Shown: piece after piece, positions 1 through 64,000 of the stretch
Layout: each line of letters begins with the position of its first letter
Position numbering within the stretch: position 1 is the first letter of the stretch
Source: Parcubacteria group bacterium ADurb.Bin192
GTDB lineage: Bacteria; Patescibacteriota; Patescibacteriia; 2-12-FULL-60-25
Assembly: GCA_002070095.1 (NCBI GenBank)
Contig: MWCR01000005.1
Coordinates: forward strand, 5,463-69,462
Direction: 5' to 3'
DNA length: 64,000 nt
Notes under the pieces: model-generated
Told to the model about the DNA's origin: nothing
What the model saw: only the letters and a program-made list of their open reading frames with translations
Databases searched by the model: none
Position numbers and translations under genes: made by a program

Positions 1-675
1 AGTAAATTGACTGAACATGCGTTCAACTTCCCGCGGGTTGAAATACCTGACCGGACCGTTTTTATCTTGTTTGCCCAGCAATTTCAACAGCCAAAGATAA
101 GCATTGCCCTCCAAGCCCAACAGGCTGTTGGCATTGGGGAAATTACTGAAAATAAAAATCTTTCCGCCCGGCTTCATCACCCGGTAGACCTCTTCCAAGG
201 ATTTTTTGGTGTACTCCTTGGGGTTATGCAAAAACACGGCGGACACGATCACATTGTCGACCACGGCGTCTTTAAGGGGTATTTGATTGATATCCGAATT
301 GATCAAAAACAAGGGAGTTCTTTGTTCGTCGGGTTCGGCTGAATAGCGCCGGTTAAAAATATCCAACATGTTGGCCGAACTATCGAGGCCGATCCAGCCG
401 TTAAACACCCGCTGTTTTAAAACATATTTTTCCAACCGCCCGTAACCGCAACCCAAATCCAAGATATAACCGTTTTCAAGCTCCTTAATCAGCTTATCAA
501 CCGCGTATTCGGATTTCTTGGCTTCCGAAGTTTCGTCCTTGGCCGAAACGGCCGCGTGCATATGGTTCTCGGCCGAAAGCGCGTCCCAATTTTTTATGGG
601 GCTGATGTAATCTTCTCTTTTGTAAAAAAAACCTTCTTTTTTAACGCCTTCGGACAATAATTCCTCTAATTGCAT
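1..675 (-). CDS. class I SAM-dependent methyltransferase (3' end cut by window edge)
   Basis: Not in the ORF track because there is no stop inside the window. My minus-strand translation from the ATG at 675-673 reads MQLEELLSEGVKKEGFFYKRED...LENGYILDLGCGYGRLEKYV (SAM motif I)...VYRVMKPGGKIFIF. The listed + ORF 7..342 is its antisense shadow. Confidence 0.75.
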   Translation of the reverse strand, partial: MQLEELLSEGVKKEGFFYKREDYISPIKNWDALSAENHMHAAVSAKDETSEAKKSEYAVDKLIKELENGYILDLGCGYGRLEKYVLKQRVFNGWIGLDSSANMLDIFNRRYSAEPDEQRTPLFLINSDINQIPLKDAVVDNVIVSAVFLHNPKEYTKKSLEEVYRVMKPGGKIFIFSNFPNANSLLGLEGNAYLWLLKLLGKQDKNGPVRYFNPREVERMFSQFT

Positions 676-760
676 AATTATTCAGTTTAATTAATTGGAC
701 CAAGCTTCCGTTGTAACAACAAAATTATATACACATTCCTCAAAAACACAATGGCCGGGC

Positions 761-1474
761 ATGATGAGCTTCAAGACAGCCTTACATAAACCGCCGTCCC
801 TGGGCCGCAAATACTTGTATAATGGGCGCCAAAATGGGTATGATGGGTGGGTTATGCCACTATCACCCTGGGAAGATTTTTTTAGGGCTAAAATAACCAA
901 AATTTTCACGGACAGTAAAAACGTGTTGGATATAGGCGGGGGTTTGCGGATTGCCAAAGACAAAAACAACCGTTATTCAGCTAAAAACGAATGGATAATA
1001 CCCTTGCTGGCCAAGGTGGATTACAAAGTTCTGGACCCGGTCGCTGACTACCACCCGGACATTGTGGGCGATATCCATAATCTGCCCATGGCGGATAACT
1101 CGCTGGATGCCATTACCTGCATCGCGGTTTTGGAACATGTTAAAAATCCATTCAAGGCGGTTGAAGAAATGCACCGCGTACTTAAACCCGGCGAATATTG
1201 TTACATCTTTGTCCCCTTCCTCTACTACTACCACCCCATGAAAGGCTATTATAATGACTATTGGAGATTTACCAGCGATGGCATAGACGAACTATTCAAA
1301 CAATTTTCGAGCCTGGAAAAACAAAACGTCCGAGGCGCCATTGAAACTTGGATCCATCTATCCCCTCTGGCCAAATATAAAATACCAAATTATCTGGCAG
1401 GCATCCTGGACCGGGTGTTTAACAAATTAACCTCTAACCAAACCAGTGGTTTTAATGTATTTTTAGTTAAATAA
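761..1474 (+). CDS. class I SAM-dependent methyltransferase (Methyltransf_11/23-like)
   Basis: ORF 695..1474 begins with TTG; the first in-frame ATG is at 761 (MMSFKT). Motifs VLDIGGG and DAITCIAVLEHVKNPFKAVEEMHRVLKPGEYCYIFVP. Confidence 0.8.
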   Translation: MMSFKTALHKPPSLGRKYLYNGRQNGYDGWVMPLSPWEDFFRAKITKIFTDSKNVLDIGGGLRIAKDKNNRYSAKNEWIIPLLAKVDYKVLDPVADYHPDIVGDIHNLPMADNSLDAITCIAVLEHVKNPFKAVEEMHRVLKPGEYCYIFVPFLYYYHPMKGYYNDYWRFTSDGIDELFKQFSSLEKQNVRGAIETWIHLSPLAKYKIPNYLAGILDRVFNKLTSNQTSGFNVFLVK

Positions 1475-1476
1475 AT

Positions 1477-2166
1477 ATGAACCACTTACGGCAACTGATG
1501 ATCCATGAGCCAAATTTGGATAAAATGAAAGCAGTAGATATTGGCGCGGGCAAAGGCAGTTTCATGCTACAAGCTTTGGAAGCCGGAATGGATATTTATG
1601 GATTGGAAAAAAATGAGGACAATATTAAAATCGCTCAACAAAAAATGGCCGAAAAGGGTTACGAACAAAATCGTATTATCCAAGGCTTAGTGGAATCTTT
1701 GCCGTGGCCGGATGCTAATTTTGATTTTGCCAATGCTTCGGAAGTGTTGGAACATGTGGAAGAACCCGATAAAATGCTAAACGAAATGCATCGTGTTTTA
1801 AAAACAGGCGGTCAGGCCTATGTCAGTATCCCCAATCGCTTTGGTTTTTGGGATCCTCACTTCCATTTGTATTTTATTAATTGGATGCCGAGAAATTGGG
1901 CCATGAAAATTTTAAGTGCCTTGAATAAACACAAAGATTACAATACTGATTCCGGTTATCAAAGTTTAACTCAAATGCATTATCATACTTATAAAAGTGC
2001 CCTTAAATTATTATCAAACCATGGATTTGATGCCATTGATACACGCCGTAAAAAAGTATTAAATCTTTCAAATAACAGTCTGCTAAAAAAATTGCTGTCC
2101 TTGACCTATAAATTAACCGCTCCCTGGACTCTTTCAACTTTCCATTTTTGGTTGGTAAAAAAATAG
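1477..2166 (+). CDS. class I SAM-dependent methyltransferase
   Basis: ATG start 3 nt after the previous stop. Motifs AVDIGAGKGSF and ASEVLEHVEEPDKMLNEMHRVLKTGGQAYVSIPN. Confidence 0.85.
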   Translation: MNHLRQLMIHEPNLDKMKAVDIGAGKGSFMLQALEAGMDIYGLEKNEDNIKIAQQKMAEKGYEQNRIIQGLVESLPWPDANFDFANASEVLEHVEEPDKMLNEMHRVLKTGGQAYVSIPNRFGFWDPHFHLYFINWMPRNWAMKILSALNKHKDYNTDSGYQSLTQMHYHTYKSALKLLSNHGFDAIDTRRKKVLNLSNNSLLKKLLSLTYKLTAPWTLSTFHFWLVKK

Positions 2167-2169
2167 AAC

Positions 2170-3300
2170 ATGAACATCACTTACATCCACAACTGCAGAA
2201 TGCCAACCGAAAAAGCGCATGGCTATCAAATAGTTAAAATGTGCGAGGCTTTTGCGGATAACGGGGTGGTTATTGAACTGATTGTACCCAAGAGACGCAA
2301 TCATATTAAAGATGACGTTTTCACCTATTACCATACCAGAAATAATTTTACCTTTCGTTATCTAAAATTTATTGATTTTTTTTCTTGGTCATGGCTGAAT
2401 CATAAAATCGGTTTTACCTTAAATATTTTGGAGTTTTTATTGCTTTCTCTGTCTTTAAAAATTGATAAACAAAACATTATTTACACGCGCAGTCCGGAAA
2501 TAGCTTGGCTGTTTGGAGTGCGCGGTTATAAAACTTTTTATGAATGTCATCAGTTGCCGGAAAAAAAATCAAAATTATTTGGTTATTTCATAAAAAAAAT
2601 TCACGGCATTGTAACCATAACCAATGGTTTAAAACAAGATCTTGTTGCCGATTACACCTATTCTGCCGATAAGATATCGACCGCGCCCGATGGAGTTGAT
2701 TTGGAAACATTTGATATAAAAATAACACGCCAAGAGGCACGCGAGCAATTAGGCTTACCTGGTAATAAAAAAATTATTTTATATACAGGTCATCTTTATA
2801 CGTGGAAAGGCGTTGATACCTTAGCCGATGCATCCAAAAATTTACCGGTTGATATTTTAATTTATACTGTAGGCGGTGACGCGCAAGAAATAGACGCATT
2901 TTATCAAAGGAATCCGAATCATAAAACTATTAACATCCCCGCCGTTACTAGAGAAAAAGTAGCCATTTGGCTTAAAGCCGCCGATTTACTAATCCTGCCG
3001 AATAGCGCCAAAGAAAAAATTTCAGCAAAATACACTTCACCGCTCAAATTATTTGAATACTTGGCCAGCGGCACGCCGATAATTGCCAGTGATTTGCCGA
3101 GCGTGAATGAAATTCTTGATCAAAACGATTGTGCCTTCTTCACGGCTGATGATGCATCAAGTTTAGCATCAACAATCCTTAAATCATTAAGCGATGAATT
3201 ATTGTTAAACGATTTAACTTCAAAGATGAAAAAAATAGCACTTCAATATTCATGGCAACAAAGAAGCGCCCTCATACTCTCAAAAATAATAAAGCAGTAG
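2170..3300 (+). CDS. glycosyltransferase family 4 (GT-B)
   Basis: 376 aa. N-terminal MNITYIHNCRMPTEKAHGYQIVKMCEAF, C-terminal half ILYTGHLYTWKGVDTL ... SPLKLFEYLASGTPIIASDLPS, typical of GT4/GT1. Confidence 0.85.
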   Translation: MNITYIHNCRMPTEKAHGYQIVKMCEAFADNGVVIELIVPKRRNHIKDDVFTYYHTRNNFTFRYLKFIDFFSWSWLNHKIGFTLNILEFLLLSLSLKIDKQNIIYTRSPEIAWLFGVRGYKTFYECHQLPEKKSKLFGYFIKKIHGIVTITNGLKQDLVADYTYSADKISTAPDGVDLETFDIKITRQEAREQLGLPGNKKIILYTGHLYTWKGVDTLADASKNLPVDILIYTVGGDAQEIDAFYQRNPNHKTINIPAVTREKVAIWLKAADLLILPNSAKEKISAKYTSPLKLFEYLASGTPIIASDLPSVNEILDQNDCAFFTADDASSLASTILKSLSDELLLNDLTSKMKKIALQYSWQQRSALILSKIIKQ

Positions 3301-3305
3301 CCCTA

Positions 3306-4007
3306 TTATTTTTTCAAAAATTTAATTATTTGTAATTTTATTGAATACAACACATTCCCCATGGCATTGGATCCGGCATAATTCGTATAGCCATCATAGG
3401 TTTTGACATTGGAAACCTGTTGTACATTAAGTGGTATTTTTTCGAGCCATTTTTCCGGTTGCTTGCTGGCAATAGAAAAGGTGTACACAGAAGCACCGGC
3501 CTGATCGTTAAAGCTTAAATATAACAGCTTGTATCCATTTTTAATAAATAATTTCTCAATGGCCAAAGGCGTCATTCTCCAGTAATCTCCATAATCCGTA
3601 TGCATCTGCTGTAGAAACGGCATGACCAAGATAACAATATCCTTGCTCATCAAACAAAGGTTTTTAAAAGCTTGTTCGATCTCGAATATATGCTCCAAAA
3701 CAGTGTGATTAAAAACCACGTCAAACTTACCTGCCAGCTCATCAGGTAATTCTTTTTCCAGATCCAAAAAAATTTCACCTTCCGTACCCTGAAAACCCAT
3801 GGCCTCGGTTTTATAATTTGTGATGGTGTAACTTTTTTTATTCTTAAAGTAATTTTTATATTCATCGCCTTCCTTATCCTTGTCCTGCCAACCGCTAACA
3901 TTAACAATGTCACCTTCAAATAAAGGGGCAAATTTTTTTAATTCATTGTTTGACCAAATTCTTGGCAATCTGAATTTACGATCCATGAATAGCATAATTT
4001 GTTTCAC
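3306..4007 (-). CDS. class I SAM-dependent methyltransferase
   Basis: FDVVFNHTVLEHIFEIEQAFKNLCLMSKDIVILVMPF. Start uncertain (GTG 4007, ATG 3995 or 3986); it overlaps the stop of the upstream flippase gene. Confidence 0.75.
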   Translation of the reverse strand: MKQIMLFMDRKFRLPRIWSNNELKKFAPLFEGDIVNVSGWQDKDKEGDEYKNYFKNKKSYTITNYKTEAMGFQGTEGEIFLDLEKELPDELAGKFDVVFNHTVLEHIFEIEQAFKNLCLMSKDIVILVMPFLQQMHTDYGDYWRMTPLAIEKLFIKNGYKLLYLSFNDQAGASVYTFSIASKQPEKWLEKIPLNVQQVSNVKTYDGYTNYAGSNAMGNVLYSIKLQIIKFLKK

Positions 4008-5241
4008 TACGATAAATAATAATCATTAGAATAGTTTCAAAGAATCTGGTAAAAACCTTTGCCAACACCGCTCCCAATAAACCGAAGTAATATACCCCAA
4101 TAAAAACTAATACTAATTGAATTAAGGCAACCGCAGTATTCCATTGATATAATTTTTTTATTTTTTGCTGGGCTTGCAATGCGGTTAACGGCAAGATCGA
4201 CACCATTACTACTAATGATATAGCCAAGATCTGTGTGTATATCACCGACTCTTTATATGCCGGGAATAAGATGGAATACAAATAAGGTGCGGCGACAATA
4301 TACAGAAGACAAACAGATAGCACGACCAAGCCAAATTTAAACATTTTTTTATACATCGCACCAGCCGGAATATCGTGTTTTTGCTCGGCAAATTTTGGAA
4401 AGGCTAATGGGCCAATCATTTTAAAAAGACCCTTAAGCTGTTCAGTGGGTGCCAAGGCTATGTTATATATGGCCATGTTAACGGCACCCAAAAAATGAAA
4501 GACCAGTATTTGATCAATCAAAGCCGCGCCCATGTTTAAAATGTTTAAAACACTAAGATTTTTACCATAACTAACAACCTCATGGTCTTGGACATCATTC
4601 AAGCTTATGGTCTTTTTGGTTAAATAAAGCCATACTTTCTGCAACCATGAATTAACAAACAAATACGGGATTATCAGAATCCAAACTTGTTGAGTCAGCA
4701 AGATGATCGGTAAAACGAGGATGAAATTAGTTATTTGCGTAAAAATTTCAAATCTGACTAAAAGATCAAACCGTTTTTTGCCTTGCAGTACGGAGGCATA
4801 CAGATTATAAACATTAAAAAAAGGAACAAAAATACTCACAATTCCAAAAGACCACGATAAAATCAGGTTACCGTTCCACCAATAATATATGGCCAAAAGC
4901 GCGGAAAGCAGGCCTCCTAAAAGGCCCCATTTAATCTCTGTTTTGATGGCCAAATCCAAAGAGCCATCTTTCCCCTGAGCCGAGGATCTAGCCATAGCTG
5001 TACCCATGCCGGACAAAGTAAAAAGAGACAACAAACTTATGGCTGATATGACATATTTATAATTACCATAAACTTCTTTGGGTAATAAATTGGCAAACGC
5101 GATAGATAGCAAAAACGCGCAGGTCATGGATACAGCCTTGCCCAAAGACAACCACCCTCCACCCTTAGCCAAATACACCATATCCGTTTTAGTATATTTT
5201 TCAGATTTGCGGAGGAGGTTGTAGAGTTTATTTTTTAGCAT
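3976..5241 (-). CDS. polysaccharide flippase (Wzx/MOP-type polytopic membrane protein)
   Basis: 421 aa, hydrophobic helices throughout, cytoplasmic basic N-terminus (LLRKSEKYTKTD). Sits inside a GT/methyltransferase operon. Family assignment rests on architecture and context. Confidence 0.6.
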   Translation of the reverse strand: MLKNKLYNLLRKSEKYTKTDMVYLAKGGGWLSLGKAVSMTCAFLLSIAFANLLPKEVYGNYKYVISAISLLSLFTLSGMGTAMARSSAQGKDGSLDLAIKTEIKWGLLGGLLSALLAIYYWWNGNLILSWSFGIVSIFVPFFNVYNLYASVLQGKKRFDLLVRFEIFTQITNFILVLPIILLTQQVWILIIPYLFVNSWLQKVWLYLTKKTISLNDVQDHEVVSYGKNLSVLNILNMGAALIDQILVFHFLGAVNMAIYNIALAPTEQLKGLFKMIGPLAFPKFAEQKHDIPAGAMYKKMFKFGLVVLSVCLLYIVAAPYLYSILFPAYKESVIYTQILAISLVVMVSILPLTALQAQQKIKKLYQWNTAVALIQLVLVFIGVYYFGLLGAVLAKVFTRFFETILMIIIYRSETNYAIHGS

Positions 5242-5833
5242 ATACTACAAAACCCAATGGGCATCTGGTATTCATAAAATGAATTCTGGCAATAATTGGG
5301 TTGAATATATTCAAAATAACTCTTGCCCAACTCAACGTCATAAAAAACCATATACACTGCAAACGATTGTCATGGTGGTGCACTTCGACTTGGGAAAAGT
5401 TCTTAAATAAATCACGTAGTGCATCCCAAGAAAAACGATAATAATCTTGTGGATCCGGATGATAAGGCATTATAAAGCGGGTTGATAGAATGCAAACGCC
5501 ACCCGGCTTTAAAATACGATGCATTTCAGAAACAGCTTTACGCGGTTCCTGCACGTGCTCCAAAACTTCACTGGCAATAACCGTATCAAAATAATTATCT
5601 TCCATGGGAATTGCATGTATATCTCCGCAAATATCAGGGTTGGATTTCGGATCAATGTCGAGTCTTAAATATTTAGTTGCCGGTATTTGATTTCTGTAAG
5701 GCGATTTTTTAGAACCCACATCTAAAACCAAGCCCGCATTCAGCCTTTTAAACTGTTTCGCCAGCTCAATATTCAAGCTCATTCTATTAACAGTACTAAT
5801 TTTAGTTGTAAAGATATACTTTTTAAAATTCAT
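5228..5833 (-). CDS. class I SAM-dependent methyltransferase
   Basis: ORF 5228..5839 starts with TTG; ATG at 5833 (MNFKKY). Motifs VLDVGSKKS and DTVIASEVLEHVQEPRKAVSEMHRILKPGGVCILS. Confidence 0.8.
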   Translation of the reverse strand: MNFKKYIFTTKISTVNRMSLNIELAKQFKRLNAGLVLDVGSKKSPYRNQIPATKYLRLDIDPKSNPDICGDIHAIPMEDNYFDTVIASEVLEHVQEPRKAVSEMHRILKPGGVCILSTRFIMPYHPDPQDYYRFSWDALRDLFKNFSQVEVHHHDNRLQCIWFFMTLSWARVILNIFNPIIARIHFMNTRCPLGFVVYAKK

Positions 5834-5842
5834 AACCAATAA

Positions 5843-7423
5843 TCAGCGGTTTTTATAACATTTCATGATGCATAACGTATAAGGCATCACTCTGGTCCAA
5901 CCCTTTATAACATGTACTTCCACATTATTAAAATATTTACGCGCCAACCCTTCATAACCTTGTGCATCTCGGACATGCTGACCGCGATCTTTGGAAATGA
6001 TGAAGCGAGAGATGGGGTTTTGACCTTTGTGATAAACAGGATCTAATGTAACGAGATAACCGTTAGTTTTTAGCTTGTTGTAAGATATCCTAAAAAGATT
6101 TTCTGCCTCGGAATCCTCCAAATGATGTAAAAGTGCGGTTGATAAAACTATTTCATATTTTGATTGTTCGTCAATATTCATTTCGTTTACACGCTTGCAA
6201 TAAAATTGACCCCTATCCATATATTTCTTTTTCGCAAATTCAATATATTTGGAGTTAATATCATAACCTTCGTAAAAAATATCTTCCGGAAGATAATTCA
6301 AAATCGTTCCCGGTCCGCAACCGATATCTAAAATATGACATTTTTTTGTCGGCTGAACGTGCTTTTTAACATAAAAATTACCAAGCGAATTTCCGCCTAG
6401 GTAACTTTGCAAATAACCATATATATAAGGCAATGATAAAAAAGAATATAAAGTCTTTTCCTGATTTCTTTCACCATAATTATTAATTTGTAAATTCACA
6501 CCACTTGCTTTATTAGACGGGTAAAAAAGAGTGACGAACCAGCATATAAAACCGTAGCCTACATTAGTAATTAGTATTAGTTCAGATATCAGTATTGCGC
6601 TACTAGCCGATAGACCCGAAAATGCAAAAATGCTAATGAATGCACCTTCTCGAACTCCTATACCAGCAATTGTAATTGGTAAAATGCTTATTATAGAAGC
6701 TATCGAGAAGGCGATGATTACAGTATAGAAATTATCTATATGCAATCCTAGGGCTAAGAAACTTAATCCGGCAAAAATAGATAAAATATTTAAAAAACCA
6801 TACAACACCAAAAGCCAAAAATTTTTCTTTTTTGGACTAAAAACACTTCGTAAGGTATCAATTTTTTTAATTAAATTATTTTTTGCTAGAAGGTTTGGCG
6901 CGGGAAATGTAAAAGCAAAGAAAATTAAAATTATGCTCAAAGCACAAAATAACAGTATTGATACTACGAGATTAATTGGCAATTCGTGAATCATCAATGT
7001 CGCTATTGGAGCTAGTATCAATAAAGGTAAAATTCCAAATAGTTTATCTATCAAGAATGATGCACCTAATACCACCTTGTTTTCTTTGATTGCACTAATA
7101 TGTAATAATTTTAACGATTCTCCAAGAATTTGACCGGGCAGTATCATGCTGTATAAAAAGGCATAACCGTTAGCGACAATCACATCTTTCATTGGTGTGT
7201 GTATGCCTAAAATCTCTAAAGCAGTCTTCCAGCGTTTACCGGCAAACCAAATACCACTTATAGTGAATATTGTGTATGGAACTAAATAGAATGGATTTGC
7301 ATTTTTAACATCAAACAAAAAACTCTCCAATGGAACTCGCCTGATAAAAAACAGTAGAATACCAAATCCAAATGCTATCTTAATTAAGACTATCAGTTGA
7401 GGCTTCCATTGTTTCATAACCAT
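5843..7423 (-). CDS. fusion: flippase-like/LPG-synthase-TM-type membrane domain + C-terminal SAM methyltransferase
   Basis: The N-terminal ~310 aa is polytopic with ILPITIAGIGVREGAFISIF, a signature I associate with PF03706-type domains. The C-terminal part has ILDIGCGPGTILNYL ... ALLHHLEDSEAENLFRISYNKLKTNGYLVTLDP. Its ATG overlaps the upstream stop (TAATG). Confidence 0.7.
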   Translation of the reverse strand: MVMKQWKPQLIVLIKIAFGFGILLFFIRRVPLESFLFDVKNANPFYLVPYTIFTISGIWFAGKRWKTALEILGIHTPMKDVIVANGYAFLYSMILPGQILGESLKLLHISAIKENKVVLGASFLIDKLFGILPLLILAPIATLMIHELPINLVVSILLFCALSIILIFFAFTFPAPNLLAKNNLIKKIDTLRSVFSPKKKNFWLLVLYGFLNILSIFAGLSFLALGLHIDNFYTVIIAFSIASIISILPITIAGIGVREGAFISIFAFSGLSASSAILISELILITNVGYGFICWFVTLFYPSNKASGVNLQINNYGERNQEKTLYSFLSLPYIYGYLQSYLGGNSLGNFYVKKHVQPTKKCHILDIGCGPGTILNYLPEDIFYEGYDINSKYIEFAKKKYMDRGQFYCKRVNEMNIDEQSKYEIVLSTALLHHLEDSEAENLFRISYNKLKTNGYLVTLDPVYHKGQNPISRFIISKDRGQHVRDAQGYEGLARKYFNNVEVHVIKGWTRVMPYTLCIMKCYKNR

Positions 7424-8400
7424 TATTCTCTCTCAAACCAATAATAATGCGCAAAATCTCCTTTTGGCCAACCACCCGCATCATATTCTAATAGCTTAAA
7501 ACCTAAGGATTCAACCATTTTTTGCATCTCATCTTTAAAATAAAATTTGGCTATTGGGGTTGTGAAAAAATCATTAAATTGCTCCCAAGACTCTTTAATT
7601 GGTGGAAATTGGTATTTTTTTTGTATAAATATTAAAACAAACCAAATCGCTAAATGATAGAATGGAAAAATGGTTATCATTATCAATATATCACCCAACT
7701 TTTTTCCAAAAATTTTTCTATATGCCGCACAAACACAATTCATAAACCAGTACAGCCTTCTATAAAAATTTTCCCAATTATATACTGCCAAAATCAATTT
7801 ACCACCTGTCTTGATTACTCGAGAAAATTCAACTAAACACAACATTGGGTTGGGTGTGTGATGAATAACCCCATGTGAGATAATAATATCTACGCATTTA
7901 TCCTTTATGGGCAATGCCAAGTTTGAGCCTAAAATCGCGGAAGGCGCTTCTACCGGTGGGCGTTTAACATGCCTCAATGAACCTAAAGCCTGGTCAATAC
8001 AGATAGGAGTGATTCCTCGATACTTTTTCCAGATTTCTGCAATTGCACCTTTTCCAGACCCAACCTCAATTACAACATCCTTGTTTGTAAACAGATAATC
8101 ATACTTTGAATCTCTTAAATATTTACCCCACGGGACATTGTTTATATCCATGTAATTGTGGCATGGACGCTCATCATAATGTTTACGAACTTTGTCGCCT
8201 GCATTGTAGTTTTTCGCCCTTTCAAGAGCACCTTCTTTACTATTAGATCCGGCATCAGGCAAAAGATCCGGTATACCGTCTATAACCGGATAATAGCTTT
8301 GTTCATCATTTGTACAGAGCTGTCCACTATCTAATAAGCGTAAATCTTTATGCGTTATGGGATCGCATAAGATATCGAAAGGTATAGTACTATCATTCAT
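7423..8400 (-). CDS. Trm112-like zinc-ribbon + SAM methyltransferase + C-terminal membrane segment
   Basis: N-terminus FDILCDPITHKDLRL...YPVIDGIPDLLPD (Trm112-like). Methyltransferase core VIEVGSGKGAIAEIW ... IISHGVIHHTPNPMLCLVEFSRVIKTGGKLILAVYN. Hydrophobic stretch ILIMITIFPFYHLAIWFVLIFI. Confidence 0.75.
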   Translation of the reverse strand: MNDSTIPFDILCDPITHKDLRLLDSGQLCTNDEQSYYPVIDGIPDLLPDAGSNSKEGALERAKNYNAGDKVRKHYDERPCHNYMDINNVPWGKYLRDSKYDYLFTNKDVVIEVGSGKGAIAEIWKKYRGITPICIDQALGSLRHVKRPPVEAPSAILGSNLALPIKDKCVDIIISHGVIHHTPNPMLCLVEFSRVIKTGGKLILAVYNWENFYRRLYWFMNCVCAAYRKIFGKKLGDILIMITIFPFYHLAIWFVLIFIQKKYQFPPIKESWEQFNDFFTTPIAKFYFKDEMQKMVESLGFKLLEYDAGGWPKGDFAHYYWFERE

Positions 8401-8440
8401 ATCGCTTAATAATAATTAACAAACATCGATTCGTCTATGT

Positions 8441-10792
8441 TTAACAATCTTTTACACATTGAGGGGAACATTTTGCCAAATCTTCAGCATATATCAAACC
8501 TGGTTCCATTTTCTGAATGATCAATTTACGATAGTTATATGACTCTATAATAGATTGTATAAATTTTTCCACATACTCGGTTTGAATGATTTTTTCCACA
8601 TCAAAAACTACATCCGCACTATTTAAACGTTCAAAATAGGATCTTCCTTTTTGGGTATAGCATACATGAACTGACGGTACGCGTTGGTGTGTAGCGATAA
8701 TTGTAGAATGAAGTCGCATGCCAATCATAAACTCTAAATTGGACATCATGGCGGCAAATTGCCTTGGGCTTTCCGTGCCATGGTAAACAAAGGCACTATC
8801 TTTATTAGTCATCAAATTCCGCATTTCATCCGCGATCGCACCATCATCCTCCCACCATTCGGGCTGGTCGGGATACATTGGTATAAATAAAACATCTACA
8901 TTATAAGTATCTATTAATTTATCTGCGGTTTGTGATATAAGTCTCATGAGTGAATTCATCTCATTAATTCCTTTTACTGAATTGGGAGCATATTTTTTTC
9001 TATACTCATAAGGTAGCCAATCTGATGAATGATGAAACCAACGCCTAATAGATATGCCTACCACAGGCCTCTCCAAAGAAAGCCCTGTCTTCTGGAGGAT
9101 CTTAACACCAATCTCTGTCGGATCTGGTATTTCAGCGAGTGCTGCATCTGCAGAAACATGGACTTCTTGAGTCACCTTGCATTTTATTAAAATATTTTTC
9201 GAGTCTTCATCGCGTACTATTATCTTACTTACCAGTGTACAAACACGTCTAACCCACCACGAACCCCAATTTGAAACTATGGGACCCATACCCTGAGCAT
9301 ATATTATTATCTTGCATTTAAAGATCCTAAAAATTAGAAATTTAATGAAAACGTAGGGTATTTTAATTTTACTTGTATCGTCCTGAAGATCTACGCCGCC
9401 CGACCAAATGAGATAATCAGAACTCAACATAGCAATCATAGCGGATGGATGTGGGATTATATCTTTAATCCAACCCAATTTAACCGGTTCGATATTATAA
9501 TATTTGGTATCTTTTTGTGGTTCAACCGAGAGCATATAAATTTTTGAATTTGGAAATATTTTTCTAAACGCATCCAACGCGCCAGCTCTACTAGCCAAGT
9601 CTCCACGGTTATATGTGATTAGTCTTCCAAAATAAAAAGTGGGACCAACTTCAATAAACTTTTGAAAAGTTTCCAGGTATTGATCTGCGATAATACTCCA
9701 CGAATATCTGGATATTACATTATCTCTTCCTTTGTTTCCTATTTCTTTTCTTAACTCTTTATCAGTTAAAGCTTTTAATAATGCCTCTTTTAAAGCAACC
9801 GAATCGCCGACCGCAACAAGTAAACCATTAACATTGTTATCAATAATTTCCGTCGTCCCTTCTGCGGCAGTTGCTACAATGGGCAAACCTACTGACATCG
9901 CCTGCAGAAGCACTATTGGCATTCCCTCCTTGACCGAGGAGAGTGAAAAAATATCACTACTTTGCATTTGTTTCAAAATCTCCTCCCTATCGACCCAACC
10001 TAAAAAATCAACGCTGTCACCAAGTAGATTATTCGCCTCCATTTTCCAAGCTTCCATCATAGGCCCATCACCCGCGATCTTTAATCTCCATGGTAAATTG
10101 GGGTTTTCTTTCTTTAGTGAACTCAAGGCTTTGAGCAATGTGCTTAAATCTTTTTGTTTATTTAGGCGACCTGCAAATAAGATTGTTATTTTATTGTTGT
10201 CTTTATAGATGGTTGGCGGTTTGAAATAATCAACATCAACTCCATTTGGGATGAATTTGGCATTGGTCTTAGGATACGCGGTGTTAATTAAATCGGTTAA
10301 AGCGCTACTAACACCAAAAACACCCGAAGCACCATTCCAAAGAGGTTTGCTAAAAATGTAAAAAATTTTAAAAAGAAAATTAGTTTGCTCCGGTAATGCA
10401 CCGGGCACATCCCCGAGGTGACCTGTTATTATGTAAGGAACTTTATAAATCTTTTTGCTTAACCAGCCCAAAAAACCTGTCGGAACACCAAAATGCACAT
10501 GCACAATATCTGGTTTGAATTTCTTTACCAATTTTAGATATGGCCACCAGCCAAAAAATAAAAACATAGCCATAACAAAAAATGAAGAAGTTGCTTTATT
10601 TTTACGAAAACTAAATACACGCATTACCTCAACACCACAATCAATCTCAGTTTTAGGTAAATCTTTGTGCCAAGCTGTAAATACCTTTACTTCATGCCCT
10701 TTGGATGAATATTGCTTTGCTAATTCACGAGATACATCACCGCCACCACCACCCAGTGGCGGATATTCAAAATTTACAACAAGTATTTTCAT
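8441..10792 (-). CDS. fusion: GT4 glycosyltransferase + polysaccharide pyruvyl transferase-like domain
   Basis: ORF 8441..10813; likely ATG at 10792 (MKILVVNFEYPPLGGGGG), 5 nt after the upstream stop. The N-terminal half is GT4 (FAGRLNKQKD ... SVKEGMPIVLLQAMSVGLPIVAT). The C-terminal half has MRLHSTIIATHQRVPSVHVCYTQKGRSYFERL, matching the RxH..I.A...G.P.i.i.Y..K pattern of PS_pyruv_trans as I remember it. Confidence 0.7.
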   Translation of the reverse strand: MKILVVNFEYPPLGGGGGDVSRELAKQYSSKGHEVKVFTAWHKDLPKTEIDCGVEVMRVFSFRKNKATSSFFVMAMFLFFGWWPYLKLVKKFKPDIVHVHFGVPTGFLGWLSKKIYKVPYIITGHLGDVPGALPEQTNFLFKIFYIFSKPLWNGASGVFGVSSALTDLINTAYPKTNAKFIPNGVDVDYFKPPTIYKDNNKITILFAGRLNKQKDLSTLLKALSSLKKENPNLPWRLKIAGDGPMMEAWKMEANNLLGDSVDFLGWVDREEILKQMQSSDIFSLSSVKEGMPIVLLQAMSVGLPIVATAAEGTTEIIDNNVNGLLVAVGDSVALKEALLKALTDKELRKEIGNKGRDNVISRYSWSIIADQYLETFQKFIEVGPTFYFGRLITYNRGDLASRAGALDAFRKIFPNSKIYMLSVEPQKDTKYYNIEPVKLGWIKDIIPHPSAMIAMLSSDYLIWSGGVDLQDDTSKIKIPYVFIKFLIFRIFKCKIIIYAQGMGPIVSNWGSWWVRRVCTLVSKIIVRDEDSKNILIKCKVTQEVHVSADAALAEIPDPTEIGVKILQKTGLSLERPVVGISIRRWFHHSSDWLPYEYRKKYAPNSVKGINEMNSLMRLISQTADKLIDTYNVDVLFIPMYPDQPEWWEDDGAIADEMRNLMTNKDSAFVYHGTESPRQFAAMMSNLEFMIGMRLHSTIIATHQRVPSVHVCYTQKGRSYFERLNSADVVFDVEKIIQTEYVEKFIQSIIESYNYRKLIIQKMEPGLIYAEDLAKCSPQCVKDC

Positions 10793-10796
10793 AAAC

Positions 10797-11687
10797 CTAC
10801 TTTTTCTTAGCAATTAATACCAGAGGTGTAAATGTTTTTGTTGAATATAAAAACCATGTCACCAAACTCATTAAACCAAGTCTATCAAGCACACCTATCA
10901 ATTTTTGAATTTTCCCCAGTCCAGCCCAATTGCCGACATTTTTATTTTGCATTCTTTCAAAAAACAAGGATTCGCCATAAGTCATGGGTTTTAAGATCAA
11001 GCTATGATCCTTTACCCATTTTTTTATTTTTAAGTACGTAACAAATTGCAGTGTATCAATAAATGAAGGGTCACGTCCCCAAAGCCTAACATAAATGCGG
11101 GCCAACATTTTTGGTAGATATGGAATCCAGTAGAGCACATAATGCCCTTCATAAAAAGAACCATAGTTGGGCACTGTCATATGTAAATAGCCTCCCGGTT
11201 TTACAACTCTGACCATTTCAGAAAATACTTTTTTTGGATCTTTGACATGCTCCATTACATTGGAAGAATATACAATATCAAATTCATTATCTTTAAATGG
11301 CAAATCTTCAGCCCATGCATTTACAACTCTTCCATCAGGAACACCCATTTGAGATGCAAATACTTTGCTAGTATCAAATGTTTCACCGTAGAAACCATCC
11401 GATGATGGCTCAATACCGTAAACGTCACCCCCGCGATTATAAACTTCTACCATGAATTGCCCATAGCCACTCCCTATTTCTAATATTTTTTGATTTTTTA
11501 AAGGACCAATTTCCGATTCCAAACGGTCCACTTGCTCCCGAATACGTTCCATATTAAAAACATCCTCGACGATTTTTACAGGGTCGATGGGGGATATTGA
11601 TTCGTATTCCTTTTGTATACGTTTAAAAATGTTGGCTTTTAAATCAACTAGCCACTTTTCATCTTTGTTATTAGTGTATTGCTCCAT
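10797..11687 (-). CDS. class I SAM-dependent methyltransferase
   Basis: ORF 10797..11705 starts with TTG; ATG at 11687 (MEQYTNN). Motifs ILEIGSGYGQF and DIVYSSNVMEHVKDPKKVFSEMVRVVKPGGYLHMTVPN. Confidence 0.8.
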   Translation of the reverse strand: MEQYTNNKDEKWLVDLKANIFKRIQKEYESISPIDPVKIVEDVFNMERIREQVDRLESEIGPLKNQKILEIGSGYGQFMVEVYNRGGDVYGIEPSSDGFYGETFDTSKVFASQMGVPDGRVVNAWAEDLPFKDNEFDIVYSSNVMEHVKDPKKVFSEMVRVVKPGGYLHMTVPNYGSFYEGHYVLYWIPYLPKMLARIYVRLWGRDPSFIDTLQFVTYLKIKKWVKDHSLILKPMTYGESLFFERMQNKNVGNWAGLGKIQKLIGVLDRLGLMSLVTWFLYSTKTFTPLVLIAKKK

Positions 11688-13446
11688 ATTTAGATTCTTT
11701 TTCAATAAAAATTCTATGCCACAAATCGAATAACACTAAAAAGTAAATCGTTTTTTGCTTTTTTGCTTTTTGATAGTATGAAGGTGTCGGTCTTTTTAGA
11801 AGTTTATGAATTTGCTCCGCGTCAAAATAACCCAATTCATTTATTCTAGTAATGCTAAGTGAATTTTTGATTAATCCGTGTATGACATTATCAAAAAAAT
11901 ATTGAGTTATTCCCTGTGTTCCCTTTTTGCCATATTTGGGTCTATTAATTATTTTTTCAGGCAATGCCTTTTTAAAAGCCTCGCGCAAAATAATTTTTGT
12001 CTGGTTTCCTCTTCTTTTTTGTCCCGAAGGTATTTGCAGAGCCATTTCAACGACTTTATGATCTAAAAATGGAACGCGCGCCTCAATGCCGTGCGCCATT
12101 GTCAATCTATCAATTCTAGCCAGCTGACTCTGAACCAGTTCATAAGAAATATCAAATTTAAGCGCTGAATCCAAATTATTCGGCATTGTATTAAAATCAA
12201 CTTTTTTTATCGTTGGTTTAAGTAATGCCCCAGATAATGAAATCCATTCTTCTTTTGAAGGAAAAAGATAAGATTTTTCCATTGCCCAAGACTTCAGTGT
12301 CGGTGGAAAAAATCTCCAAGGGCCAGTAAAGGGTATATATGTCGGATAACCCGCAAACAATTCATCCGAACCTTCTCCGATCAAGACTACTTTTGTATAT
12401 TTATTGGTTTTGTTCGCCAGAAAAAAACTTGTTACCGCAGTTATATTCGGCAGGGGTTCCTCAAGATGCCAAATCAAATCTTCGAGAATATTCTTCGCCT
12501 GTGACAAATCTTGATTAAAAAGATGCCAATTTACACCGGCCTCCTCAGCCATATGTTTTGCATAAGGGGTTTCATCATTGTCCAAACCATACGCCAAAGT
12601 AAACGCAGTTCGGGATTCGGGAGGTATTTGGTTTTTTACGCAACTCAAGATTATACTCGAATCGAGCCCTCCAGAAAGCCAGAATCCTAAAGGGACATCA
12701 CTAATCAGGTGCGAGATCGATGCTTTATTCAGAGCATCTCGTAGATTATGCGCATTGTCCTCTATCGTAAGCTTATTTGCAAAAAAACTCTCTTTGTCCC
12801 AATATTTATTCAAAACTAGTTTTTCGTAACCCAATTTGTACCTCATCCAACTAGCAGGAGGTAATTCCATAACTCCAGAAAAAAGTGTTTCGGGCGCTGT
12901 TCTAAAACCAAGTTGCAAATAGTTCGCTAAAGCACCCAGATTTAATTCTCTTACACCCCCCAATAAAGCCTTCATCTCTGATGCAAAAGCAAGTCCGTTA
13001 TAGGTCAATCTATAAAACAGAGGTTTGATTCCGATACGATCCCTAGCAATGAACAATTCTTTTTTACTCGTATCCCAAATTGCGAAAGCAAACATCCCCT
13101 GTAGCTTATTCAATATCTCAGTATCATATTCTGAATAACCCAGCAAAATTACTTCCGTATCCGAGTTACTATAAAATACATGCCCCGCTTTTTCCAATTC
13201 TTGTTTTAATGTTTTGTAATTATATATTTCACCGTTAAAGATTATTACAAAACGTCCATCATGGGTTATCATCGGTTGCTTGCCTTGCTCCGGATCAATA
13301 ATTGCTAGACGCCGGTGAGCTAGAGATATTGAATCCGTTTCATCAACGAACAAACCAGACCCGTCTGGTCCGCGATGAGCGATTAAATCACTCATTTTAT
13401 TTATATCAAGATCGGTTGTTCCGAGCATTCCAGCAATGCCACACAT
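11671..13446 (-). CDS. asnB: asparagine synthase (glutamine-hydrolysing) family amidotransferase
   Basis: Starts MCGIAG (N-terminal Cys nucleophile of class II glutamine amidotransferases). Synthetase-domain PP-loop-like SGGLDSS. 591 aa. Confidence 0.85.
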   Translation of the reverse strand: MCGIAGMLGTTDLDINKMSDLIAHRGPDGSGLFVDETDSISLAHRRLAIIDPEQGKQPMITHDGRFVIIFNGEIYNYKTLKQELEKAGHVFYSNSDTEVILLGYSEYDTEILNKLQGMFAFAIWDTSKKELFIARDRIGIKPLFYRLTYNGLAFASEMKALLGGVRELNLGALANYLQLGFRTAPETLFSGVMELPPASWMRYKLGYEKLVLNKYWDKESFFANKLTIEDNAHNLRDALNKASISHLISDVPLGFWLSGGLDSSIILSCVKNQIPPESRTAFTLAYGLDNDETPYAKHMAEEAGVNWHLFNQDLSQAKNILEDLIWHLEEPLPNITAVTSFFLANKTNKYTKVVLIGEGSDELFAGYPTYIPFTGPWRFFPPTLKSWAMEKSYLFPSKEEWISLSGALLKPTIKKVDFNTMPNNLDSALKFDISYELVQSQLARIDRLTMAHGIEARVPFLDHKVVEMALQIPSGQKRRGNQTKIILREAFKKALPEKIINRPKYGKKGTQGITQYFFDNVIHGLIKNSLSITRINELGYFDAEQIHKLLKRPTPSYYQKAKKQKTIYFLVLFDLWHRIFIEKESKYGAIH

Positions 13447-13447
13447 A

Positions 13448-14146
13448 TCAGCTATTTTTTTTATTCAATACAGATATTGTCATTCCGTAAAATGACCTTT
13501 TCATAAAGTCTGGCTCAAAAGAACAAACAAACGCAATGAACTTAGTTAAATATGGTATTAAGAATTTTAAATGTACCATGAAAAGTGTTAACGAAAATAC
13601 AGATGCAAACAGACTTAAGAATGAGCAAATAAGACCGCCTGTCTTTATAAATTCTACTATATTCAAGTCAGCCTCTTCGGCCAACTCTTTGATCCCATTA
13701 GTCGTAAAACGAAAATAATCATACGGCATTCCATGTTCATAGAACAAAAAAGGGGTGGCTAAAACAATATACCCATTATCAGCCAAGACTTTATGAAAAT
13801 TTTTCAATACCAGTATAGGCTTTTTTGTATGCTCGAGTACAGATATATTGACAATCGTATCAAATTCTTTTTCCTTAAATGGCATTTCGCCAGTTAAATC
13901 ACAAACGTAATCAATATCAGGATGAAAGCGCTCTACATCGCAACTGATGTATTTTTCTGAAAATTTATTTAATAGTTTTTTTCTTGATAGATAACCCGCT
14001 CCCGCATCCAAAATTTTTCCTCGCGAAAATTTTTGTAGAATCAATGTTAATTCTTTTGTAAATAAATAATTTTCAGCAGTTAAAAGCTCAAGCTGACCCT
14101 CGTTGCCATATATTTCTTGCATTTTATTCCAAGTATTCCTGAACAT
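13448..14146 (-). CDS. class I SAM-dependent methyltransferase with C-terminal hydrophobic tail
   Basis: ILDAGAGYLS and DTIVNISVLEHTKKPILVLKNFHKVLADNGYIVLATP. Tail GGLICSFLSLFASVFSLTLFMV. Confidence 0.8.
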   Translation of the reverse strand: MFRNTWNKMQEIYGNEGQLELLTAENYLFTKELTLILQKFSRGKILDAGAGYLSRKKLLNKFSEKYISCDVERFHPDIDYVCDLTGEMPFKEKEFDTIVNISVLEHTKKPILVLKNFHKVLADNGYIVLATPFLFYEHGMPYDYFRFTTNGIKELAEEADLNIVEFIKTGGLICSFLSLFASVFSLTLFMVHLKFLIPYLTKFIAFVCSFEPDFMKRSFYGMTISVLNKKNS

Positions 14147-14149
14147 ACT

Positions 14150-15112
14150 TTATATATTTATTTTTTCCTTAATACTGTACGGCATGCGGCTCTGATCCGA
14201 ATAATAAGTGCGCATTAACACCTCTGCCAGCAAGCCCGACATGATTAATTGAACACCAACGATGACAAACATCGCCCCGACAATTGGCAGTGGTGTTTGA
14301 ATGAGGCTGACTCCCAAAATAAACTTATAATAAAGTGCGCCAAGTTCAGCCAAACCACCGAGGCCAAGTGAGATAAATCCAACCGCTCCAAAAAAATGCA
14401 TCGGCTTGTTAAAATACTTCATCAAGAATTTAACCACAATCAGATCCAGTATGACTTTAAAAACACGCGAGATGCCATATTTAGAAACACCGGCGACGCG
14501 CGCTCTGTGATTGACGACTATTTCAGTAACTTTAGCTCCGGACCAGGCTGCATAAGCCGGGATAAAACGATGCATTTCGCCAAAGAGTTCTACGTCTTGG
14601 ATTATGTCGCGGTGATAGGCTTTTAAACTGCAACCGTAATCGTGCAAATGCACACCGGTCATGATGGAGATTATGGTGTTCGCCGCCCAAGATGGGATTT
14701 TTCGTAATATCAATTTATCTTTGCGATCTTTACGCCATCCGGAAACGCAAGAAAATCCCTGATAGATTTTTTCTAAAAATTTGGGAATGTCCGCCGGGTC
14801 ATTTTGCCTGTCTGCATCCATGGGAATAATGATGTCGCCCGATGCTAATTTGATACCGCAACTCATGGCCGCGGTCTGACCGCTATTGCGGCGGAATATT
14901 ACGGTTTTTACTCGACTATCTCGTATCGACAAATCTTTTAGTATCTGCGGGCTATTATCTTTGGAACCATCATCCACAAATATCATCTCAAAAAAATATT
15001 GTGGCATTTTCTCTGTCGTTTGGCAGATTTCTTCATAAAGCCCTTGCAGATTTTCCTCTTCATTATAAACAGGAATCACGAGAGAAATTGATTTTGCGCT
15101 GTTTTCAATCAT
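14150..15112 (-). CDS. GT2 glycosyltransferase, polyprenyl-phosphate glycosyltransferase-like (GtrB/ArnC type)
   Basis: ISLVIPVYNEEENL, DDGSKDNS, PMDADRQNDP, plus two C-terminal TM helices. I prefer the ATG at 15112 (MIENSAK), which overlaps the upstream AsnB stop as ATGATTGA; the ORF track extends to 15196. Confidence 0.8.
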   Translation of the reverse strand: MIENSAKSISLVIPVYNEEENLQGLYEEICQTTEKMPQYFFEMIFVDDGSKDNSPQILKDLSIRDSRVKTVIFRRNSGQTAAMSCGIKLASGDIIIPMDADRQNDPADIPKFLEKIYQGFSCVSGWRKDRKDKLILRKIPSWAANTIISIMTGVHLHDYGCSLKAYHRDIIQDVELFGEMHRFIPAYAAWSGAKVTEIVVNHRARVAGVSKYGISRVFKVILDLIVVKFLMKYFNKPMHFFGAVGFISLGLGGLAELGALYYKFILGVSLIQTPLPIVGAMFVIVGVQLIMSGLLAEVLMRTYYSDQSRMPYSIKEKINI

Positions 15113-17009
15113 ATTTATATGCCCCAGCATCATACCACAATTGAAACATGAAAAAAGCCCATAATTCCTTACGCCTGTCAATCTTACCGCTTGCATGCTC
15201 GACTATCATGTCTTGAACTGATTTTGGGTTAAAAACACCCTGATTTTGCAATCTTTCTTTAGAGGATAACCCGGCAAGGCGATCTTTAAGAGGTCCGTTT
15301 AACCAGGCACCAACCGGGGCGGCAAAACCGTGTTTAGGGTGGCTTAAAACACCTTCCGGAACTTTACCGCGCAGAAGTTCTTTGAATAGCCGCTTGCCTT
15401 TATAAGCTCCGAGCTTATATTTATTCGGTACATTTAACAAATATTCAACAACTCGGGTATCCAAAAACGGAGCACGCGCCTCGAGTGCATACCACATGGT
15501 AGCTCGATCGACTTTAACAAGGACTTCGTCCATCAAAAAGGTGCGGAGGTAGGCATAAGACCAGCGGGGCCAGAAACTATCGTACTTCGTACATCGTACA
15601 TCGTACAATAATTCGGAGGCGCGGGAGCGGAGAGATTGTTCGGCGTAGTTTGTATCTATTTGGGACGCGAATTCGGGTTGGAGGAGGTTTTGGAGATAAT
15701 TCCCTGTCATTGCCCCGCGCCAGCGCACATCACGCGCCCAAGCATCAGGCGCACCCAATCCCCTAGCCATACGTTGAGCCTTGAAACCAAGGCTAAAATA
15801 ACCATCGCCCGCAGGAACAGAATTTAACATCCTTGCCAATAGACGTGGGACGTAGGACGAGCGACGTGGGACGATATTGAGTAGCTGATGAGCGGGAACA
15901 TGTTGATAGCCGAGTAGAAGTTCATCACCGCCATCCCCCGAAAGAGCAACTGTAACGTGTTGGCGAGTGAATTTTGACACTAGTAGTTGCGGTAAAATTG
16001 ATGCATCAGCCAAAGGCTCGTCCAATAATTGTTGAGCTTGATCGATCATTTGCAATGCGTCGCTGGCAGATAAAATCTCGAGATAGTGATCTAATCCCAA
16101 AGCTTCTGCAGTCTGTTTTGCATAAATACTTTCATCGTGGCTTTTGTCGTCAAAACCTATGGTAAAAGCCTGCAAACGACGATTAGCCTGACGGGATGCA
16201 CTTTCAGCAATCACAGCCGAATCAAGCCCGCCCGAGAGGAATAAACCCAAAGGAACATCCGCAACCAAGCGCTCGCGGACTGCGATATCGATAAGTTCTT
16301 GCAGGCCTTGAAGAACTTGCTTAGCACCCCGATCCTCCTGCTTTATGATTTCAGGTTGCCAAAATTTCCATTGACTTTGAATTTGACCGCCTTGCCAGGA
16401 CATGGCCGTGGCCGGTTCGAGTTTAAAGACATTTTTAAAAATTGTGTGCGGAGTGGGAACAGCATCAGTTTGAAAGTAGCAGGCCAAAGACAAGGGGTCG
16501 ATTTCACGTTTGACAACTCCGGAAGCAACTAGCGATTTCAATTCCGAGGCGAACCAAAGAGTTTGGTTGTGGATCGTCCAATAAAGTGGTTTTTTACCCA
16601 ACCTATCCCGTGCGATGATCAAACGTTTTTTGCGCACATCCCAGATTGCGATGGCGAACATGCCATTGAGATACTTGAAGCAATCATCTCCCCATTGCTC
16701 GTAAGCGTGTGCGATTACTTCCGTGTCACTTTTTGTATGAAATACATGATCGGAGGCCTCAAGCTCCGCACGGACGCTTTGGTAGCCGTAGATCTCGCCA
16801 TTCATGATTACCCAGACAGTGCCATCCTCATTGGATAATGGTTGATGCCCTCCGGATACGTCGATAATGCTTAGGCGACGGAAGCCCATACCGATGCCAT
16901 CAGCAACATAAAAACCCTCGTCATCAGGCCCACGATGCTTGATGACGTTCGTCATTCTCTGCAATTGTTCTTTGCTCCCCGCTCCGGCAAAGCCAGCGAT
17001 TCCGCACAT
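15105..17009 (-). CDS. asnB: asparagine synthase (glutamine-hydrolysing) family amidotransferase, paralog 2
   Basis: The ATG at 17009 gives MCGIAGFAG; the track start 17015 is TTG. SGGLDSA PP-loop. Carries two in-frame heptamer-repeat-derived segments (LYDVRCTKYDS and IVPRRSSYVPR). Confidence 0.85.
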   Translation of the reverse strand: MCGIAGFAGAGSKEQLQRMTNVIKHRGPDDEGFYVADGIGMGFRRLSIIDVSGGHQPLSNEDGTVWVIMNGEIYGYQSVRAELEASDHVFHTKSDTEVIAHAYEQWGDDCFKYLNGMFAIAIWDVRKKRLIIARDRLGKKPLYWTIHNQTLWFASELKSLVASGVVKREIDPLSLACYFQTDAVPTPHTIFKNVFKLEPATAMSWQGGQIQSQWKFWQPEIIKQEDRGAKQVLQGLQELIDIAVRERLVADVPLGLFLSGGLDSAVIAESASRQANRRLQAFTIGFDDKSHDESIYAKQTAEALGLDHYLEILSASDALQMIDQAQQLLDEPLADASILPQLLVSKFTRQHVTVALSGDGGDELLLGYQHVPAHQLLNIVPRRSSYVPRLLARMLNSVPAGDGYFSLGFKAQRMARGLGAPDAWARDVRWRGAMTGNYLQNLLQPEFASQIDTNYAEQSLRSRASELLYDVRCTKYDSFWPRWSYAYLRTFLMDEVLVKVDRATMWYALEARAPFLDTRVVEYLLNVPNKYKLGAYKGKRLFKELLRGKVPEGVLSHPKHGFAAPVGAWLNGPLKDRLAGLSSKERLQNQGVFNPKSVQDMIVEHASGKIDRRKELWAFFMFQLWYDAGAYKYD

Positions 17010-17011
17010 AA

Positions 17012-18634
17012 TCAAGGCTTAACTTCTGCTAATGCGTAATTTTTGTTTTGGAAAATAATTTGTGTGTCTGAAAGCTTTGAATGATCAATTTGTTCAGAGG
17101 GATATAGGATGTGTGTGGCGTGTGTTTCTTCCGCGATAATTTGCAGTTCGGCCATATCTTTATTTTTGTATGCTTCTTTAATTCTTTCAGTTAACGCAAA
17201 ACCACGTTGCCTCGCCTCGTAACCTTGAGTCAAGCCGCCTTTGTCTTTATCAGCGATTACGATGCTTCTTAATGCAAATCCTCTAATTTCCATTGAAATA
17301 CCACTTACCGGCGATAAAATTTTACTATCAATCGGTGTTTGATTTTTGATATAACGATAGAGCTCCACACGATTCTGAAAACGCTCACTGTTCTTAAGCC
17401 AATCAGCCTGATGACGGATGGTATAAATTATATTTGATGCACCTACTAAAATAAAAATGTACAGTGCAAAGCCTAATATAATTTTTCCCTTTTTACCTAT
17501 TGAAATTTCTGTATCCAAGAATTTGATAACAACAAGATAAAATAGAGCTAAGAACAAAAACTGTGAAAATCCGCTGGCGCCCTGGAACATGAAAAAGAAA
17601 TATGAATAATTCTCAAGTAAAATCGCAACAAATGTAAGAATCGCAGAAATTATTATTATTTTCATTAAAGTATTTTCGAATTGTTCATAATTTCCTATTT
17701 TTTTAAATACTTGGTTACTCTTAAGTTTTGCTTGAAAAAACCAAAAAGCAAAAAGTAGTACAATAGGTACTAAAAATCGACGGGCGCTGGCGATAAAATA
17801 TTGAGGACTCTCTAGTGAAATATAAGGTGTTAGTACTTTTGTATCCGGATCTGTAAGTAAACCCGTACCATGTATTCGTAATACTTCAAAAAATGGCAAT
17901 GGCATCAACAATATACAAACCACACACAATACCAACAAGTTTTTTAATTTCAATGTTTTTTGCCAAGCGACACACAAGGTCATTATTACCAGCAGGTGCG
18001 TAAACACGACTGCGTATATATTTACCAGTAACGCTGTTACGATAAAGACACTATATATCCATTTTTCATTTTTATTATTTACAGCCTTTAAAAACGCACC
18101 AAATATAACAAAACCCAGCGCAATAGCGATACTATGCGTATTGTATCCTCCAATAAAACCTCCAAGCCAAATACCGGCAAATATCTGGAAACCAAAAATA
18201 AAAAGTGTTGAAAATATAAAACTCCAAAATTTATTTTTAGTCCGGTCCCAAAGTGTCAAGAATACGGCAAAGACTATTATTATATTTAAAATTAATCCGA
18301 TTAGTCCTGATGATACAATCACGTCGAGATGTATGAGTTGTGATAGTTTTGCCAGTGTTGGATAGATAAACTCTCGTTCACTGAATAACCTTAACTCACC
18401 GTTAAAATGCACATCTTGCACAAAACACTCCGGACAAATTTCATACTGGATTCCTGTCACCTGCAGTGGCACGTCTGTATTTAAGTATAAATACCCAAAA
18501 GGAATTTGACCAAAAATATTTGGCCAAAGATAAAAACCGATCACTGTAAACAATAAGCCCAAATAGAGCCACGGTGAATTGCTCGCTTTTTTCTCCGTTT
18601 TTCCAATGTTTGACGATGTAATATCGGAATTCAT
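17012..18634 (-). CDS. polytopic membrane protein (possible glycan polymerase or GT-C-like; function from context only)
   Basis: 540 aa. At least 10 hydrophobic helices followed by a ~120-aa soluble C-terminus. Very low GC. No motif I can name. Confidence 0.55.
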   Translation of the reverse strand: MNSDITSSNIGKTEKKASNSPWLYLGLLFTVIGFYLWPNIFGQIPFGYLYLNTDVPLQVTGIQYEICPECFVQDVHFNGELRLFSEREFIYPTLAKLSQLIHLDVIVSSGLIGLILNIIIVFAVFLTLWDRTKNKFWSFIFSTLFIFGFQIFAGIWLGGFIGGYNTHSIAIALGFVIFGAFLKAVNNKNEKWIYSVFIVTALLVNIYAVVFTHLLVIMTLCVAWQKTLKLKNLLVLCVVCILLMPLPFFEVLRIHGTGLLTDPDTKVLTPYISLESPQYFIASARRFLVPIVLLFAFWFFQAKLKSNQVFKKIGNYEQFENTLMKIIIISAILTFVAILLENYSYFFFMFQGASGFSQFLFLALFYLVVIKFLDTEISIGKKGKIILGFALYIFILVGASNIIYTIRHQADWLKNSERFQNRVELYRYIKNQTPIDSKILSPVSGISMEIRGFALRSIVIADKDKGGLTQGYEARQRGFALTERIKEAYKNKDMAELQIIAEETHATHILYPSEQIDHSKLSDTQIIFQNKNYALAEVKP

Positions 18635-18713
18635 GAGGTCATGATATTTTAAAAAGCGTGTTATGTAAAGAGTAAAAAAGTAGTAAATTTTTAAAATATG
18701 TCTTATATCAACT

Positions 18714-19733
18714 TCAAGTAATTTTGTTTAAAATTACTTTTACCAACCTACATAAAGAATGCTTTTCTTCTACCTCAAGTTTTCCAACGTGATGAGTAGC
18801 TACTGTAAACAAGATGTCATGCATCTTTGAAAAATCATCTAGAATAAACTCGTAACTGATCACACCCTTTATTTGTTGGTAACCTTCGCCTCTGGCGATA
18901 ACCGGCACTCCGCAGGCTAAAGCCTCTAAAACCACTTTATCAATACTCCCTGTTTGACTGGTACTCAAAAAAAGTTTAGCGCGTTGATAAACGTCCGGCA
19001 ACCGCTCATATTCCATGGCCGGTAAAATACGAAATCTTTCCGCCAAGCCCAATTGTTCAGCTTTTTGGTTTAATGATTGGACATAGTCTTCGTGCCCTAA
19101 TGACGGTCCGATAATTTCATAAACCCATTGATCTTCCGGATATTTTTCTTTGTATTTTGCCAAAAATTCCAAAGAATCTTCATATTTTTTTGCGGGTGTA
19201 ATTCGTGAAACCGTAATTATTATATTCTCTTTTTTTACTTCCGAATCAGGCTTGAATAATGCCGTATCTATCCCCTGCCCCACAAATCTAGCTTTAGGCG
19301 TAGGCAAACGCAAACCTGTTTCCGAACTTGCAAAAATCAATTTAACCAATGGTTCGGCTAATTTTAACGCTAAAGGGATAGCGCCGTGCGCATACCAAAG
19401 ATAAATGGGTTTGCGTAATACAAACCAAATCGGCCAGCCGGCAAGCACCACTTCAGGCGACATATGAACAAAAACCGCGTCATATTTTTTTCTGTGCTTA
19501 AACGCAGAATGCCAAATTTTTAAAACCCGAGGCAGCCAAGCTTTACCAAGAGCAACCCCGATGGATCCGGCTGGCACATCGCTTTCATCAACATACCGGC
19601 TGATTAAAACCAAAGGACCCGCTTGTTTGGCAAATTCAGCCATCCAATTAACAGAAAACCCAAATACCGGGTCGTCATGTTTCAATGTCGGCGTATATAT
19701 TAATAATCTTTTTGAATTGTGACTATTTTCCAT
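18714..19733 (-). CDS. glycosyltransferase family 1/4
   Basis: 339 aa. IITVSRITPAKKYEDSL ... SQTGSIDKVVLEALACGVPVIA, a GT-B C-terminal signature. Confidence 0.75.
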   Translation of the reverse strand: MENSHNSKRLLIYTPTLKHDDPVFGFSVNWMAEFAKQAGPLVLISRYVDESDVPAGSIGVALGKAWLPRVLKIWHSAFKHRKKYDAVFVHMSPEVVLAGWPIWFVLRKPIYLWYAHGAIPLALKLAEPLVKLIFASSETGLRLPTPKARFVGQGIDTALFKPDSEVKKENIIITVSRITPAKKYEDSLEFLAKYKEKYPEDQWVYEIIGPSLGHEDYVQSLNQKAEQLGLAERFRILPAMEYERLPDVYQRAKLFLSTSQTGSIDKVVLEALACGVPVIARGEGYQQIKGVISYEFILDDFSKMHDILFTVATHHVGKLEVEEKHSLCRLVKVILNKIT

Positions 19734-22209
19734 ATGACCTTAATCTCAAGTCATGATTTTCAATCGCCTTTTCAACAAACTCCCCAAAAGTATTATTTCC
19801 TTTCAATCCAGACGCAGCTAAAGACTGAACGGTTAAACGATTTTGGAGCATGGCGAGCATGGCCTGACTCAAACCATGCACATCTCCCACAGGCACAACA
19901 TAACCGTTTTCACCGTTTTTAACCACCTCACCGGCACAACCCACATTGGTCATAATAACAGGCGTGTGACACATTAGCGACTCCACAGCCGTCATGCCAA
20001 AACCCTCTCCGTCCGAGGTGATGAGCGTGGCTACTGCTCCTTGATATAGTTCAGTCAAATTATCGGTCCAAGGGATGATCTCGACTCCAGCTTGTAATTC
20101 AAAATCAGCTATCCACTGCTTAACCTGACCCTCCAACGGCCCAGCCCCCACGATTTTAAGCTTAATATCAGGATCTTGCTTAACAACAAGACTGAAGGCA
20201 TGGATGGCGAGGTCTATGCGTTTAATGGGAACGAACCTGCAAACCAAGAGGAAATATCGTCCTACGTCGCACGTCCCGCGTCCCACGTCAACCGACGTAT
20301 TCCCGATAATTGATGATTGGTTATTGATTATTGGTAATTGGTTATTGGTAATTAAATTCAGCGGGAAACGGACCATCTTCTCTCGCGAGATACCAAGATT
20401 AGCAAGTGCATCTTCGGTTCTTTGACTGACAACTCGGATGGCATCCGCGCGTTTTACCAGCCACTTGGCCAACCAATATCTGAAATGATTTAAAAACGAC
20501 TCTTGATAATAATACTTTCCATGAAAATGATAGCCGTGATCCTGAACCGCTAAGGCTGAATTGCACAATCTGGCTGATATGGCGCCCACCAAACCTGTCT
20601 CTACGGGATCTTGCGTGATAACGACTTTAATATCCGTGTTTCTGATTTTCCAGGCCTGCACCAAGGCATCCCAGACATAAAAAAACTTATGCCAAGAATG
20701 AGTGGAGATGACGCGCACATTGGGCGCGATTTGCTCATCAAACTTTTGCTTGGCAAAAACGATGATGACAGCCTCGAAATCTTTTAACTGATCAACAATT
20801 CTATCCCGCACTTTTCCGGGCTCAAAGAGTTTACGCTCAAGGCTGATAGACAGGATGCGCTGACGCTGGTCATGATTTGAATCACGCCCCTGGATTCCCG
20901 TTTTCACGGGAATGACAATGGGGGTGACGTGGGACCCGCCTTCGCCGAAGCTTCGGTGGGCAGGCGCGGGACGCGGGACAGCTTGCCCCGTCGATACGGG
21001 GTGCGACGATAAAATCGAGAACGTTTCATTTATCATCCTCTCAAAACCAAGCTTATCCGGCAACCCAACGCGGGACGTGGGACGAGCGACGAGCGACGAT
21101 GCGATGGCTTCAACCCATGCTTGTTTATTTAAATACTCGGCCACCGTTACCAAGCCCGGAAAAAGTTCAGCGATTTCCGGATTCCCGCCTTTGTCGCTGA
21201 CAATGCAAGGCAGACCCGTGGAAGCGGCTTCAACGACCACATGCGGAAAACCTTCATAGCCCGTGGCGAGCACGAATAAATGAGCCTTATGATACCACTC
21301 GGTTAATTCAGCCCGTGACAACCGGCCCAGCCACATAACGCGATCCGCCACGCCTATTTCTTGTGCGTGCTTTTTCCAATTCTCCAACTCCGGCCCATCA
21401 CCCGCCACCGCCAAAACATATTCTTCCGGCAAATCTTTGATAACATCACACAAAAAATCCCCACCCTTCCAAGGCACAGCTCGTACGGCCGTCAAGATCA
21501 CTTTTCGTCGCTCGTCGCTCGTCCCACGTAAATCTGACGCGAGACGTGGAAGCGACGAAATAGAATTATAAACAACGTTTATCTTATCAGCCGGGATACC
21601 CCACTTAGTAACGATTGTTTTAAGATACTTGGACGGCACAATAATCTGCTTAGCCCGCGACGCCACCCACCTCTCAACCGCCTCCATCAACCAAATCTTC
21701 CCCTCATGCCGACGCGTCACAAACTCATCCAGCAATTCAAACCCTCGTCGCTCGTCGCTCGTCCCAATCGTCCCGCGTACTTCTGACGTGGGACGCAGGA
21801 CGTGCGACGCGGGACGTTGCTGGTATTGTTCCCACGCATAATCCCCCACTACTTTTAGAACAAGAGGTTTACGAGCAAAAATTGACGCCAAGGTAGCCGG
21901 CAACCCCTCTGACACCGGCCCTTGCGCATAAACCACATCCGCCTGGCGCGCAAGTTTGTAAGCATTCCAAAAATACATCCAGTATCTTTGTACGATGGCA
22001 CGCGTGTTCGCGAACGCCGTGCCGATGTACGATGTACGATGTACGACCGTAACTTTATAATTTTCACCAATCTCTGTTTTCTCGTCCCCGTATGTGATGA
22101 CAGCCACCTCATGACCTTGCCTCGCGAGTTCAGTCGCGACACCCTTAACATACCCGGCCGGTCCGCCGATTTCGGGAGGGTATATTCCAGTGGCTATTAA
22201 TAACTTCAT
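19723..22209 (-). CDS. tandem double GT4 glycosyltransferase (two GT-B units joined by a repeat-derived linker; several in-frame repeat insertions)
   Basis: Unit 1 is MKLLIATGIYPPEIGGPAGYV...ATGYEGFPHVVVEAASTGLPCIVSD. Unit 2 is RILSISLERKLFEPGKVRD...SDGEGFGMTAVESLMCHTPVIMT and has no start codon of its own. The linker HPVSTGQAVPRPAPAHRSFGEGGSHVTPIVIPVKTGIQG is encoded by hairpin modules. Confidence 0.75.
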   Translation of the reverse strand: MKLLIATGIYPPEIGGPAGYVKGVATELARQGHEVAVITYGDEKTEIGENYKVTVVHRTSYIGTAFANTRAIVQRYWMYFWNAYKLARQADVVYAQGPVSEGLPATLASIFARKPLVLKVVGDYAWEQYQQRPASHVLRPTSEVRGTIGTSDERRGFELLDEFVTRRHEGKIWLMEAVERWVASRAKQIIVPSKYLKTIVTKWGIPADKINVVYNSISSLPRLASDLRGTSDERRKVILTAVRAVPWKGGDFLCDVIKDLPEEYVLAVAGDGPELENWKKHAQEIGVADRVMWLGRLSRAELTEWYHKAHLFVLATGYEGFPHVVVEAASTGLPCIVSDKGGNPEIAELFPGLVTVAEYLNKQAWVEAIASSLVARPTSRVGLPDKLGFERMINETFSILSSHPVSTGQAVPRPAPAHRSFGEGGSHVTPIVIPVKTGIQGRDSNHDQRQRILSISLERKLFEPGKVRDRIVDQLKDFEAVIIVFAKQKFDEQIAPNVRVISTHSWHKFFYVWDALVQAWKIRNTDIKVVITQDPVETGLVGAISARLCNSALAVQDHGYHFHGKYYYQESFLNHFRYWLAKWLVKRADAIRVVSQRTEDALANLGISREKMVRFPLNLITNNQLPIINNQSSIIGNTSVDVGRGTCDVGRYFLLVCRFVPIKRIDLAIHAFSLVVKQDPDIKLKIVGAGPLEGQVKQWIADFELQAGVEIIPWTDNLTELYQGAVATLITSDGEGFGMTAVESLMCHTPVIMTNVGCAGEVVKNGENGYVVPVGDVHGLSQAMLAMLQNRLTVQSLAASGLKGNNTFGEFVEKAIENHDLRLRSYGK

Positions 22210-22217
22210 AAACCAAC

Positions 22218-22870
22218 GTCTAGACCTTGATTAACTTGATTACGCTCAGATTATCCTTGATTACTTAATGACAGACCAAATTCAACTTAATGATGCTCAG
22301 ATTATCCCTGATTACTTAATGAGCTGAATTATGATTAACATAATTACTTTGGGTTAACAACTTATCACTGCCTGATTTAAATTTGTTGTTGTATATTCTT
22401 TTAAATTCTAAACTTTTTGCGCCAAAATTAATTAATAGCCCGATTTCAACATTATAAGCCTCAAGATAATTCATGGCTTGCGCCAAATGAGCATTATCCA
22501 ATTCAGTTGCCGCCTTAAGCTCAAGCATAACACAATTCTCAACGAAAAAATCCACTCTGCGCGTTCCTATATCAAAACCTTCATAATAAATCTTCATTTC
22601 TTTTTCCCTCTCAAATTCCAATCCTTGCATCTGCATCTCAATTTTTAAAGCACGCTGATATATAACCTCTTGAAAACCATTCTTCAAAACCCCATGAACT
22701 TTCATCGCGCATCCAATAATTTTATGGGTAATTTCATAAGTGTCCATATATACAGTCGCCATTTCAATAAATAATCCCGGAAAAATTTAAGCGTCATCGC
22801 GTTAAATTTGGTTTTGTCATTTAGTAATCAAGGTTAATCTGAGCGTAATCAAGTTAATCAAGGTCTAGAC
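22218..22870. mobile_element. TIR-bounded cassette carrying a GxxExxY gene (56-bp terminal inverted repeats)
   Basis: IR-L at 22218-22273 (gtctagaccttgattaacttgattacgctcagattatccttgattacttaatgaca) matches the reverse complement of IR-R at 22815-22870 at 54/56 positions, by manual alignment. Confidence 0.6.
22316..22762 (-). CDS. GxxExxY family protein (PD-(D/E)XK nuclease-like fold)
   Basis: NGFQEVIYQRAL contains G-x-x-E-x-x-Y. Also RVDFFVENCVMLELKA and AQAMNYL..LLINFG, typical of the family as I remember it (TIGR04256). Confidence 0.8.
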   Translation of the reverse strand: MATVYMDTYEITHKIIGCAMKVHGVLKNGFQEVIYQRALKIEMQMQGLEFEREKEMKIYYEGFDIGTRRVDFFVENCVMLELKAATELDNAHLAQAMNYLEAYNVEIGLLINFGAKSLEFKRIYNNKFKSGSDKLLTQSNYVNHNSAH

Positions 22871-24000
22871 AATGAGCTGAAAACCCCTCCCATCCTCTCC
22901 GCTATACTAACCCAATTATACTGATTAACCGCCAAATCTTTGCCTTGACGTATCAGTTTATCGCGCAATCCGGGCTCTGTTTGAATACGCACAGCCGCTT
23001 CTGCGATAGTCTCGGGTTTACCGGGTTCACAAAACAAGCCGGTCTCACCGTCGGTCAGAAAATCAGGAATACCTCCCACGGGCGTGCCTATGATGGGGAT
23101 GCCCGAAGCCATGGCTTCCAAAAACGAATTGCCCAAACCTTCGGACAAGGATGGCCGGCAAAAAATATCGGATGACTGCAACAAACCCGGCAGTTCAGCG
23201 TGTCCGCGCAGGCCTAAAAATACCACTCTGTTATCCAATTTATTTTGTGCCACCAATTCTTTTAACTTGGCCATATCTTCGCCGTCGCCCACCACCAAGA
23301 CTTTATAATTATCCGGCAAATGAGTTAAAGACAAGATCAGATGGTCGGTCGCGTTTTTAAGTACCAAGCGCGAGGCCGTGACCAAGACCACGTCGTCCGG
23401 TGCAAAACCCATGGCCTGACGCAAGGCCTGCCTTTCATCCGGAGTTATGGATTGTGTAAAACGCGTCACATCCACGCCATTGGGAATGATAACCGGCTCG
23501 CCTTTAAAACCCATATTCTTGCCCCAATCGGCCAGAAACTTGCTGATAGCCTGTATTTGATTGGCGCGGGTAAATATCTTTTTGAAAACCCAGCCTAAAG
23601 GCCTGACACGTTTTAAAATATATTCCGGCGGATCGCCCTCTTGCAGAGTCAACAACATCTTGGTTTTAGGACGCAGCCACGTATAAAACAAGGCCGCGAA
23701 ACCCCCAAAACTGGCCATCATGGACCAGATGCCGGCCACTTCGTCCTGTTTGGCCAAACGCCAAGCTTTGAAAGCACCTAAAAAGGGCAGCAAATATTTA
23801 TCCACAGGCTTGCCCAAACCGCAACGATAAACCTCCACCTTCCCCACTCTCTCGTGATCCGGCAGTCCGGCCTGAATTTTGGCGGTCACCATCACAAAAT
23901 CATAATCATTGATTCTGTCCGTGATTTCTTTAATGGCAACTTCAGCCCCGCCCACCAAAGGAAAATAGGCCGTGGAGAAGATAATGATTTTTTTAGACAT
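22858..24000 (-). CDS. glycosyltransferase family 4
   Basis: MSKKIIIFSTAYFPLVGGAEVA...VTASRLVLKNATDHL...SLSEGLGNSFLEAMASGIPIIGT. The last three codons and the stop lie inside IR-R of the neighbouring cassette. Confidence 0.85.
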   Translation of the reverse strand: MSKKIIIFSTAYFPLVGGAEVAIKEITDRINDYDFVMVTAKIQAGLPDHERVGKVEVYRCGLGKPVDKYLLPFLGAFKAWRLAKQDEVAGIWSMMASFGGFAALFYTWLRPKTKMLLTLQEGDPPEYILKRVRPLGWVFKKIFTRANQIQAISKFLADWGKNMGFKGEPVIIPNGVDVTRFTQSITPDERQALRQAMGFAPDDVVLVTASRLVLKNATDHLILSLTHLPDNYKVLVVGDGEDMAKLKELVAQNKLDNRVVFLGLRGHAELPGLLQSSDIFCRPSLSEGLGNSFLEAMASGIPIIGTPVGGIPDFLTDGETGLFCEPGKPETIAEAAVRIQTEPGLRDKLIRQGKDLAVNQYNWVSIAERMGGVFSSLSRP

Positions 24001-24001
24001 A

Positions 24002-25456
24002 TTATTGAGAAATATCTTTTAAAATGGCGTTATAAACAAAACGAATTTGATTGGCGAACACATCGCCCGTGCGATTGGAGGCTGTCAGACGGGCGGACGA
24101 AGCCACATTGGCCGCATAATGCAGTTGATGCCCCGAAGAAGCAGAGATCTGATCCGCGTTCTTCAGAATAGTGTTTAACAACAAACGCAAATGCCAGGGG
24201 ACTTTTTCTAATTTTTGATCAGCCAACGAAATCAACAACGGCATGTGTGATTGACGGCGAAACACAATACCGGCCAAAGCCGCGTAACTGGCCATGATGG
24301 ACCAGGTGAACAAATATTGATGGCGAGCCATTAATTCTTTGGCTTTACGCGGTCCGTACCAAGGCAAAAAATATTTATCTGTTTTTTTGCCCCGGCCGAT
24401 TTTATGCACTGTTACATTGGACAAGGGCGACCCGGCCCGCAAAGCATCGGCCGAAAAAGCCGAAGTAATCACGTCAAAATGCACATCTTTCATCAACTCC
24501 ATGAGTTTTAACAAAGCCTGTTCCGCCAAGCCCTGCACCGGATAAAAAGTGGTGGAAAAAACCAGAACCCTTTTATCCTCTCCGGCCAAGCGTTCGGTTT
24601 TAGCGATAAAATCACGAATGTATTCGTCCAATCTATGCTTCTGCTCCCAGCCCAAAGCCCGCGCTCTGGAGGTATCAGCTTGGGAAGTCAAGCGATTGCC
24701 CCGCCGTTCCGGGAGCATGACTACGGGCGCGCCAAACATTTTGGCTACGTCCATAACCGAAAAAGCCTGTTCCGCGCCCAAGCCGAACTCATCACCTTCT
24801 CCCTTATCGCCCACCAAAATCAAACCATCCACGATATCATCCACGTGCGTGAAATTTCTGGCTTGCGTGCCGGGTGCTGTGACGGTTAAGGGCTGACCCT
24901 GCCTGAATTCCTCGCTGAAAATGCCGATCAAAGTGGAATACGGACCGTGACTGATTTCGCCCGGACCGTAAACATTATAAAAATAAGTGATGGCAAAAGG
25001 CAGGCCGTACCACTGTCCATAATTTTTAACCAGCTCCGTGTTGGAGGCTTTCATCCAGGTATAAGGCGTGAGATCGCGCCCCAAACCGCCGTCCGAAAAT
25101 TTGGTAGATGAACCCGCGTACACGATTTTACAATTTTTCTTACGGCAAAATTCCAACACCGCAAAAGTGCCCGCCTTATTCAAATCCCAAACCAATTCCG
25201 GCGGATCCTCCAAACTTTTTTCCACGCGCGAATACTCACCCAGATGAAAAACCAAATCCGGAGTTTCGCTGACCAATTTTTCGATTTCTTTGCTGTGCCC
25301 CTCTCTGTATTCCACCCCCGGCACATGATTGTCACGCGAACCCGTAAAATAATTATCCAGGCTGATTACTTTGTGCCCCAAAGACACCAACCGCCGGCAA
25401 AGATTGGAGCCCACAAAACCCGCGCCTCCGGTCACCAGGATTAATTTTGAGTCCAT
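24002..25456 (-). CDS. NAD-dependent sugar-nucleotide epimerase/dehydratase fused to a GT-B N-terminal-half-like domain
   Basis: N-terminus ILVTGGAGFVGSNL with a YxxxK-type SDR fold (~290 aa). The C-terminal ~190 aa (RVLVFSTTFYPVQGLAEQA...DKYFLPWYG...WSIMASYAALAG) is paralogous to the N-half of the adjacent GT4. Confidence 0.75.
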   Translation of the reverse strand: MDSKLILVTGGAGFVGSNLCRRLVSLGHKVISLDNYFTGSRDNHVPGVEYREGHSKEIEKLVSETPDLVFHLGEYSRVEKSLEDPPELVWDLNKAGTFAVLEFCRKKNCKIVYAGSSTKFSDGGLGRDLTPYTWMKASNTELVKNYGQWYGLPFAITYFYNVYGPGEISHGPYSTLIGIFSEEFRQGQPLTVTAPGTQARNFTHVDDIVDGLILVGDKGEGDEFGLGAEQAFSVMDVAKMFGAPVVMLPERRGNRLTSQADTSRARALGWEQKHRLDEYIRDFIAKTERLAGEDKRVLVFSTTFYPVQGLAEQALLKLMELMKDVHFDVITSAFSADALRAGSPLSNVTVHKIGRGKKTDKYFLPWYGPRKAKELMARHQYLFTWSIMASYAALAGIVFRRQSHMPLLISLADQKLEKVPWHLRLLLNTILKNADQISASSGHQLHYAANVASSARLTASNRTGDVFANQIRFVYNAILKDISQ

Positions 25457-25528
25457 AATACAGCCAATTTAGCTTAATTAGGCGCAAAAAGCAATGACCC
25501 CACTTCGCACCCGGTGCTTCGCGGGGTA

Positions 25529-25760
25529 CAGCTCCGTGGATTCCCGTTTCCCCCACCTACGCTTCACTAACAAAGCTCTGGTGGGCACAGCACGGGAATG
25601 ACAAAATGACGGTCATGTCATTGCGAGGAATGAGTCCGACGAATGCCACGGCACGGCGTTCGCGAACTCCGTGCCGTGGCAATCTGCTTAGAGTATCAGG
25701 CTGATTAGCGAGATTGCCGCGCTCCGCTCGCAATGACAATGTTAGTTTTGACGCAGGACG
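25529..25760 (+). repeat. composite hairpin repeat, copy 1 (ggattcccg...cgggaatgac module + gtcattgcgag...ctcgcaatgac long hairpin)
   Basis: The first ~100 nt are nearly identical to 27322-27420 (one indel); the remainder is similar in module order. The long hairpin spans 25617-25737 with a nested ggcacggcgttcgcgaac(t)ccgtgcc stem. Confidence 0.85.
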
Positions 25761-25938
25761 CGGGACGAGCGACGCAGGACGTTAGGTACGTGAGAGGACG
25801 TTATGTACGCTAAGTACGTGGCACGTTGTTACATGCTACATGCTATGTGCTATATGCTACATGCTATGTGCTACATGCTACATGCTACATGCTATGTGCT
25901 ATATGCTACATGCTATGTGCTACATGCTACATGCTACA
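25750..25938 (+). repeat. 7-bp-periodic array: GACGNNN units grading into 16 x TGCTAYR units with a 49-bp higher-order duplication
   Basis: gacgcag gacgcgg gacgagc gacgcag gacgtta at 25750-25784, then 25827-25938 = 16 consecutive heptamers. 25841-25889 and 25890-25938 are identical 49-mers. Confidence 0.9.
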
Positions 25939-25973
25939 TGAAAATGGACGTTATTCACGATCCGTTGTAATTT

Positions 25974-27251
25974 ATGCTTATGAGCCAAGTTAAGCCGATT
26001 CTGCTCATGGTTACCAGCCAAGACTGGGGCGGAGCCCAAGCCTATGTTTTTAATTTGGCGCTTGAAATGAAATCACAAGGCCTACCCGTCATCATCTGCG
26101 CCGGCTCTGCCCCGACGCGGGACGACTCTTTGGGCCAAAAATGCCATTCCGCAGGCATTGACTTCATCGAAATAAAACACCTGGCGCGCAATATAAATCC
26201 GATAGATAATTTTTTAGCTCTGATTGAACTGATAAAATTATTCAGACGCGTCCAACCCCGGGCCATTCAACTCAATAGCTCCATGATGGGCGCCGTCGGT
26301 TCTTTAGCCGGGTATCTGACAAAAGTGCCCAAGATAGTTTACACGGCTCATGGCTGGGTTTTTAATGAACAATTGCCGAACTGGAAAAAAACTTTATATA
26401 TTTGGATAGAAAAAATATCAGCTCGCTTAAAGCACGTGATTATTTGCTTGCATGATCAAGATTTGGAGCTGGCTAAAAAACACGGAATTAAACCACGACA
26501 AAAAATCACCGTTATTCCTAACGGGATTGATGCTATAACTTTTGAAAAAAACCTTGCCGGACGGGAAGAGGCTTGTAAGACATTAAGCGAGATTGCCGCG
26601 CTCGTCGGACTCCCTCGCAATGACAATGTTAGTTTTGACGTAGGACGCGGGGTCCTTCCTTTCGCGAAAGGAGGGAGGACATTGGGTTTTTTGTTACATG
26701 CTACATGTTACATGTTTTGTGACGAGCGACGTGGGACGTTAGTCGGCACGGTGGCCAACGCCTATCCGCCCAAAAACCTGCTTTGGTATTTGGAGGTGTG
26801 CCAAGCTGTGCACGCTAAGGATCCTGATATCCGTTTTGTGATTGCGGGCGATGGTCCGCAAATGGAAGAATTAAAAGCCAAACACCGGGCACTTGAGCAA
26901 GAAGAATATGTTTTACTGACCGGCAGATTAGACCCGGCCGGTATTTATCAAGCTTTTGATATTTTTGTTTTGCCCTCGAGCAAAGAAGGCATGCCCATCA
27001 CTATCTTAGAGGCCATGGCCGCCAAACTGCCGATTATCGCCACGGATGTGGGCGCCTGCCGCCTGATGCTCGAGCCGGACGCGGGCCTGATTGTCCCGCC
27101 CAATGATTTATCAACCTTGACTCAAACCATTCTGGATTTGACGGATGACGCGGATAAACGCCAAAAACTGGGCCAACAAGCCTACCAAAAAGTTACTCAA
27201 AATTTTACCTGGCAAAATACCGCTGATCAGACCATAAAAGAACTCCTCTAA
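25974..27251 (+). CDS. glycosyltransferase family 4 with ~51-aa in-frame repeat-derived insertion
   Basis: ILLMVTSQDWGGAQAYV...VIPNGIDAITF...[SEIAALVGLPRNDNVSFDVGRGVLPFAKGGRTLGFLLHATCYMFCDERRGT]LVGTVANAYPPKNL...SSKEGMPITILEAMAAKLPIIATDVG. Confidence 0.8.
   Translation: MLMSQVKPILLMVTSQDWGGAQAYVFNLALEMKSQGLPVIICAGSAPTRDDSLGQKCHSAGIDFIEIKHLARNINPIDNFLALIELIKLFRRVQPRAIQLNSSMMGAVGSLAGYLTKVPKIVYTAHGWVFNEQLPNWKKTLYIWIEKISARLKHVIICLHDQDLELAKKHGIKPRQKITVIPNGIDAITFEKNLAGREEACKTLSEIAALVGLPRNDNVSFDVGRGVLPFAKGGRTLGFLLHATCYMFCDERRGTLVGTVANAYPPKNLLWYLEVCQAVHAKDPDIRFVIAGDGPQMEELKAKHRALEQEEYVLLTGRLDPAGIYQAFDIFVLPSSKEGMPITILEAMAAKLPIIATDVGACRLMLEPDAGLIVPPNDLSTLTQTILDLTDDADKRQKLGQQAYQKVTQNFTWQNTADQTIKELL
26587..26741 (+). 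repeat. intragenic copy of the composite repeat (half long-hairpin + GACGNNN + TTACATG heptamers)
   Basis: gcgagattgccgcgctcgtcggactccctcgcaatgacaatgttagttttgacgtaggacgcgg closely matches intergenic 25708-25765. Followed by ttacatg ctacatg ttacatg and gacgagc gacgtgg gacgtta. Confidence 0.85.
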
Positions 27252-27321
27252 ACCTACCCTCTCCCGGAACCGGGAGAGGACCTCCTCGCAGTTCTGCGAG
27301 GAGGGGTGAGGGTGCCGCCCC

Positions 27322-27546
27322 CAGCTCCGTGGATTCCCGTTTCCCCACCTACGCTTCACTAACAAAGCTCTGGTGGGCACAGCACGGGAATGACAAAATG
27401 ACGGTCATGTCATTGCGAGGAGTCCGACGACGCGACACGGCGTTCGCGAACGCCGTGTCGCGGCAATCTGCTTAGACAGCTAACTCATAAGCGAGATTGC
27501 CACGCTCCGCTCGCAATGACAATATTGGTTTAGACGTGCGACGTTA
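27322..27546 (+). repeat. composite hairpin repeat, copy 2 (direct repeat of 25529-25760)
   Basis: Same module order and orientation as copy 1. Ends in gacgtgc gacgtta immediately before the stop codon (27553) of the next minus-strand gene. Confidence 0.85.
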
Positions 27547-27552
27547 ATCAGC

Positions 27553-29937
27553 TCACCTCCTCGGTCCCTTATACTCACCTTCAGTTGTAGTAACCGTATT
27601 AGTCACTGCGGGCGGAGTCACGGCCGGTGTGGCACTGGCAGTCGACATTTCCAGGGACTGCTCTATGGTAGTCGCTCTGCCGTCGATTAAAGGTTGTAAT
27701 TGAGCTTTGGATTTGGGATCCATTTGCACCACGGCTCCCAAAATCAAATTTCTTTCTTCCATCAAACCATGCGTTTCCATAATTTGAGCAATCTGCAGAT
27801 AAGTGGCGGCCGGAGCAGCCGGCAAGGTAGGCAAAATTTCAATCAGTGATTTTAACCCGTCTTTATCCCCTTTCAGACCATAAGCTTGAGCCACCATCAT
27901 AGCATCTTGCGCGCCGCGCATAATATACGGCCGGCTGACGCGCATGGACTTAATAAGGCTGTCCGCGCCGTTTTCAATGTCCCTGACGTCATACCATTGG
28001 CTGATACCCAAATACCACCAAGCTTCTCCAATTTCTTCGTCAAAAGACACAGCCCGCCTGAATTGCTCCACAGCTTCTTGCGGCCGGCCCATTTCGGTCA
28101 GCAGACGGCCGTAGCTGAAAAATAATTGCTGGCGCTTGGGACTTTCTTTAATGGCTTCCAAAAACTGATCCTCGGCCTGCTTTTGGATGTCCGGATCTTT
28201 AACCGCGCGCCCCACAGACTGCAGTAAATTGGCGTAGATAAAACGCGGATGCGCGTTGATGCCGTGCGTCACCAAATGCCTGTCCGATACTTCCCGGGCC
28301 AGATCAAACATGGCGCGCCACTCTGGCCATTGAGTTAAACGTCCGCTGTCCGCCAAACTGATTAAATTTCTGGAATGCAAGAAAGTCTGTTCATCCAGAT
28401 AAGGCGTCTGAATGGCGGCCGCTTTTTTGGAATAATTCAACCATTCGCTTAAATTGCCGGCTCCAAAATAAGTATTGCCCTTGATGACCAAATAAGAAGC
28501 ATAAGCCGGCATAACCGAAGTCAACCAAATAAGCAAGATAAACACGGCCTGCAATAAACCGTAAGCCACCCAAGGCACGGGGTTGGTGGGGGCCGGCTTC
28601 TCATCTTTAACCTGAAGTTCTTCTTTGCCCGCGAACACCGGAAACCCGATGCAAATGACCAGCGCGTACAACAGATAGCTCATACTGAAAGCCGCCGGGT
28701 GATCGAACACAAAAATATTTTGCAAAAAATAACCGGCCGGCAAGCCCATGAGCACGGCCGTAGTGGGAATATCTATGTGCTTTTTGAGGCGGGCCTTGAT
28801 AATGGTGACATACAACATGATCCACAGGCCCAAAAAAGTCACAAAACCCACAATGCCCGTCATGCTGAACACATCCATGACCGTGTTATGCGCGCGGTCA
28901 AACCAAGTTTCATAATAGCCGGCCCGCAAAGACTCGGGATTGTACTTGCGGTTAAACAGGATGTGAAAATCATCCAAACCCCAGCCCGTGAGCGGGCGCT
29001 CTAAAAATCCTTGCCAGGCGATGTCCCAGGCAATAAAGCGCCCGGCCGTGCCCGTCTGCAAAGAAAAGATGCGGCTGGCCGTGGGAAAAGATTTGGCAAA
29101 AGATTCAAAGGCCGGGGTTTTGACGCCCACGGTCACTATACCGATATACAAAAAGGCGCAGGCCAAAATCGCGCCGATAATGCCAATCCTGATTTTTTTG
29201 CTGTGATGCAATAAACCGACCGTGGCGGCCGAGATGACCATGGCAAAAATCAGGCCCATAAACGGACCGCGCGAACCGGCCGCGAACAAAGCGGTTAATG
29301 AGGTGATAAAAGCGATCACATACCAAGTTTTCCAGCCGTTGCTTTTGGTTTTAAACCATAAGAGCGCGATAAAAAACAAAATAAACAACTGATAGGCCCC
29401 TGAATAAATCGGATTATCCAGCAACCCGCCCACGCGCGGACCGGCCGGGAACATCAACAATTTGGGGAAAGGTTTTTGCAATAAAGCCACGCAAGCCATG
29501 AACACGCCCAAGATAATTTGATAATTCAACAAGGTTTTCCATTGATCCCAGGTTTTGATGAGCGAGGTGGTCATGGTCAGCCACATCAGAAAATGCAGCA
29601 GTGTAAACAAACCGTTCATGCGCTCCTGATTGCCCCACCAGGCCCGGATAGGATCCACCGCGAAGATGACGGACAACAGCAAAGCTACAAAATACGCGCC
29701 TATGGCCAAATACAGATAAGACCAGCGGGGCCGATATTTGGGTTCGATCCAGGCCAAGACCGCGTAAGCCGGAAAGGTCAGACCGATCAGAATTTGAAAA
29801 AAAATCAGCTTGGAAAAGACAAAAGGAAAAATAACTACGGGTACGAACATGAGAGGCATGAGCAGGCCTCCGTAGATGCCTCCATAAACAATGGTTTTGA
29901 GTATTTTAATGGCGGTTTGACGTTGCATATGCCCCAT
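27553..29937 (-). CDS. O-antigen ligase/polymerase-like (Wzy_C-type) membrane protein with C-terminal TPR repeats
   Basis: Polytopic, with AAGSRGPFMGLIFAMV and PLTGWGLDDFHILFNR. C-terminus TPR-like (EAIKESPKRQQLFFSYGRLLTEMGRPQEAVEQFRRAVSFDEEIGEAWWYLG). I prefer the ATG at 29937 or 29928, because the track N-terminus (..FAKASGGFGLDE) is repeat-derived. Confidence 0.7.
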   Translation of the reverse strand: MGHMQRQTAIKILKTIVYGGIYGGLLMPLMFVPVVIFPFVFSKLIFFQILIGLTFPAYAVLAWIEPKYRPRWSYLYLAIGAYFVALLLSVIFAVDPIRAWWGNQERMNGLFTLLHFLMWLTMTTSLIKTWDQWKTLLNYQIILGVFMACVALLQKPFPKLLMFPAGPRVGGLLDNPIYSGAYQLFILFFIALLWFKTKSNGWKTWYVIAFITSLTALFAAGSRGPFMGLIFAMVISAATVGLLHHSKKIRIGIIGAILACAFLYIGIVTVGVKTPAFESFAKSFPTASRIFSLQTGTAGRFIAWDIAWQGFLERPLTGWGLDDFHILFNRKYNPESLRAGYYETWFDRAHNTVMDVFSMTGIVGFVTFLGLWIMLYVTIIKARLKKHIDIPTTAVLMGLPAGYFLQNIFVFDHPAAFSMSYLLYALVICIGFPVFAGKEELQVKDEKPAPTNPVPWVAYGLLQAVFILLIWLTSVMPAYASYLVIKGNTYFGAGNLSEWLNYSKKAAAIQTPYLDEQTFLHSRNLISLADSGRLTQWPEWRAMFDLAREVSDRHLVTHGINAHPRFIYANLLQSVGRAVKDPDIQKQAEDQFLEAIKESPKRQQLFFSYGRLLTEMGRPQEAVEQFRRAVSFDEEIGEAWWYLGISQWYDVRDIENGADSLIKSMRVSRPYIMRGAQDAMMVAQAYGLKGDKDGLKSLIEILPTLPAAPAATYLQIAQIMETHGLMEERNLILGAVVQMDPKSKAQLQPLIDGRATTIEQSLEMSTASATPAVTPPAVTNTVTTTEGEYKGPRR

Positions 29938-30195
29938 AGAATAGCACAAACGCTCATCCAAACCAAAACCCCCCGAAGCTTTAGCGAAGGGGGGTTGGCA
30001 CCGGACCATGGGTCCGATGATTTAACCTTGATATTTCAAGATTAGCTTTCAGTCCAAAGGCACGAAGCTTTTGGAGATTGCTCCAGACTAATCCGGAGCA
30101 CCGAACGTCCGATTCTTTCTTCAGCCCATCCCCTCTCCCCATGCGGGGAGAGGGGCGCTTTCAGCCAAAGCCGAAAGCCGGGTCTGAAGTCCGAA

Positions 30196-33100
30196 TTAGT
30201 TGCTCACTGAAGAGGTCTGAGTCAGATCCTCGACTAACAAGTCATTTGTCCAGTCGAATGAAGTCTGATCAGCTGACGAGTGGTTGATTTCCGAGTTATC
30301 GGACCACAGGAAGGTACCCAAGTAATCAGCCGTGCCATCCGGGGCGCCATTAACGGCACCTGTATCCAAGTTCCAAACATTGGCATTGGACACAAAGGTT
30401 GTACCGCCGGAAGTCACAGGTGAGCTGTTCTTGAGGTACGCGCGAGCCACAACCGTCGGGGTCGGATCGCGGAAGAACGACGTGGTTACGTTGTTGCCCG
30501 AACCGGAGGTTGAGCTGACCGTCGCGCGCAGCGAGTAGGTGTTGCCCGAACCGGCGATTGAGCTCTCTTGCGAGTTGGAGGTCGTAAAGGCTACGGCAAC
30601 TCTAACTGAAGAGGTGGCGGCCGGAACGCCGGTGGTCTTTAAGTCCGCACCGGTTTCCGCATTGTAAACAGTGTAGTCAGCAGCCGTGATCTCTGAAGCG
30701 TTGCGGTACACCTTGAAGCCGCTCAAAGACACATTGGCTGATTTGGATACATTGAAGACAATCTGTTTCAGGGCAACAGTGCCGGCTGAATCAGCGCCGA
30801 TCTGCACGCGGTACAGTTCTTGTTCACTGCCCGAGTTGAAGACCGTGTTGGTCAAGCTCTGTCTGGTAACAACCGGTTTGCTCTTGCGGAGCACCATGTT
30901 GTTAGCATCCAAGTCGCCTGAAGTGAAGTAAACACGTTCGCCGGAAGCGGCACCCGTGGTGCGGATGTTGATCTTGCCGGTGTAGTTGGCGTCCCAATCA
31001 CCAGTGGTGGTGACGGTGCTGACCAAACCTAAGCCCGGTTGATGACCCGTGCGGGTCACGCCGGTCAAAGCTCCGTTAACAGTGGAAGAAGCTTCGATGT
31101 TGCTCATCTTAGCCCACAATTCAAAGGAGGCACTGCCATCCTTGGGAACCGTGATTTCACTGCCTGTGAGTTGAACGTCTTTTTCACCCGTGGCACCGGA
31201 CTCAAATTGAGCCGTACCCTTAACATCGCCGTTTTGAGCGATGGCTACCATGCGGAAGTTGGCGTTGTCGCCACCAGCCAAGGAGTGGACGCGAACCAAA
31301 TCAATGTTCATGTCCTCGAATTGAGCCGTTACCTTATATTTGGCAAACGGTACCCAAACGTCCTTTTCCAAACCGCGGGCAATCACGATGGCTTGAGCCG
31401 GATGACCTTCAGCCGCAACCGTGATGGAACCGGAGTTCAAAATCACATGATAAACCGAAGGCGTGGTGCCAAATTGTTGGCCCGCCGCTGTTCCGGTTAA
31501 TTTAGCGTCGATGGTCGGAGTGATGGTATTAGCATCCTCGTCTTGAGCTGTTACACCATTGGTCGAAGCCAAGCCCACAGCCAGTTTGTCCTGGTGAGTG
31601 GTGGAGGCGGCCGAACTCAAGGTGGCCTTGACCGTCAAATTCTTGGTCGTGCCCTTGGCAATCTTGAGGTTCATGTTGGTGATGGAAGCTTCACCCGTTT
31701 TGGTGTCAGGCACGCGAGCCAAACCGACTTGCGTGTCACCGTCCCAAACGGACAATGAAGTCACACGCTCGTCGCAGTTGACCAAAGCGTTATCTGAACC
31801 GAAATCATCAGCACCGATATCGGCCTGACATTTCAGCAACAAGTTGGTGATGGTCACATCTGATTGTGAACCGGCAGTTAAGGTAAGACCGGTGACGGGC
31901 TTATCTTGAGCCTTTTTCACCAAAGTGCCGGAATACGGGGTGGAAGACAAACCAACTTCCAAGCTGGAAGCTTTGACAGTCATGTTGTTACCGTTGGTAA
32001 CAGCATTCGGCACGATCTTGGTGGTGATATCCAAGTTCTCGCCAGTGTCAACTATCTTGACATCGCCCAACTCAAAACGCTGGAAGATACCGCGATATTG
32101 TTTGTCGATGTACAAAGCGTCATCCGAGTTGGCCAAGTCAGCGACTAAAGCCAAGTCCATGGTCTCGCCGGCCTTGATGTTGAAGGTCTCGTTGAACACG
32201 AGGTCTTGCAACGTGGTATTGCCGGAGGTCGAGAGTTCCTTAGGACCGACCAAAGTCTTATCATTGGCCAAGTTGACTACTTTGAGGTTGCGGAAGAACA
32301 AGGTTGAACCGTTGTACAATTGACCGCTGACAGCCTGCAATTGCATGCGCAAGTTGCGGATTTCCAAATCATTGTCAGGTGAGGTGAGCGAGAACTTGTA
32401 CAGAACTGTGCCCAATCTGCCCTTGGCAATGTTGGAAGCTGCCGGACCATTGTACGCAAAGGTCAATTGACCGCCTTGCGTGGTAACTTCGATGTAGTTG
32501 GAACCCGAGTTGTCGAAGTTGGCGATGGTCACAGCCGCGCCTGAATTGTAAACAGTGTCAACCGCGTAGATGTCCGTGGCATATTCCACATAGGTGCGGA
32601 TCTTGCGTCCGGCGCGTCCGGCCACATCGGCGCGGAGCGAGAACACGCGGGTTACACCATTGGGAAGCAGATACGGGGTGTCGAAATTCAACACGATTTG
32701 ACCCTTGGAGCTAACCGCGGCGGACGAAGCCACCTTGGTTGTGCCTTGATATAAGGCGAAGTTCTTGAGATCAGCGTTGTTGATGTCGCCGCCTTGGTAC
32801 AAGGTTACGCGATGAATGCGCAAATCATTGGTGCTGGCCGTGAGCTTGAAGCTGGAAATTTCAGCATCCTTGGCGCCAATGTTCGGGTTGGCGGGTTGAG
32901 GACCCTTTTGGATGTCAACCGCGCCGGCCAAAGCCGTACCCTTGACAAACACGTTGCCGCGGACCGGGAAAGAACCGCTGACCGTGCCCGTGCCGGAAAG
33001 CACTACACTGGCCGCGTCACCCAATTCGAAAGCATGGTTGCCTCCGGTATCACCAGCTGAATTAAAATCAGCATAGATGTAATAGGACTTGGTGGTGTTG

Positions 33101-34098
33101 GCCGGAATGGAGATGTTCAAAGAATTGAACTCAACCTTGTTGGTGGTGGCGTTGACCGAGCGGCCCGTGGTTAAACGGTTGCCGGCTGAATCATACAAGT
33201 AGACGTTGGCGAAATCCGACGTCACACCCACACCCACGCGATGGAAGTGCAAACCACTTACATTGGCGCCGGTGCTGCCAGCGGTTAAGTTGACTTTGAT
33301 CATCGGAACTGACATGGCGTTCTTAGGCACCGTGGCGCCGGCTGGCGTATCGGAAGCCAAAGAAACAGTCACATCACCGCCTACAACCGGGGCGGCGCCG
33401 CCGCAAGCCACTGTCCAGAAATTATCCGGTTCAGCGGTCGTAACGTCCGTGCCGTTGGTGTAAGCGATTTCGGTCATGACCATGTTGGTCATGTTCCATT
33501 TGTTGGCCGCAAAAGCCGCATCACCCGCGATCTTGCGCTTCAAACCATCCCAGACAACATACTTTTCAGTGTCGCCGGAATAAGAAATCAGCTGACCGTT
33601 CGGATGAACGTTGCTGGCAATGGAAGCGCCCACCGTGTAGTCGCCGAAATAAGCATCCGGCACGTCCACGACGCGCGTGTTCCAAGCATCACCGTAAAGG
33701 GCCTTGGCAATGGCTTCGGATTCGATCCAGTGCAAAGTACCGCATTTGGTGACCGCATAAGTCTGGGGATCCGTGGTGATTTTGACCAGGTTGGTACCCG
33801 GGCGCATGGTCACGTTCTTTCCAAGAGAGATGGCTGCGAGTTCTGCATCCGTAATGGTCTTAACGGATGAGAAATCTGAGAACCATGAGAAAAAGGTTTT
33901 CTCGTTCGGGAATACATAGCGCATTCCGTCGTTGGCGTAAAAGTAAACAGCCGGGCCGGAGGCCTTGATCAAATCGCCGGCATTAAGCGTGGCGGCTTGA
34001 GCTGTTACCGGGAAAGCCAAAGCACCGACGCCCACGGAACCAAAAATGGTTACAAAAGCGACGAATGAAGAGAAAGCTTTCTTTAAGTAATTACCCAT
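30196..34098 (-). CDS. large secreted surface protein (1300 aa, beta-rich repetitive)
   Basis: Signal peptide MGNYLKKAFSSFVAFVTIFGSVGVGALAFPVTAQA|A. Thr/Ser/Asn/Gly/Val-rich with repeated ~130-aa segments. No enzymatic motif recognised. Confidence 0.8.
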   Translation of the reverse strand: MGNYLKKAFSSFVAFVTIFGSVGVGALAFPVTAQAATLNAGDLIKASGPAVYFYANDGMRYVFPNEKTFFSWFSDFSSVKTITDAELAAISLGKNVTMRPGTNLVKITTDPQTYAVTKCGTLHWIESEAIAKALYGDAWNTRVVDVPDAYFGDYTVGASIASNVHPNGQLISYSGDTEKYVVWDGLKRKIAGDAAFAANKWNMTNMVMTEIAYTNGTDVTTAEPDNFWTVACGGAAPVVGGDVTVSLASDTPAGATVPKNAMSVPMIKVNLTAGSTGANVSGLHFHRVGVGVTSDFANVYLYDSAGNRLTTGRSVNATTNKVEFNSLNISIPANTTKSYYIYADFNSAGDTGGNHAFELGDAASVVLSGTGTVSGSFPVRGNVFVKGTALAGAVDIQKGPQPANPNIGAKDAEISSFKLTASTNDLRIHRVTLYQGGDINNADLKNFALYQGTTKVASSAAVSSKGQIVLNFDTPYLLPNGVTRVFSLRADVAGRAGRKIRTYVEYATDIYAVDTVYNSGAAVTIANFDNSGSNYIEVTTQGGQLTFAYNGPAASNIAKGRLGTVLYKFSLTSPDNDLEIRNLRMQLQAVSGQLYNGSTLFFRNLKVVNLANDKTLVGPKELSTSGNTTLQDLVFNETFNIKAGETMDLALVADLANSDDALYIDKQYRGIFQRFELGDVKIVDTGENLDITTKIVPNAVTNGNNMTVKASSLEVGLSSTPYSGTLVKKAQDKPVTGLTLTAGSQSDVTITNLLLKCQADIGADDFGSDNALVNCDERVTSLSVWDGDTQVGLARVPDTKTGEASITNMNLKIAKGTTKNLTVKATLSSAASTTHQDKLAVGLASTNGVTAQDEDANTITPTIDAKLTGTAAGQQFGTTPSVYHVILNSGSITVAAEGHPAQAIVIARGLEKDVWVPFAKYKVTAQFEDMNIDLVRVHSLAGGDNANFRMVAIAQNGDVKGTAQFESGATGEKDVQLTGSEITVPKDGSASFELWAKMSNIEASSTVNGALTGVTRTGHQPGLGLVSTVTTTGDWDANYTGKINIRTTGAASGERVYFTSGDLDANNMVLRKSKPVVTRQSLTNTVFNSGSEQELYRVQIGADSAGTVALKQIVFNVSKSANVSLSGFKVYRNASEITAADYTVYNAETGADLKTTGVPAATSSVRVAVAFTTSNSQESSIAGSGNTYSLRATVSSTSGSGNNVTTSFFRDPTPTVVARAYLKNSSPVTSGGTTFVSNANVWNLDTGAVNGAPDGTADYLGTFLWSDNSEINHSSADQTSFDWTNDLLVEDLTQTSSVSN

Positions 34099-34379
34099 AG
34101 ATTAACTATTGGATTGTTATCGAGTGTCTTGCGACACACGATTCTGTGCGAGGGGCATCCTTTTGGAATGCTGACCCCGCGATAAGATTGTTATGAATGA
34201 GGTGATCACTCTTACCGGCTGGCGCCGGCATCGACCTTGATTAGAGGATCTTGGCGAGGATTTTACATTTCGGGCGCTGGAGTTCGAGATCCCATGGGAA
34301 CCGGCGCATGATACATGTAGCTTGTAACAAGTAACATGCAACATTTTTCGTATCATTTTTCAGGCCTCACTTTGACATG

Positions 34380-34404
34380 AGACATGAAACTGATTCGGGG
34401 TTCC
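34380..34404 (-). promoter_or_regulatory. candidate ECF-type promoter upstream of the 1300-aa gene
   Basis: The minus strand reads GGAAC-cccgaatcagtttcat(16 nt)-GTCTCA. This resembles the GGAAC-N16/17-(C)GTC pattern of many ECF sigma regulons. It lies ~280 nt upstream of the ATG at 34098. Confidence 0.3.
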
Positions 34405-34475
34405 CCCGCCCGTCAGGACATCCCTCTATATAAAGACAGATGCCCTGTTCAGCGTGAGAGGCCAAAAACCGGCCG

Positions 34476-35663
34476 TCATCCTCCCTGGCCCGTATCAACC
34501 TCCGAACTCTCAAGAGTTGAAGTTGAAGCGTCTGGCGTAGTAGTGGTGTTTTGAACCGGTTCCGTGGAGCTGGCGCTCGGCAAAGCCGGTTCATTAATTA
34601 CCGCCGTACCTGTTGTCGGTGCTTGTTGTTCTAAAGTTTTTTGCGCATCAAAAGCCTGTTGAGTTCCCACTTTCAACTTGGCAATAGCTTCATCCATCTT
34701 ATTCTCATCAGCCAATTGATCGACTTCGGATAAAGATTTTTGCGCTTCCGTCACTTTTTGCAAATTGGATGAAGTAGTGGTCGTCATGGCCGTTCCGCTG
34801 GCCGAACCTAAAGTAGTAGAACTGGCCGCGTCTATCGCGGGCATCGAACCAAAAGACTGGGACATGGTTTTGGACACCATCTCACCGTGCGTTTTTAAAA
34901 CGTCGGCCACATCTTGTTGCGAAACCACATCTCCGTCTGTCTTATGCGTATCAGCTAAAATCTCAATCGCCTTAACCGACGCACTGGAAGCCGCTTCTTG
35001 AGCTTCCGTGATCTTGGCTTTTTCTTCAGGCGACATTTCCAGCTTGGAATCCTGCAGAGCCTGCACCACGGCGCTGGTCTTTTGATCGATCATTTTGGCC
35101 GTGTCTTTTATATCTTGAGCGCCGGCCTTGCCCTGCATATCTCCCAACTGTTGTTTAATGGTATCCATGTCGCGCTTCAAAACCTCGGCCGTTTGGATAA
35201 CCTTTTCTTTTTTATTGGCATCGGGCGCGGCTATCACCTTTTTCATTTCATCCACTCTGCGTTCCGTAAATTCGGTTTTCAGTTTGACTTTATCTTTCGA
35301 ATCTTTGGCCATGGCCAAACGCGCCTGTTCGGTGGCCAGTTTAACACTGTATAAAAAATCTCCGGGCAAAGACTGTTCGGCCGCGGACACGGAAAACAAA
35401 GATCCGCCGAACAAGGTGACAATCACGGCCAACCCGGCAAAAACCGGTTTGCGAATCATTTTTGAAAAATTAAAAAACGGTGATACGAATTTATATAATT
35501 CACCGGCCACTTCTTTTTTACGAGGCGCTTCCACGGGCAGAGTATTTTTCACCTGCATGAGCAAGGTTGAGCGCGTGGATAATAACCAAACCGGATCCGG
35601 CTTGGATCGCTGAACTATAGCTTTGATCTTACGAATCTTTTTTAACAGCTGATAATAGCTCAT
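34476..35663 (-). CDS. single-pass membrane protein, DUF5667-like (putative anti-sigma factor)
   Basis: Cytoplasmic N-terminus of ~75 aa, TM VFAGLAVIVTLFGGSLFSV, then LPGDFLYSVKLATEQARLAMA and a long helical Lys/Glu-rich region. Lies directly downstream of the ECF sigma gene. Confidence 0.65.
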   Translation of the reverse strand: MSYYQLLKKIRKIKAIVQRSKPDPVWLLSTRSTLLMQVKNTLPVEAPRKKEVAGELYKFVSPFFNFSKMIRKPVFAGLAVIVTLFGGSLFSVSAAEQSLPGDFLYSVKLATEQARLAMAKDSKDKVKLKTEFTERRVDEMKKVIAAPDANKKEKVIQTAEVLKRDMDTIKQQLGDMQGKAGAQDIKDTAKMIDQKTSAVVQALQDSKLEMSPEEKAKITEAQEAASSASVKAIEILADTHKTDGDVVSQQDVADVLKTHGEMVSKTMSQSFGSMPAIDAASSTTLGSASGTAMTTTTSSNLQKVTEAQKSLSEVDQLADENKMDEAIAKLKVGTQQAFDAQKTLEQQAPTTGTAVINEPALPSASSTEPVQNTTTTPDASTSTLESSEVDTGQGG

Positions 35664-35670
35664 GGTTTGA

Positions 35671-36231
35671 TTAATTCAGATCTTTGATGGCCTTTAAAGC
35701 GCGATGGTAGATAACTCTGACATGTCCCACGTCTTTGTTTAAGATGGTGGCGATGTCTGAAAATTTCAGCCCATCTATCAGCCTCAAAGCCAGCACATCC
35801 CGGAAATCGTCTTTCAGCTTGTCCACCTGCTTAAGCACCAAGGCCAGCTCGGTACGGGCCTCGATCTGATCTTTGCCCCGGCCCATGTCCGTCTGTGTTA
35901 CATTAGACGTTAAATCCAGGCCAAACGTTACATCTTCAGTCTGCGCTTCGGATATAACATCTCTGTTGCGATAAAAATCCGCCACCAAATTACGCGCGAT
36001 TTGGTACAAAAAAGCTCTAAGATTGGTAATCTCTTTTTGATTCTGCAGATGTTGCCACAAGCGGGTAAAAGTCTCAGCCGTAATATCCTGCGCGTCTTCT
36101 TTACGCGGTAATTTGATAATTACAAAACGATAGATAGATTCAATATGTCTATCATATATCTTGGCAAAAGCATCCGGATCTCTTTTGATCTTCAGTCGGT
36201 AGAGTAGGTAGCGATCAATCAATTGCGTCAT
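35671..36231 (-). CDS. ECF-type RNA polymerase sigma-70 family factor
   Basis: Region 2 is FAKIYDRHIESIYRFVIIKLPRKEDAQDITAETFTRLW. Region 4 is DVLALRLIDGLKFSDIATILNKDVGHVRVIYHRALKAIKDL. Confidence 0.85.
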   Translation of the reverse strand: MTQLIDRYLLYRLKIKRDPDAFAKIYDRHIESIYRFVIIKLPRKEDAQDITAETFTRLWQHLQNQKEITNLRAFLYQIARNLVADFYRNRDVISEAQTEDVTFGLDLTSNVTQTDMGRGKDQIEARTELALVLKQVDKLKDDFRDVLALRLIDGLKFSDIATILNKDVGHVRVIYHRALKAIKDLN

Positions 36232-36390
36232 GAATTGGGGCTAAGTTAACCTAACAAACGCAAAATACAGGTGACTGGTAGCTTGCCACAAATGCGTAAA
36301 AATAACAATTATTCAACCCGGTTTTCCGGCCCCGCCAACCCCGGGAGAGAGCTGTGACTTGGTGTATTCCCATATTTGTCCAATATAGTG

Positions 36391-36419
36391 TTGACAAAAG
36401 TCTATTTTAAAGCTATAAA
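36391..36419 (+). promoter_or_regulatory. sigma70-like promoter for the small HTH gene
   Basis: TTGACA (36391-36396), 17-nt spacer, TATAAA (36414-36419), 12 nt before the ATG at 36431. Confidence 0.55.
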
Positions 36420-36430
36420 TCATACATAAT

Positions 36431-36709
36431 ATGGATACCCAAGACCTTAGATTAAGCGTTTCGCAAGCCGCCAAACTTTTCGGAGTTTCTGATCGCACCA
36501 TCCGCCGGGCCCTGGCCCTAAAACAAATCCGATATATCGTGGTGCGCAACCGCTACCAATTGAATTTCGAATCTGTGCTCAACTGGTCACAGTACAATCC
36601 CCAAGTGGCCAAAAAAAGAGATGCTAAAGGCTTGGGTCAATGGGTGGAAAAATGGAAAATCAAAAACCCCAAATTCGCCCCCCGCCCGCCCGAGCCGCCA
36701 AAGGTTTAG
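36431..36709 (+). CDS. small helix-turn-helix DNA-binding protein (excisionase/MerR-like HTH)
   Basis: LSVSQAAKLFGVSDRTIRRALALKQIRYIVVRNRYQ; 92 aa with a basic, Pro-rich tail. Confidence 0.65.
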   Translation: MDTQDLRLSVSQAAKLFGVSDRTIRRALALKQIRYIVVRNRYQLNFESVLNWSQYNPQVAKKRDAKGLGQWVEKWKIKNPKFAPRPPEPPKV

Positions 36710-36712
36710 CTT

Positions 36713-37040
36713 TGTGGATTCCCGTTTTCATAAGAAAACAACAATCATGTCATTGCGAGGAATGTAATCATGACGTGGCAATCTGCTTAGACGACTAGCC
36801 AATAAGCGAGATTGCCGCGTCGTCGGACTCCTCGCAATGACATGGTGGCATTTTAATGATTTAGTGATGACGTCCCTCTTTTTGTCATCCTCGCGTAGGC
36901 GGGGATCCAGTTTATAAACTCACCCTAACCCTCTCTTAAGATTAAGAGAGGGAAAGTAAGCTCGAAAGTGGAGCACAGCTCTGTCGTAGGACGACTGGGA
37001 CGTGCGACGTAGGACGTGCGACGAGCGACGTTAAATACGC
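36713..37040 (+). repeat. intergenic cluster of hairpin modules ending in a GACGNNN heptamer array
   Basis: gtggattcccg; long hairpin gtcattgcgagg...cctcgcaatgac (36749-36841); gtcatcctcgcgtaggcggggatcc; ccctctcttaagattaagagaggg; then heptamers gacgact..gacgtgc gacgtag gacgtgc gacgagc gacgtta (about 36983-37035) running into the stop of the next gene. Confidence 0.85.
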
Positions 37041-38257
37041 TAATAATTTCCGTAAATCCGTTCCAACCCGGCCAAATGTTTTTCCCAAGTATGTTTTTGA
37101 TTAACCAACTCCCGGCCCGCATCACCCATTTCCAATCTTTGTTCCGGACTAAAAGTTTCCATTTGATTAATCGCCTCGATCAAAGATTCTATCTTGCCGG
37201 GGTCAACCAAAAAACCATTGATACCATCCTGCGCGAGTTCCGGAATGCCTCCCAAGTTGGAAGCTATCACGGGCGTACCCAAAGCCATGGCTTCCAAAAT
37301 AGACAAGGAAGAATTTTCGTACATCAAAGTCGGCTGAATCAAAGCCTTGGCCTTGGATACCTGCTCCGCGACCAAAGCGCTGTCCAAAAAACCCAAAAAC
37401 TCAACTTTATCCGAACCTGATTGCTCAACCAATTTATGCAATTCATGTTTTTGCGGCCCGTCACCGATAATCAACAGCCTGCTTTGTGTATTGGCGCGCA
37501 AAAAAGCCCTGATCAAAATCTCCGGGCCTTTTTCAGCTGACAACCGGCCCACATACACATAATCACCCGTGCCGCGTTCCGCGGATAACTGCTTGACTTG
37601 CTCAACCGGATTGGGCAGATAAACCAATTTTCCGGGCGGCTCTCCCCAGTCTTCCATTTTTCGGCGCATGAATTCCGAAGGACAAATAAAACGCGTGACC
37701 GCTTTTTCATAGCTCTGAAAAAACTTGGTCATGTACATTTCGGAAGAGGCCAGCAAGCTGGGCCAAAATCCACCCAAACAGCCATGGCAAACAGCGTTGT
37801 AATACTTACCGCCCCGGCACCGCTCGCATGGCCGTCCGCCGACAAACATTTTATAGTTGGGACAAGCCAGTTTGTAATCGTGTAAAGTTTGAAAACAGGG
37901 GATAGAGTGCCGGTTAATCACCCTCAAGAGGCTGGTGGATAAGTGATGATAAATATTATGCAAATGCACCACGTCCGGCTTCAGATCGGAAATCTGTCTT
38001 TCAAAAGATTTTTCAGCTTCCGTATTCCACACAAAATTTTTAGCCTTTTTCAAATCCAAAACCGCGCCTTCCGCTTTATCGTACGCGTAACGAGTGACAA
38101 AATAATTTTTATCCACAGTTGGCAAATTGCGCTCTGACCGGGTTGAAAAAGCGTGCACCTCATGCCCCGCCTCCTGTTGTTTTTTAATCAAGGAATGCAA
38201 ATAAACTTCAGCTCCCCCATTCAAATCAAAAAATTTATTAACGTGCAAAATCTTCAT
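37040..38257 (-). CDS. glycosyltransferase family 4
   Basis: MKILHVNKFFDLNGGAEVYLHSL...YVGRLSAEKGPEILI...MYENSSLSILEAMALGTPVIASNLGGIPE. Confidence 0.85.
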   Translation of the reverse strand: MKILHVNKFFDLNGGAEVYLHSLIKKQQEAGHEVHAFSTRSERNLPTVDKNYFVTRYAYDKAEGAVLDLKKAKNFVWNTEAEKSFERQISDLKPDVVHLHNIYHHLSTSLLRVINRHSIPCFQTLHDYKLACPNYKMFVGGRPCERCRGGKYYNAVCHGCLGGFWPSLLASSEMYMTKFFQSYEKAVTRFICPSEFMRRKMEDWGEPPGKLVYLPNPVEQVKQLSAERGTGDYVYVGRLSAEKGPEILIRAFLRANTQSRLLIIGDGPQKHELHKLVEQSGSDKVEFLGFLDSALVAEQVSKAKALIQPTLMYENSSLSILEAMALGTPVIASNLGGIPELAQDGINGFLVDPGKIESLIEAINQMETFSPEQRLEMGDAGRELVNQKHTWEKHLAGLERIYGNY

Positions 38258-40140
38258 ACGGCTTTGGATTTTAAACCTTCAGCCAAAACCTCTTGATACA
38301 ACTCCGCGTAAGCGGCCGCCATGTTCCGCTGTTCAAATTTTTGCCAATCAGACTCCGCGGCGCGCCGGGCTTTTTCCGTATAAGGCGCAGGATCTATCAA
38401 AACGCTTCTAACAGCCTGGCTCCAGGCCTGAATATCATCCGAAGGCACAAAAGTAACCTGCGAATCATCCAGCAATTCTCTTAAAACCGGTAAGTCGCTG
38501 CACAAAACCGGAATACCGGCGGCCGCGGCTTCGATCACCGCCAAACCAAAACCCTCCCATTTGGACGGAAAACAAAACAAATCATGATCAGCCAGCAAAT
38601 CAGGCACATCTTCTCTGACCCCCAAAAAACTGACCCGGGGCGCGAGGCGCAGTTCATAAGCCAAGTTGCACAATTTTTGCCGCAAACTGCCGTCCCCCAC
38701 CACGGTCAATTGCCAAGGCTGTTTGATATAAGACAAAGCGCGCAATAACAGCTCGGGATTTTTTTGCTCTTCCAAGCGCCCCACATAAATTATGCGGGGA
38801 ATATCGTGCAACAACGTACCTGATCTTTTTTTTATTTTGGACAGATCCAAACCATTGTAAATCAAACGTATTTTTGTTTGAGGCACGCCTACCCGGTCTT
38901 GCAGATAAACACTTACCATCTTGGAGATGGCCGCGTACTTAACCGAAAAGCCGGCCATCAAACGCAAAACCAAAGACCGTGTCCGGCTGTAATCAGGATT
39001 GACGTTGTGCTCCGTAGTGACGATGTTTTTCAGCCCGGCCAAGCGCGCGGCCAGCCGCCCCCAAGTATCACCGCCAAAAAGATGCGTATGCACCACCTCA
39101 GGCCTAACATCCATCAGCCACTGGCGCATGTTCCAAAAAGATTTCCAACGCCCCAAAAATCCCCGCCTTTCCATGACCGTGCACGGCACATGTTTGCTCT
39201 TTAAAATCTTATGTAATTGACCTGTTCTGACATGCGCCAAAACCGCCACGCTAAACCCTCGTTCCGGCAACAATTCGGCCAATTGAGTGACAATGATCTC
39301 GGCTCCTCCCAGTTCCAGCGTGGGAATGATTTGCACGGCCAAGGGCTGGGCTTGAGACAACCGGGTTTCCAACAGCCAGCCGTCAGCCGTTTTTCTGGGC
39401 CAATAATCACTCATGACATTGTCCCAAGCATCCAGCACATGAAAACACCGGCTCCCGCGCCGCATCCAGATCCGGCCCATGAGATAAAAAAATTCTTTAA
39501 ACCAAACCGACGCGTTATCCGAAAACACCACCATGAAACCCGCGTCTTTGAGTTGCTTGATCAGCCGGCGGTAAGAATAAAACTGTTTGTGCGGATCCTG
39601 CGCCAAACTCTGGATGGTGGAAATGCCAATCAGACGCTTGATAATCTTTTTAACCCAGCGCCCGCCCTGATTCCTGTCCAACAAACGGCGGATACGCTCT
39701 TCCAAGCTTTGTCCATTGGGCAATGAGAATAAAACCAGACCATGAGGCGTGAGCTTTTTCTTGATGGTTTGTAAAAATACTTCGGGCCGGCTTTGATGTT
39801 CCAAAACTTCGGAGCAAATTATGATATCAAAACTGTTATCCGGCACCGCGGTTTCATCACCCACCACAAAAGTGGCCATCACTCCGGCTTCTTCCGCGGC
39901 TTGCGCGGCCGCTTTAACGGCCGCGTCCGAAAAATCCATGCCCACCACCTGAAAACCCATGGCCGCCAAAGGTATGGAAATATTGCCGTTGCCGCAACCT
40001 ATATCCAATATCTTATATTCAGCCGGATCATCATCTCCGGCAAAAGCTTGAACTCGGTCCATGAAAAAATCCAAACGGCGCAGACCTCCTGGTTCGCGAT
40101 GATAAGCGGTAACCGCGTGATAGGGACGCGAAGGACGCAT
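38254..40140 (-). CDS. fusion: SAM methyltransferase + GT4 glycosyltransferase
   Basis: N-terminus ILDIGCGNGNISIPLA...DIIICSEVLEHQSRPEVFLQTIKKKLTPHGLVLFSLPN. C-terminus IQIIPTLELGGAEIIV...YVGRLEEQKNPELLL...SKWEGFGLAVIEAAAAGIPVLCSD. The ATG at 40140 (MRPSRP) sits just after the upstream stop; the track start 40179 overlaps the upstream gene. Confidence 0.75.
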   Translation of the reverse strand: MRPSRPYHAVTAYHREPGGLRRLDFFMDRVQAFAGDDDPAEYKILDIGCGNGNISIPLAAMGFQVVGMDFSDAAVKAAAQAAEEAGVMATFVVGDETAVPDNSFDIIICSEVLEHQSRPEVFLQTIKKKLTPHGLVLFSLPNGQSLEERIRRLLDRNQGGRWVKKIIKRLIGISTIQSLAQDPHKQFYSYRRLIKQLKDAGFMVVFSDNASVWFKEFFYLMGRIWMRRGSRCFHVLDAWDNVMSDYWPRKTADGWLLETRLSQAQPLAVQIIPTLELGGAEIIVTQLAELLPERGFSVAVLAHVRTGQLHKILKSKHVPCTVMERRGFLGRWKSFWNMRQWLMDVRPEVVHTHLFGGDTWGRLAARLAGLKNIVTTEHNVNPDYSRTRSLVLRLMAGFSVKYAAISKMVSVYLQDRVGVPQTKIRLIYNGLDLSKIKKRSGTLLHDIPRIIYVGRLEEQKNPELLLRALSYIKQPWQLTVVGDGSLRQKLCNLAYELRLAPRVSFLGVREDVPDLLADHDLFCFPSKWEGFGLAVIEAAAAGIPVLCSDLPVLRELLDDSQVTFVPSDDIQAWSQAVRSVLIDPAPYTEKARRAAESDWQKFEQRNMAAAYAELYQEVLAEGLKSKAV

Positions 40141-40141
40141 G

Positions 40142-41605
40142 TTAAATAAGTGAAGGCGGTTCAAGCTCACGATCCGCATGCCGCAAAATGGAAATACCGG
40201 CCAGCATAATACCCACGGGCAGCCACATGTGAGCCGTCCAATAAGCGGTGTTCAGGAATTGATACAAGATCGCGCCGCCCGCCGAACAGACCAGGGCATA
40301 GGCCGCCAACTGTTTGTTTTTGGGTATGAATTTCAGCGTATGCCTGATCATTTCAACTCCGGCCAGCAATAACCACGCATAGGTCAATATACCCAATAAT
40401 CCGGTTTCTGTCATGAGCTTCTGCCAAAAGCCGTGCGCGTCCAAAGGATCGCCGAATTCTTGAATAAAAACTTGGGCACTGCCCACCCGCCACACATAGG
40501 TTCCGGCCCCGCTGCCGATAATGGGGTGCTCTAAAAAAGCTTGGTAAGCAATGTCGGTCAGCATCCAACGCGTGGAATTGGAACTTTGGGCCACGTGCGA
40601 AAAACTGAATTGAATCTGAATTAAAGCCAAAGGTATCAGCAAGATAATTAAAAACAACAATTCACTGATATATTTTTTGACCATGGGCCGCCAAACCGTG
40701 GCCAGCATAAACACGGCCTGCGCGAAAAACACAATCCAAGCCGTGCGCGCGAAAGTCATCAAAGCCACCAACAGCTGTAACCCGGCCAGGCCGAACAAAA
40801 GACTTTTCCAACGATCTTTCTTGGCCAACACAGCCAAAGCCATGGACAAGGGCCCGGTCATTAAAAGCAGTTCGGCCAATACGTTATGATTTTCCCCGAT
40901 CGGGCTCAAACCGAACAAAGCTATGGGATGCGCCCGCCTCACAAACGAACCGATTGATTCAACACTGGCCAAAGACAATAGTCCGTTCAAAGAGGCCAGC
41001 ACGCCCACCACGGTCAAAATACCCAAAACCGCTTTCAGCCGGCGGCGCGAACGGATCAAGTTAACGGGCATGACCACAAAAGCCACGTAGCAAAACAAAA
41101 CGGGTCGTAAAACAAATTTCAAAACCATCACCGGATCGGGTGCGTACGAACTGAAAACCGATATCAAATGAGCTCCGGTCAAAGCCAAATATGGTTGCCA
41201 CAAAGGCAAGATCGGCTGCCAATTACTGTCCCGCCGCTTATACCAAAGATAAAAAATCTTGATGGCCCAGGCCCCCAGCACAAACAGCAAGATGGTCTCC
41301 CCTAAAAACAAGTCTATGGATCCGCCAAAAGCTCTCTCTCCGAACTTAAGACTGCCGGTGGGAATGGAGACGGTAAAACCCAAAAAAGGCAAGAAAAAAA
41401 TGGCTAAATAAAGCGTAAAATACGTAAAACGCCAGGCGAATAAGATACCGATTAAACATGTGACTAAAAAAAATGGGGCTAAGTTGAGCCCAAAAGCCAC
41501 CAATAAACTGCCTAAAAACAAGACTAAAAATATCACCCAAAACAAACTCCGCCAGTTATTGGAAAGGCTGTTTTTAGCTTTATTTTGGCCATTTTCATCC
41601 TCCAT
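40142..41605 (-). CDS. O-antigen ligase family (Wzy/WaaL-like) membrane protein
   Basis: 487 aa, polytopic. FARTAWIVFFAQAVFML and HPIIGSGAGTYVW are typical of the Wzy_C loop region. Confidence 0.7.
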   Translation of the reverse strand: MEDENGQNKAKNSLSNNWRSLFWVIFLVLFLGSLLVAFGLNLAPFFLVTCLIGILFAWRFTYFTLYLAIFFLPFLGFTVSIPTGSLKFGERAFGGSIDLFLGETILLFVLGAWAIKIFYLWYKRRDSNWQPILPLWQPYLALTGAHLISVFSSYAPDPVMVLKFVLRPVLFCYVAFVVMPVNLIRSRRRLKAVLGILTVVGVLASLNGLLSLASVESIGSFVRRAHPIALFGLSPIGENHNVLAELLLMTGPLSMALAVLAKKDRWKSLLFGLAGLQLLVALMTFARTAWIVFFAQAVFMLATVWRPMVKKYISELLFLIILLIPLALIQIQFSFSHVAQSSNSTRWMLTDIAYQAFLEHPIIGSGAGTYVWRVGSAQVFIQEFGDPLDAHGFWQKLMTETGLLGILTYAWLLLAGVEMIRHTLKFIPKNKQLAAYALVCSAGGAILYQFLNTAYWTAHMWLPVGIMLAGISILRHADRELEPPSLI

Positions 41606-41777
41606 TGACGGTCATTATATCATATCCATATTATATCCGCGTTACAGGTTCTGAATGCTTAAGGCTGAACAACTCTGCTCAAGCACCCGCGGGGCTTGAC
41701 AAAAACCCAATTTTAGCCTTAAGTGTCAACACATTTCGTACCTCGACATCGAGGACAACAACGAGGAGGAGCCCATC

Positions 41778-43364
41778 ATGGGAACGAACCGAATGAAGAT
41801 GGTCAAGGCAGTGAGCTTGCTCGGAAGCGTTGGCGGTGCGGCAGTGCTCGGCGGATTCATGATCCAGACGAGCGCCTGCGGCAACTTGGACACGCTCGAG
41901 CCCACAGGCTCGCAGAAGGAAGCCATCGAGCGCGGCGAGTACGGCTGCACCTGCGAGGAGAACGGGAAGTTCATCCAGACGGACAGCGGCGCGACCGCGG
42001 TCTGCGTGGACCGGCTGGCCGTGGAAGATGTCCTGGCCGCCGCGGCCACCCTGTACAACCCGAATTTCGTGTACAAGAACTGCCCGGAGCTGAACGGTCA
42101 GGATGCTGGCACGGGCGGAACCGGAGGCACGGGCGGGACTGGAGGAATGGGCGGCACCGGAGGCACGGGCGGAGCTGACGCAGGACTTCCCTGCGACGGG
42201 CTGTGCGGTACAGGAACCCACTGCGACCAAGCCACCAACAAGTGCGTGGCTGACGAGCAGGACGCAGGCACCGGAGGCACGGGCGGTACTGGTGGAACAG
42301 GTGGTACCGGAGGCACGGGCGGAGCTGACGCAGGACTTCCCTGCGACGGATTGTGTTCGATCGGAACCAAGTGCGACGAAACCACCAACAAGTGCGTGCC
42401 CAACGACTGCGACGGGCTCTGTTCGACCGGAACCAAGTGCGACCCGGTCACCAACACCTGCGTGCCCGATGGCACCGGTGGAACCGGAGGCACAGGCGGA
42501 ACGACCGTCGACGCCGGACTCCCCTGCGACGGCCTCTGCGGGCCGGGCACCTACTGCGATCCGGTCACGGACAAGTGCCTGCCATCGGAGCCCTGCAACG
42601 GCATGTGCGGACCCGGAACCGTGTGCAACGAGCAGACCAACCTTTGCGAGTACTATCCGCCCGATGGCGGCGTGGGTGGTACGGGCGGAACCGGAGGCAC
42701 AGGCGGAACGGGCGGAACCGGTGGAACCGGAGGCACGGACGCGGGTACGGTCAACGAGTGCCATCCGGGCGAGCTCTGCTCGCTCTACGGCTGGCAGGAG
42801 TGCCACTACTGCCAATCCGGCGGTGTGGAGTACTACTGCCAGGGCGGGATCATGTCCGAAAAGGACGAGGATCTCGGGTGGAACCCCACCTGCTGGAACA
42901 ACACCAGCGGGTGCCCCCAGCTGGGCACGGACAACAAGCTCTCCATCATCGTCCAGACGGGTGAGAACCCGCCCCTCGGCGAGGCGCTCGCCACCTACTC
43001 CAGAGTCGAATACCCGCTCGACACGGACGAGACGTGGTACGTGAACCACGGCGCGGTCAACGTCAGCCAGATGGCGGCCGTGCTCAAGGACGTGGACGGC
43101 GACGACGCCGTCTACGCCAAGGACGCGGTGATCACGTTCACCGTGGGCTTCGCGCCCACCACGGACAACAACGTCATGGGCTGGGACCTGCGTTGCGGGC
43201 AGACCGGCGGCTGCGACGCGACGGACAAGTACATCCTGTGCGACGGCAAGAAGAACACTCCTCTAGCGGTCTTCGAAGACGGAGCGTTCACCACCGGCGG
43301 CACGTACTGCTTCGACAACTACCCCGATGATTGGGGGCTGAACGTCCGCTGCACGCTCCCCTAG
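41778..43364 (+). CDS. secreted cysteine-rich repeat protein, probable lipoprotein (high-GC gene A)
   Basis: GGAGG lies 8-9 nt before the ATG. Signal and lipobox-like sequence ..GGFMIQTSAC. At least 5 units of C-x3-C-x2-GT-x-C-x5-6-C (CDGLCGTGTHCDQATNKC) separated by GTGGTGGTGG linkers, then a unique ~200-aa C-terminal domain. Confidence 0.8.
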   Translation: MGTNRMKMVKAVSLLGSVGGAAVLGGFMIQTSACGNLDTLEPTGSQKEAIERGEYGCTCEENGKFIQTDSGATAVCVDRLAVEDVLAAAATLYNPNFVYKNCPELNGQDAGTGGTGGTGGTGGMGGTGGTGGADAGLPCDGLCGTGTHCDQATNKCVADEQDAGTGGTGGTGGTGGTGGTGGADAGLPCDGLCSIGTKCDETTNKCVPNDCDGLCSTGTKCDPVTNTCVPDGTGGTGGTGGTTVDAGLPCDGLCGPGTYCDPVTDKCLPSEPCNGMCGPGTVCNEQTNLCEYYPPDGGVGGTGGTGGTGGTGGTGGTGGTDAGTVNECHPGELCSLYGWQECHYCQSGGVEYYCQGGIMSEKDEDLGWNPTCWNNTSGCPQLGTDNKLSIIVQTGENPPLGEALATYSRVEYPLDTDETWYVNHGAVNVSQMAAVLKDVDGDDAVYAKDAVITFTVGFAPTTDNNVMGWDLRCGQTGGCDATDKYILCDGKKNTPLAVFEDGAFTTGGTYCFDNYPDDWGLNVRCTLP

Positions 43365-43383
43365 TCCTCGACAACCTCAACAC

Positions 43384-43405
43384 GGGGTGCTCACGTGAGC
43401 ACCCC
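43384..43405 (+). terminator. 22-nt perfect GC-rich palindrome downstream of gene A (possible terminator hairpin, no T-run)
   Basis: ggggtgctcac|gtgagcacccc, 20 nt after the stop codon. Confidence 0.35.
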
Positions 43406-43794
43406 GCTCAACCTCTAGGCCCCTGTATCGATCGCATTCTCGCGACTCGGTGCAGGCGGCCTATTATTTTTGTATAAACTGCCGATGCCTTTATTAACAA
43501 AGCCGTAATCCTATAAACTCTTCGTCATCCTGACTTCCGGTTGTCATCCTGAACCTCCAGTCGTCATCCTGACCACCAAATCGTCATCCTGAACTTGTTT
43601 CAGGATCTCTGAACTCAATAACCACTGTTATTCAGTATGATTAGGAGTTAGATCCTGAACTGAATTCAGGATGACAGAAGGAGAAACAGGATAATAGGAG
43701 TGAGATGCTGAACTGAATTCAGCATGACGGAAGAAGGAATCAGCCCCCAATCGTCATCACACGCCACCCACGGTCATCCCGAACTCCCAAATCG

Positions 43795-44109
43795 TCATCC
43801 TGAACTTGTTTCAGGATCTCCAACCAATCCACCAAACAAATCTTCAAAACAAGGATTGTCTTTTAAGACTAAATTAATCTTCCAATCTCTGTGCCATCTT
43901 TTCAGTTGTTTTTCTCTTTCAATGGCCACGATAGGACTATTGGCGATTTCATAATAAACCAATTTAGTAATGTTATATTTCTTGGTGAAACCTTGGACTA
44001 AACCTCTTTTATGTTCGTCTACCCTTCTCAACAAATCATTAGTTACCCCGATATAAAATACGGTATTGACTGAATTAGTCATGATGTAAACATACATGTT
44101 TTTTGGCAT
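43795..44109 (-). CDS. GIY-YIG nuclease family protein (URI domain, UPF0213-like), copy 1
   Basis: YVYIMTNSVNTVFYIGVTNDLLRRVDEH...EREKQLKRWHRDWKINLV..NPCFEDL. The last residues DPETSSG and the stop are encoded by the hairpin gatcctgaaacaagttcaggatga. Confidence 0.85.
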   Translation of the reverse strand: MPKNMYVYIMTNSVNTVFYIGVTNDLLRRVDEHKRGLVQGFTKKYNITKLVYYEIANSPIVAIEREKQLKRWHRDWKINLVLKDNPCFEDLFGGLVGDPETSSG

Positions 44110-44490
44110 GATAAAAGTATAACAGATTATGATGCTGATGGTGATTTGGTGAAGAGATCCTGAAACAAGTTCAGGATGACGAAAGGAGAAACAGGATAAT
44201 AGGAGTGAGATGCTGAACTGAATTCAGCATGACGGAAGAATAAATCTAACCCCCTATCGTCATCACATGCCACCCACGGTCATCCTGAACTTGTTTCAGG
44301 ATCTCTAAACTCAATAACCACTGTTATTCAGTATGATTAGGAGTTAGATCCTGAACTGAATTCAGGATGACAGAAGGAGAAACAGGATAATAGGAGTGAG
44401 ATGCTGAACTGAATTCAGCATGACGGAAGAAGGAATCAGCCCCCAATCGTCATCACACGCCACCCACGGTCATCCCGAACTCCCAAATCG

Positions 44491-44805
44491 TCATCCTGAA
44501 CTTGTTTCAGGATCTCCAACCAATCCACCAAACAAATCTTCAAAACAAGGATTGTCTTTTAAGACTAAATTAATCTTCCAATCTCTGTGCCATCTTTTCA
44601 GTTGTTTTTCTCTTTCAATGGCCACGATAGGACTATTGGCGATTTCATAATAAACCAATTTAGTAATGTTATATTTCTTGGTGAAACCTTGGACTAAACC
44701 TCTTTTATGTTCGTCTACCCTTCTCAACAAATCATTAGTTACCCCGATATAAAATACGGTATTGACTGAATTAGTCATGATGTAAACATACATGTTTTTT
44801 GGCAT
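44491..44805 (-). CDS. GIY-YIG nuclease family protein, copy 2 (identical)
   Basis: Identical 104-aa translation, 696 bp from copy 1. Confidence 0.85.
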   Translation of the reverse strand: MPKNMYVYIMTNSVNTVFYIGVTNDLLRRVDEHKRGLVQGFTKKYNITKLVYYEIANSPIVAIEREKQLKRWHRDWKINLVLKDNPCFEDLFGGLVGDPETSSG

Positions 44806-45029
44806 GATAAAAGTATAACAGATTATGATGCTGATGGTGATTTGGTGAAGAGATCCTGAAACAAGTTCAGGATGACGAAAGGAGAAACAGGATAATAGGA
44901 GTGAGATGCTGAACCCCCACTATGTCTTACGACTTCGAGGGGCACGTAAATTCAGCATGACGGAAGAAGCAGGATGGCTGATAGGTTCAGGATGACGAAA
45001 TAGCTTAGCGTAACAATTTGGTTGTTCCT

Positions 45030-45066
45030 ATAAAAAAATAGAGGCGGCTTGTAGTAAGCCGCCTCG
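45030..45066 (-). terminator. intrinsic terminator for gene B (minus strand)
   Basis: The minus strand reads gaggcggctt-actac-aagccgcctc followed by tattttttta. 10-bp GC-rich stem plus T-run. Confidence 0.7.
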
Positions 45067-45175
45067 AGTCACCTCCTTGTCCCGCAATACCGCGGGACGT
45101 TTGAGTTGAGTTCAACTGCGCGATTGTCCCCCATCCCTACGCAGGACGCGGGACGTGCGACGAGCGACGTGGACC

Positions 45176-47065
45176 CTATTGGTTGTAAGGATCCCACACC
45201 CGCCGGCAACCCTCGCTGTAGGGGTTGGTCGGCAAAGTCACGGCGACTGGCTGGCTGGTGGACGTCTCGCCGTACACGTTGTACTGGGGCGAGCAGACCC
45301 CGTTGACCTGTCGGCAGTCGTAGCACATGCCTTGATAGCAAGCGCCAACCGTGCCCGTGTACTCCACGAGGAACTTGACCGGCATCTGACTGGGGGGCAA
45401 AAGTGCCGTGACCCAGCCGCCTTCGGCCGAGCTGTACGTCATGGGAACGGTCTTGTCCCAATCCGTGACGTGGACGTCTGACCCGATGCCAGAGGGCGCG
45501 TCCATGATGATGCGAACCTTCTTGAGGTCGCCCTTGTAGCAATCGTTGTCGATGCCGTCCTCCACGACTTCGACGTTGCCCGGGCGACGCAGGTAATCTG
45601 CATCATTGCAGTCCGTGCCCACCAACGATCCGTCGCCATCCGCGTCGTTGGCCGAGGTTTCAGCCCACTTGGCGGTGAAGTAGAGATCGCATCCGCCGTC
45701 GTTGTTGGTGTGGAGCTTAGCCTCGGGCCAGGCCGCATGCTTCTTCTGGCCGTCCTTGGTCACCCAGCACTCGTACTTGAGCGCCGGAGCCAAAGGATCG
45801 GACGTGCAGCCCGAGTTTTTCCAGAAGTTCCCAGGCTCAGGATTCACGGCCGTGTTGATCTTGATGTAAGATCCCCATTCGGACGTGAACGTGATGTGCT
45901 GAGTCACGGCCGTGGCGGTGTACGGTTGACCGTTTGCGCCCCACTGCTCCCAGTCGGTGAGCAAGTGGTAGTAGCCATTGGCCCCGTCAGGAATCCCCTC
46001 GTCCGAGATGTACGTGTAGTACTTCGCGGACTGGTTATCCGGGTGAGTGATTTGACACTCGACCGTGACGGGCTGGGCTTGAACGCCCGAGTCACTGCCG
46101 CCCGTGCCAGCCGTACCGCCAGAACCACCAGCTCCCGAGCTTCCGCCCGTGCCGCCCGTTCCGGCGTCGACCGTGTCGAGGACGCAAACACCAGCTTCGC
46201 AGTGGGTGTCGGTCCCGCACATGTTGTTGCAGGGGTCGGCCGCATCTGCGTCGGTTCCGGTGTCAGCATCCATGCCGGCATCCTGCTCGTCGAGCTTGCA
46301 GGTCCCCGACTGCTCATCGCAGTGGGTGCCTTCGCCGCACATGCCGTTGCAGGGGTCGGTGTTGGCATCCGTGCCGGCGTCGCTGCCAGCCGAACCACCG
46401 GTACCCGCATCGGCTTCGTTGAGCTTGCAGGTTCCGGTCGCCTCGTCGCAGTGGGTTCCTTCGCCACAGTGGTTGCCACAGGAATCGGTGCCGGCGTCGT
46501 TGGTCGTGCCACCCGTACCGGCCGCACCGGCTTCACCGGCGCATCCGGCCGAACCGCCCGTACCCGAGCTTCCGCCAGTGCCGCCAGTCCCCTGCTCGGC
46601 CACGCACTGTCCGTTGATGCAGGACGTGCCCGTGGCGCACTTGCCGCCGCACGGCTCGTCGGCCACACACTGGTCGGTATTGGCGTCGCAGTGCGTGCCC
46701 GTAGCGCAAGCGCCGCCGCAAGGCTCGGTCGTGTTACCACCCGAACCTGCCGTGCCAGCCGAGCCCGCCGTTCCGCTGGCGCCAGAAGATCCGCCCGTGT
46801 TGGACGAACCACCGGAACCAGCGACTCCACCGCTGCCCGAACTTCCGCCGGTGCCAGCCGTGTTGTTGGTGCCGCCGGTACCGCTGGGCGGATTGGTGGT
46901 CGAACCACCCGTTCCGCCTGTGCCACTAGCAACGCACTGCCCGTCGACACACGAGGTGCCAGACGAGCAACGCCCTTCGCAGTCGTTGGCCGGCGGGTTC
47001 GTGGTCATGGTGTTGCCGTACATCGTCACCACAAACAGGACCGCCAACATCTTGATGCTTTTCAT
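45176..47065 (-). CDS. secreted cysteine-rich repeat protein with MopE-like metal-binding motif (high-GC gene B)
   Basis: I prefer the ATG at 47065 (MKSIKMLAVLFVV), preceded by AAGGAGA; the track start is 47155. About 8 Cys units (CGGACATGTHCDANTDQC, CGNHCGEGTHCDEATGTC ...), with GTGG/GSGG linkers. C-terminal domain with DADGDGSLVGTDCNDADYLRRPGNVEVVEDGIDNDC. Confidence 0.8.
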   Translation of the reverse strand: MKSIKMLAVLFVVTMYGNTMTTNPPANDCEGRCSSGTSCVDGQCVASGTGGTGGSTTNPPSGTGGTNNTAGTGGSSGSGGVAGSGGSSNTGGSSGASGTAGSAGTAGSGGNTTEPCGGACATGTHCDANTDQCVADEPCGGKCATGTSCINGQCVAEQGTGGTGGSSGTGGSAGCAGEAGAAGTGGTTNDAGTDSCGNHCGEGTHCDEATGTCKLNEADAGTGGSAGSDAGTDANTDPCNGMCGEGTHCDEQSGTCKLDEQDAGMDADTGTDADAADPCNNMCGTDTHCEAGVCVLDTVDAGTGGTGGSSGAGGSGGTAGTGGSDSGVQAQPVTVECQITHPDNQSAKYYTYISDEGIPDGANGYYHLLTDWEQWGANGQPYTATAVTQHITFTSEWGSYIKINTAVNPEPGNFWKNSGCTSDPLAPALKYECWVTKDGQKKHAAWPEAKLHTNNDGGCDLYFTAKWAETSANDADGDGSLVGTDCNDADYLRRPGNVEVVEDGIDNDCYKGDLKKVRIIMDAPSGIGSDVHVTDWDKTVPMTYSSAEGGWVTALLPPSQMPVKFLVEYTGTVGACYQGMCYDCRQVNGVCSPQYNVYGETSTSQPVAVTLPTNPYSEGCRRVWDPYNQ

Positions 47066-47145
47066 CGGTATCTCCTTGAACTTACGCGGTCTGAACCATC
47101 TTGGCCAGCCGCCTTGTTGCGCTGTTGTTGAGCCGCGAACGGGGG

Positions 47146-47253
47146 CTAAAAGCACCCCAACGAACGGAAGCGAAACACCGCCATTGCAATAAATATCGCT
47201 ACCGCCAAAATCAAAACCATCAACTCAAACCCGCGCAAACCCTTCTGATTCAT
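47146..47253 (-). CDS. possible 35-aa hydrophobic peptide upstream of gene B
   Basis: My translation is MNQKGLRGFELMVLILAVAIFIAMAVFRFRSLGCF, preceded by GGAGGATTTT. Below the ORF-track length cutoff, with no homology evidence. Confidence 0.3.
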   Translation of the reverse strand: MNQKGLRGFELMVLILAVAIFIAMAVFRFRSLGCF

Positions 47254-47394
47254 AAAATCCTCCCAAATATTACGCAGAGCTCCTGATGAGGCACCGCTTG
47301 TTAGTTGAACTCAATTTTCAAGGTGCGCCGTTAAGGTGCACCTTCTCGGGTAACCGGCCTTATCCAGGCGGTTTTCACCCGAAAAGAACCAACA

Positions 47395-47423
47395 AATATA
47401 GCATAAAAAAGCGTTTTTGTCAA
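47395..47423 (-). promoter_or_regulatory. near-consensus sigma70 promoter driving the small ORF / gene B
   Basis: Minus strand: TTGACA (47423-47418), 17-nt spacer, TATATT (47400-47395). Confidence 0.6.
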
Positions 47424-47516
47424 CCGTAGCAAGACAAAAAAACATCATCTTGTTAATCGGCTGACAAAAATATCAATATTTAGCCTAAAATTAGGTCAAT
47501 TAGTTGTCTCGGACGG

Positions 47517-47544
47517 TTGACAAATGCTTCAAAAATGGTATAGT
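47517..47544 (+). promoter_or_regulatory. near-consensus extended -10 sigma70 promoter with no obvious gene
   Basis: TTGACA (47517-47522), 16-nt spacer ending in TGg, TATAGT (47539-47544). Confidence 0.6.
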
Positions 47545-47550
47545 CAATTT

Positions 47551-48069
47551 GCTCCCAAAAAGACACCAAAAAACGGGGGTACGGCCTCAAGGCTCCGGCA
47601 TTGCAGGCGACACCACCAGGGAAGGCCTCTGCGCGATCAAGAAACAACCGTTCGTACCAACGAACGGCTACGCAAAACGGCCTTAGAAAGGGAACTTTCT
47701 AAAAGACCTGGCTGGAGAAAGAGGCTGACATGATCCATCCGGTGGCCCATACGATACGTTGTTTCGGAAGCCAGCTCGGTTACCTTGGAGGTGAGTCATG
47801 CTGATCTTGGCACTACTCACCACCCTGGCCATGTTTCTACTCTGGTTGTATTCACAACTCCAATCGTCCGGCAGAACTTCCAACAGTCTGCCTTGGCCCG
47901 ATATCAACATCGGATTCCAGCCTACGATTTTACTCTACCTGCCCGCCTCACCCATCAACCAACGCTGGGGCCTGCGCCCGGTAGCCAACTGCATGGAAGG
48001 CGGCATACGCCTTCCCGGCCGACAATTTCAACCCTCCCCGCGACCCCAACTAAAGGGGCGCTTATTTTT
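47551..48069 (+). ncRNA. candidate structured non-coding RNA or very long leader (unclassified)
   Basis: Downstream of the orphan promoter, with GC visibly above its flanks. Several perfect local hairpins: ccgttcg-taccaa-cgaacgg, agaaag-GGAA-ctttct, ggtgagt..actcacc, ggaaggcg-gcata-cgccttcc. Ends at a T-run at 48063-48070. No conserved motif of RNase P, tmRNA or SRP recognised. Confidence 0.3.
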
Positions 48070-48834
48070 TTACTCAGCTTCCGGTGTAGCCGTTTCCCAG
48101 ACAGCTTCAAACATAGCTTTAAGCATGTTGTACATTTCCTGGCTTTCAATCAAAAACACGTAGGGAATATCTTTCATGAAAAAAATAAAAATCTTGCCGT
48201 CCACAAACACCATGTCGCCGGTAAAAGTATATTTATCGTAAGGAATGGTTCTTTTTTGCCACATGTTTTTATCATACGGCGGGTCAGGCATGCCCGGCTT
48301 GATGGCTACGATGGCCCGGCCATGCGCCCGGCTGGTCAAATTCACTCTTTCTTGTTCGTTAACCTTGGACAGTTTAACCGTGCCTTCGTCGCGCGCCACA
48401 AAATTCAAAACCTCACCCTTGGCCTCACCGATCATGGCACGGCAAGTGCTCACGCCTTCCGCACCTTCAAAAAACTTAACCATGGGCTTGCTGCTGCCGG
48501 CCGAATTAAACAAGGCCATAAACAAAGGCAGAGCCTCCTGCAATCTGTTTTCTTTTTCCTGAATAGCTTTTTTCTCTTGATCGGTCAGTTTTTTCAGCAC
48601 ATCCGGGGACTCGGCCACAAACATGGTCTTTTTGCCTTTTTCAAACGTAGCCATCAAACCCCGGCGCTTTAAAGCCTCAATCATAACATAGGTGGTGGCG
48701 CGGTTGACTCCGGCTTTTTTGGCGATATCCTGCACACTGGCCGGCCCCAGTTCCAGCATGGCTAAATAAACCAAAGACTCCTTGTCAGACAAGCCATATT
48801 CAGCTAAACGTTCAATTAATTCTTTCATAACCAT
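48070..48834 (-). CDS. TrmB-family transcriptional regulator
   Basis: N-terminal wHTH LAEYGLSDKESLVYLAMLELGPASVQDIAKKAGVNRATTYVMIEALKRRGLM, followed by a ~170-aa effector-like domain. Confidence 0.75.
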   Translation of the reverse strand: MVMKELIERLAEYGLSDKESLVYLAMLELGPASVQDIAKKAGVNRATTYVMIEALKRRGLMATFEKGKKTMFVAESPDVLKKLTDQEKKAIQEKENRLQEALPLFMALFNSAGSSKPMVKFFEGAEGVSTCRAMIGEAKGEVLNFVARDEGTVKLSKVNEQERVNLTSRAHGRAIVAIKPGMPDPPYDKNMWQKRTIPYDKYTFTGDMVFVDGKIFIFFMKDIPYVFLIESQEMYNMLKAMFEAVWETATPEAE

Positions 48835-48874
48835 CTAAAATTAAATATCAATTAACAAATCTTCAAATCAGTCA

Positions 48875-50002
48875 TCACCATTGCGTTAAAACCGGCAAGG
48901 TCTTTTGAGCCGTCACCTTCCAGGTGTATTTGGAAGCGCGGGCAATACCGGCCATACGCAATTTTTGCGCCAAGCCAGGTTCATCGATCAAGCGATTCAT
49001 GGCCACTACCATGGCTTCGGGTTCGGCGGGCGGGAAAAAGACAGCTGATTCAGGACCGATAACTTCCACCAAAGCTCCCACATTGGAAGATAAAACCGGA
49101 CAACCGCAGGCCATGGCCTGCACGGGCGGAATACCAAAACCCTCATACCAAGCCGGATGGATCAAAGCTTGAGCCGCGTTAATCAGATATGGCATATCGG
49201 CTTCGGGCACATAGCCCAACTGAATAATGGAATCTTTGTATGAAGACGCGGCAATCGCCTTTTTGATTTCCTCATAACCAAAACCCGGGTTACCCACCAA
49301 TACCAAATTATTCGGATCCCCCACTCCGCGCCGGGCTTTAAACAAAGAAAAGGCTTTGATTAAATTAACCGTATTCTTTTTAGCTTCCAAACGGCCGATG
49401 GTTATAAAATAAGGACGGTTAAGACGATAACGGCTCAACCTTTCATCCAAGGCTTGCTGATCGGAAATCGGACGGTAAACATCATGATCCACGCCGTTGG
49501 GAGTGATGGCGATTTTTTCCGGAGGAATGCCGTAGCACTCGGCTATCTCTCGGCCGGAAAATTCGGAGACTGTTGCCACGCGTGAGGCTTTTTTAGCAAT
49601 ATCCTTGGTGCTTATTTCATGAAATTGACGGTCCCGTGCTTTATACAAATGAGGAAAACGATGAAAGCCTACATCATGCACCGTAACCACGGTTTTTTTG
49701 GGGATAACGCGCGGCAAAACATGCGCCGGCACAAATAAAACATCGGACGGACGACGGAGCATCTCCCAGCTTAGACGCAGTTGGGTCCAGCCCTTTTGCA
49801 AAAACCAGCGCGCGCGCACTTCATACCAATTATCAGGCAATTGCTCCAAACCTCCATGCAGCATCTCATTGGTATATAGAATCCAAGAGTTCTGGTCGCC
49901 TTGAGTCATCTTTTTCAGCTCCTGTATCAGATGCCAGGCATACCACTCCACCCCGGTTTTATTCTTTTTATTGGCGCGCGAAGCGTCTATCCCGATAATC
50001 AT
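48875..50002 (-). CDS. glycosyltransferase family 4 (mannosyltransferase-like)
   Basis: MIIGIDASRANKKNKTGVEWYAWHL...TIGRLEAKKNTVNLI...WYEGFGIPPVQAMACGCPVLSSNVGA. Confidence 0.85.
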   Translation of the reverse strand: MIIGIDASRANKKNKTGVEWYAWHLIQELKKMTQGDQNSWILYTNEMLHGGLEQLPDNWYEVRARWFLQKGWTQLRLSWEMLRRPSDVLFVPAHVLPRVIPKKTVVTVHDVGFHRFPHLYKARDRQFHEISTKDIAKKASRVATVSEFSGREIAECYGIPPEKIAITPNGVDHDVYRPISDQQALDERLSRYRLNRPYFITIGRLEAKKNTVNLIKAFSLFKARRGVGDPNNLVLVGNPGFGYEEIKKAIAASSYKDSIIQLGYVPEADMPYLINAAQALIHPAWYEGFGIPPVQAMACGCPVLSSNVGALVEVIGPESAVFFPPAEPEAMVVAMNRLIDEPGLAQKLRMAGIARASKYTWKVTAQKTLPVLTQW

Positions 50003-50009
50003 GTCAACA

Positions 50010-50495
50010 GTATAACATATTCACGAAACATGCAGCACGTAACATGCAACAACACCCTACAACAAAACTAACATTGTCATTGCGAGCGGAGCGTAGGCGG
50101 AGCGCGGCAATCTGCTTAGACAACTGGCTAATTAGCGAGATTGCCACGGTACGGCACTCGCGAGTGCCGTACCACGGTACGGCGTTCGCGAACGCCGTAC
50201 CGTGCTCGTCGGACTCGCTCGCAATGACATGATTGTTGTTTTGTCATTCCTGCGGAGGCAGGAATCCACGGAGCCAGGGAACCCTCTCTTAATCCCTTCG
50301 ACTGCGCTCAGGGCAGACTTAAGAGAGGGCAGGGTGAGTTTATAAACCAAAACCCCGCGTTCCCCACTCCGCTGACCCAACTTCGCATAAAGCTTCGATG
50401 GATTCAGCTTCGTGGGACAAGGCGCGAGGATGACGAAGGTTCGCTAACGCGGGACGATTGGGACGTGCGACGTAGGACGTTATATATGTTACGAG
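50010..50495 (+). repeat. intergenic cluster of hairpin modules and heptamer arrays
   Basis: Heptamers aacatgc/agcacgt (about 50027-50047). Expanded long hairpin gtcattgcgag...ctcgcaatgac (50076-50228) with two nested ggtacgg..ccgtacc stems. gtcattcctgcggaggcaggaatccac (50243-50269). The ccctctcttaa...ttaagagaggg module is in the opposite orientation to the 36.9-kb copy. GACGNNN array at about 50447-50495, overlapping the mreB stop. Confidence 0.85.
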
Positions 50496-51496
50496 TTGCC
50501 CAAAATACTTCGTTTATATGAATCCAAATTCTCCAGCGCCACGCCCGTGCCCTTGGCCACGCAATATTGAGGTTCATCAGCCACAAAAGCCGGAATGCCC
50601 GTGGCTTCGGATATAATCCGATCCAAATTGCGCAACTGCGAACTGCCGCCGGATAAAACTACGCCTTTTTCCATCACATCAGCCGACAGCTCGGGCGGCG
50701 TGTTGCGCAGAACTTCTTTCATGGTATCGATTATGCCGTGCAATTCGTGTTGAATGGCATCCGTTATATCATCCGAACTAATGCCCACAATGCGAGGCAG
50801 ACCGCTGATCATGTCGCGGCCCTTGATTTCCATTTCCAATTTATTCTCCAAATACAAAGCCGAACCAATCCTGATCTTGGCTTCTTCGGCCGTGCGTTCG
50901 CCGATAGCCAAACCGTACTTGCGGCGCACATGCTCTTGAATGGCCAAATCCAGCTTATTGCCTCCGATACGTACGGATGAGGAAGAAACAATCCCTCCCA
51001 AAGAAATAACCGCGATCTCACTCGTACCTCCTCCGATGTCCGTAATCATGTGACCCGAGGGTGATCCAATGGGAATATCCGCTCCGATGGCCGCCACAAT
51101 CGGTTCTTTGATGATATAAGCCGCGCGCGCTCCGGCCGCGATAGTGGCATCGATCACGGCACGCCGTTCCGTGGAAGTAATCCCGCCGGGCACAGCCACC
51201 ATGACTTCGGGTCTGAAAAATCTGATACTGCCCAAAGCTTTGTTTAAAAAATATCGCAACATGGCTTCGGTGGTGTGATAGTCCGCGATTACCCCGTCTT
51301 TTAAGGGCCGGCGCGCCACAATAGTATCCGGAGTGCGTCCGATCATGTCCTTGGCTTCTTTACCCACGGCCAAAACCCTTTTATCCGCCACCGAAACAGC
51401 CACTACGGACGGCTCGTTGATAACAATGCCTTTTTTGGGGATATACACCAAAACAGTGGTCGTGCCCAAATCAATAGCAACTTTTTTTGCCAGCAT
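50489..51496 (-). CDS. mreB: rod shape-determining protein MreB
   Basis: The ATG at 51496 gives MLAKKVAIDLGTTTVLVY. Actin-fold motifs DIGGGTSEIAVISLGG and VLSGGSSQLRNLD. Confidence 0.9.
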   Translation of the reverse strand: MLAKKVAIDLGTTTVLVYIPKKGIVINEPSVVAVSVADKRVLAVGKEAKDMIGRTPDTIVARRPLKDGVIADYHTTEAMLRYFLNKALGSIRFFRPEVMVAVPGGITSTERRAVIDATIAAGARAAYIIKEPIVAAIGADIPIGSPSGHMITDIGGGTSEIAVISLGGIVSSSSVRIGGNKLDLAIQEHVRRKYGLAIGERTAEEAKIRIGSALYLENKLEMEIKGRDMISGLPRIVGISSDDITDAIQHELHGIIDTMKEVLRNTPPELSADVMEKGVVLSGGSSQLRNLDRIISEATGIPAFVADEPQYCVAKGTGVALENLDSYKRSILGNS

Positions 51497-51621
51497 AAAA
51501 CATGAAATTAACAGCTTTGCATCCAAAAATGAACACTAAAGGTATGCAATTTATTAAATAAAACAAAAACAACGTGCCCTCATCTCACCATTCACGCACG
51601 CAAAAGACAAGTCTTGATAAG

Positions 51622-53682
51622 TTAAAATTTCACTTTAAATCTTTGGTCATCTCGGGAGTCGGCTTCCACTTGATAAACCGCGTCTCCCCAGCGCGTATCA
51701 GCTTCGGGCGGATCAGCTTCCAATACCCGGCCCGGCAATAATATCTCCACTTCCATCTGCAGTTGATCCACCCCCGGCTGTTTCAGCCAATCCAAAACAT
51801 ATTCCCCGCGGCTCAAACAAGCCGAAGCTTCGGCCGGCAAAGCATAAGTAAAAGACAGTTCCCCCGTCTTCCCCGGTTCAATGGCCCAAAAAGCACCGAA
51901 AACGGTTTTGCCCAATTCTTTCATGATATCCACTTTGCCGGGCACAAACCGGCCGCCGGTTTGCAATAAGTCGCCCTGCATGGCGCCGGACGAAGACATA
52001 AAAGTACTGCCCTCGGGCACATACACGCGCGTATAACTTCTATATCTGGTATAGCGCCAGTCAATCTTGGACGTGGTATTTTGATACTTCAATTTAAGCG
52101 TGGCCAAAGGTTTGTTAGGATCGCGCGCGTCCAGCTGGTAAACAGCGCTTTTAACCATCTTGCCGTCGGTTTTAAGAGCCGCCAAATTGGCATCCACCAC
52201 CCACAAAAAATCACACACCGTGGGTTTGGCTCGCCCGCTCCAATCACGCTTGTCCACCAAAGACTGCAAAGACGGATCGCGCGCGTAAATCATGATTTGT
52301 TTTTCATCCAAAGCCACGGATACCAAATTGATCAACTTTGGCCATTCGGAACGCGGCAAAGCTTGAATTTTTTGCGATAACTGAATCCCGATTTCATTAA
52401 TCAAAGCTTTGCGGTCTTCAACTTTAATGCCCTGCTGTAAAAAACCGATTTCAACCTCATATTCAATCAGATCCATAAAATTATTATGGTCATATGTCTG
52501 ACCGCCCACGCTGATAGGACCGGTCAGGCGCAAAAGACGCCTGAAAAACTCGGGCTGTAAAGCCACCACTCCCTGGGGATTTTCGTTCAAACCCAACAAA
52601 GCGGTTTCTCTGATAAAAAAATCCAATACCCTGGAAGCTGATTCAACAAAATCCGGCGACCAATTAGCATCCCGCATAAACCAAGCTTTAACTCCCAGAT
52701 GTTTGGCCAAGGGTTCGGGGGGCGTTTCATTCCAGACCCCGGAAACGGGGTTATCTATATTGTAAACATCCGTGAATTGAAAATCCGTGATTTCGCCCGC
52801 GTCAATTTTTATTTTGCCCACATTGCCAATAAATCCTCCGGACGGCCTCATCTCATCTGAATTCTGTAGAACGACCAAATACTCAACCGGCGCCGGATAA
52901 CCGGCCAAAGGAATAGCCGCTTCGAGTAAAGGCACGCTCTGGTCCAAAGCCAGCCTCATAACGGGCAGCAGTTCGGCCACCGGATTCAGAGCCTGCCGCA
53001 TGGACGGCAGCAAGCGATCCTGCGGGATGTCCTGCCATAAAGCCAAAGCCAGATCTATTTTGTCCCTGGCCAACCTGATCTCGGGCAGGGATTTGTCCAA
53101 AGCCGATAGCAAACCGCGTTTTTCTTGAGGTGACAGATCCTGCCAGCTCCGGTCATCAGCGACCCCGACTTCAGGTTTCACGCCCGCGCTCTGCAGAGCA
53201 TCGGACATGGCTACGGCCACGTGCAACAAATCTTCCAAGCTGTCCAATGAATGGACTCCCACCGCGGCCACGTCCTGCAAGGCTCGAACTTGAGTGCCGA
53301 CATAAGGCAGATCCCTGAAGAATCCCACGCCCTGTAAAGAATTTCTGAAAATATCAAGCGCAGCGCGCGCCCGTCCGGCCTCATCTTGCGCGGCCTCGTA
53401 ATCCCCTTGTTCCAAATTGATTTTCAAAGTATCCAAAGCCGTTTTCACGTCTCGTCCGGCCAGCAAAGCCTTGCCAAAGGCGTAAGTCGGAGGAATTAAA
53501 AATATCGCCAGTCCCAATAACGCGAATAAAACGATCATTAAAAATAATTTTATCTTTTTTTTGGGTTTGCCTGCCGGTCCGGCAGGCGGTTTGGATGCAA
53601 CCGAAGAATCCCCGGATTCGCGGGGAGGCGGTAATTCGGCCGCCGCCGGACAGGTGAGAAAATTGGGCGCGGGTTTTTTCAT
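51622..53682 (-). CDS. DUF4012-like membrane-anchored protein
   Basis: N-terminal TM IKLFLMIVLFALLGLAIFLI. Central YLVVLQNSDEMRPSGGFIGNVGKIKIDAGEI matches the QNxxExRxxGGfiG signature I associate with DUF4012. Confidence 0.65.
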   Translation of the reverse strand: MKKPAPNFLTCPAAAELPPPRESGDSSVASKPPAGPAGKPKKKIKLFLMIVLFALLGLAIFLIPPTYAFGKALLAGRDVKTALDTLKINLEQGDYEAAQDEAGRARAALDIFRNSLQGVGFFRDLPYVGTQVRALQDVAAVGVHSLDSLEDLLHVAVAMSDALQSAGVKPEVGVADDRSWQDLSPQEKRGLLSALDKSLPEIRLARDKIDLALALWQDIPQDRLLPSMRQALNPVAELLPVMRLALDQSVPLLEAAIPLAGYPAPVEYLVVLQNSDEMRPSGGFIGNVGKIKIDAGEITDFQFTDVYNIDNPVSGVWNETPPEPLAKHLGVKAWFMRDANWSPDFVESASRVLDFFIRETALLGLNENPQGVVALQPEFFRRLLRLTGPISVGGQTYDHNNFMDLIEYEVEIGFLQQGIKVEDRKALINEIGIQLSQKIQALPRSEWPKLINLVSVALDEKQIMIYARDPSLQSLVDKRDWSGRAKPTVCDFLWVVDANLAALKTDGKMVKSAVYQLDARDPNKPLATLKLKYQNTTSKIDWRYTRYRSYTRVYVPEGSTFMSSSGAMQGDLLQTGGRFVPGKVDIMKELGKTVFGAFWAIEPGKTGELSFTYALPAEASACLSRGEYVLDWLKQPGVDQLQMEVEILLPGRVLEADPPEADTRWGDAVYQVEADSRDDQRFKVKF

Positions 53683-53688
53683 GCTGGC

Positions 53689-54558
53689 TTAAAAAACCGG
53701 GCGTTCGTTGGCATGCGGATTTGGTTTGCCCCAGTACTTACGGAAATAGTATAGCGCACTTACGATATGAGCGCGCGCGGGCCTGTTGGTAATTATTTTC
53801 CAGGGCCACTCCACCTTGCTTTCACGGCGATGATAATGAACCAATCGGCTGTGCGGAAAATACACCACCCGCCACCTCTTCTCCCAAGCCCGCCGGCAAA
53901 TGTCCAGCTCTTCAAAATACATGAAATACTTTTCATCAAACAAACCTATCTCATCCAGAACCGTTTTTTTCATCATGATAGCCGAACCCATCAAAGCATC
54001 GGTTTCAATGGGCTTTTGAACCGGCATAACGTCTCTCATCAAATAACGGGACACCGCTCTACGGCCGCGCGGCAACCGGCCCAAAACAGTCCGACGATAA
54101 AAAGGTATGGTCCAATGAGGAAAACGGTAACAAGAGTCCTGCCTGGTCCCATCCGGGTTATTCAAAGCCGGCCCGCAAAAAGCCACGTCCGGATGTTCAT
54201 CCATGAACTTAACCAATTTTTCCAGTTCACCGGCAAAAACCGTGATATCCGGATTAAGCAGCATAATATATTGACCCAGAGCTTTTTTGATGGCCAGATT
54301 ATTGCCCGCCCCAAAACCGATATTTCTGGGCGCGTCTATCACCTGCACCCAGGGGAAACGCTGTCTGACCATGTCACCCGTGCCGTCGCCCGGAGCATTG
54401 TCCACCAAAAAAAACTCAAAATCAAATTTAAAATCAGAGGCTTCCACGCCTTTCAATAACAGCCTGATCAAACCCGGAGTCTTGTAACAAACTGTCACAA
54501 AACTGACTTTTGGATTCGGTCCAAGCGGCTGACTGATGTTGCTGGGTCTTTCCGGCAT
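53689..54558 (-). CDS. GT2 glycosyltransferase
   Basis: VSFVTVCYKTPGLI...LVDNAPGDGT...NIGFGAGNN...LNPD. GT-A DxD-type family 2. Confidence 0.8.
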   Translation of the reverse strand: MPERPSNISQPLGPNPKVSFVTVCYKTPGLIRLLLKGVEASDFKFDFEFFLVDNAPGDGTGDMVRQRFPWVQVIDAPRNIGFGAGNNLAIKKALGQYIMLLNPDITVFAGELEKLVKFMDEHPDVAFCGPALNNPDGTRQDSCYRFPHWTIPFYRRTVLGRLPRGRRAVSRYLMRDVMPVQKPIETDALMGSAIMMKKTVLDEIGLFDEKYFMYFEELDICRRAWEKRWRVVYFPHSRLVHYHRRESKVEWPWKIITNRPARAHIVSALYYFRKYWGKPNPHANERPVF

Positions 54559-54576
54559 ATCATATCCGAAGCCAAC

Positions 54577-55629
54577 CTAAGTAAACCAAGGAGATTGATT
54601 TTTATAGGTTGTATGCATTACAGACAGCCACTTCTTACGCTTTTTTAGCATTTTTGGCAAGCCTGCCAGAGCCGTCCAGTAGCCCTTAAGCGCGGCCCAA
54701 GAAAATAAAGCGGCCGCTAATTTTGCCAGTTCATAAGGCATCAGCCACAACAGACAATGCCAAAATTCCCGGCCCGTTAAATTTTTGACCAAAACCCAAA
54801 CATGATTCCTGGTGGATAGAAAATTGATAAAAGCCGGTTTGTTGCGCCTCCTGATCCAAGCGGACAGCCAGCCGCTCTTGCCGCTCGAAGGAGCGCCCCG
54901 GTGATGCCAAGCCACGGCCCGGGGCACCAAAGCGGCCCGCATGCCCAAATGACGCATACGCCAGGCCACGTCCACATCTTCCTGATAGGCAAAAAAATCT
55001 TCATCAAAAAATTGCTGATCTTCACTGGCCGCCAGCACAGCGGACGCGCGATACAAAGCACACGCGCCCGTACAGCCGAAAATATCGGTTTTTTCATCGT
55101 ACTGTCCGTGATCTTCCTCTTCGGCTCCGCGGTCATATGGGCGCAAAGATCGGCTTAAAAACAAACCCATGGCATCAATCACCTTGGTTTTGACGGTTTC
55201 TTTTTGATCACTGTCATTATACTTGAGATGGGCACGCCATAGCTTGGGGTTGCAGGCTTGAATTTCCGGATGGCTTTCCAGATAATCATACATATGACGC
55301 AAACAGTCAGGCGCCAGTTCAACGTCAGGATTGCAAACCAAAATATATCTTTTGCTCAAATCCGCTTCTTTCCACCACGATAAAGCCAAGAGTATCGCCT
55401 GATTATGCGCTCTGGCAAAACCGTAATTACGCATGTTGCGCAGAACGCCCACAAAAGGATATTCTCCGCCGAGCCACTGACCGCAGCCGTCAGTGGAAGC
55501 ATTGTCCACCACGGTTACGCGCAAAGGCATATCTTGATCGTCCAAAGAGTTAAATAACGCGGGCAGATAATTCATGGAATTCCAGGCCACGATATTGACG
55601 GCCACCACGGCCTCGGGATTATTTTCCAT
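54577..55629 (-). CDS. GT2 glycosyltransferase
   Basis: The ATG at 55629 (MENNPEAVVAVNIVAWNS) is 2 nt after the upstream stop; the track start is 55677. VVDNASTDG, NYGFARAHN, CNPDVEL. Confidence 0.8.
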   Translation of the reverse strand: MENNPEAVVAVNIVAWNSMNYLPALFNSLDDQDMPLRVTVVDNASTDGCGQWLGGEYPFVGVLRNMRNYGFARAHNQAILLALSWWKEADLSKRYILVCNPDVELAPDCLRHMYDYLESHPEIQACNPKLWRAHLKYNDSDQKETVKTKVIDAMGLFLSRSLRPYDRGAEEEDHGQYDEKTDIFGCTGACALYRASAVLAASEDQQFFDEDFFAYQEDVDVAWRMRHLGMRAALVPRAVAWHHRGAPSSGKSGWLSAWIRRRNKPAFINFLSTRNHVWVLVKNLTGREFWHCLLWLMPYELAKLAAALFSWAALKGYWTALAGLPKMLKKRKKWLSVMHTTYKNQSPWFT

Positions 55630-55630
55630 A

Positions 55631-57139
55631 TTATTTATTTGGTATTTCTTGGCCGGATACGCGTTTGGGCGAAACATTAAAACCCAAACGCCCTTTGCCC
55701 AGCATTAAACGGGTTTGCGCGTCGATGGCCGGGATGGCGCCAAACAACACAAAAGTAACGGGCAAAAGAATCCACTGAAAAACCGTCACCACCAAGGTTT
55801 GCCAGCGGGACACATGAGAAGGCCTGCGGGGCAATAGCGTGGCGGATAAAGTGGCGGACACGAAAACGCCGATCATGGCGAAACGCATCAGCCATTCCAG
55901 AGTAAAAGGCGTATTTTGAAACACGGCGTAACTCCGAAAAGTTTCCGGAGCCAGCCAAAAAGGCAGACGTCCCAATAAAAAGACTAAAATCGGGACCGTA
56001 GCCCAAGTGTACATACCCTCCAATTGCTTCCATAAAAAACTGACTTTGGTCAAAACAGGCATTTTGCGGTCTCTGGCGAAAGCCATGGCCATAAAAGGAA
56101 AGTTCTCCACGCCCCAGGCCCACCTTCTCAATTGTTTATACAAAGCCGATAAAGCCCGTGTATACGAACCTGACATGACCGTGTCCATGGATACCGGCAA
56201 ATAAATGGGTGTCACCCGATAATCTCCATGATAGCGCATCAAGCCCTGCAGAAAAATACGCGAATCTTCGCTCACAATATCTTTTTGCCAAAAATCCACG
56301 TCCACCAGCATGCGCATGCTCATGGAGTGCGAAGAAAAAGTCATCATGCCTTCGGGCCTGGCCAGCTCGGTCATCAGCCAAAAAGTGGTGCCGAACATGG
56401 CCACGCGCACGGGCGCCGGCGATTCCCACAGATTATTGTTATATAAAACCACGGGCTGATAAGAACTTCTGTGCGGATCTTCAATGGTCAGAAAATTATA
56501 AGTGACGCAGGCGAAATACTGCGGATGCGTGACCGTGTCCACGTCAAAAGAGGAAACGATTATTTTATCGATATCCAAACCCAATCTTTGCACTTCATCC
56601 AAAACCCGGTGCCCCATCCAATTTACATTGGAACCTTTGCCCACGATTTCACCGGGTAAATCCTTGGGATGCAGGGTGGTCAGAAAACCGAAAAACTTAT
56701 CCGCGTATTCATGCCTGATAATCTCGGCCTTGGGCTCAAAGGCCTCGCGCGCCCTTTCTTCGCCGCCCAGCACCACTATCATCTTCTCCTTGGGATAGGC
56801 TGACGCCAGCAAAGAATTCAAACAGTCTCTCAATACCACGATATCTTCTTTGACCGTGGGCAATAAAATCACATGATAAACCTCTTCAAAGCCGGTTTGC
56901 GCGCGCGCCATGGCCAGCCAATCTTTTTTGATATGCGTCTTGTACTTGAACCAAGAAATGATGGAAAAAGGCAAAAAATAAGCCACCCTGAACAGCCAGT
57001 ATAAATCGTAGACAATAATGAAATAAACCATCCACAGCGGACGATGATAAGACAAAATCAAACTCAATATGATGGTCGTCCAAACCAGAGCGCCCGGTAT
57101 AATTTCGTAGATTCTTTTTTCCAGCCTAAGCAAATTCAT
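55631..57139 (-). CDS. membrane-embedded processive GT2 (cellulose/chitin-synthase-like beta-glycan synthase)
   Basis: TM helices at both ends. FDVDT (DxD), IVSEDSRIF (TED-like) and YKQLRRWAWG (QxxRW) motifs. Confidence 0.75.
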   Translation of the reverse strand: MNLLRLEKRIYEIIPGALVWTTIILSLILSYHRPLWMVYFIIVYDLYWLFRVAYFLPFSIISWFKYKTHIKKDWLAMARAQTGFEEVYHVILLPTVKEDIVVLRDCLNSLLASAYPKEKMIVVLGGEERAREAFEPKAEIIRHEYADKFFGFLTTLHPKDLPGEIVGKGSNVNWMGHRVLDEVQRLGLDIDKIIVSSFDVDTVTHPQYFACVTYNFLTIEDPHRSSYQPVVLYNNNLWESPAPVRVAMFGTTFWLMTELARPEGMMTFSSHSMSMRMLVDVDFWQKDIVSEDSRIFLQGLMRYHGDYRVTPIYLPVSMDTVMSGSYTRALSALYKQLRRWAWGVENFPFMAMAFARDRKMPVLTKVSFLWKQLEGMYTWATVPILVFLLGRLPFWLAPETFRSYAVFQNTPFTLEWLMRFAMIGVFVSATLSATLLPRRPSHVSRWQTLVVTVFQWILLPVTFVLFGAIPAIDAQTRLMLGKGRLGFNVSPKRVSGQEIPNK

Positions 57140-57143
57140 ACGA

Positions 57144-57527
57144 TCATTTAATGGTTATGTTGGGCTCTTGATCATAAATCGGAGGCGCATAGGCGACCGG
57201 CTTAAGACCTGAAATTAAAACCGGCACTTGAGAGACCTGAAACTTTTCTTGAGCCGTCAAGGCGTACAGAGGCAAAGAACCGAAATCGGCCAAAAGATTA
57301 GCCGCCAAAGCCCCCATTCTGACACTGGAAAAAGATCCCGGACCGCTCACCAAACAAATACCCAGGGCGCCGCGCAAATCATGAAGCTTGATTTTGGCGG
57401 CCAAAGACGACATCAGGCCCGGAGCACCGGGCTTAACCTTCCATAATTTGATATGCCCCGCCGGACTTATCCAACCGAATTCGGCGGAAGCGCGTGTCCG
57501 CGTATCTATATACAGCCAAGACTTCAT
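57144..57527 (-). CDS. tsaB: TsaB (YeaZ)-like t6A biosynthesis protein, short form
   Basis: GPGSFSSVRMGALAANLLA matches the GPGSFTGLRIG signature. Only 127 aa. Confidence 0.65.
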   Translation of the reverse strand: MKSWLYIDTRTRASAEFGWISPAGHIKLWKVKPGAPGLMSSLAAKIKLHDLRGALGICLVSGPGSFSSVRMGALAANLLADFGSLPLYALTAQEKFQVSQVPVLISGLKPVAYAPPIYDQEPNITIK

Positions 57528-58138
57528 AACAGCGTCTCTTTCTTTTCTTTTTCCAAATTCAATTTATCGATGGCCACGCATTTATTGCCGTTAAGAACGG
57601 AAATCAAAAAACGATCCGTAATTTCGCGCCGGTAAGCAAACTCCTGAGGGGACAGACATGTAAAATTAATCTGGGCGTTCATGTCTCTTTCAGCTTTGTT
57701 GATCAACTGTTGCATCTTGTCCCCGTCCAGCGTGCCCACGATAAACAAATCCACCGGATCTTTTTGCCCCAAAAACGTGCCCATAAAAGCCAAATATTCC
57801 ACGTTGCCAATGGAGGCGATTTCGCGATGCAAGGTCTTATCCATTAATAAATGGGACTTGATCATCAAAGATTTGATTTCGAGCAGCAAGGGAAAATTAG
57901 GATTGATCTTATAGTATTTACGCTTCAACCCCGGGCGCTTGGCCTGGCCGCTGTCAGCTTCTTCCATTTCCGTAATCAAACCAAAACGGGACAGGTTTTC
58001 TATCTCCCGTCTGACCGCGTTGATTTGCGTATTGATCCTGCGTGTCAATTCTCTGATAAAAAAAGCCTCTTCCGGTTGATTGAGGAATAACATCATGAGC
58101 TTGACTCGCGTCTTTGACCCAAAAAGGTGTTCAAGCAT
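57524..58138 (-). CDS. winged-helix (ArsR-like) transcriptional regulator with C-terminal domain
   Basis: LFGSKTRVKLMMLFLNQPEEAFFIRELTRRINTQINAVRREIENLSRFGLI. Confidence 0.55.
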   Translation of the reverse strand: MLEHLFGSKTRVKLMMLFLNQPEEAFFIRELTRRINTQINAVRREIENLSRFGLITEMEEADSGQAKRPGLKRKYYKINPNFPLLLEIKSLMIKSHLLMDKTLHREIASIGNVEYLAFMGTFLGQKDPVDLFIVGTLDGDKMQQLINKAERDMNAQINFTCLSPQEFAYRREITDRFLISVLNGNKCVAIDKLNLEKEKKETLL

Positions 58139-58260
58139 AAGGACAACTATATCCTGCCCTTTTTACCCACTCTTGACAAGACCCGCCGGGCGTACCGAAA
58201 ATATGCTAAGAATATAGACGAAACCATGGCTTTTTGCGTATACTTGTTAAAACGCTCAAC

Positions 58261-60375
58261 ATGACTGACACGCACTTCCGCTTTGCCGAAATAGAATACG
58301 GCAACAGTCCGGCCGATGAAAAAATCGTGGGCGTATTTCGCTTCGAACAGCAGAATAACAAACAAGGGCCCCAGCACATTGTGGTGGCCGAAGTCTTTTC
58401 AACTCTCTACGCCTACGAGCGTCTGCTGGATCTGATCAGCACCACCGTGGACCAATCCCGCGCTTTAACGTCCGGCATGACCATCGATGCTTTCGCCCGA
58501 TTTGAAAAACTCATTCAGCGCATCAACGAAGCCGTCCAAAGTTTTGAAGAAAAAGAACCCACACCCATCAACTGGAGCCGGGTCAATATCATGATCGTCG
58601 AATGTTCACAGGGCCAGCTCTGCGTCAGCGGACATGGTTCATTGATGAACATCTATTTGCAGCATAAAGAAGACAAAACTTATCAAGCTTTTGATCTTTG
58701 CGGTTCATTGGAACAGCCGGCCGCCGCAGACTCCAAAAAAATATTTTCTTCGGTTTTGTGCGGGGACATGAAACCGGGCGACTTGTTCTTTTTGGGCTCA
58801 TCCAATTTTGACCGCCTGAAAGAAGAATTGAGCATCAAACAAAAACTGATGACCGAGCCGCCCATTTCCGCGGCCATGGAAATCAAGCAAGGTCTGGAAA
58901 AAGCCGGCATACCGGATGATTTCGCGGGCATTATCATTTCTTGCCACGCGGCCAATCAAGCGGGCAAAAGTCAGCCGGCCGAACAACCCAAAAAAAATCA
59001 GGCGCAAGAATCAATGCGGCAGCTGATTGATAACGAGCTTAACACCAGTCAAACCTTGGCGCCCCTGTTAAACCCCGTAAAAAACAACAAGCCCTCATCC
59101 CTTGCGCCGGCACCCGCCTCCGTTCCCCCCGCAAAAAACGGCTCCGGAAATTCTTGGTTATGGATTTGGCTGGGTAAACTCAAAAAAATTAAAAAAGCTA
59201 AAACTCCGCCCCTCACACCGGCCGCTGAAACAACCATGCGCGGATTGGACGCGGGCCACAAAAACCTGTTTACCACGGGCCGCAAAATCGCCATCGGCGC
59301 CCTGGCAATTTTAATGGCGGTTTCAGTCATCACCTACTCCACGGTCAAACATAATAAAGAAGTGGCTGCCGAACAAACCCAATGGGAAGAGGCTTTCAAC
59401 CAAGCCGCGGATTTCCGCAACCGGGCGGAAAGTTCTCTGATGTACGCGCGAGACAGCCAGACCAAATCAGAAATTAAATCCAGCGAAGAAATAATCGCCG
59501 GGCTGGATCTGTCTACGCCGGACAGGCAGGAAAGAACGGCGAAGCTCCAGAGCGAATTGGATCAAATCAAAGAGAAACTGCGCAAAGCTTACACGGCTTC
59601 GGGCATTATAGAGCTTTACTCTTTGCCGGCGACCGCGCCTGACGGCCAATTATCAGCTCCTGTTTTGACGGAAAAATCAGCCTATATCGCGGACAACACC
59701 AACCGGCTGATCGTTAAAATCGACCTGAACAGCCGAGCCGCCCTAAACATAGCCCTGCCCGAAAAAGCAACCAAAATAGTCAGCGGCGCTATTGGCGACA
59801 AATCCTTGGTCTTCTTGGATGACAGCGGGCAATTTATAGCCCTGAACCTGGAGACGGACGCCATTCAAGCCCTCAACCAATTCAACAAAACCACCTCCAC
59901 CCAAGACCTGGCCATCTATAATCAAAGAGCCTACATCTTGGATGGCGTCCAAGGACAAATTCACAGATTATCAAAAACCGGCGCCGGCTTTGGATCTCCC
60001 GCCAACTACACGGCGGCGGGTGAGAACTCGGCCGTGAACGGCGTCAGCCTGGCCATAGACAGTAATGTTTATGTGGGTAAAAGCGACGGCACCGTGGTCA
60101 AATTATTATCCGGCAAACAAGAACCCTTCTCGCTCGGAACCGTGGATCCGCCCCTCAAATCACTATCCGCCATCTGGACAGAAACGGACGACAGCCGTTT
60201 GCTGGCGACCGATCCGGCCGAAAAAAGACTATTGATATTCGATAAAAACGGTTTATTATCAGCCCAGCTTTCCTCCCCTGAATTCACAGCTTTGCGGGAT
60301 GTTACCGGGCGCTTGGGCGAAAAAAGAGCCCTGGTGGTCAGCGGCAACCGGCTGCTCATCGTGCCTCTGCCATAA
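58261..60375 (+). CDS. hypothetical membrane protein (possible degenerate PP2C-like N-domain, one TM, beta-propeller-like C-terminus)
   Basis: ATG at 58261 (the track start 58234 is TTG). TM IAIGALAILMAVSVITY. The domain guesses come only from sequence feel. Confidence 0.6.
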   Translation: MTDTHFRFAEIEYGNSPADEKIVGVFRFEQQNNKQGPQHIVVAEVFSTLYAYERLLDLISTTVDQSRALTSGMTIDAFARFEKLIQRINEAVQSFEEKEPTPINWSRVNIMIVECSQGQLCVSGHGSLMNIYLQHKEDKTYQAFDLCGSLEQPAAADSKKIFSSVLCGDMKPGDLFFLGSSNFDRLKEELSIKQKLMTEPPISAAMEIKQGLEKAGIPDDFAGIIISCHAANQAGKSQPAEQPKKNQAQESMRQLIDNELNTSQTLAPLLNPVKNNKPSSLAPAPASVPPAKNGSGNSWLWIWLGKLKKIKKAKTPPLTPAAETTMRGLDAGHKNLFTTGRKIAIGALAILMAVSVITYSTVKHNKEVAAEQTQWEEAFNQAADFRNRAESSLMYARDSQTKSEIKSSEEIIAGLDLSTPDRQERTAKLQSELDQIKEKLRKAYTASGIIELYSLPATAPDGQLSAPVLTEKSAYIADNTNRLIVKIDLNSRAALNIALPEKATKIVSGAIGDKSLVFLDDSGQFIALNLETDAIQALNQFNKTTSTQDLAIYNQRAYILDGVQGQIHRLSKTGAGFGSPANYTAAGENSAVNGVSLAIDSNVYVGKSDGTVVKLLSGKQEPFSLGTVDPPLKSLSAIWTETDDSRLLATDPAEKRLLIFDKNGLLSAQLSSPEFTALRDVTGRLGEKRALVVSGNRLLIVPLP

Positions 60376-60406
60376 AAAAATCCGTACCCCGGGGTACGGA
60401 TTTTTT
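60374..60406. terminator. bidirectional intrinsic terminator
   Basis: aaaaaaa-tccgtacccc|ggggtacgga-tttttt, between convergent genes (58261..60375 + and rplL -). Confidence 0.8.
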
Positions 60407-60419
60407 AAACCATCTTGAT

Positions 60420-60821
60420 TTATTTAAGAGTGGCTTTACCGCCGGCCTCTTCAATTTTCTTTTTAATCTCTTCAGCTTCGGCTTTGGGAGCAGCTTCTTT
60501 GATAACCTTGGGAGCGCCGTCAACCATATCCTTGGCTTCTTTCAAGCCCAAACCGGTCACCTCGCGCACCACTTTGATAACTCCGATCTTGTTGGAGCCG
60601 GCCTCTGTCAACTCAACGTTAAAATCAGATTTCTCTTCAGCGGCCGCGCCGGCGGCTCCGGGAGCGGCCATGGCCATCACCGGGGCCGCGGCACTGACTC
60701 CGAATTTTTCTTCCAAAACTTTAACCAGCTCGGACAGATCCAAAACCGATAATTTTTCAACTTGTTCCACGAGGGCCTTGAACTTCTCCGGCACCTCCAC
60801 GACTTTTTGTTCGTCTGACAT
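60420..60821 (-). CDS. rplL: 50S ribosomal protein L7/L12
   Basis: The ATG at 60821 gives [42 protein letters not shown]. Ala-rich hinge, then C-terminus [26 protein letters not shown]. Confidence 0.95.
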
Positions 60822-60864
60822 ATGTATGCAATACAAATTAAATCACGAATTAATAAGAACTGAT

Positions 60865-61368
60865 TTAGGCGGCAGTCTCAACCGCTTCTTTTTGTTGACG
60901 GATAGCATCCAGCGCTCTGACAAAACCGGAGACCGGACCGTTGATCACGCCCACAAACATGCCATACAACTGTTGCTTGGACGGCAAGGTGGATAAATTA
61001 ACCACATAAGCCTGATCAACCGCTTGTTTGCCGTAAATTCCGCCAACCAATTTAAGGGTTGATTCTTTGGACATATCGCCCAAAATCTTAGCCGGCGCCA
61101 CCTCATCTTCACTGCTGAAAGCCACTCCGATCATGCCGGGCAAAGCCTTGGCATCCAACTCAAGACCCGCTTCTTTAGCCGCCAAATTAATGATGCTCTT
61201 TTTAGCCACCACATAATTCAGATTCTGCTCAAACATCTTTTTGCGCAGAACATCGGCCTTGGACACATTCAAGCCCTGATAGTCCGCAAACACTACCGCC
61301 TGACTGTCTTTAAACAGCCGGACCAATTTATCTTTCGCGTCTGACTTTTGTTGCTTGGTTTTTGCCAT
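60865..61368 (-). CDS. rplJ: 50S ribosomal protein L10
   Basis: 167 aa, immediately upstream of rplL. VVFADYQGLNVSKADVLRKKM is typical of L10. Confidence 0.9.
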   Translation of the reverse strand: MAKTKQQKSDAKDKLVRLFKDSQAVVFADYQGLNVSKADVLRKKMFEQNLNYVVAKKSIINLAAKEAGLELDAKALPGMIGVAFSSEDEVAPAKILGDMSKESTLKLVGGIYGKQAVDQAYVVNLSTLPSKQQLYGMFVGVINGPVSGFVRALDAIRQQKEAVETAA

Positions 61369-61624
61369 AATTATTTACTTCAAATTCATTAATTGATTCG
61401 ACCTTTGGCGCGAATAACCAATGTCCAATCTATCCAATAACCAATATTGGCAGTTGAAATTGATTATAAAATACCCACAGCATCCTGTGGGGGTTAAATA
61501 TCCGCTCTAATAAGCGAAATTTATGTCCTCGGTAGGGTGTCCCTCGGTCAAGACCTGCTTGCCTGGGCGTTTAACTCCTTTTTTGGCGGAGCCCTACTGT
61601 CTATGGATGCTTGTGTTGAGCCAA

Positions 61625-61653
61625 AGTATAGGCCGACCCGGAGAGCCTGTCAA
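61625..61653 (-). promoter_or_regulatory. sigma70 promoter of the rplJL operon with ~250-nt leader
   Basis: Minus strand: TTGACA (61653-61648), 17-nt spacer, TATACT (61630-61625). Confidence 0.55.
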
Positions 61654-61706
61654 GATCTTGAACATTGTTAAACCCATCCCAAGCATGAGATACTTAAACT
61701 CACAAT

Positions 61707-62666
61707 ATGGAAACTCAATTCATTCAAGCTCCTTCCGCGGAATTGCGCGTATTGGATCTGGGAGCGCTGCGCCGCATATTCGTTAAAGGAACAGCTGTGC
61801 ATAACGGCCAAAAAACCTCGGCCATTGAAACCATTGACACTCCATATACGCTGGCAACCCTGCGCCTGCTGGTCAAACTCAAAGGCGACTGGTGGCTGGA
61901 CGAACTCGAAAGACGCAGCAACCCCAAGTACATACGCCAAAGGCTGGAAGGTTTAATAAAACGTTTTGGAGATCTGTCAGGCGCCAAAGTACTGGATATT
62001 GGCTCGGGCAGCGGATCTTCAGCCTTGGTTATGTTGGACAGCGGAGCTCAATCCGTGCACGGCGTGGAACCAAACCCTGATTTTGTGGCGCTGGCCAATC
62101 AACGCGCCCAAGAAGAAAATTTGGCGGATAAAACCAACTTCGTTCAAATAACCGATACCTCCAACTTGCCGTTTGATAATCATAAATTCGACCTCATAAC
62201 TTTTAATGCCGTTCTCGAACACATCGAACCTCAAAAAAGACCGGCTATCCTCCAAGAGGCTTGGCGTTGTTTAAAACCAGGCGGCTTGCTGGTAATCACA
62301 GAAACCCCCAACAAAATCTTCCCCTACGACGGGCACACGACTCATCTGCCTTTCCTGCCCTGGCTCCCGCTCAACTGGGCCGTAAGTTTGGCTAAAAAAT
62401 ATTCGCGCAATTCACCGCGCGGCTTAACCAAAGAACAATACATCGCCGAAGGCATAGTCGGCAGTTCTTTTTGGCAAATCAAAAAAGCCCTGCCCGAAGC
62501 GGTTTGCCTCAACCTGCAAGGCGGTGACGCTCGTTGGAAAATATCCTTAAAACCCAACAGAGCCGCTCTCTCCCCTGTTCTTAAATTAAGTGAACTGCTG
62601 TTAAAGACTTTAAAAATCCCCTTGGCCGCTTGTCTGCCGGTTTTGGATTTGGTGTTTAAGAAATAA
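61707..62666 (+). CDS. class I SAM-dependent methyltransferase
   Basis: VLDIGSGSGSSALVM ... DLITFNAVLEHIEPQKRPAILQEAWRCLKPGGLLVITETPN. Confidence 0.8.
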   Translation: METQFIQAPSAELRVLDLGALRRIFVKGTAVHNGQKTSAIETIDTPYTLATLRLLVKLKGDWWLDELERRSNPKYIRQRLEGLIKRFGDLSGAKVLDIGSGSGSSALVMLDSGAQSVHGVEPNPDFVALANQRAQEENLADKTNFVQITDTSNLPFDNHKFDLITFNAVLEHIEPQKRPAILQEAWRCLKPGGLLVITETPNKIFPYDGHTTHLPFLPWLPLNWAVSLAKKYSRNSPRGLTKEQYIAEGIVGSSFWQIKKALPEAVCLNLQGGDARWKISLKPNRAALSPVLKLSELLLKTLKIPLAACLPVLDLVFKK

Positions 62667-63345
62667 CCGTGCCCACAAATTTTTGGCCGTTAAAAATTTT
62701 TTGCAAATTCTTCAGATCCCGGCCATTGGCAATCACAGCTTGCATTCGCCATTTGGAAGCGGCTTTTGAGGCAATGGGATCAAACGGCACGTTCATACCC
62801 GGTATCCATTTAGAACCCACCAATCTACAAAATTCCGTCCATTTAATCTGATTGATGGGCCTGGCATCCGCATGCGCGTTCGGATCTTTATCGTACACCA
62901 CGGATACGTTGCTCAAATTAATCACCTGCCGGGCCGCGAACCTCTTGGCCAATCTCACAGCCACGTAGTCCGTACTCCAACCCGGTTTCCAGCCGGCCGC
63001 GATCAGTAAAGACTTGTTCCAATTAAGCGGTTCACGCGGATCTTTGATAACCCGGTGCAAAGCCTGCTCCCTAAAAACAGAGCGCAATAAATGAGCGTTT
63101 AATCTGGTGGCATGGATGCCCAGCCAATCCACGTCTTCGTCAGCCAGCCGGCCAACCGCCCGGGCGGCACGCTGATAAAAACGGGCCGTCGAACCGCCGC
63201 CGACCACTATCACGAATCTGTCTCCTTTCGTAATACGCGATTTGATTAAACGAGCAAAGCCTTTTAAAAAATCCAGATCTACGCCACCATTGGGCACCAA
63301 AATGGATCCGCCCAGAGATATGACAAATAAATCGCCTTTTTTCAT
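62656..63345 (-). CDS. pyrH: UMP kinase (archaeal-type PyrH)
   Basis: LFVISLGGSILVP, VIVVGGGSTARFY, LGIHATRLNAHLL. 229 aa. Confidence 0.8.
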   Translation of the reverse strand: MKKGDLFVISLGGSILVPNGGVDLDFLKGFARLIKSRITKGDRFVIVVGGGSTARFYQRAARAVGRLADEDVDWLGIHATRLNAHLLRSVFREQALHRVIKDPREPLNWNKSLLIAAGWKPGWSTDYVAVRLAKRFAARQVINLSNVSVVYDKDPNAHADARPINQIKWTEFCRLVGSKWIPGMNVPFDPIASKAASKWRMQAVIANGRDLKNLQKIFNGQKFVGTVIS

Positions 63346-63348
63346 GTT

Positions 63349-63693
63349 TTATTTTTTCTCTTCTCTTAGTAAAGTGTTGGACACCCAAGACACGGCCCAA
63401 AAAATCAAAGCACCGCCAAACGCGGCCCAAAAACCATGCACATCAAAGCCCGGCACCAAGTAGGCGGCCAGCCAGAACATCAGAGCATTGATGACCAAAG
63501 TGAATAAGCCCAAGGTTACAATATTTACCGGCAGGGTCAGCAAAACCACCAAAGGACGAATAATGGCATTGATCAAGCCCATGACCAAGGCCGTAATCAA
63601 AGCCGACCAAAAATTCTGTACATATACGCCGGGCACCAAATAAGCGGCCAGCATAACAGCTAAAGTATTAACTACCCATCTGACTATTAACAT
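63349..63693 (-). CDS. phage holin family 4-like (DUF360/YvlD-type) small membrane protein
   Basis: 114 aa with four hydrophobic helices. Internal repeat AAYLVPGVYV / AAYLVPGFDV. Confidence 0.6.
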   Translation of the reverse strand: MLIVRWVVNTLAVMLAAYLVPGVYVQNFWSALITALVMGLINAIIRPLVVLLTLPVNIVTLGLFTLVINALMFWLAAYLVPGFDVHGFWAAFGGALIFWAVSWVSNTLLREEKK

Positions 63694-63838
63694 ACAAATA
63701 TAAATTATGAATTAATGACCAATAACCAAATCCCAATCACCAATTAAGGCATCGCCATTTATTGTTTATTAATTATTGAATATTGGTTATTAAGTGATTG
63801 ATCATTTGATTATTGGTTATTGGTTATTAAATGATTGG

Positions 63839-64000
63839 TTATTTATTCAGATTTTGTATTTCATTGATTTTATTTTCAGCCTGTTCCAGCTTCAATTGCA
63901 AAGCCTTGGCCAGTTCCATGGCTTGTTCGTATTTTTTCAAACCCAGCTCCAAATCCGTTTCTCCCTTCTCAAACCAAGCGGTGATGGCTTCAAGCTCGGC
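63839..64000 (-). CDS. xseB: exodeoxyribonuclease VII small subunit (5' end outside window)
   Basis: My minus-strand translation is ..AELEAITAWFEKGETDLELGLKKYEQAMELAKALQLKLEQAENKINEIQNLNK*. This is the XseB-like helical hairpin pattern. Confidence 0.65.
   Translation of the reverse strand, partial: AELEAITAWFEKGETDLELGLKKYEQAMELAKALQLKLEQAENKINEIQNLNK

Follow-up and report, generated by a model that had tools for sequence, protein, structure and literature searches.

S-layer and other surface glycoproteins of monoderm bacteria are encoded beside glycosylation (slg) clusters, an example being SgsE of Geobacillus stearothermophilus with its Wzy_C-type O-oligosaccharyltransferase WsaB. The haloarchaeal S-layer glycoprotein has a Thr-rich, O-glycosylated stalk. 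The stretch of Parcubacteria DNA analysed here (the window, 64,000 nt) is an envelope-glycan locus with mreB, DUF4012, more than 12 glycosyltransferases and two Wzy_C proteins. Two of its genes, A and B, resemble slg-linked S-layer glycoprotein genes in encoding exported envelope proteins with Ser/Thr-rich segments, and in lying, in a conserved arrangement, among glycosyltransferases, a flippase and Wzy_C-family enzymes. Unlike S-layer glycoproteins, A and B lack SLH or known S-layer domains and have a lipobox cysteine anchor, Cys-knot stalks and novel heads; their glycosylation is putative, from gene context. A separate secreted protein of 1300 aa in the window looks more like an S-layer subunit than A or B does.

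Two other described groups share single traits with the pair. Like the Myxococcus cysteine-rich repeat proteins (TIGR02232 / PF13948 DUF4215), A and B are secreted and contain tandem small Cys-rich modules, but their spacing differs (C-x3-C-x5-C-x4-6-C, ~18 residues). MopE-type proteins carry a "putative metal-binding motif" (PF11617) related to thrombospondin type-3 Ca-binding repeats; B has one copy, which, unlike those of other MopE-type proteins, lies between two Patescibacteria-only beta-sandwiches.

A and B are far richer in G+C than their surroundings, and a first-pass annotation took them for recent horizontal acquisitions. We consider it probable, instead, that they encode a pair of cell-surface proteins which is specific to Patescibacteria, of ancient origin and vertically inherited, and that they form no island of foreign DNA. 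If so, an unusually G+C-rich gene pair in a CPR genome can be old and lineage-specific, keeping its own codon dialect whatever the G+C of the host genome.

Architecture of genes A and B

The features of the locus are as follows.

40142..41605, −, Wzy_C-family membrane protein (O-antigen ligase / O-oligosaccharyltransferase superfamily; PF04932, 43 bits)
41605..41634, +, promoter-like site of A, TTGACG-18-TATTAT (10/12, consensus match only)
41763-41771, +, Shine-Dalgarno of A, GAGGAGGAG
41778..43364, +, gene A, 528 aa (from ORF, composition and architecture)
42750..43361, +, head domain of A, beta-rich and disulfide-rich, a very small Patescibacteria-only family
43416..43476, +, terminator hairpin and T-run of A (-15.3 kcal/mol, z -4.5), conserved in L004
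43520..45000, no strand, mobile-looking cassette between the A and B terminators, with a tandem 696-bp duplication
43795..44109, −, GIY-YIG nuclease-domain gene, copy 1 (PF01541, 63.6 bits)
44491..44805, −, GIY-YIG nuclease-domain gene, copy 2, protein identical to copy 1
45041..45065, −, intrinsic terminator of B, 10-bp stem and T-run (-12 kcal/mol, z -6.9)
45138..45172, +, GACGNNN heptamer array directly 3′ of the B stop; does not fold
45176..47065, −, gene B, 629 aa from the ATG at 47065 (from ORF, composition and architecture)
45179..46084, −, head of B, two beta-sandwich domains (AF2 model)
45539-45646, −, MopE/TSP3-like D-x-D-G-D-G...DNDC loop joining the two beta-sandwiches
47146..47253, −, 35-aa ORF (MNQKGLRGFELMVLILAVAIF...), remnant of a third, membrane-anchored paralogue
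47395..47423, −, promoter-like site, TTGACA-17-TGnTATATT, ahead of the remnant ORF and B (11/12, extended TG)
48070..48834, −, TrmB-family regulator, conserved neighbour on the B side (domain search and synteny)

The shared architecture described in the first-pass annotation, namely a signal peptide, GTGG-linkers, four-Cys modules and heads, is present in both proteins. In A, a signal peptide with Cys34 (..QTSAC) precedes an N-terminal Cys domain (aa 35-105), a stalk (aa 106-324) of five C-x3-C-x5-C-x6-C units with four (GTG)n linkers, and the head (aa 325-528). Its lipobox is non-canonical (T-S-A-C); a Cys after the signal peptide is conserved in A orthologues. In B, the signal peptide is followed by a stalk (aa 29-327) of six C-x3-C-x5-C-x4/6-C units with G/S/T/A linkers, and by the head (aa 328-629). 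B orthologues have a canonical lipobox (..LGC|SGAKKF). The window's B, whose N-terminus has been replaced, is missing the lipobox cysteine, which all homologues have, as does the same gene in two other assemblies. A 659-aa ORF with a GTG start, reaching 47155, is probably an over-extension of B.

No Pfam or NCBIfam family matched gene A, and the kinship with Myxococcus-type Cys repeats that had been suggested was not borne out by model searches (no NCBIfam hits at E<=0.1; DUF4215 8.2 bits against a cutoff of 27). The C-terminal domains are indeed unrelated to each other (hhalign probability 0.4%). The A head was modelled by AF2 with pLDDT 83.8 and pTM 0.71, and the B head, from 17 sequences, with pLDDT 87.8 and pTM 0.80; neither matched a PDB fold (best E 0.049 and 0.013, respectively), and no structural or sequence relative with an assigned function was found for either. 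The A head family has only 10 representatives at E<=1e-3 among 1.84 billion, the named members being Patescibacteria. The DADGDG..DC..PG..GIDNDC motif noted earlier in B scores 28.4 bits against PF11617 with the head alone (cutoff 27) and 25.9 bits with full-length B, and nine of its residues (D147, D149, G150, D151, G152, D158, C159, E172, C182) are invariant in 17 homologues. The proposed link to Myxococcota holds for this motif only: they and other phyla match 36 residues (query residues 147-182), and the rest of B has no match there.

The Shine-Dalgarno sequences are good, as previously stated (GAGGAGGAG for A, AAGGAG for B). The near-consensus promoters are there as matches, but lie ~145 nt upstream of A and 330 nt upstream of B, the latter before the 35-aa remnant ORF. 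In relatives, the third paralogue is intact upstream of B, as genes of 252 and 255 aa (L005, L007) or 164 aa (L053), with P0021 as further evidence.

Signal peptides, the lipobox cysteines of orthologues, the stalk-plus-head layout and the place in an envelope-glycan locus support the earlier view of A and B as surface proteins, with export and a membrane anchor. We propose that A and B are core yet fast-evolving envelope lipoproteins, probably glycosylated. A lipid-modified cysteine at the N-terminus would anchor each protein to the cytoplasmic membrane, a task that in this strain's B may fall to an uncleaved or SPase-I-type signal. A stalk of 200-300 residues, in which flexible Gly/Thr/Ser linkers alternate with small four-cysteine knots, would reach outward to a beta-sandwich head at the tip, which in B bears a Ca2+/metal-type MopE loop. 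Because A and B sit in a core envelope locus, the Thr/Ser-rich linkers are likely substrates of the neighbouring glycosylation enzymes. The heads may interact with the cell's surroundings, whether the wall or S-layer, a host cell or a phage.

The nuclease genes reported between A and B proved to be two identical GIY-YIG genes. Each 696-bp unit of the cassette (G+C ~0.34-0.45) holds a 104-aa GIY-YIG gene and clusters of hairpins with 8-bp stems (GTCATCCTGAA..TTCAGGATGAC). Copy number varies, with two in the window and in L002, one in L001, and none in L004 and L007. The cassette resembles small stand-alone GIY-YIG proteins (YhbQ/COG2827-like) with hairpin repeats in its 104-aa domain protein, whose gene runs at its 3′ end into a hairpin, and likewise in its many hairpin copies, variable copy number and intergenic place. 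A group I intron endonuclease was considered for the putative nuclease and rejected (22.3 bits where the model requires 56). The cassette is best explained as a selfish and unstable insertion between the two terminators, separate from A and B and with no relation to their G+C.

Conservation and divergence among Patescibacteria

The locus occurs in at least three independent assemblies (ENA ERZ27257428, NCBI GCA_022705785.1, ENA ERZ795059). Assemblies from different samples have the same junctions at 99.3-99.97% identity, and A and B show no SNPs among near-identical strains. Beyond these, the analysis covered seven further Patescibacteria genomes with both flanks available, all of which have the pair at the same syntenic site. 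L004, L005, L007, L053, L054 and L055 carry both genes; L009, whose contig ends inside the locus so that only B is visible, is outside this count. The common order is TrmB – B – A – Wzy_C – glycosyltransferases, near mreB/DUF4012, and in six of the seven the Wzy_C gene adjoins A. The named homologues of full length all come from Patescibacteria, and none was found outside.

Flanking genes of these relatives are 43-96% identical to the window's, and A/B identity declines in step with flank identity: 89-95% for the flanks, 81% for B and 64% for A with L004, against 57-77% for the flanks and ~40% for A and B with L005/L007. A and B are the locus's fastest-evolving genes. From the window to its nearest relative, dS is 0.69-0.76 in the flanks and 0.76-1.17 in A and B, and dN/dS is 0.04-0.09 and 0.20-0.23, respectively. 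The type of stalk module changes between lineages, yet is common to A and B within one genome.

Composition and synonymous codon usage

The G+C jump at the two genes is real: 0.657 in A and 0.641 in B, compared with 0.439 to the left of the pair, 0.488 to the right and 0.424 in the spacer. In 300-nt windows, G+C peaks at 0.69 (A) and 0.72 (B), with edges within ~150 nt of the gene ends. GC3 is 0.82 in A and 0.77 in B, against 0.29-0.64 in all remaining genes of the window; flanking genes have ~49% G+C and GC3 ~0.55. The bias to G/C-ending codons is general, with the highest GC3 (0.92) in the non-repeat head of A. Relatives, represented by loci of ~20 kb, so that background means flanking genes and not whole genomes, show the same: the pair has G+C 0.60-0.69 and GC3 0.70-0.81, and the flanking genes 0.44-0.62 and 0.44-0.81. 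In the window, the GC3 of the pair has been retained despite dS of 0.7-1.2 to the nearest relative.

Part of the excess follows from the proteins themselves. Amino acids with background codon usage predict G+C of 0.559 for A and 0.567 for B over a background of 0.488, which accounts for ~0.07-0.08 of the 0.15-0.17 excess. Amino-acid content, which the first-pass annotation had raised as a possible full explanation, thus covers ~40-50%. The excess beyond this share is a gene-specific synonymous-codon dialect, conserved across genomes of widely differing G+C. Codon fractions of the pair correlate between genomes at r 0.89-0.96, and with the background of the pair's own genome at 0.19. The CTC fraction of Leu is 0.41-0.59 in pairs, compared with 0.07-0.13 in four of the five backgrounds examined and 0.37 in that of L054; the AAG fraction of Lys is 0.88-1.0 compared with 0.28-0.63. 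Both preferences persist even in GC-rich relatives, and the choice of CTC over CTG is conserved. With codons classed as SS, WS or WW by the G/C content of positions 1-2, the third-position G+C logit shift in the heads of the window is +0.76, +1.51 and +3.20, respectively. This order holds in six of seven genomes and is flat in L054; the 1300-aa secreted protein has a weaker form of the same pattern.

Under the Grosjean-Fiers rule for highly expressed genes, weak (A/U-rich) codons favour a strong third base. The dialect of A and B is similar in that the preference for third-base G/C rises with A/T at positions 1-2, and is gene-specific and conserved. It differs from highly-expressed-gene bias in its unusual size (GC3 +0.25 over background) and in that rplJ and rplL, in the same window, do not share it: their codons follow the background, with GC3 0.55-0.56 and a correlation of r 0.14 to the A/B shift. 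Translational selection, if that is the cause, would here spare rplJ/rplL, usually highly expressed genes, which counts against it. A dialect that is conserved and strongest in A/T-rich codons points to selection on the codons or mRNA of A and B rather than to donor composition, and we regard codon usage held by selection as the best reading. The high G+C would then have two sources: a Gly/Thr/Ala/Cys-rich composition for ~40-50% of the excess, and the dialect for the remainder. As a speculation, the dialect would most likely exist because envelope proteins, in a cell with few ribosomes, are expressed at very high levels or under special regulation.

Other explanations of the compositional bias

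Recent acquisition from a high-GC donor, Myxococcota-type or the host of an episymbiont, with composition still unameliorated, would suit the strongly atypical composition and codon usage, the nuclease cassette between A and B and a MopE motif common in Myxococcota. The first-pass annotation had itself named orthologues of the same G+C in relatives as evidence to the contrary, and these occupy the same site in all seven other genomes, with flanks only 43-96% identical to the window's. Neither undiminished GC3 at such dS, nor the lack of full-length homologues outside Patescibacteria, nor the unmatched Myxococcus repeat models fits this proposal; the third-position shift varies with codon class, unlike donor composition, and L004 and L007 have equally high G+C without the cassette. 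We judge it very unlikely. An older origin, by acquisition in the clade ancestor or by repeated in-situ import of GC-rich alleles from GC-richer Patescibacteria, is unlikely. In its favour, the pair's G+C (63-69%) is near that of the flanks of the GC-richest relatives (55-60%), A and B evolve fastest in the locus with dS slightly above the flanks, stalk module types switch between lineages but are shared by A and B within a genome, and the window's B has its replaced N-terminus. However, the pairs of GC-rich relatives still differ from their own background in CTC and AAG, the order of identities is congruent with the flanks, near-identical strains lack A/B SNPs, and no GC-rich relative holds a close allele (B head identity <=28%).

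GC-biased gene conversion at a recombination hot spot might also drive third positions to G/C, triggered by GIY-YIG nuclease breaks or by exchange between the inverted, repeat-sharing stalks. The stalks do share inverted similarity (58 nt at 71%, 48 nt at 77%), the cassette lies between the genes and the bias is general. Yet the spacer drops to 42% G+C, with background reached within ~150 nt of the gene ends; GC3 peaks in the non-repeat head of A and not in the shared stalk; L004 and L007 keep their G+C without the nuclease; and the shift is codon-class-dependent, with a conserved choice of CTC over CTG. This makes conversion decidedly improbable. Overlapping or antisense genes, whose need to stay open would force high GC3, seem hardly credible. 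The first-pass annotation held every frame to be open; shadow ORFs of 98-473 aa do occur in other frames, but the alternative frames hold 1-22 stops each. In nine of ten, openness does not exceed that of synonymous-codon shuffles, and frame +2 of B, with 12 stops where 22 are expected (P=0.003), is one marginal and hence weak result in ten tests; the shadow translations are mostly low-complexity P/A/R/V strings. As for an assembly chimera, with the contig built in part from another organism's GC-rich fragments, the sharp G+C steps at four junctions invite the idea; the same junctions recur in three assemblies that are independent and come from different samples, and also in the syntenic loci of distant relatives, including contigs of 0.6-1.2 Mb, leaving a chimera with next to no likelihood.

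Lastly, the GACGNNN module reported beside the stop of B is real. With it, the window contains 11 arrays of this kind, and the pattern occurs 28 times where 0.15 hits are expected.

Composition and inheritance of the gene pair

Over its full 64 kb, the window is an envelope-glycan locus, in which MreB and a DUF4012 protein are encoded together with more than 12 glycosyltransferases, about ten methyltransferases, two AsnB-type amidotransferases, a flippase, a pyruvyl transferase, an epimerase and two Wzy_C proteins. DUF4012 is enriched in CPR and Gram-positive bacteria, and in Bifidobacterium a member is encoded within an exopolysaccharide gene cluster (PMC6744442). The features of main concern are these:

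27553-30009 (-), 818-aa Wzy_C-family protein, the second and larger of the two
30196-34098 (-), 1300-aa protein with a signal peptide and almost no Cys, rich in Thr/Ser/Asn/Val
41778-43364 (+), gene A, 528 aa
43416-43476, terminator of A, a strong hairpin followed by a T-run
45065-45041, terminator of B, a strong hairpin followed by a T-run
45176-47065 (-), gene B, 629 aa
47146-47253 (-), 35-aa ORF (MNQKGLRGFELMVLILAVAIF..), matching the N-terminus of P0021, a 144-aa protein from a relative
60420-61368 (-), rplL (133 aa) and rplJ (167 aa), which served as the reference for highly expressed genes within the window

The convergent genes A and B each encode a signal peptide, a stalk of Cys modules and a C-terminal head domain. 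As the first-pass annotation had claimed, both are rich in G+C (65.7% and 64.1%), compared with 43.9% in the left flank, 48.8% in the right flank and 42.4% in the spacer between them; the mean of the window is 46.3%. In 300-nt windows, the edges of the island fall within ~150 nt of the ends of the two genes. GC3 is 0.82 in A and 0.77 in B, versus 0.29–0.64 in the other 40 genes of the window. Such composition (G+C 0.64–0.66 versus 0.49, GC3 0.77–0.82 versus a background of 0.55) is atypical in the sense used to define genomic islands. When the amino acids of A and B are combined with the codon usage of the flanks, the expected G+C is 0.559 and 0.567, as compared with 0.657 and 0.641 observed and a background of 0.488, and the expected GC3 is 0.56. 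Amino-acid composition accounts for ~40–50% of the G+C excess, and the remainder is synonymous choice. Repeats are not the cause of the high GC3, because the non-repetitive head of A has the highest value (0.92) and the linker-rich stalks have the lowest (0.71–0.73). It had also been stated that every frame of these genes is open. Long shadow ORFs are indeed present in all the other frames, but each frame contains 1–22 stops, and 9 of the 10 alternative frames are no more open than those of synonymous-codon shuffles (the exception is frame +2 of B, P=0.003). This implies that the shadow ORFs are a by-product of codon usage, and the idea of overlapping genes can be rejected on the same evidence.

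An island of this kind could arise by misassembly or by recent transfer. Contigs from three other assemblies (ENA ERZ27257428, NCBI GCA_022705785.1 and ENA ERZ795059) encode an identical protein A and align to the window at 99.3–99.97% over all four G+C junctions, which argues strongly against an assembly chimera. The near-identical assemblies differ in three places, namely the copy number of a GIY-YIG gene between A and B, a hypervariable stretch of the 1300-aa gene, and the N-terminus of B. A and B are not enriched in strain SNPs, which cluster in the 1300-aa gene instead. The first-pass annotation had proposed that the pair was acquired recently, perhaps from a host, and had itself regarded an equal G+C in the orthologues of all relatives as evidence to the contrary. 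The orthologues do share it. The pair lies at the same syntenic site in six relatives' loci (L004, L005, L007, L053, L054 and L055), and a seventh, L009, has the same arrangement up to B, where its contig ends. The common order is GT2 – GT2 – DUF4012 – MreB – GT4 – TrmB – (small gene) – B-like – partner – Wzy_C – methyltransferase/GT4 – GT4, where the partner is the gene in the position of A; in L054 the place of Wzy_C is taken by a membrane gene without annotation whose product aligns with the Wzy_C protein of the window. In every case the pair has 60–69% G+C and a GC3 of 0.70–0.81, while the flanks range from 44–50% G+C in L004 and 45–52% in L005 and L007 to 51–62% in L053–L055.

Sequence divergence tells the same story. 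Between the window and L004, protein identity is 89–95% for the flanks, 81% for B and 64% for A; between the window and L005/L007, it is 57–77% for the flanks (MreB 96%) and about 40% for both B and A. Identity thus drops in step for the pair and the flanking genes. Relative to L004, dS is 0.69–0.76 for the flanks and 0.76–1.17 for A and B, and dN/dS is 0.04–0.09 and 0.20–0.23, respectively. These dS values indicate substantial synonymous turnover, and from L005 outwards the sites must have reached saturation; GC3 is nonetheless still high. Nor is there a sign of amelioration, as GC3 is 0.70–0.82 in all lineages, with dS of at least 0.7 and flank identity down to 43%. No donor lineage emerges either: homologue searches returned metagenomic proteins only, and those with a name, among them every named full-length homologue, belong to Patescibacteria. 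In a scan of one genome per species, full-domain relatives of the B head are confined to Patescibacteria; Myxococcota, Acidobacteriota and others match only query residues about 147–182, the MopE motif. Most matches in that scan, run with a 5-sequence profile, came from many phyla and covered the MopE motif alone. These data show that the pair is vertically inherited, Patescibacteria-specific and fast-evolving, and a recent acquisition, perhaps from a host, is not supported. The unusual element is a conserved, gene-specific preference among synonymous codons (hereafter, dialect), which gives an old native locus a foreign appearance. A sharp island of G+C and codon usage with a nuclease gene at its center mimics a fresh transfer, and a tempting false positive is removed here; composition-based island callers would mislabel the A/B locus in every low-GC member of the clade.

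Codon usage of the pair

The dialect is strong. Fractions in A/B versus background are 0.94 versus 0.29 for AAG (Lys), 0.90 versus 0.39 for AAC (Asn), 0.95 versus 0.31 for TAC (Tyr), 0.95 versus 0.42 for ATC (Ile) and 0.48 versus 0.07 for CTC (Leu). Codon fractions of the window pair correlate at 0.89–0.96 with those of the pairs in L005, L007, L054 and L055, but at only 0.19 with their own background and at 0.56–0.72 with the backgrounds of GC-rich relatives. Among the latter, Leu is mostly TTG in L053 and L055, and Lys AAA is also favored in L055. The preference is therefore kept in orthologues whatever the G+C of the genome, and the shift depends on codon class. This class dependence was seen when the third-position G+C shift was expressed as a logit for the head domains alone versus the flanking genes, with codons grouped by G/C (S) or A/T (W) at positions 1 and 2. 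In the window the shift is +0.76 for SS, +1.51 for WS and +3.20 for WW codons, rising with A/T at the first two positions. The same ordering is found in L004, L005, L007, L053 and L055; in L054 it is flat.

A uniform pressure, be it the G+C of a donor or biased gene conversion, should move all codon classes about equally. The class dependence, together with the sharp borders at the gene edges and the conserved choice of CTC over CTG, points instead to selection on the codons or mRNA of A and B. Translational selection on highly expressed genes is the obvious candidate. However, rplJ and rplL carry background codons (GC3 0.55–0.56; r of 0.14 with the A/B shift), so the dialect is not one common to ribosomal protein genes, and a simple high-expression bias is weakened as an explanation. 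On the other hand, an ultra-small cell has very few ribosomes, and its envelope proteins may far outnumber ribosomal proteins; selection tied to expression would then maintain the dialect in A and B. When genes of the window are ranked by a codon likelihood score (A/B versus background), third place goes to the gene of the 1300-aa protein and fifth to that of L12. The 1300-aa gene follows a weaker form of the rule, with 72% of its WW codons ending in G/C versus 42% in the background. Tentatively, and with the odds somewhat against it, we suggest that selection maintains a private codon dialect in a few envelope genes of this clade, namely A, B and, more weakly, the 1300-aa gene. On this reading, A/T-rich codons almost always end in G/C, Leu is CTC and Lys is AAG, and the dialect would have outlasted both saturation of synonymous sites and shifts of genome G+C from ~45 to 60%, with ribosomal protein genes lacking it. 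If true, the surface proteins that dominate in ultra-small cells would have an expression regime of their own (e.g., mRNA stabilization, dedicated tRNA use or co-translational export), marked by the dialect, which could also serve as a sequence-only tag for such proteins in uncultured CPR genomes. Scans of the 64-kb window for Rfam families and tRNAs gave no matches. A 193-aa (+) ORF at 60415-60996 is a shadow of rplL/rplJ.

Proteins A and B and their neighbors

The two proteins had been described as sharing an architecture of four-Cys units and Gly-rich linkers followed by unrelated C-terminal domains. The units and linkers are there. Protein A has a signal peptide ending at Cys34, five C-x3-C-x5-C-x6-C units and four (GTG)n linkers; B has six C-x3-C-x5-C-x4/6-C units and linkers of G/S/T/A. 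The heads are unrelated as stated, since profile-profile comparison detects no relation between them. Models of the Myxococcus cysteine-rich repeat, with which the stalks had been likened, do not match (TIGR02232/PF13948: no NCBIfam hit at E<=0.1, and 8.2 versus 27 bits for PF13948). Pfam/NCBIfam scans of full-length A and B found only a weak MopE motif, a permissive Pfam scan of the stalks, N-terminal domain and heads gave nothing else above threshold, and PDB sequence searches hit artificial Gly-Ser linkers only. The stalk of B is variable, with 4-Cys mini-modules in the lineage of the window, 6-Cys modules of ~45 residues elsewhere, and MopE repeats in the homologous proteins P0018 and P0019. 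Within one genome, A and B stalks are of the same module type, and the type differs between lineages, which suggests exchange between the two stalks.

Family B begins with a predicted lipoprotein signal of canonical form (..LGC|SGAKKF, ..MGC|AAKKF, ..ACS|GSKKF), and a lipobox of the form [LVI][ASTVI][GAS]C is found in B of L001, L002 (both near-identical assemblies) and L004 and in all B homologues. Protein A has a conserved but non-canonical T-S-A-C in that position. In the window, B has the N-terminus ...VVTMYGNTMTTNPP, 29 residues shorter and without the lipobox cysteine, whereas other assemblies read MKSIKMLAVLFVVTTFGC|SGAKKF... with the lipobox present. The difference maps to 46982-47065 (-), where the Cys and the 29 residues are missing that L001, L002 (..VVTTFGCSGAKKFEMDEC..) and all homologues have. 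Either this is a genuine variant that has lost the anchor, or the assemblies differ.

The B head is a conserved domain of ~300 residues. AlphaFold2, run with 17 sequences, gave a model (pLDDT 87.8, pTM 0.80) in which the head is predicted to form two beta-sandwiches joined by an Asp/Cys-rich MopE loop. The MopE-like motif noticed by the first reading holds: there is one, scoring 28.4 bits against PF11617 (threshold 27) with the head alone as query and 25.9 with the full protein. Its Asp/Cys positions are invariant, and metal (Cu/Ca) binding is putative. The A head (aa 325-528) is a much rarer domain, with 10 representatives among 1.84 billion in an exhaustive representative search and no matches in a word-indexed search with the head alone. 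Other members are small lipoproteins or membrane-anchored, and both named ones are from Patescibacteria. The model of the A head has a pLDDT of 83.8. Foldseek against PDB found no neighbor for this model or for that of the B head (best E 0.013 for B), and faint C2/PLAT-like matches of the head models (E 0.01–0.1, TM below 0.3) were set aside.

The heads represent two uncharacterized, Patescibacteria-only families, whose folds are modeled with confidence and which have no known relatives, and our literature search found no description of the proteins. Their proposed role as surface proteins is supported by the export signals, the stalk-plus-head plan and the envelope locus. A and B add new families to a kind already familiar, that of stalked, Cys-rich and probably lipid-modified surface proteins in a glycosylation locus. 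We picture them as lipid-anchored at the membrane, with stalks that would span the wall and exposed heads that would bind something external. They adjoin glycosyltransferases, a flippase and a Wzy_C-type transferase, and the Wzy_C gene adjoins the partner gene in 6 of the 7 other genomes examined that have both flanks. Protein O-oligosaccharyltransferases are among the members of the Wzy_C superfamily. Given this adjacency and the activities of the superfamily, glycosylation of the Thr/Ser linkers by the neighboring enzymes would be a reasonable step; the Wzy_C neighbor of A itself has no PDB relative. A and B evolve 3–5 times faster than their neighbors, and this rate within a conserved envelope locus makes them reasonable candidates for host- and phage-facing molecules of episymbionts.

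Both genes have good Shine-Dalgarno sequences, as had been noted. Of the near-consensus promoter reported for B, the best promoter-like site (11/12 matches) lies 330 nt upstream, ahead of the 35-aa ORF. In relatives, a third gene is found upstream of the B-like gene (252/255 aa in L005 and L007, 164 aa in L053), and its product is a membrane-anchored copy of the head domain of the partner. The 35-aa ORF, with its match to P0021, is the decayed remnant of this third, membrane-anchored paralogue. In L053 (11765-14356) and L054 (11626-13335), the partner gene is co-directional with the B-like gene and has another head domain; the L053 partner also has a long run of thrombospondin-type-3-like Asp-rich repeats. 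Here, too, the small upstream gene duplicates the head of the partner. The triad thus keeps its layout even as one head domain replaces another.

Probable insertions and variable parts of the locus

Between the terminators of A and B lies a 696-bp tandem duplication, each copy of which has an identical 104-aa GIY-YIG gene and clusters of 8-bp-stem hairpins. The GIY-YIG domain (PF01541) scores 63.6 bits versus 22.6 and covers 77 of 78 profile positions. A group I intron homing endonuclease (TIGR01453) can be dismissed (22.3 versus 56 bits), as the gene is free-standing and intergenic, and an Rfam scan found no intron. There is one copy in L001, two in the window and L002, and none in L004 or L007. 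As L004 and L007 lack the cassette, it does not explain the G+C of A and B. The cassette would be an insertion in its own right, selfish or unstable, that occupies the safe gap left by two convergent terminators. Within the window its hairpins are confined to 43.5–45.0 kb. Their sequence differs between genomes, for example GTCATCCTGAA.. in the window (43520-45000) and GTCATTGCGAG.. in L005 (12040-12660). One hairpin encodes the last GIY-YIG residues, DPETSSG; hairpin remnants without a GIY-YIG gene are present in L004 (6330-6590), and copy number varies even between near-identical strains.

The array of GACGNNN heptamers reported beside the stop of B (45138-45172) is confirmed as one of 11 in the window, at 15842, 20258, 21067, 21506, 21746, 21785, 25750, 26721, 36999, 45138 and 50462. 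These dispersed arrays contain 3–5 heptamers each (28 pattern matches versus 0.15 expected in the window). Several lie in frame within ORFs, including the AsnB gene (15105-17015) and the double-GT4 gene (19723-22209), and add peptides such as RPTSRV and GTSDERR; three others immediately follow, on the 3' side, the stop codons of minus-strand genes (GT4a, B and mreB). The array shows no folding, and its unit resembles part of the CCACGTCGCTC hairpin repeats in relatives. Its behavior is reminiscent of Rickettsia palindromic elements, which likewise insert into genes.

Finally, two other parts of the locus stand out. The 1300-aa protein has no Pfam match and resembles a subunit of the S-layer type. 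Of the 97 differences that separate the window from L001/L003, about 80 fall in a 1.4-kb part of its gene, especially at 31775-33150, and this clustering identifies it as the strain-variable surface gene of the locus. The 818-aa Wzy_C protein is encoded directly downstream, in parallel to the Wzy_C gene beside A. At 1400-19700, a sub-island of low G+C (32–37%, GC3 0.29–0.40) with methyltransferase, glycosyltransferase, AsnB, flippase and pyruvyl-transferase genes lies inside the 49% G+C locus. This sub-island resembles an exchangeable cassette for glycan variants and makes a stronger case for horizontal replacement than A and B do.

What the first reader, a model, noticed from the sequence alone, without database searches (positions are those of the whole stretch)
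47517..48069. Orphan near-consensus promoter followed by ~0.5 kb of hairpin-rich, GC-elevated DNA without a credible ORF: candidate novel ncRNA
SEEN:
- The promoter is TTGACA-16 nt-TGgTATAGT at 47517-47544.
- Downstream are several perfect local stems: ccgttcg/cgaacgg; agaaag-GGAA-ctttct with a GNRA loop; ggtgagt/actcacc; ggaaggcg/cgccttcc; and aaggcc/ggcctt enclosing the first.
- GC is visibly higher than in the flanks.
- The region ends at a T-run shared with the convergent TrmB gene.
- The only SD-preceded ORF (47798..48163) would run through that T-run and 94 nt into the opposite gene.
- I could not find the conserved boxes of RNase P (GGAAAGUCC, ACAGAA..GGCUUA), tmRNA (T-arm/CCA end, ..LAA tag) or SRP RNA.

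INFERENCE: an unclassified structured RNA or a very long regulatory leader.
Basis: partly seen in the sequence, partly recalled or inferred. Interest (0 to 1): 0.6.

Follow-up and report, generated by a model that had tools for sequence, protein, structure and literature searches.

The report
Structured leader, uORF and small-protein gene
The flagged 0.5 kb is not a free-standing RNA gene but the messenger RNA of a small, conserved membrane protein of an uncultured Patescibacteria bacterium, preceded by an unusually conserved, folded 180-nt leader and a short upstream reading frame that probably gate its translation.

Summary
ORF 47798.. belongs to a small-protein family: an N-terminal hydrophobic helix plus the C-terminal motif QRWG(L/I/V)RPVA(N/H)CxxGG. 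In this genus the gene keeps its place, convergent to trmB. Its changes are mostly synonymous (dN/dS 0.2-0.4; Arg as CGC/CGT/AGG) and its indels are in frame.

The 5' half (47551-47729) is non-coding. It differs at 1 of 179 nt from the sister species, against dS 0.39 in trmB. It folds into a 146-nt multi-helix domain (z = -4.1) that matches no Rfam family. In a divergent homologue not used to derive the fold, changes avoid the helices (p = 3e-5).

The "variable linker" is a 24-codon upstream ORF (47730-47804). Its Shine-Dalgarno lies in the closing helix P1, and its stop overlaps the main AUG (ATGCTGA). Seven lineages keep such a uORF.

Best reading: promoter, then a structured leader that hides the uORF's ribosome site, then translation of the small protein coupled to the uORF, then a terminator. 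This works like hok/mok or a riboswitch platform, but the signal is unknown. In this lineage the ORF runs through its own terminator. No RNA data could be obtained. Interest is modest.

The parts
47517..47544 (+). Sigma-70-type promoter: TTGACA (47517-22), 16-nt spacer, TGgTATAGT (47536-44). The predicted transcription start is about 47551.
   Evidence: 11/12 matches, TG present. It is identical in G011, L023 and the L024 group. L053 has lost the -35 box but carries a perfect extended -10, TGaTATAAT.
47551..47729 (+). Non-coding 5' leader
   Evidence: Identity to the window is 99.4% (G011), 97.8% (L024/L030) and 92.2% (L023), against 41-64% in the uORF middle and 51-93% in the ORF. Alternative ORFs are broken by stops in L023. 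No Rfam match.
47550..47581 (+). P0 hairpin (47550-56 / 47575-81) with an A-rich 18-nt loop, at the 5' end of the transcript
   Evidence: RNAalifold consensus. G-U and G-C alternate at one pair.
47582..47727 (+). 146-nt multi-helix domain. P1 47582-88/47721-27; P2 47593-99/47711-17; P3 47604-07/47707-10; P5 47623-27/47679-83; P6 47630-33/47671-74; P7 47648-54/47661-67; P8 47684-90/47695-701 (GNRA loop).
   Evidence: MFE equals centroid equals the alignment consensus; z = -4.14, 0/200 shuffles. L053 differences fall at 6/82 paired versus 24/70 unpaired positions, p = 3e-5. The P1 closing pair is C-G in the window and U-A in L053 under the cmsearch alignment. No pair with a change on both sides on the MAFFT alignment.
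47721..47724 (+). Shine-Dalgarno (GAGG) of the uORF, 5 nt before its AUG. It lies inside the 3' strand of P1.
   Evidence: Sequence. Predicted unpaired probability is 0.04-0.18.
47730..47804 (+). Upstream ORF of 24 codons (MIHPVAHTIRCFGSQLGYLGGESC*). It reads across the main SD, and its stop TGA overlaps the main start (ATGCTGA).
   Evidence: The uORF is open in the window, G011, L023 and the L024/L027 group, with an in-frame +3 indel. Its stop is TGA or TAA. Codon 4 is CCG, CCT or CCA, and CCC in the L053 fusion. Analogous uORFs of 29-36 codons that end over the main start occur in G013, L054, L055 and L056. In L053 a deletion fuses uORF codons 1-7 in frame to the main ORF.
47787..47794 (+). 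Shine-Dalgarno of the main ORF (GGAGGTGA). It can pair with 47815-47821 (GGUGAGU/ACUCACC) or with upstream segments.
   Evidence: Its predicted accessibility is not unusual compared with 25 control genes.
47798..48163 (+). Small-protein gene as it stands in the window (121 codons). The conserved core is codons 1-69 (47798-48004). The tail, codons 70-91, runs through the terminator; beyond 48071 translation would occur only on read-through transcripts.
   Evidence: Homologues P0001-P0013. dN/dS is 0.16-0.38, with an excess of third-position changes. Syntenic homologues that end at ..CxxGG. AlphaFold is confident only for helix 2-24.
47945..48004 (+). Conserved C-terminal motif ASPINQRWGLRPVANCMEGG
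   Evidence: Alignments A9 and A10. Six-frame profile hits centre on this motif in 41/121 genomes of the family. Codon choice varies while the residue is kept.
48040..48071 (+). Intrinsic terminator: stem GCGACCCC / GGGGCGC (48040-47 / 48055-61), then T-tract TTATTTTTTT (48062-71), which abuts the trmB stop codon
   Evidence: Sequence. It is conserved in all lineages while the sequence after it differs. Identity is 88-100%.

Best explanation
The region is one protein-coding transcription unit, not an ncRNA gene.

Layout:
- A near-consensus sigma-70 promoter starts an mRNA at about 47551.
- The first ~180 nt are a non-coding leader. It folds into a 5' hairpin (P0) and a closed 146-nt multi-helix domain (P1-P8).
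- The 3' strand of the closing helix P1 (GAGGCUG) contains the Shine-Dalgarno of a 24-codon upstream ORF (47730-47804).
- That uORF reads across the strong SD of the main gene and stops 4 nt past the main AUG (ATGCTGA).
- The main gene encodes a ~70-90-residue protein with an N-terminal membrane helix and the conserved C-terminal motif QRWGxRPVANCxxGG.
- An intrinsic terminator (48040-48071) ends the unit against the convergent trmB gene.

Proposed mechanism (inferred, not shown):
- When the leader domain is folded, P1 hides the uORF's ribosome-binding site.
- When P1 is opened, ribosomes translate the uORF. The opening signal is unknown; it could be a ligand, a protein, an sRNA, temperature or processing.
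- uORF translation melts the local hairpins around the main SD/AUG.
- Ribosomes then start the main ORF by termination-reinitiation or by de-masking.

In the window's lineage the canonical stop after ..CxxGG is lost. The ORF therefore runs through its own terminator, so terminated transcripts would lack an in-frame stop.
For: Coding status of 47798..:
- Homologues exist.
- Window versus G011, first 70 codons: differences by codon position are 12/6/24, dN 0.12, dS 0.74. Other pairs give dN/dS 0.22-0.38.
- In G002 and G013 the motif is kept with different synonymous codons (CGC/CGT/AGG, CCG/CCC, GTA/GTT, GCC/GCA/GCG).
- Indels are in frame.
- Synteny is conserved: surface-protein gene, ~500-nt gap, small ORF, then convergent trmB-GT4-mreB.

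Leader:
- 1 difference in 179 nt versus G011, while trmB has dS 0.39.
- No frame in the leader survives in L023.
- Domain fold has z = -4.14.
- In the four lineages used to derive the fold, every substitution falls in a loop or junction.
- In the independent homologue L053, substitutions avoid helices (p = 3e-5). Of those that hit helices, three keep pairing by wobble and one pair is compensated.
- L053 on its own also folds P1, P2, P7 and P8.

uORF:
- define it. All four Pro codons occur at codon 4.
- TGA, TAA and TAG all occur as the stop at the same offset across lineages.
- Non-homologous uORFs with the same geometry occur in G013, L054, L055 and L056.
- The in-frame uORF-ORF fusion in L053 shows that the uORF start region can serve as a start.
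- The uORF SD is predicted to be paired; unpaired probability is 0.04-0.18.

Promoter: the loss of the -35 box in L053 is accompanied by a perfect extended -10.
Against: - The transcription start, termination and uORF translation are all inferred.
- On an unbiased alignment, no base pair shows a change on both sides. The single compensatory pair depends on where a gap is placed.
- The homologues are close relatives, so structure support rests on where substitutions fall rather than on covariation.
- Predicted accessibility of the main SD is ordinary: 0.31, against 0.37 +/- 0.11 for 25 control genes. The anti-SD helix first suggested by RNAalifold is better explained as the uORF start.
- The leader domain is not detectable outside the window's clade, even in congeners that have the gene. 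Whatever it senses is not conserved in sequence.
- One contig (L024) has a 26-nt frameshifting deletion in the ORF.
- The protein's function is unknown: no Pfam or NCBIfam match, and the AlphaFold model is uninformative beyond helix 2-24.
Confidence: 0.75

Rival explanations
1. The whole 47551-48071 transcript is a ~520-nt non-coding structured RNA, and the ORF is fortuitous.
For: The 525-nt stretch folds better than shuffles (z = -3.8). The ORF has no stop before the terminator in the window. One contig carries a frameshifting deletion (L024). No known protein family matches.
Against: There is a synonymous-substitution excess, and indels are in frame. Syntenic homologues down to ~35% identity keep the peptide motif with different codons, including CGN/AGG. 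The ORF region is the least conserved part at the DNA level (51-93%), while the peptide motif is invariant.
Confidence: 0.04
2. The unit is a hok/mok/Sok-like type I toxin-antitoxin locus: a small membrane toxin whose translation depends on an overlapping leader ORF, whose SD is masked by the 5' UTR, and which is held in check by an antisense RNA.
For: The geometry is the same as mok-hok: upstream complementary strand, leader-ORF SD, and a leader ORF that reads over the toxin SD (PMC9841398). The product has an N-terminal membrane helix. There is 14-nt 5'-3' complementarity between 47619-32 and 48003-16. The gene evolves fast.
Against: No antisense promoter was found opposite the uORF start. 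The product is 62-94 aa with a conserved soluble C-terminal motif and has no similarity to Hok. The gene is single-copy, at a fixed chromosomal position beside trmB across the genus. In other genera the motif occurs in peptides without any membrane segment.
Confidence: 0.08
3. The leader's near-identity between lineages reflects recent recombination or a conserved crossover anchor between two hypervariable surface genes. On this view it is a plain, unregulated 5' UTR, and the RNA structure has no function.
For: Both flanks (the surface lipoprotein gene and the small ORF) are much more diverged than trmB. The whole 47303-47740 block, promoters included, is conserved as one piece. L027 combines an L024-type leader with a window-type ORF, which shows recombination in this interval. 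There is no formal covariation.
Against: Substitutions in the independent homologue L053 avoid helices strongly (p = 3e-5), and those inside helices keep pairing. The block edges coincide with functional edges (the minus-strand gene's SD and the uORF start). Long leaders (190-340 nt) with a start-overlapping uORF recur in congeners whose leader sequences are unrelated.
Confidence: 0.1
4. The gene is regulated as a natural non-stop message, as arfA and brfA are. [quoted passage not shown]
For: In the window and in L025-L032 no in-frame stop precedes the terminator. In G011 and L023 the UAA starts only at the 10th nt of the U-tract. The base after the tract is A, C or T in different lineages. 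tmRNA is present in the genome. brfA has exactly this design (PMC6881298).
Against: Congeners and L053 have an ordinary stop 30-90 nt before the terminator. The feature is therefore derived and confined to one sub-lineage. The tail after ..CxxGG is unconserved (40-45% identity). There is no similarity to ArfA or BrfA, and the membrane helix is at odds with a ribosome-rescue factor.
Confidence: 0.08

Closest known systems
hok/mok/Sok mRNA of plasmid R1 (type I toxin-antitoxin)
   Same: A small membrane protein gene whose translation depends on an overlapping upstream ORF. The SD of that leader ORF is masked by a complementary strand in a long, folded 5' UTR. The leader ORF needs to be translated only up to the main SD (PMC9841398).
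   Different: No antisense RNA promoter was found. There is no homology to Hok. The uORF ends 4 nt past the main AUG rather than overlapping the gene extensively. The product carries a conserved soluble motif. The gene is a fixed chromosomal neighbour of trmB rather than a mobile addiction module. Toxicity is untested.
Translational riboswitches (aptamer P1 3' strand overlapping the SD)
   Same: A closed multi-helix domain directly upstream of a start site, with the SD inside the closing helix. The domain is highly conserved relative to the genes it precedes. It lies in the 5' UTR, downstream of a strong promoter.
   Different: It matches none of the 4227 Rfam families. It is confined to one clade of one genus. 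No ligand can be inferred from the regulated gene. The regulated start is that of a uORF, not of the gene itself.
arfA (E. coli) and brfA (B. subtilis): genes translated from stop-less mRNA
   Same: A rho-independent terminator lies inside the reading frame, ahead of any stop codon (PMC6881298).
   Different: This holds only in the window's sub-lineage. There is no sequence or architectural similarity to rescue factors. The tail is unconserved.
Earlier notes of this scan on other Patescibacteria (e1-860027, e1-5086022, e1-2238189)
   Same: Promoter-to-terminator units of 300-800 nt, with a folded leader absent from Rfam and short ORFs. Two of them lie beside a TrmB-type or other DNA-binding regulator gene.
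   Different: Those with three-codon minigenes were read as non-coding RNAs, whereas here a 70-90-aa conserved protein is encoded. Any homology is untested.

Membership tests
Known structured RNA families (RNase P, tmRNA, SRP, 6S, GOLLD/ROOL/HEARO/OLE, riboswitch classes in Rfam 15) | Covariance-model match at or near the gathering score | tested here: not met
   No match at gathering score in the whole window. Only noise (E 1-9, eukaryotic snoRNA/snRNA models) in 47100-48300 at E<=10. tmRNA is found elsewhere in the genome at 103.6 bits.
Free-standing non-coding RNA gene | No reading frame under protein-level selection within the transcript | tested here: not met
   ORF 47798.. has dN/dS 0.16-0.38 and homologues with synonymous codon turnover. 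The uORF is conserved as an open frame.
Riboswitch / cis-regulatory structured leader | Lies between the promoter and the regulated start, and is non-coding | tested here: met
   Promoter at 47517-44. Leader at 47551-47729, with no conserved frame.
Riboswitch / cis-regulatory structured leader | Conserved secondary structure supported by covariation | tested here: inconclusive
   z = -4.1. Substitutions avoid helices (p = 3e-5). Four wobble-compatible changes occur. No pair has a change on both sides on the MAFFT alignment, and one (P1 C-G to U-A) on the model-guided alignment. Only five distinct, closely related sequences exist.
Riboswitch / cis-regulatory structured leader | Expression platform: a helix of the sensor overlaps an SD or a terminator | tested here: met
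   The uORF SD GAGG (47721-24) lies in the P1 3' strand. Predicted unpaired probability is 0.04-0.18. This is in silico only.
Riboswitch / cis-regulatory structured leader | Binds a specific ligand or factor that changes expression | not testable with these tools
   Needs in-line probing, ITC or reporter assays.
hok/Sok-type type I toxin-antitoxin | Antisense RNA gene with its own promoter opposite the leader-ORF start | tested here: not met
   No minus-strand promoter-like site in 47700-47900 at >=9/12 matches. This is a consensus scan only.
hok/Sok-type type I toxin-antitoxin | Small hydrophobic toxin with Hok-family similarity | tested here: not met
   No Pfam or NCBIfam match. The product is 62-94 aa with a conserved non-hydrophobic C-terminal motif.
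hok/Sok-type type I toxin-antitoxin | Overlapping leader ORF that reads across the main SD | tested here: met
   uORF 47730-47804 covers the SD at 47787-94 and the AUG at 47798.
arfA/brfA-type non-stop genes | Intrinsic terminator inside the ORF, conserved across homologues | tested here: not met
   Present in the window, G011 and L023 lineages. Absent in L053, G002, G013 and L056, where a stop precedes the terminator.
Small-protein family with the QRWGxRPVA(N/H)CxxGG C-terminus (unnamed; 'hypothetical protein' in the sources) | The motif at or near the C-terminus, after 1-2 hydrophobic segments | tested here: met
   Alignment A10. 10 cluster representatives at E<=1e-3 among 1.84 billion proteins.
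Small-protein family with the QRWGxRPVA(N/H)CxxGG C-terminus (unnamed; 'hypothetical protein' in the sources) | Position convergent to a TrmB-family regulator gene | tested here: met
   Window; G002 and G013; L054 and L056; motif peptides in other genera, L046 and L047.

The most novel reading that the evidence does not exclude
The 146-nt domain would be an undescribed sensor RNA, either riboswitch-like or protein-responsive. It would act at one remove: it gates the ribosome-binding site of a uORF, and translation of that uORF then switches on a small membrane peptide. That peptide's invariant QRWGxRPVANCxxGG tail is the conserved partner of the adjacent TrmB-family regulator across a Patescibacteria family. 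In the window's lineage, output would be tuned further because the gene is translated from a stop-less, terminator-truncated mRNA.
Probability: 0.15. Interest if true: 0.55.

Novelty: new member of a known kind. Interest (0 to 1): 0.3.

Why it matters
The result removes a false 'novel 500-nt ncRNA' and replaces it with a correct gene model that automatic annotation handles poorly. That model has a small conserved protein, a start-overlapping uORF and a long structured leader.

Small proteins and their control elements are almost uncharted in Patescibacteria. Here both the peptide motif and its pairing with a TrmB-type regulator recur across at least 16 genera of one family, so the pair is a tractable target for finding out what these regulators control.

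The leader is a clean candidate for a translational switch acting through a uORF. However, it is confined to a narrow clade and its signal is unknown, so the general significance is modest.

Tried and rejected
1. Known RNA families: Rfam at gathering score and at E<=10 gave nothing. ARAGORN found no tRNA or tmRNA.

3. Wider homologues of the leader:
- blastn in 41 relatives and 22 congeners found only G011.
- Covariance model R1 in 101 genomes of the family found only the own genome; the sample did not include G011.
- R1 with filters off on the syntenic loci of G002, G013, G004, G018, L054, L055 and L056 found nothing.
The scan of genome contigs found only G011.

4. The protein-pattern scan of metagenome contigs gave no confirmed locus.

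5. The RNAalifold 'anti-SD' helix (47729-41 with 47790-47803) as the switch was dropped. L053 keeps CATGATCCATCC although its partner is deleted. The segment is the uORF start with synonymous third-position changes. The accessibility of the main SD is ordinary.

6. Alternative coding frames in the leader, on both strands, are interrupted or change only non-synonymously in L023.

7. Direct-repeat complementarity between the two divergent leaders, which would suggest a trans-antisense pair as in tisB/istR, amounts to only an 11-nt imperfect match.

8. The structure prediction of the protein is uninformative beyond the N-terminal helix (pLDDT 61), so no fold search was run.

9. An RNase P, SRP or 6S identity was not pursued beyond Rfam, because the 3' half is coding.
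Full report
**Setting**

The window is contig C5 of a 1.44-Mb, 100%-complete genome. The sister species' record is titled 'MAG: Patescibacteria group bacterium'. Related contigs come from anaerobic-digester metagenomes.

The gene order around the finding is as follows:
- a G+C-rich cysteine-repeat surface protein gene (45176-47155, minus strand);
- a 0.9-kb gap that contains the finding;
- then the convergent genes trmB-family regulator (48070-48834, PF01978), a GT4 glycosyltransferase and mreB.

**Observation**

- The promoter TTGACA-16-TGgTATAGT scores 11/12 with an extended -10.
- The listed stems are all present at the coordinates given under 'parts'.
- G+C is 0.50-0.57, against 0.39 upstream.
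- The T-tract at 48062-48071 overlaps the trmB stop codon.
- ORF 47798-48163 runs through that tract.
- Rfam gives no match at gathering score in the window, and only noise at E<=10 in 47100-48300. ARAGORN finds nothing. The genome's tmRNA is on another contig.
- The 525-nt stretch folds better than its shuffles (z = -3.8).

**The 3' half is a protein-coding gene**

A search of 5.8 billion proteins found five relatives of the ORF. I fetched their contigs and aligned them.

Evidence from close relatives:
- Against the sister species G011 (found), the first 70 codons differ at codon positions 1/2/3 in 12/6/24 places. This gives dN 0.12 and dS 0.74.
- Other pairs give dN/dS of 0.22-0.38.
- Indels are in frame.

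Evidence from more distant relatives:
- A six-frame profile search of 121 genomes of the family hit 41 genomes. The hits centre on residues 53-77.
- Reading the best loci showed complete syntenic genes in two congeners, both convergent to trmB. G002 encodes 74 aa ending ...ANPLSQRWGIRPVANCGCGA*. G013 encodes 69 aa ending ...ANPLDQRWGVRPVAFCGMGG*.
- A second database search added P0006-P0013, 62-74 aa long. Most of these end exactly at ..RPVANCxxGG.
- Four of their contigs show the same neighbourhood.
- Across these genes the motif is written with different synonymous codons. Arg appears as CGC/CGT/AGG, Pro as CCG/CCC, Val as GTA/GTT, Ala as GCC/GCA/GCG, and Cys as TGC/TGT. Only selection on the peptide explains this.
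- In other genera the motif sits in 28-50-residue peptides, again partly beside trmB-like genes.

The full-length family is small: 10 cluster representatives among 1.84 billion proteins. It has no Pfam or NCBIfam model. AlphaFold is confident only about an N-terminal helix, residues 2-24.

**The tail and the terminator**

Canonical family members stop right after ..CxxGG, and they have an ordinary terminator 30-90 nt further on.

In the window, G011 and L023 lineages that stop is missing. The frame continues for 22-25 poorly conserved codons (40-45% DNA identity). It runs through the terminator stem (48040-47/48055-61) and the U-tract.
- G011 and L023 then have UAA, which starts at the tenth base of the tract.
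- The window, L030 and L032 have UAC.
- L025-L029 have UAU.

Intrinsic termination normally releases RNA 7-9 nt after the stem (general knowledge). Terminated messages in this lineage would therefore lack a stop codon, as in brfA and arfA (PMC6881298).

The feature is derived and confined to one sub-lineage, and the tail is unconserved. I therefore treat it as a tolerated accident rather than a designed control (8% for the latter).

**The 5' half is a conserved, folded, non-coding leader**

Conservation:
- From the predicted start (~47551) to 47729, the window differs from G011 at 1 of 179 positions.
- The flanking trmB gene has dS 0.39 (51 differences in 744 nt, 44 of them at third positions).
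- Identity to the more distant L023 is 92%, against 51% for the ORF.
- None of the six frames in the leader is maintained in L023.

Structure:
- RNAalifold on five sequences gives a 5' hairpin (P0) and a closed domain at 47582-47727, with helices P1-P3 stacked onto a junction that bears P5-P6-P7 and P8.
- The isolated domain folds into exactly this structure. MFE equals centroid at -55.6 kcal/mol, with z = -4.14.
- All substitutions among the four lineages used to derive the fold lie in loops or junctions. That observation is not independent of the prediction.

An independent test came from L053, a more divergent homologue found through protein P0009 (119 bits with model R1).
- It differs from L023 at 6 of 82 paired positions and at 24 of 70 unpaired positions (Fisher p = 3e-5).
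- Three of the paired changes keep pairing through G-U.
- One pair, the closing pair of P1, changes from C-G to U-A if the adjacent 2-nt gap is placed as cmsearch places it.
- One change (in P6) breaks a pair.
- On the MAFFT alignment, no pair has a change on both sides.
- L053 folded alone also gives P1, P2, P7 and P8.

So the structure is well supported by the placement of substitutions, but it is not proven by covariation.

The domain is restricted to this clade.
- Model R1 finds nothing significant in 100 other genomes of the family.
- It finds nothing in the syntenic leaders of congeners.
- Pattern scans of metagenome and genome collections gave only chance hits and G011.

**The 'variable linker' is an upstream ORF**

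RNAalifold first paired 47729-47741 (CAUGAUCCAUCC) with the main SD/AUG. Three observations overturn that reading.
- In L053 the partner is deleted, yet the segment is intact.
- The changes in the segment are third-position changes of an ATG-initiated frame. Codon 2 is ATC/ATT, codon 4 is CCG/CCT/CCA/CCC and codon 5 is GTG/GTA.
- That frame (47730-47804, 24 codons) stays open in all four lineages through the otherwise scrambled stretch (41-64% identity). It includes a +3 indel, and it always stops at the same place, 4 nt beyond the main AUG (ATGCTGA or ATGCTAA).

Congeners with unrelated leaders have the same device.
- L056: a 36-codon uORF ending ...GGGSC* over ATGCTAG.
- L054: about 36 codons.
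- L055: 32 codons.
- G013: 29 codons, with an ATGA overlap.
- No uORF of 20 or more codons was seen in G002.

In L053 a deletion joins uORF codons 1-7 in frame to the main ORF. That gene therefore depends on the uORF's start region.

The uORF's SD (GAGG, 47721-24) lies inside the 3' strand of P1. It is predicted to be paired, with an unpaired probability of 0.04-0.18.

**Mechanism**

Shown by comparative sequence analysis:
- a promoter;
- a constrained, folded leader;
- a conserved uORF that overlaps the main start;
- a conserved small-protein gene;
- a terminator.

Inferred:
- The folded domain masks the uORF's ribosome site.
- Opening of P1 lets the uORF be translated.
- uORF translation carries ribosomes across the main SD and the local GGUGAGU/ACUCACC hairpin, and so permits initiation at 47798.

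This is the logic of mok-hok (PMC9841398) and of translational riboswitches. I could not identify the trigger.

One test counts against a simple 'main SD is sequestered' model. The predicted accessibility of the main start is ordinary (0.31, against 0.37 +/- 0.11 for 25 control genes).

Long leaders (about 190-340 nt from the predicted promoters) are a constant of this gene in the genus. This argues that control at the leader matters even though the leader sequence turns over.

**Comparison and novelty**

- The unit works like hok/mok, but it fails the membership tests for a type I toxin-antitoxin locus. It has no antisense promoter and no Hok similarity, and it holds a fixed chromosomal position.
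- It has the layout of a riboswitch, but it matches no known class and has no inferable ligand.
- It shares the terminator-in-ORF trait of arfA/brfA in one sub-lineage only.

I file it as a new member of a known kind: a structured, uORF-coupled leader in front of a small membrane-protein gene. The protein family and the RNA domain are both undescribed. However, the domain is narrowly distributed and the function is unknown, so interest is modest (0.3).

**Limits**

- Only five distinct leader sequences exist.
- All structure and accessibility statements are predictions.

Noticed in passing
window 47395-47524: The -35 regions of the two divergent promoters form a perfect 12-nt inverted repeat: TTTGTCAACCGT at 47416-27 and ACGGTTGACAAA at 47513-24. 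A third, imperfect copy (CGGCTGACAAAAA, 47458-70) and the palindrome CCTAAAATTAGG (47484-95) lie between them. The whole spacer is 94-98% identical across lineages. These are candidate operator sites, perhaps for the adjacent TrmB-family regulator.
   Followed up: partly
window 47254-47388 (minus strand): The divergent transcript from TTGACA-17-TATATT (47423-47395) has a ~135-nt leader with hairpins, including the palindrome AAGGTGCACCTT. This leader is recognisably conserved in congeners: G018 at 70% over 120 nt, and similar sequences in G002, L053 and L056. It is therefore more widely conserved than the plus-strand leader.
   Followed up: partly
window 47146-47253 (minus strand); L024 1151-1456, L027 2271-2576, L030 890-1195: The first ORF after the minus-strand leader is 35 aa in the window and in L025/L029, but 101 aa in other strains. 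This suggests a strain-variable truncation or frameshift of a small hydrophobic protein ahead of the surface-protein gene. The 101-aa form has no Pfam match.
   Followed up: no
L002 2081-2432 (G011); L025-L029, downstream of the terminator: Immediately after the shared terminator, strains differ by insertions. G011 has ~350 bp. The L025 group has ~115 bp, beginning AAGCAATTACGAATAATTATCAAAAACCGCGTCATTCC. These resemble the GTCAT...-type hairpin modules noted elsewhere in this genome (e1-2974327). The terminator marks a strain-variable insertion point.
   Followed up: no
L024 ~2100-2130 (aligns to window 47898-47923): One metagenome contig has a 26-nt deletion in the small ORF that shifts the frame ahead of the conserved motif. 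It is either a pseudogene allele or an assembly error. L030 and L032, which carry the same leader type, are intact.
   Followed up: no
L027 versus L024 and the window (alignment A3): L027 combines the L024-type leader and uORF with the window-type ORF and downstream insertion. This is evidence for recombination between alleles within this 0.8-kb interval.
   Followed up: no
L044 and L050 (G060, G116); L045, L051, L048: In other genera the RWGLRPVAHCPxGA motif occurs in 28-50-residue peptides without a membrane segment. Two of these sit next to a tyrosine-recombinase gene and a tRNA-like sequence, that is, possibly on integrated elements.
   Followed up: partly
window 45176-47155 versus G011 and L023: The N-terminal third of the upstream surface protein is essentially unalignable between the window and G011 (36-42% column identity), while trmB is 93% identical (51 differences in 744 nt). 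Both genes that flank the conserved control region are hypervariable.
   Followed up: no
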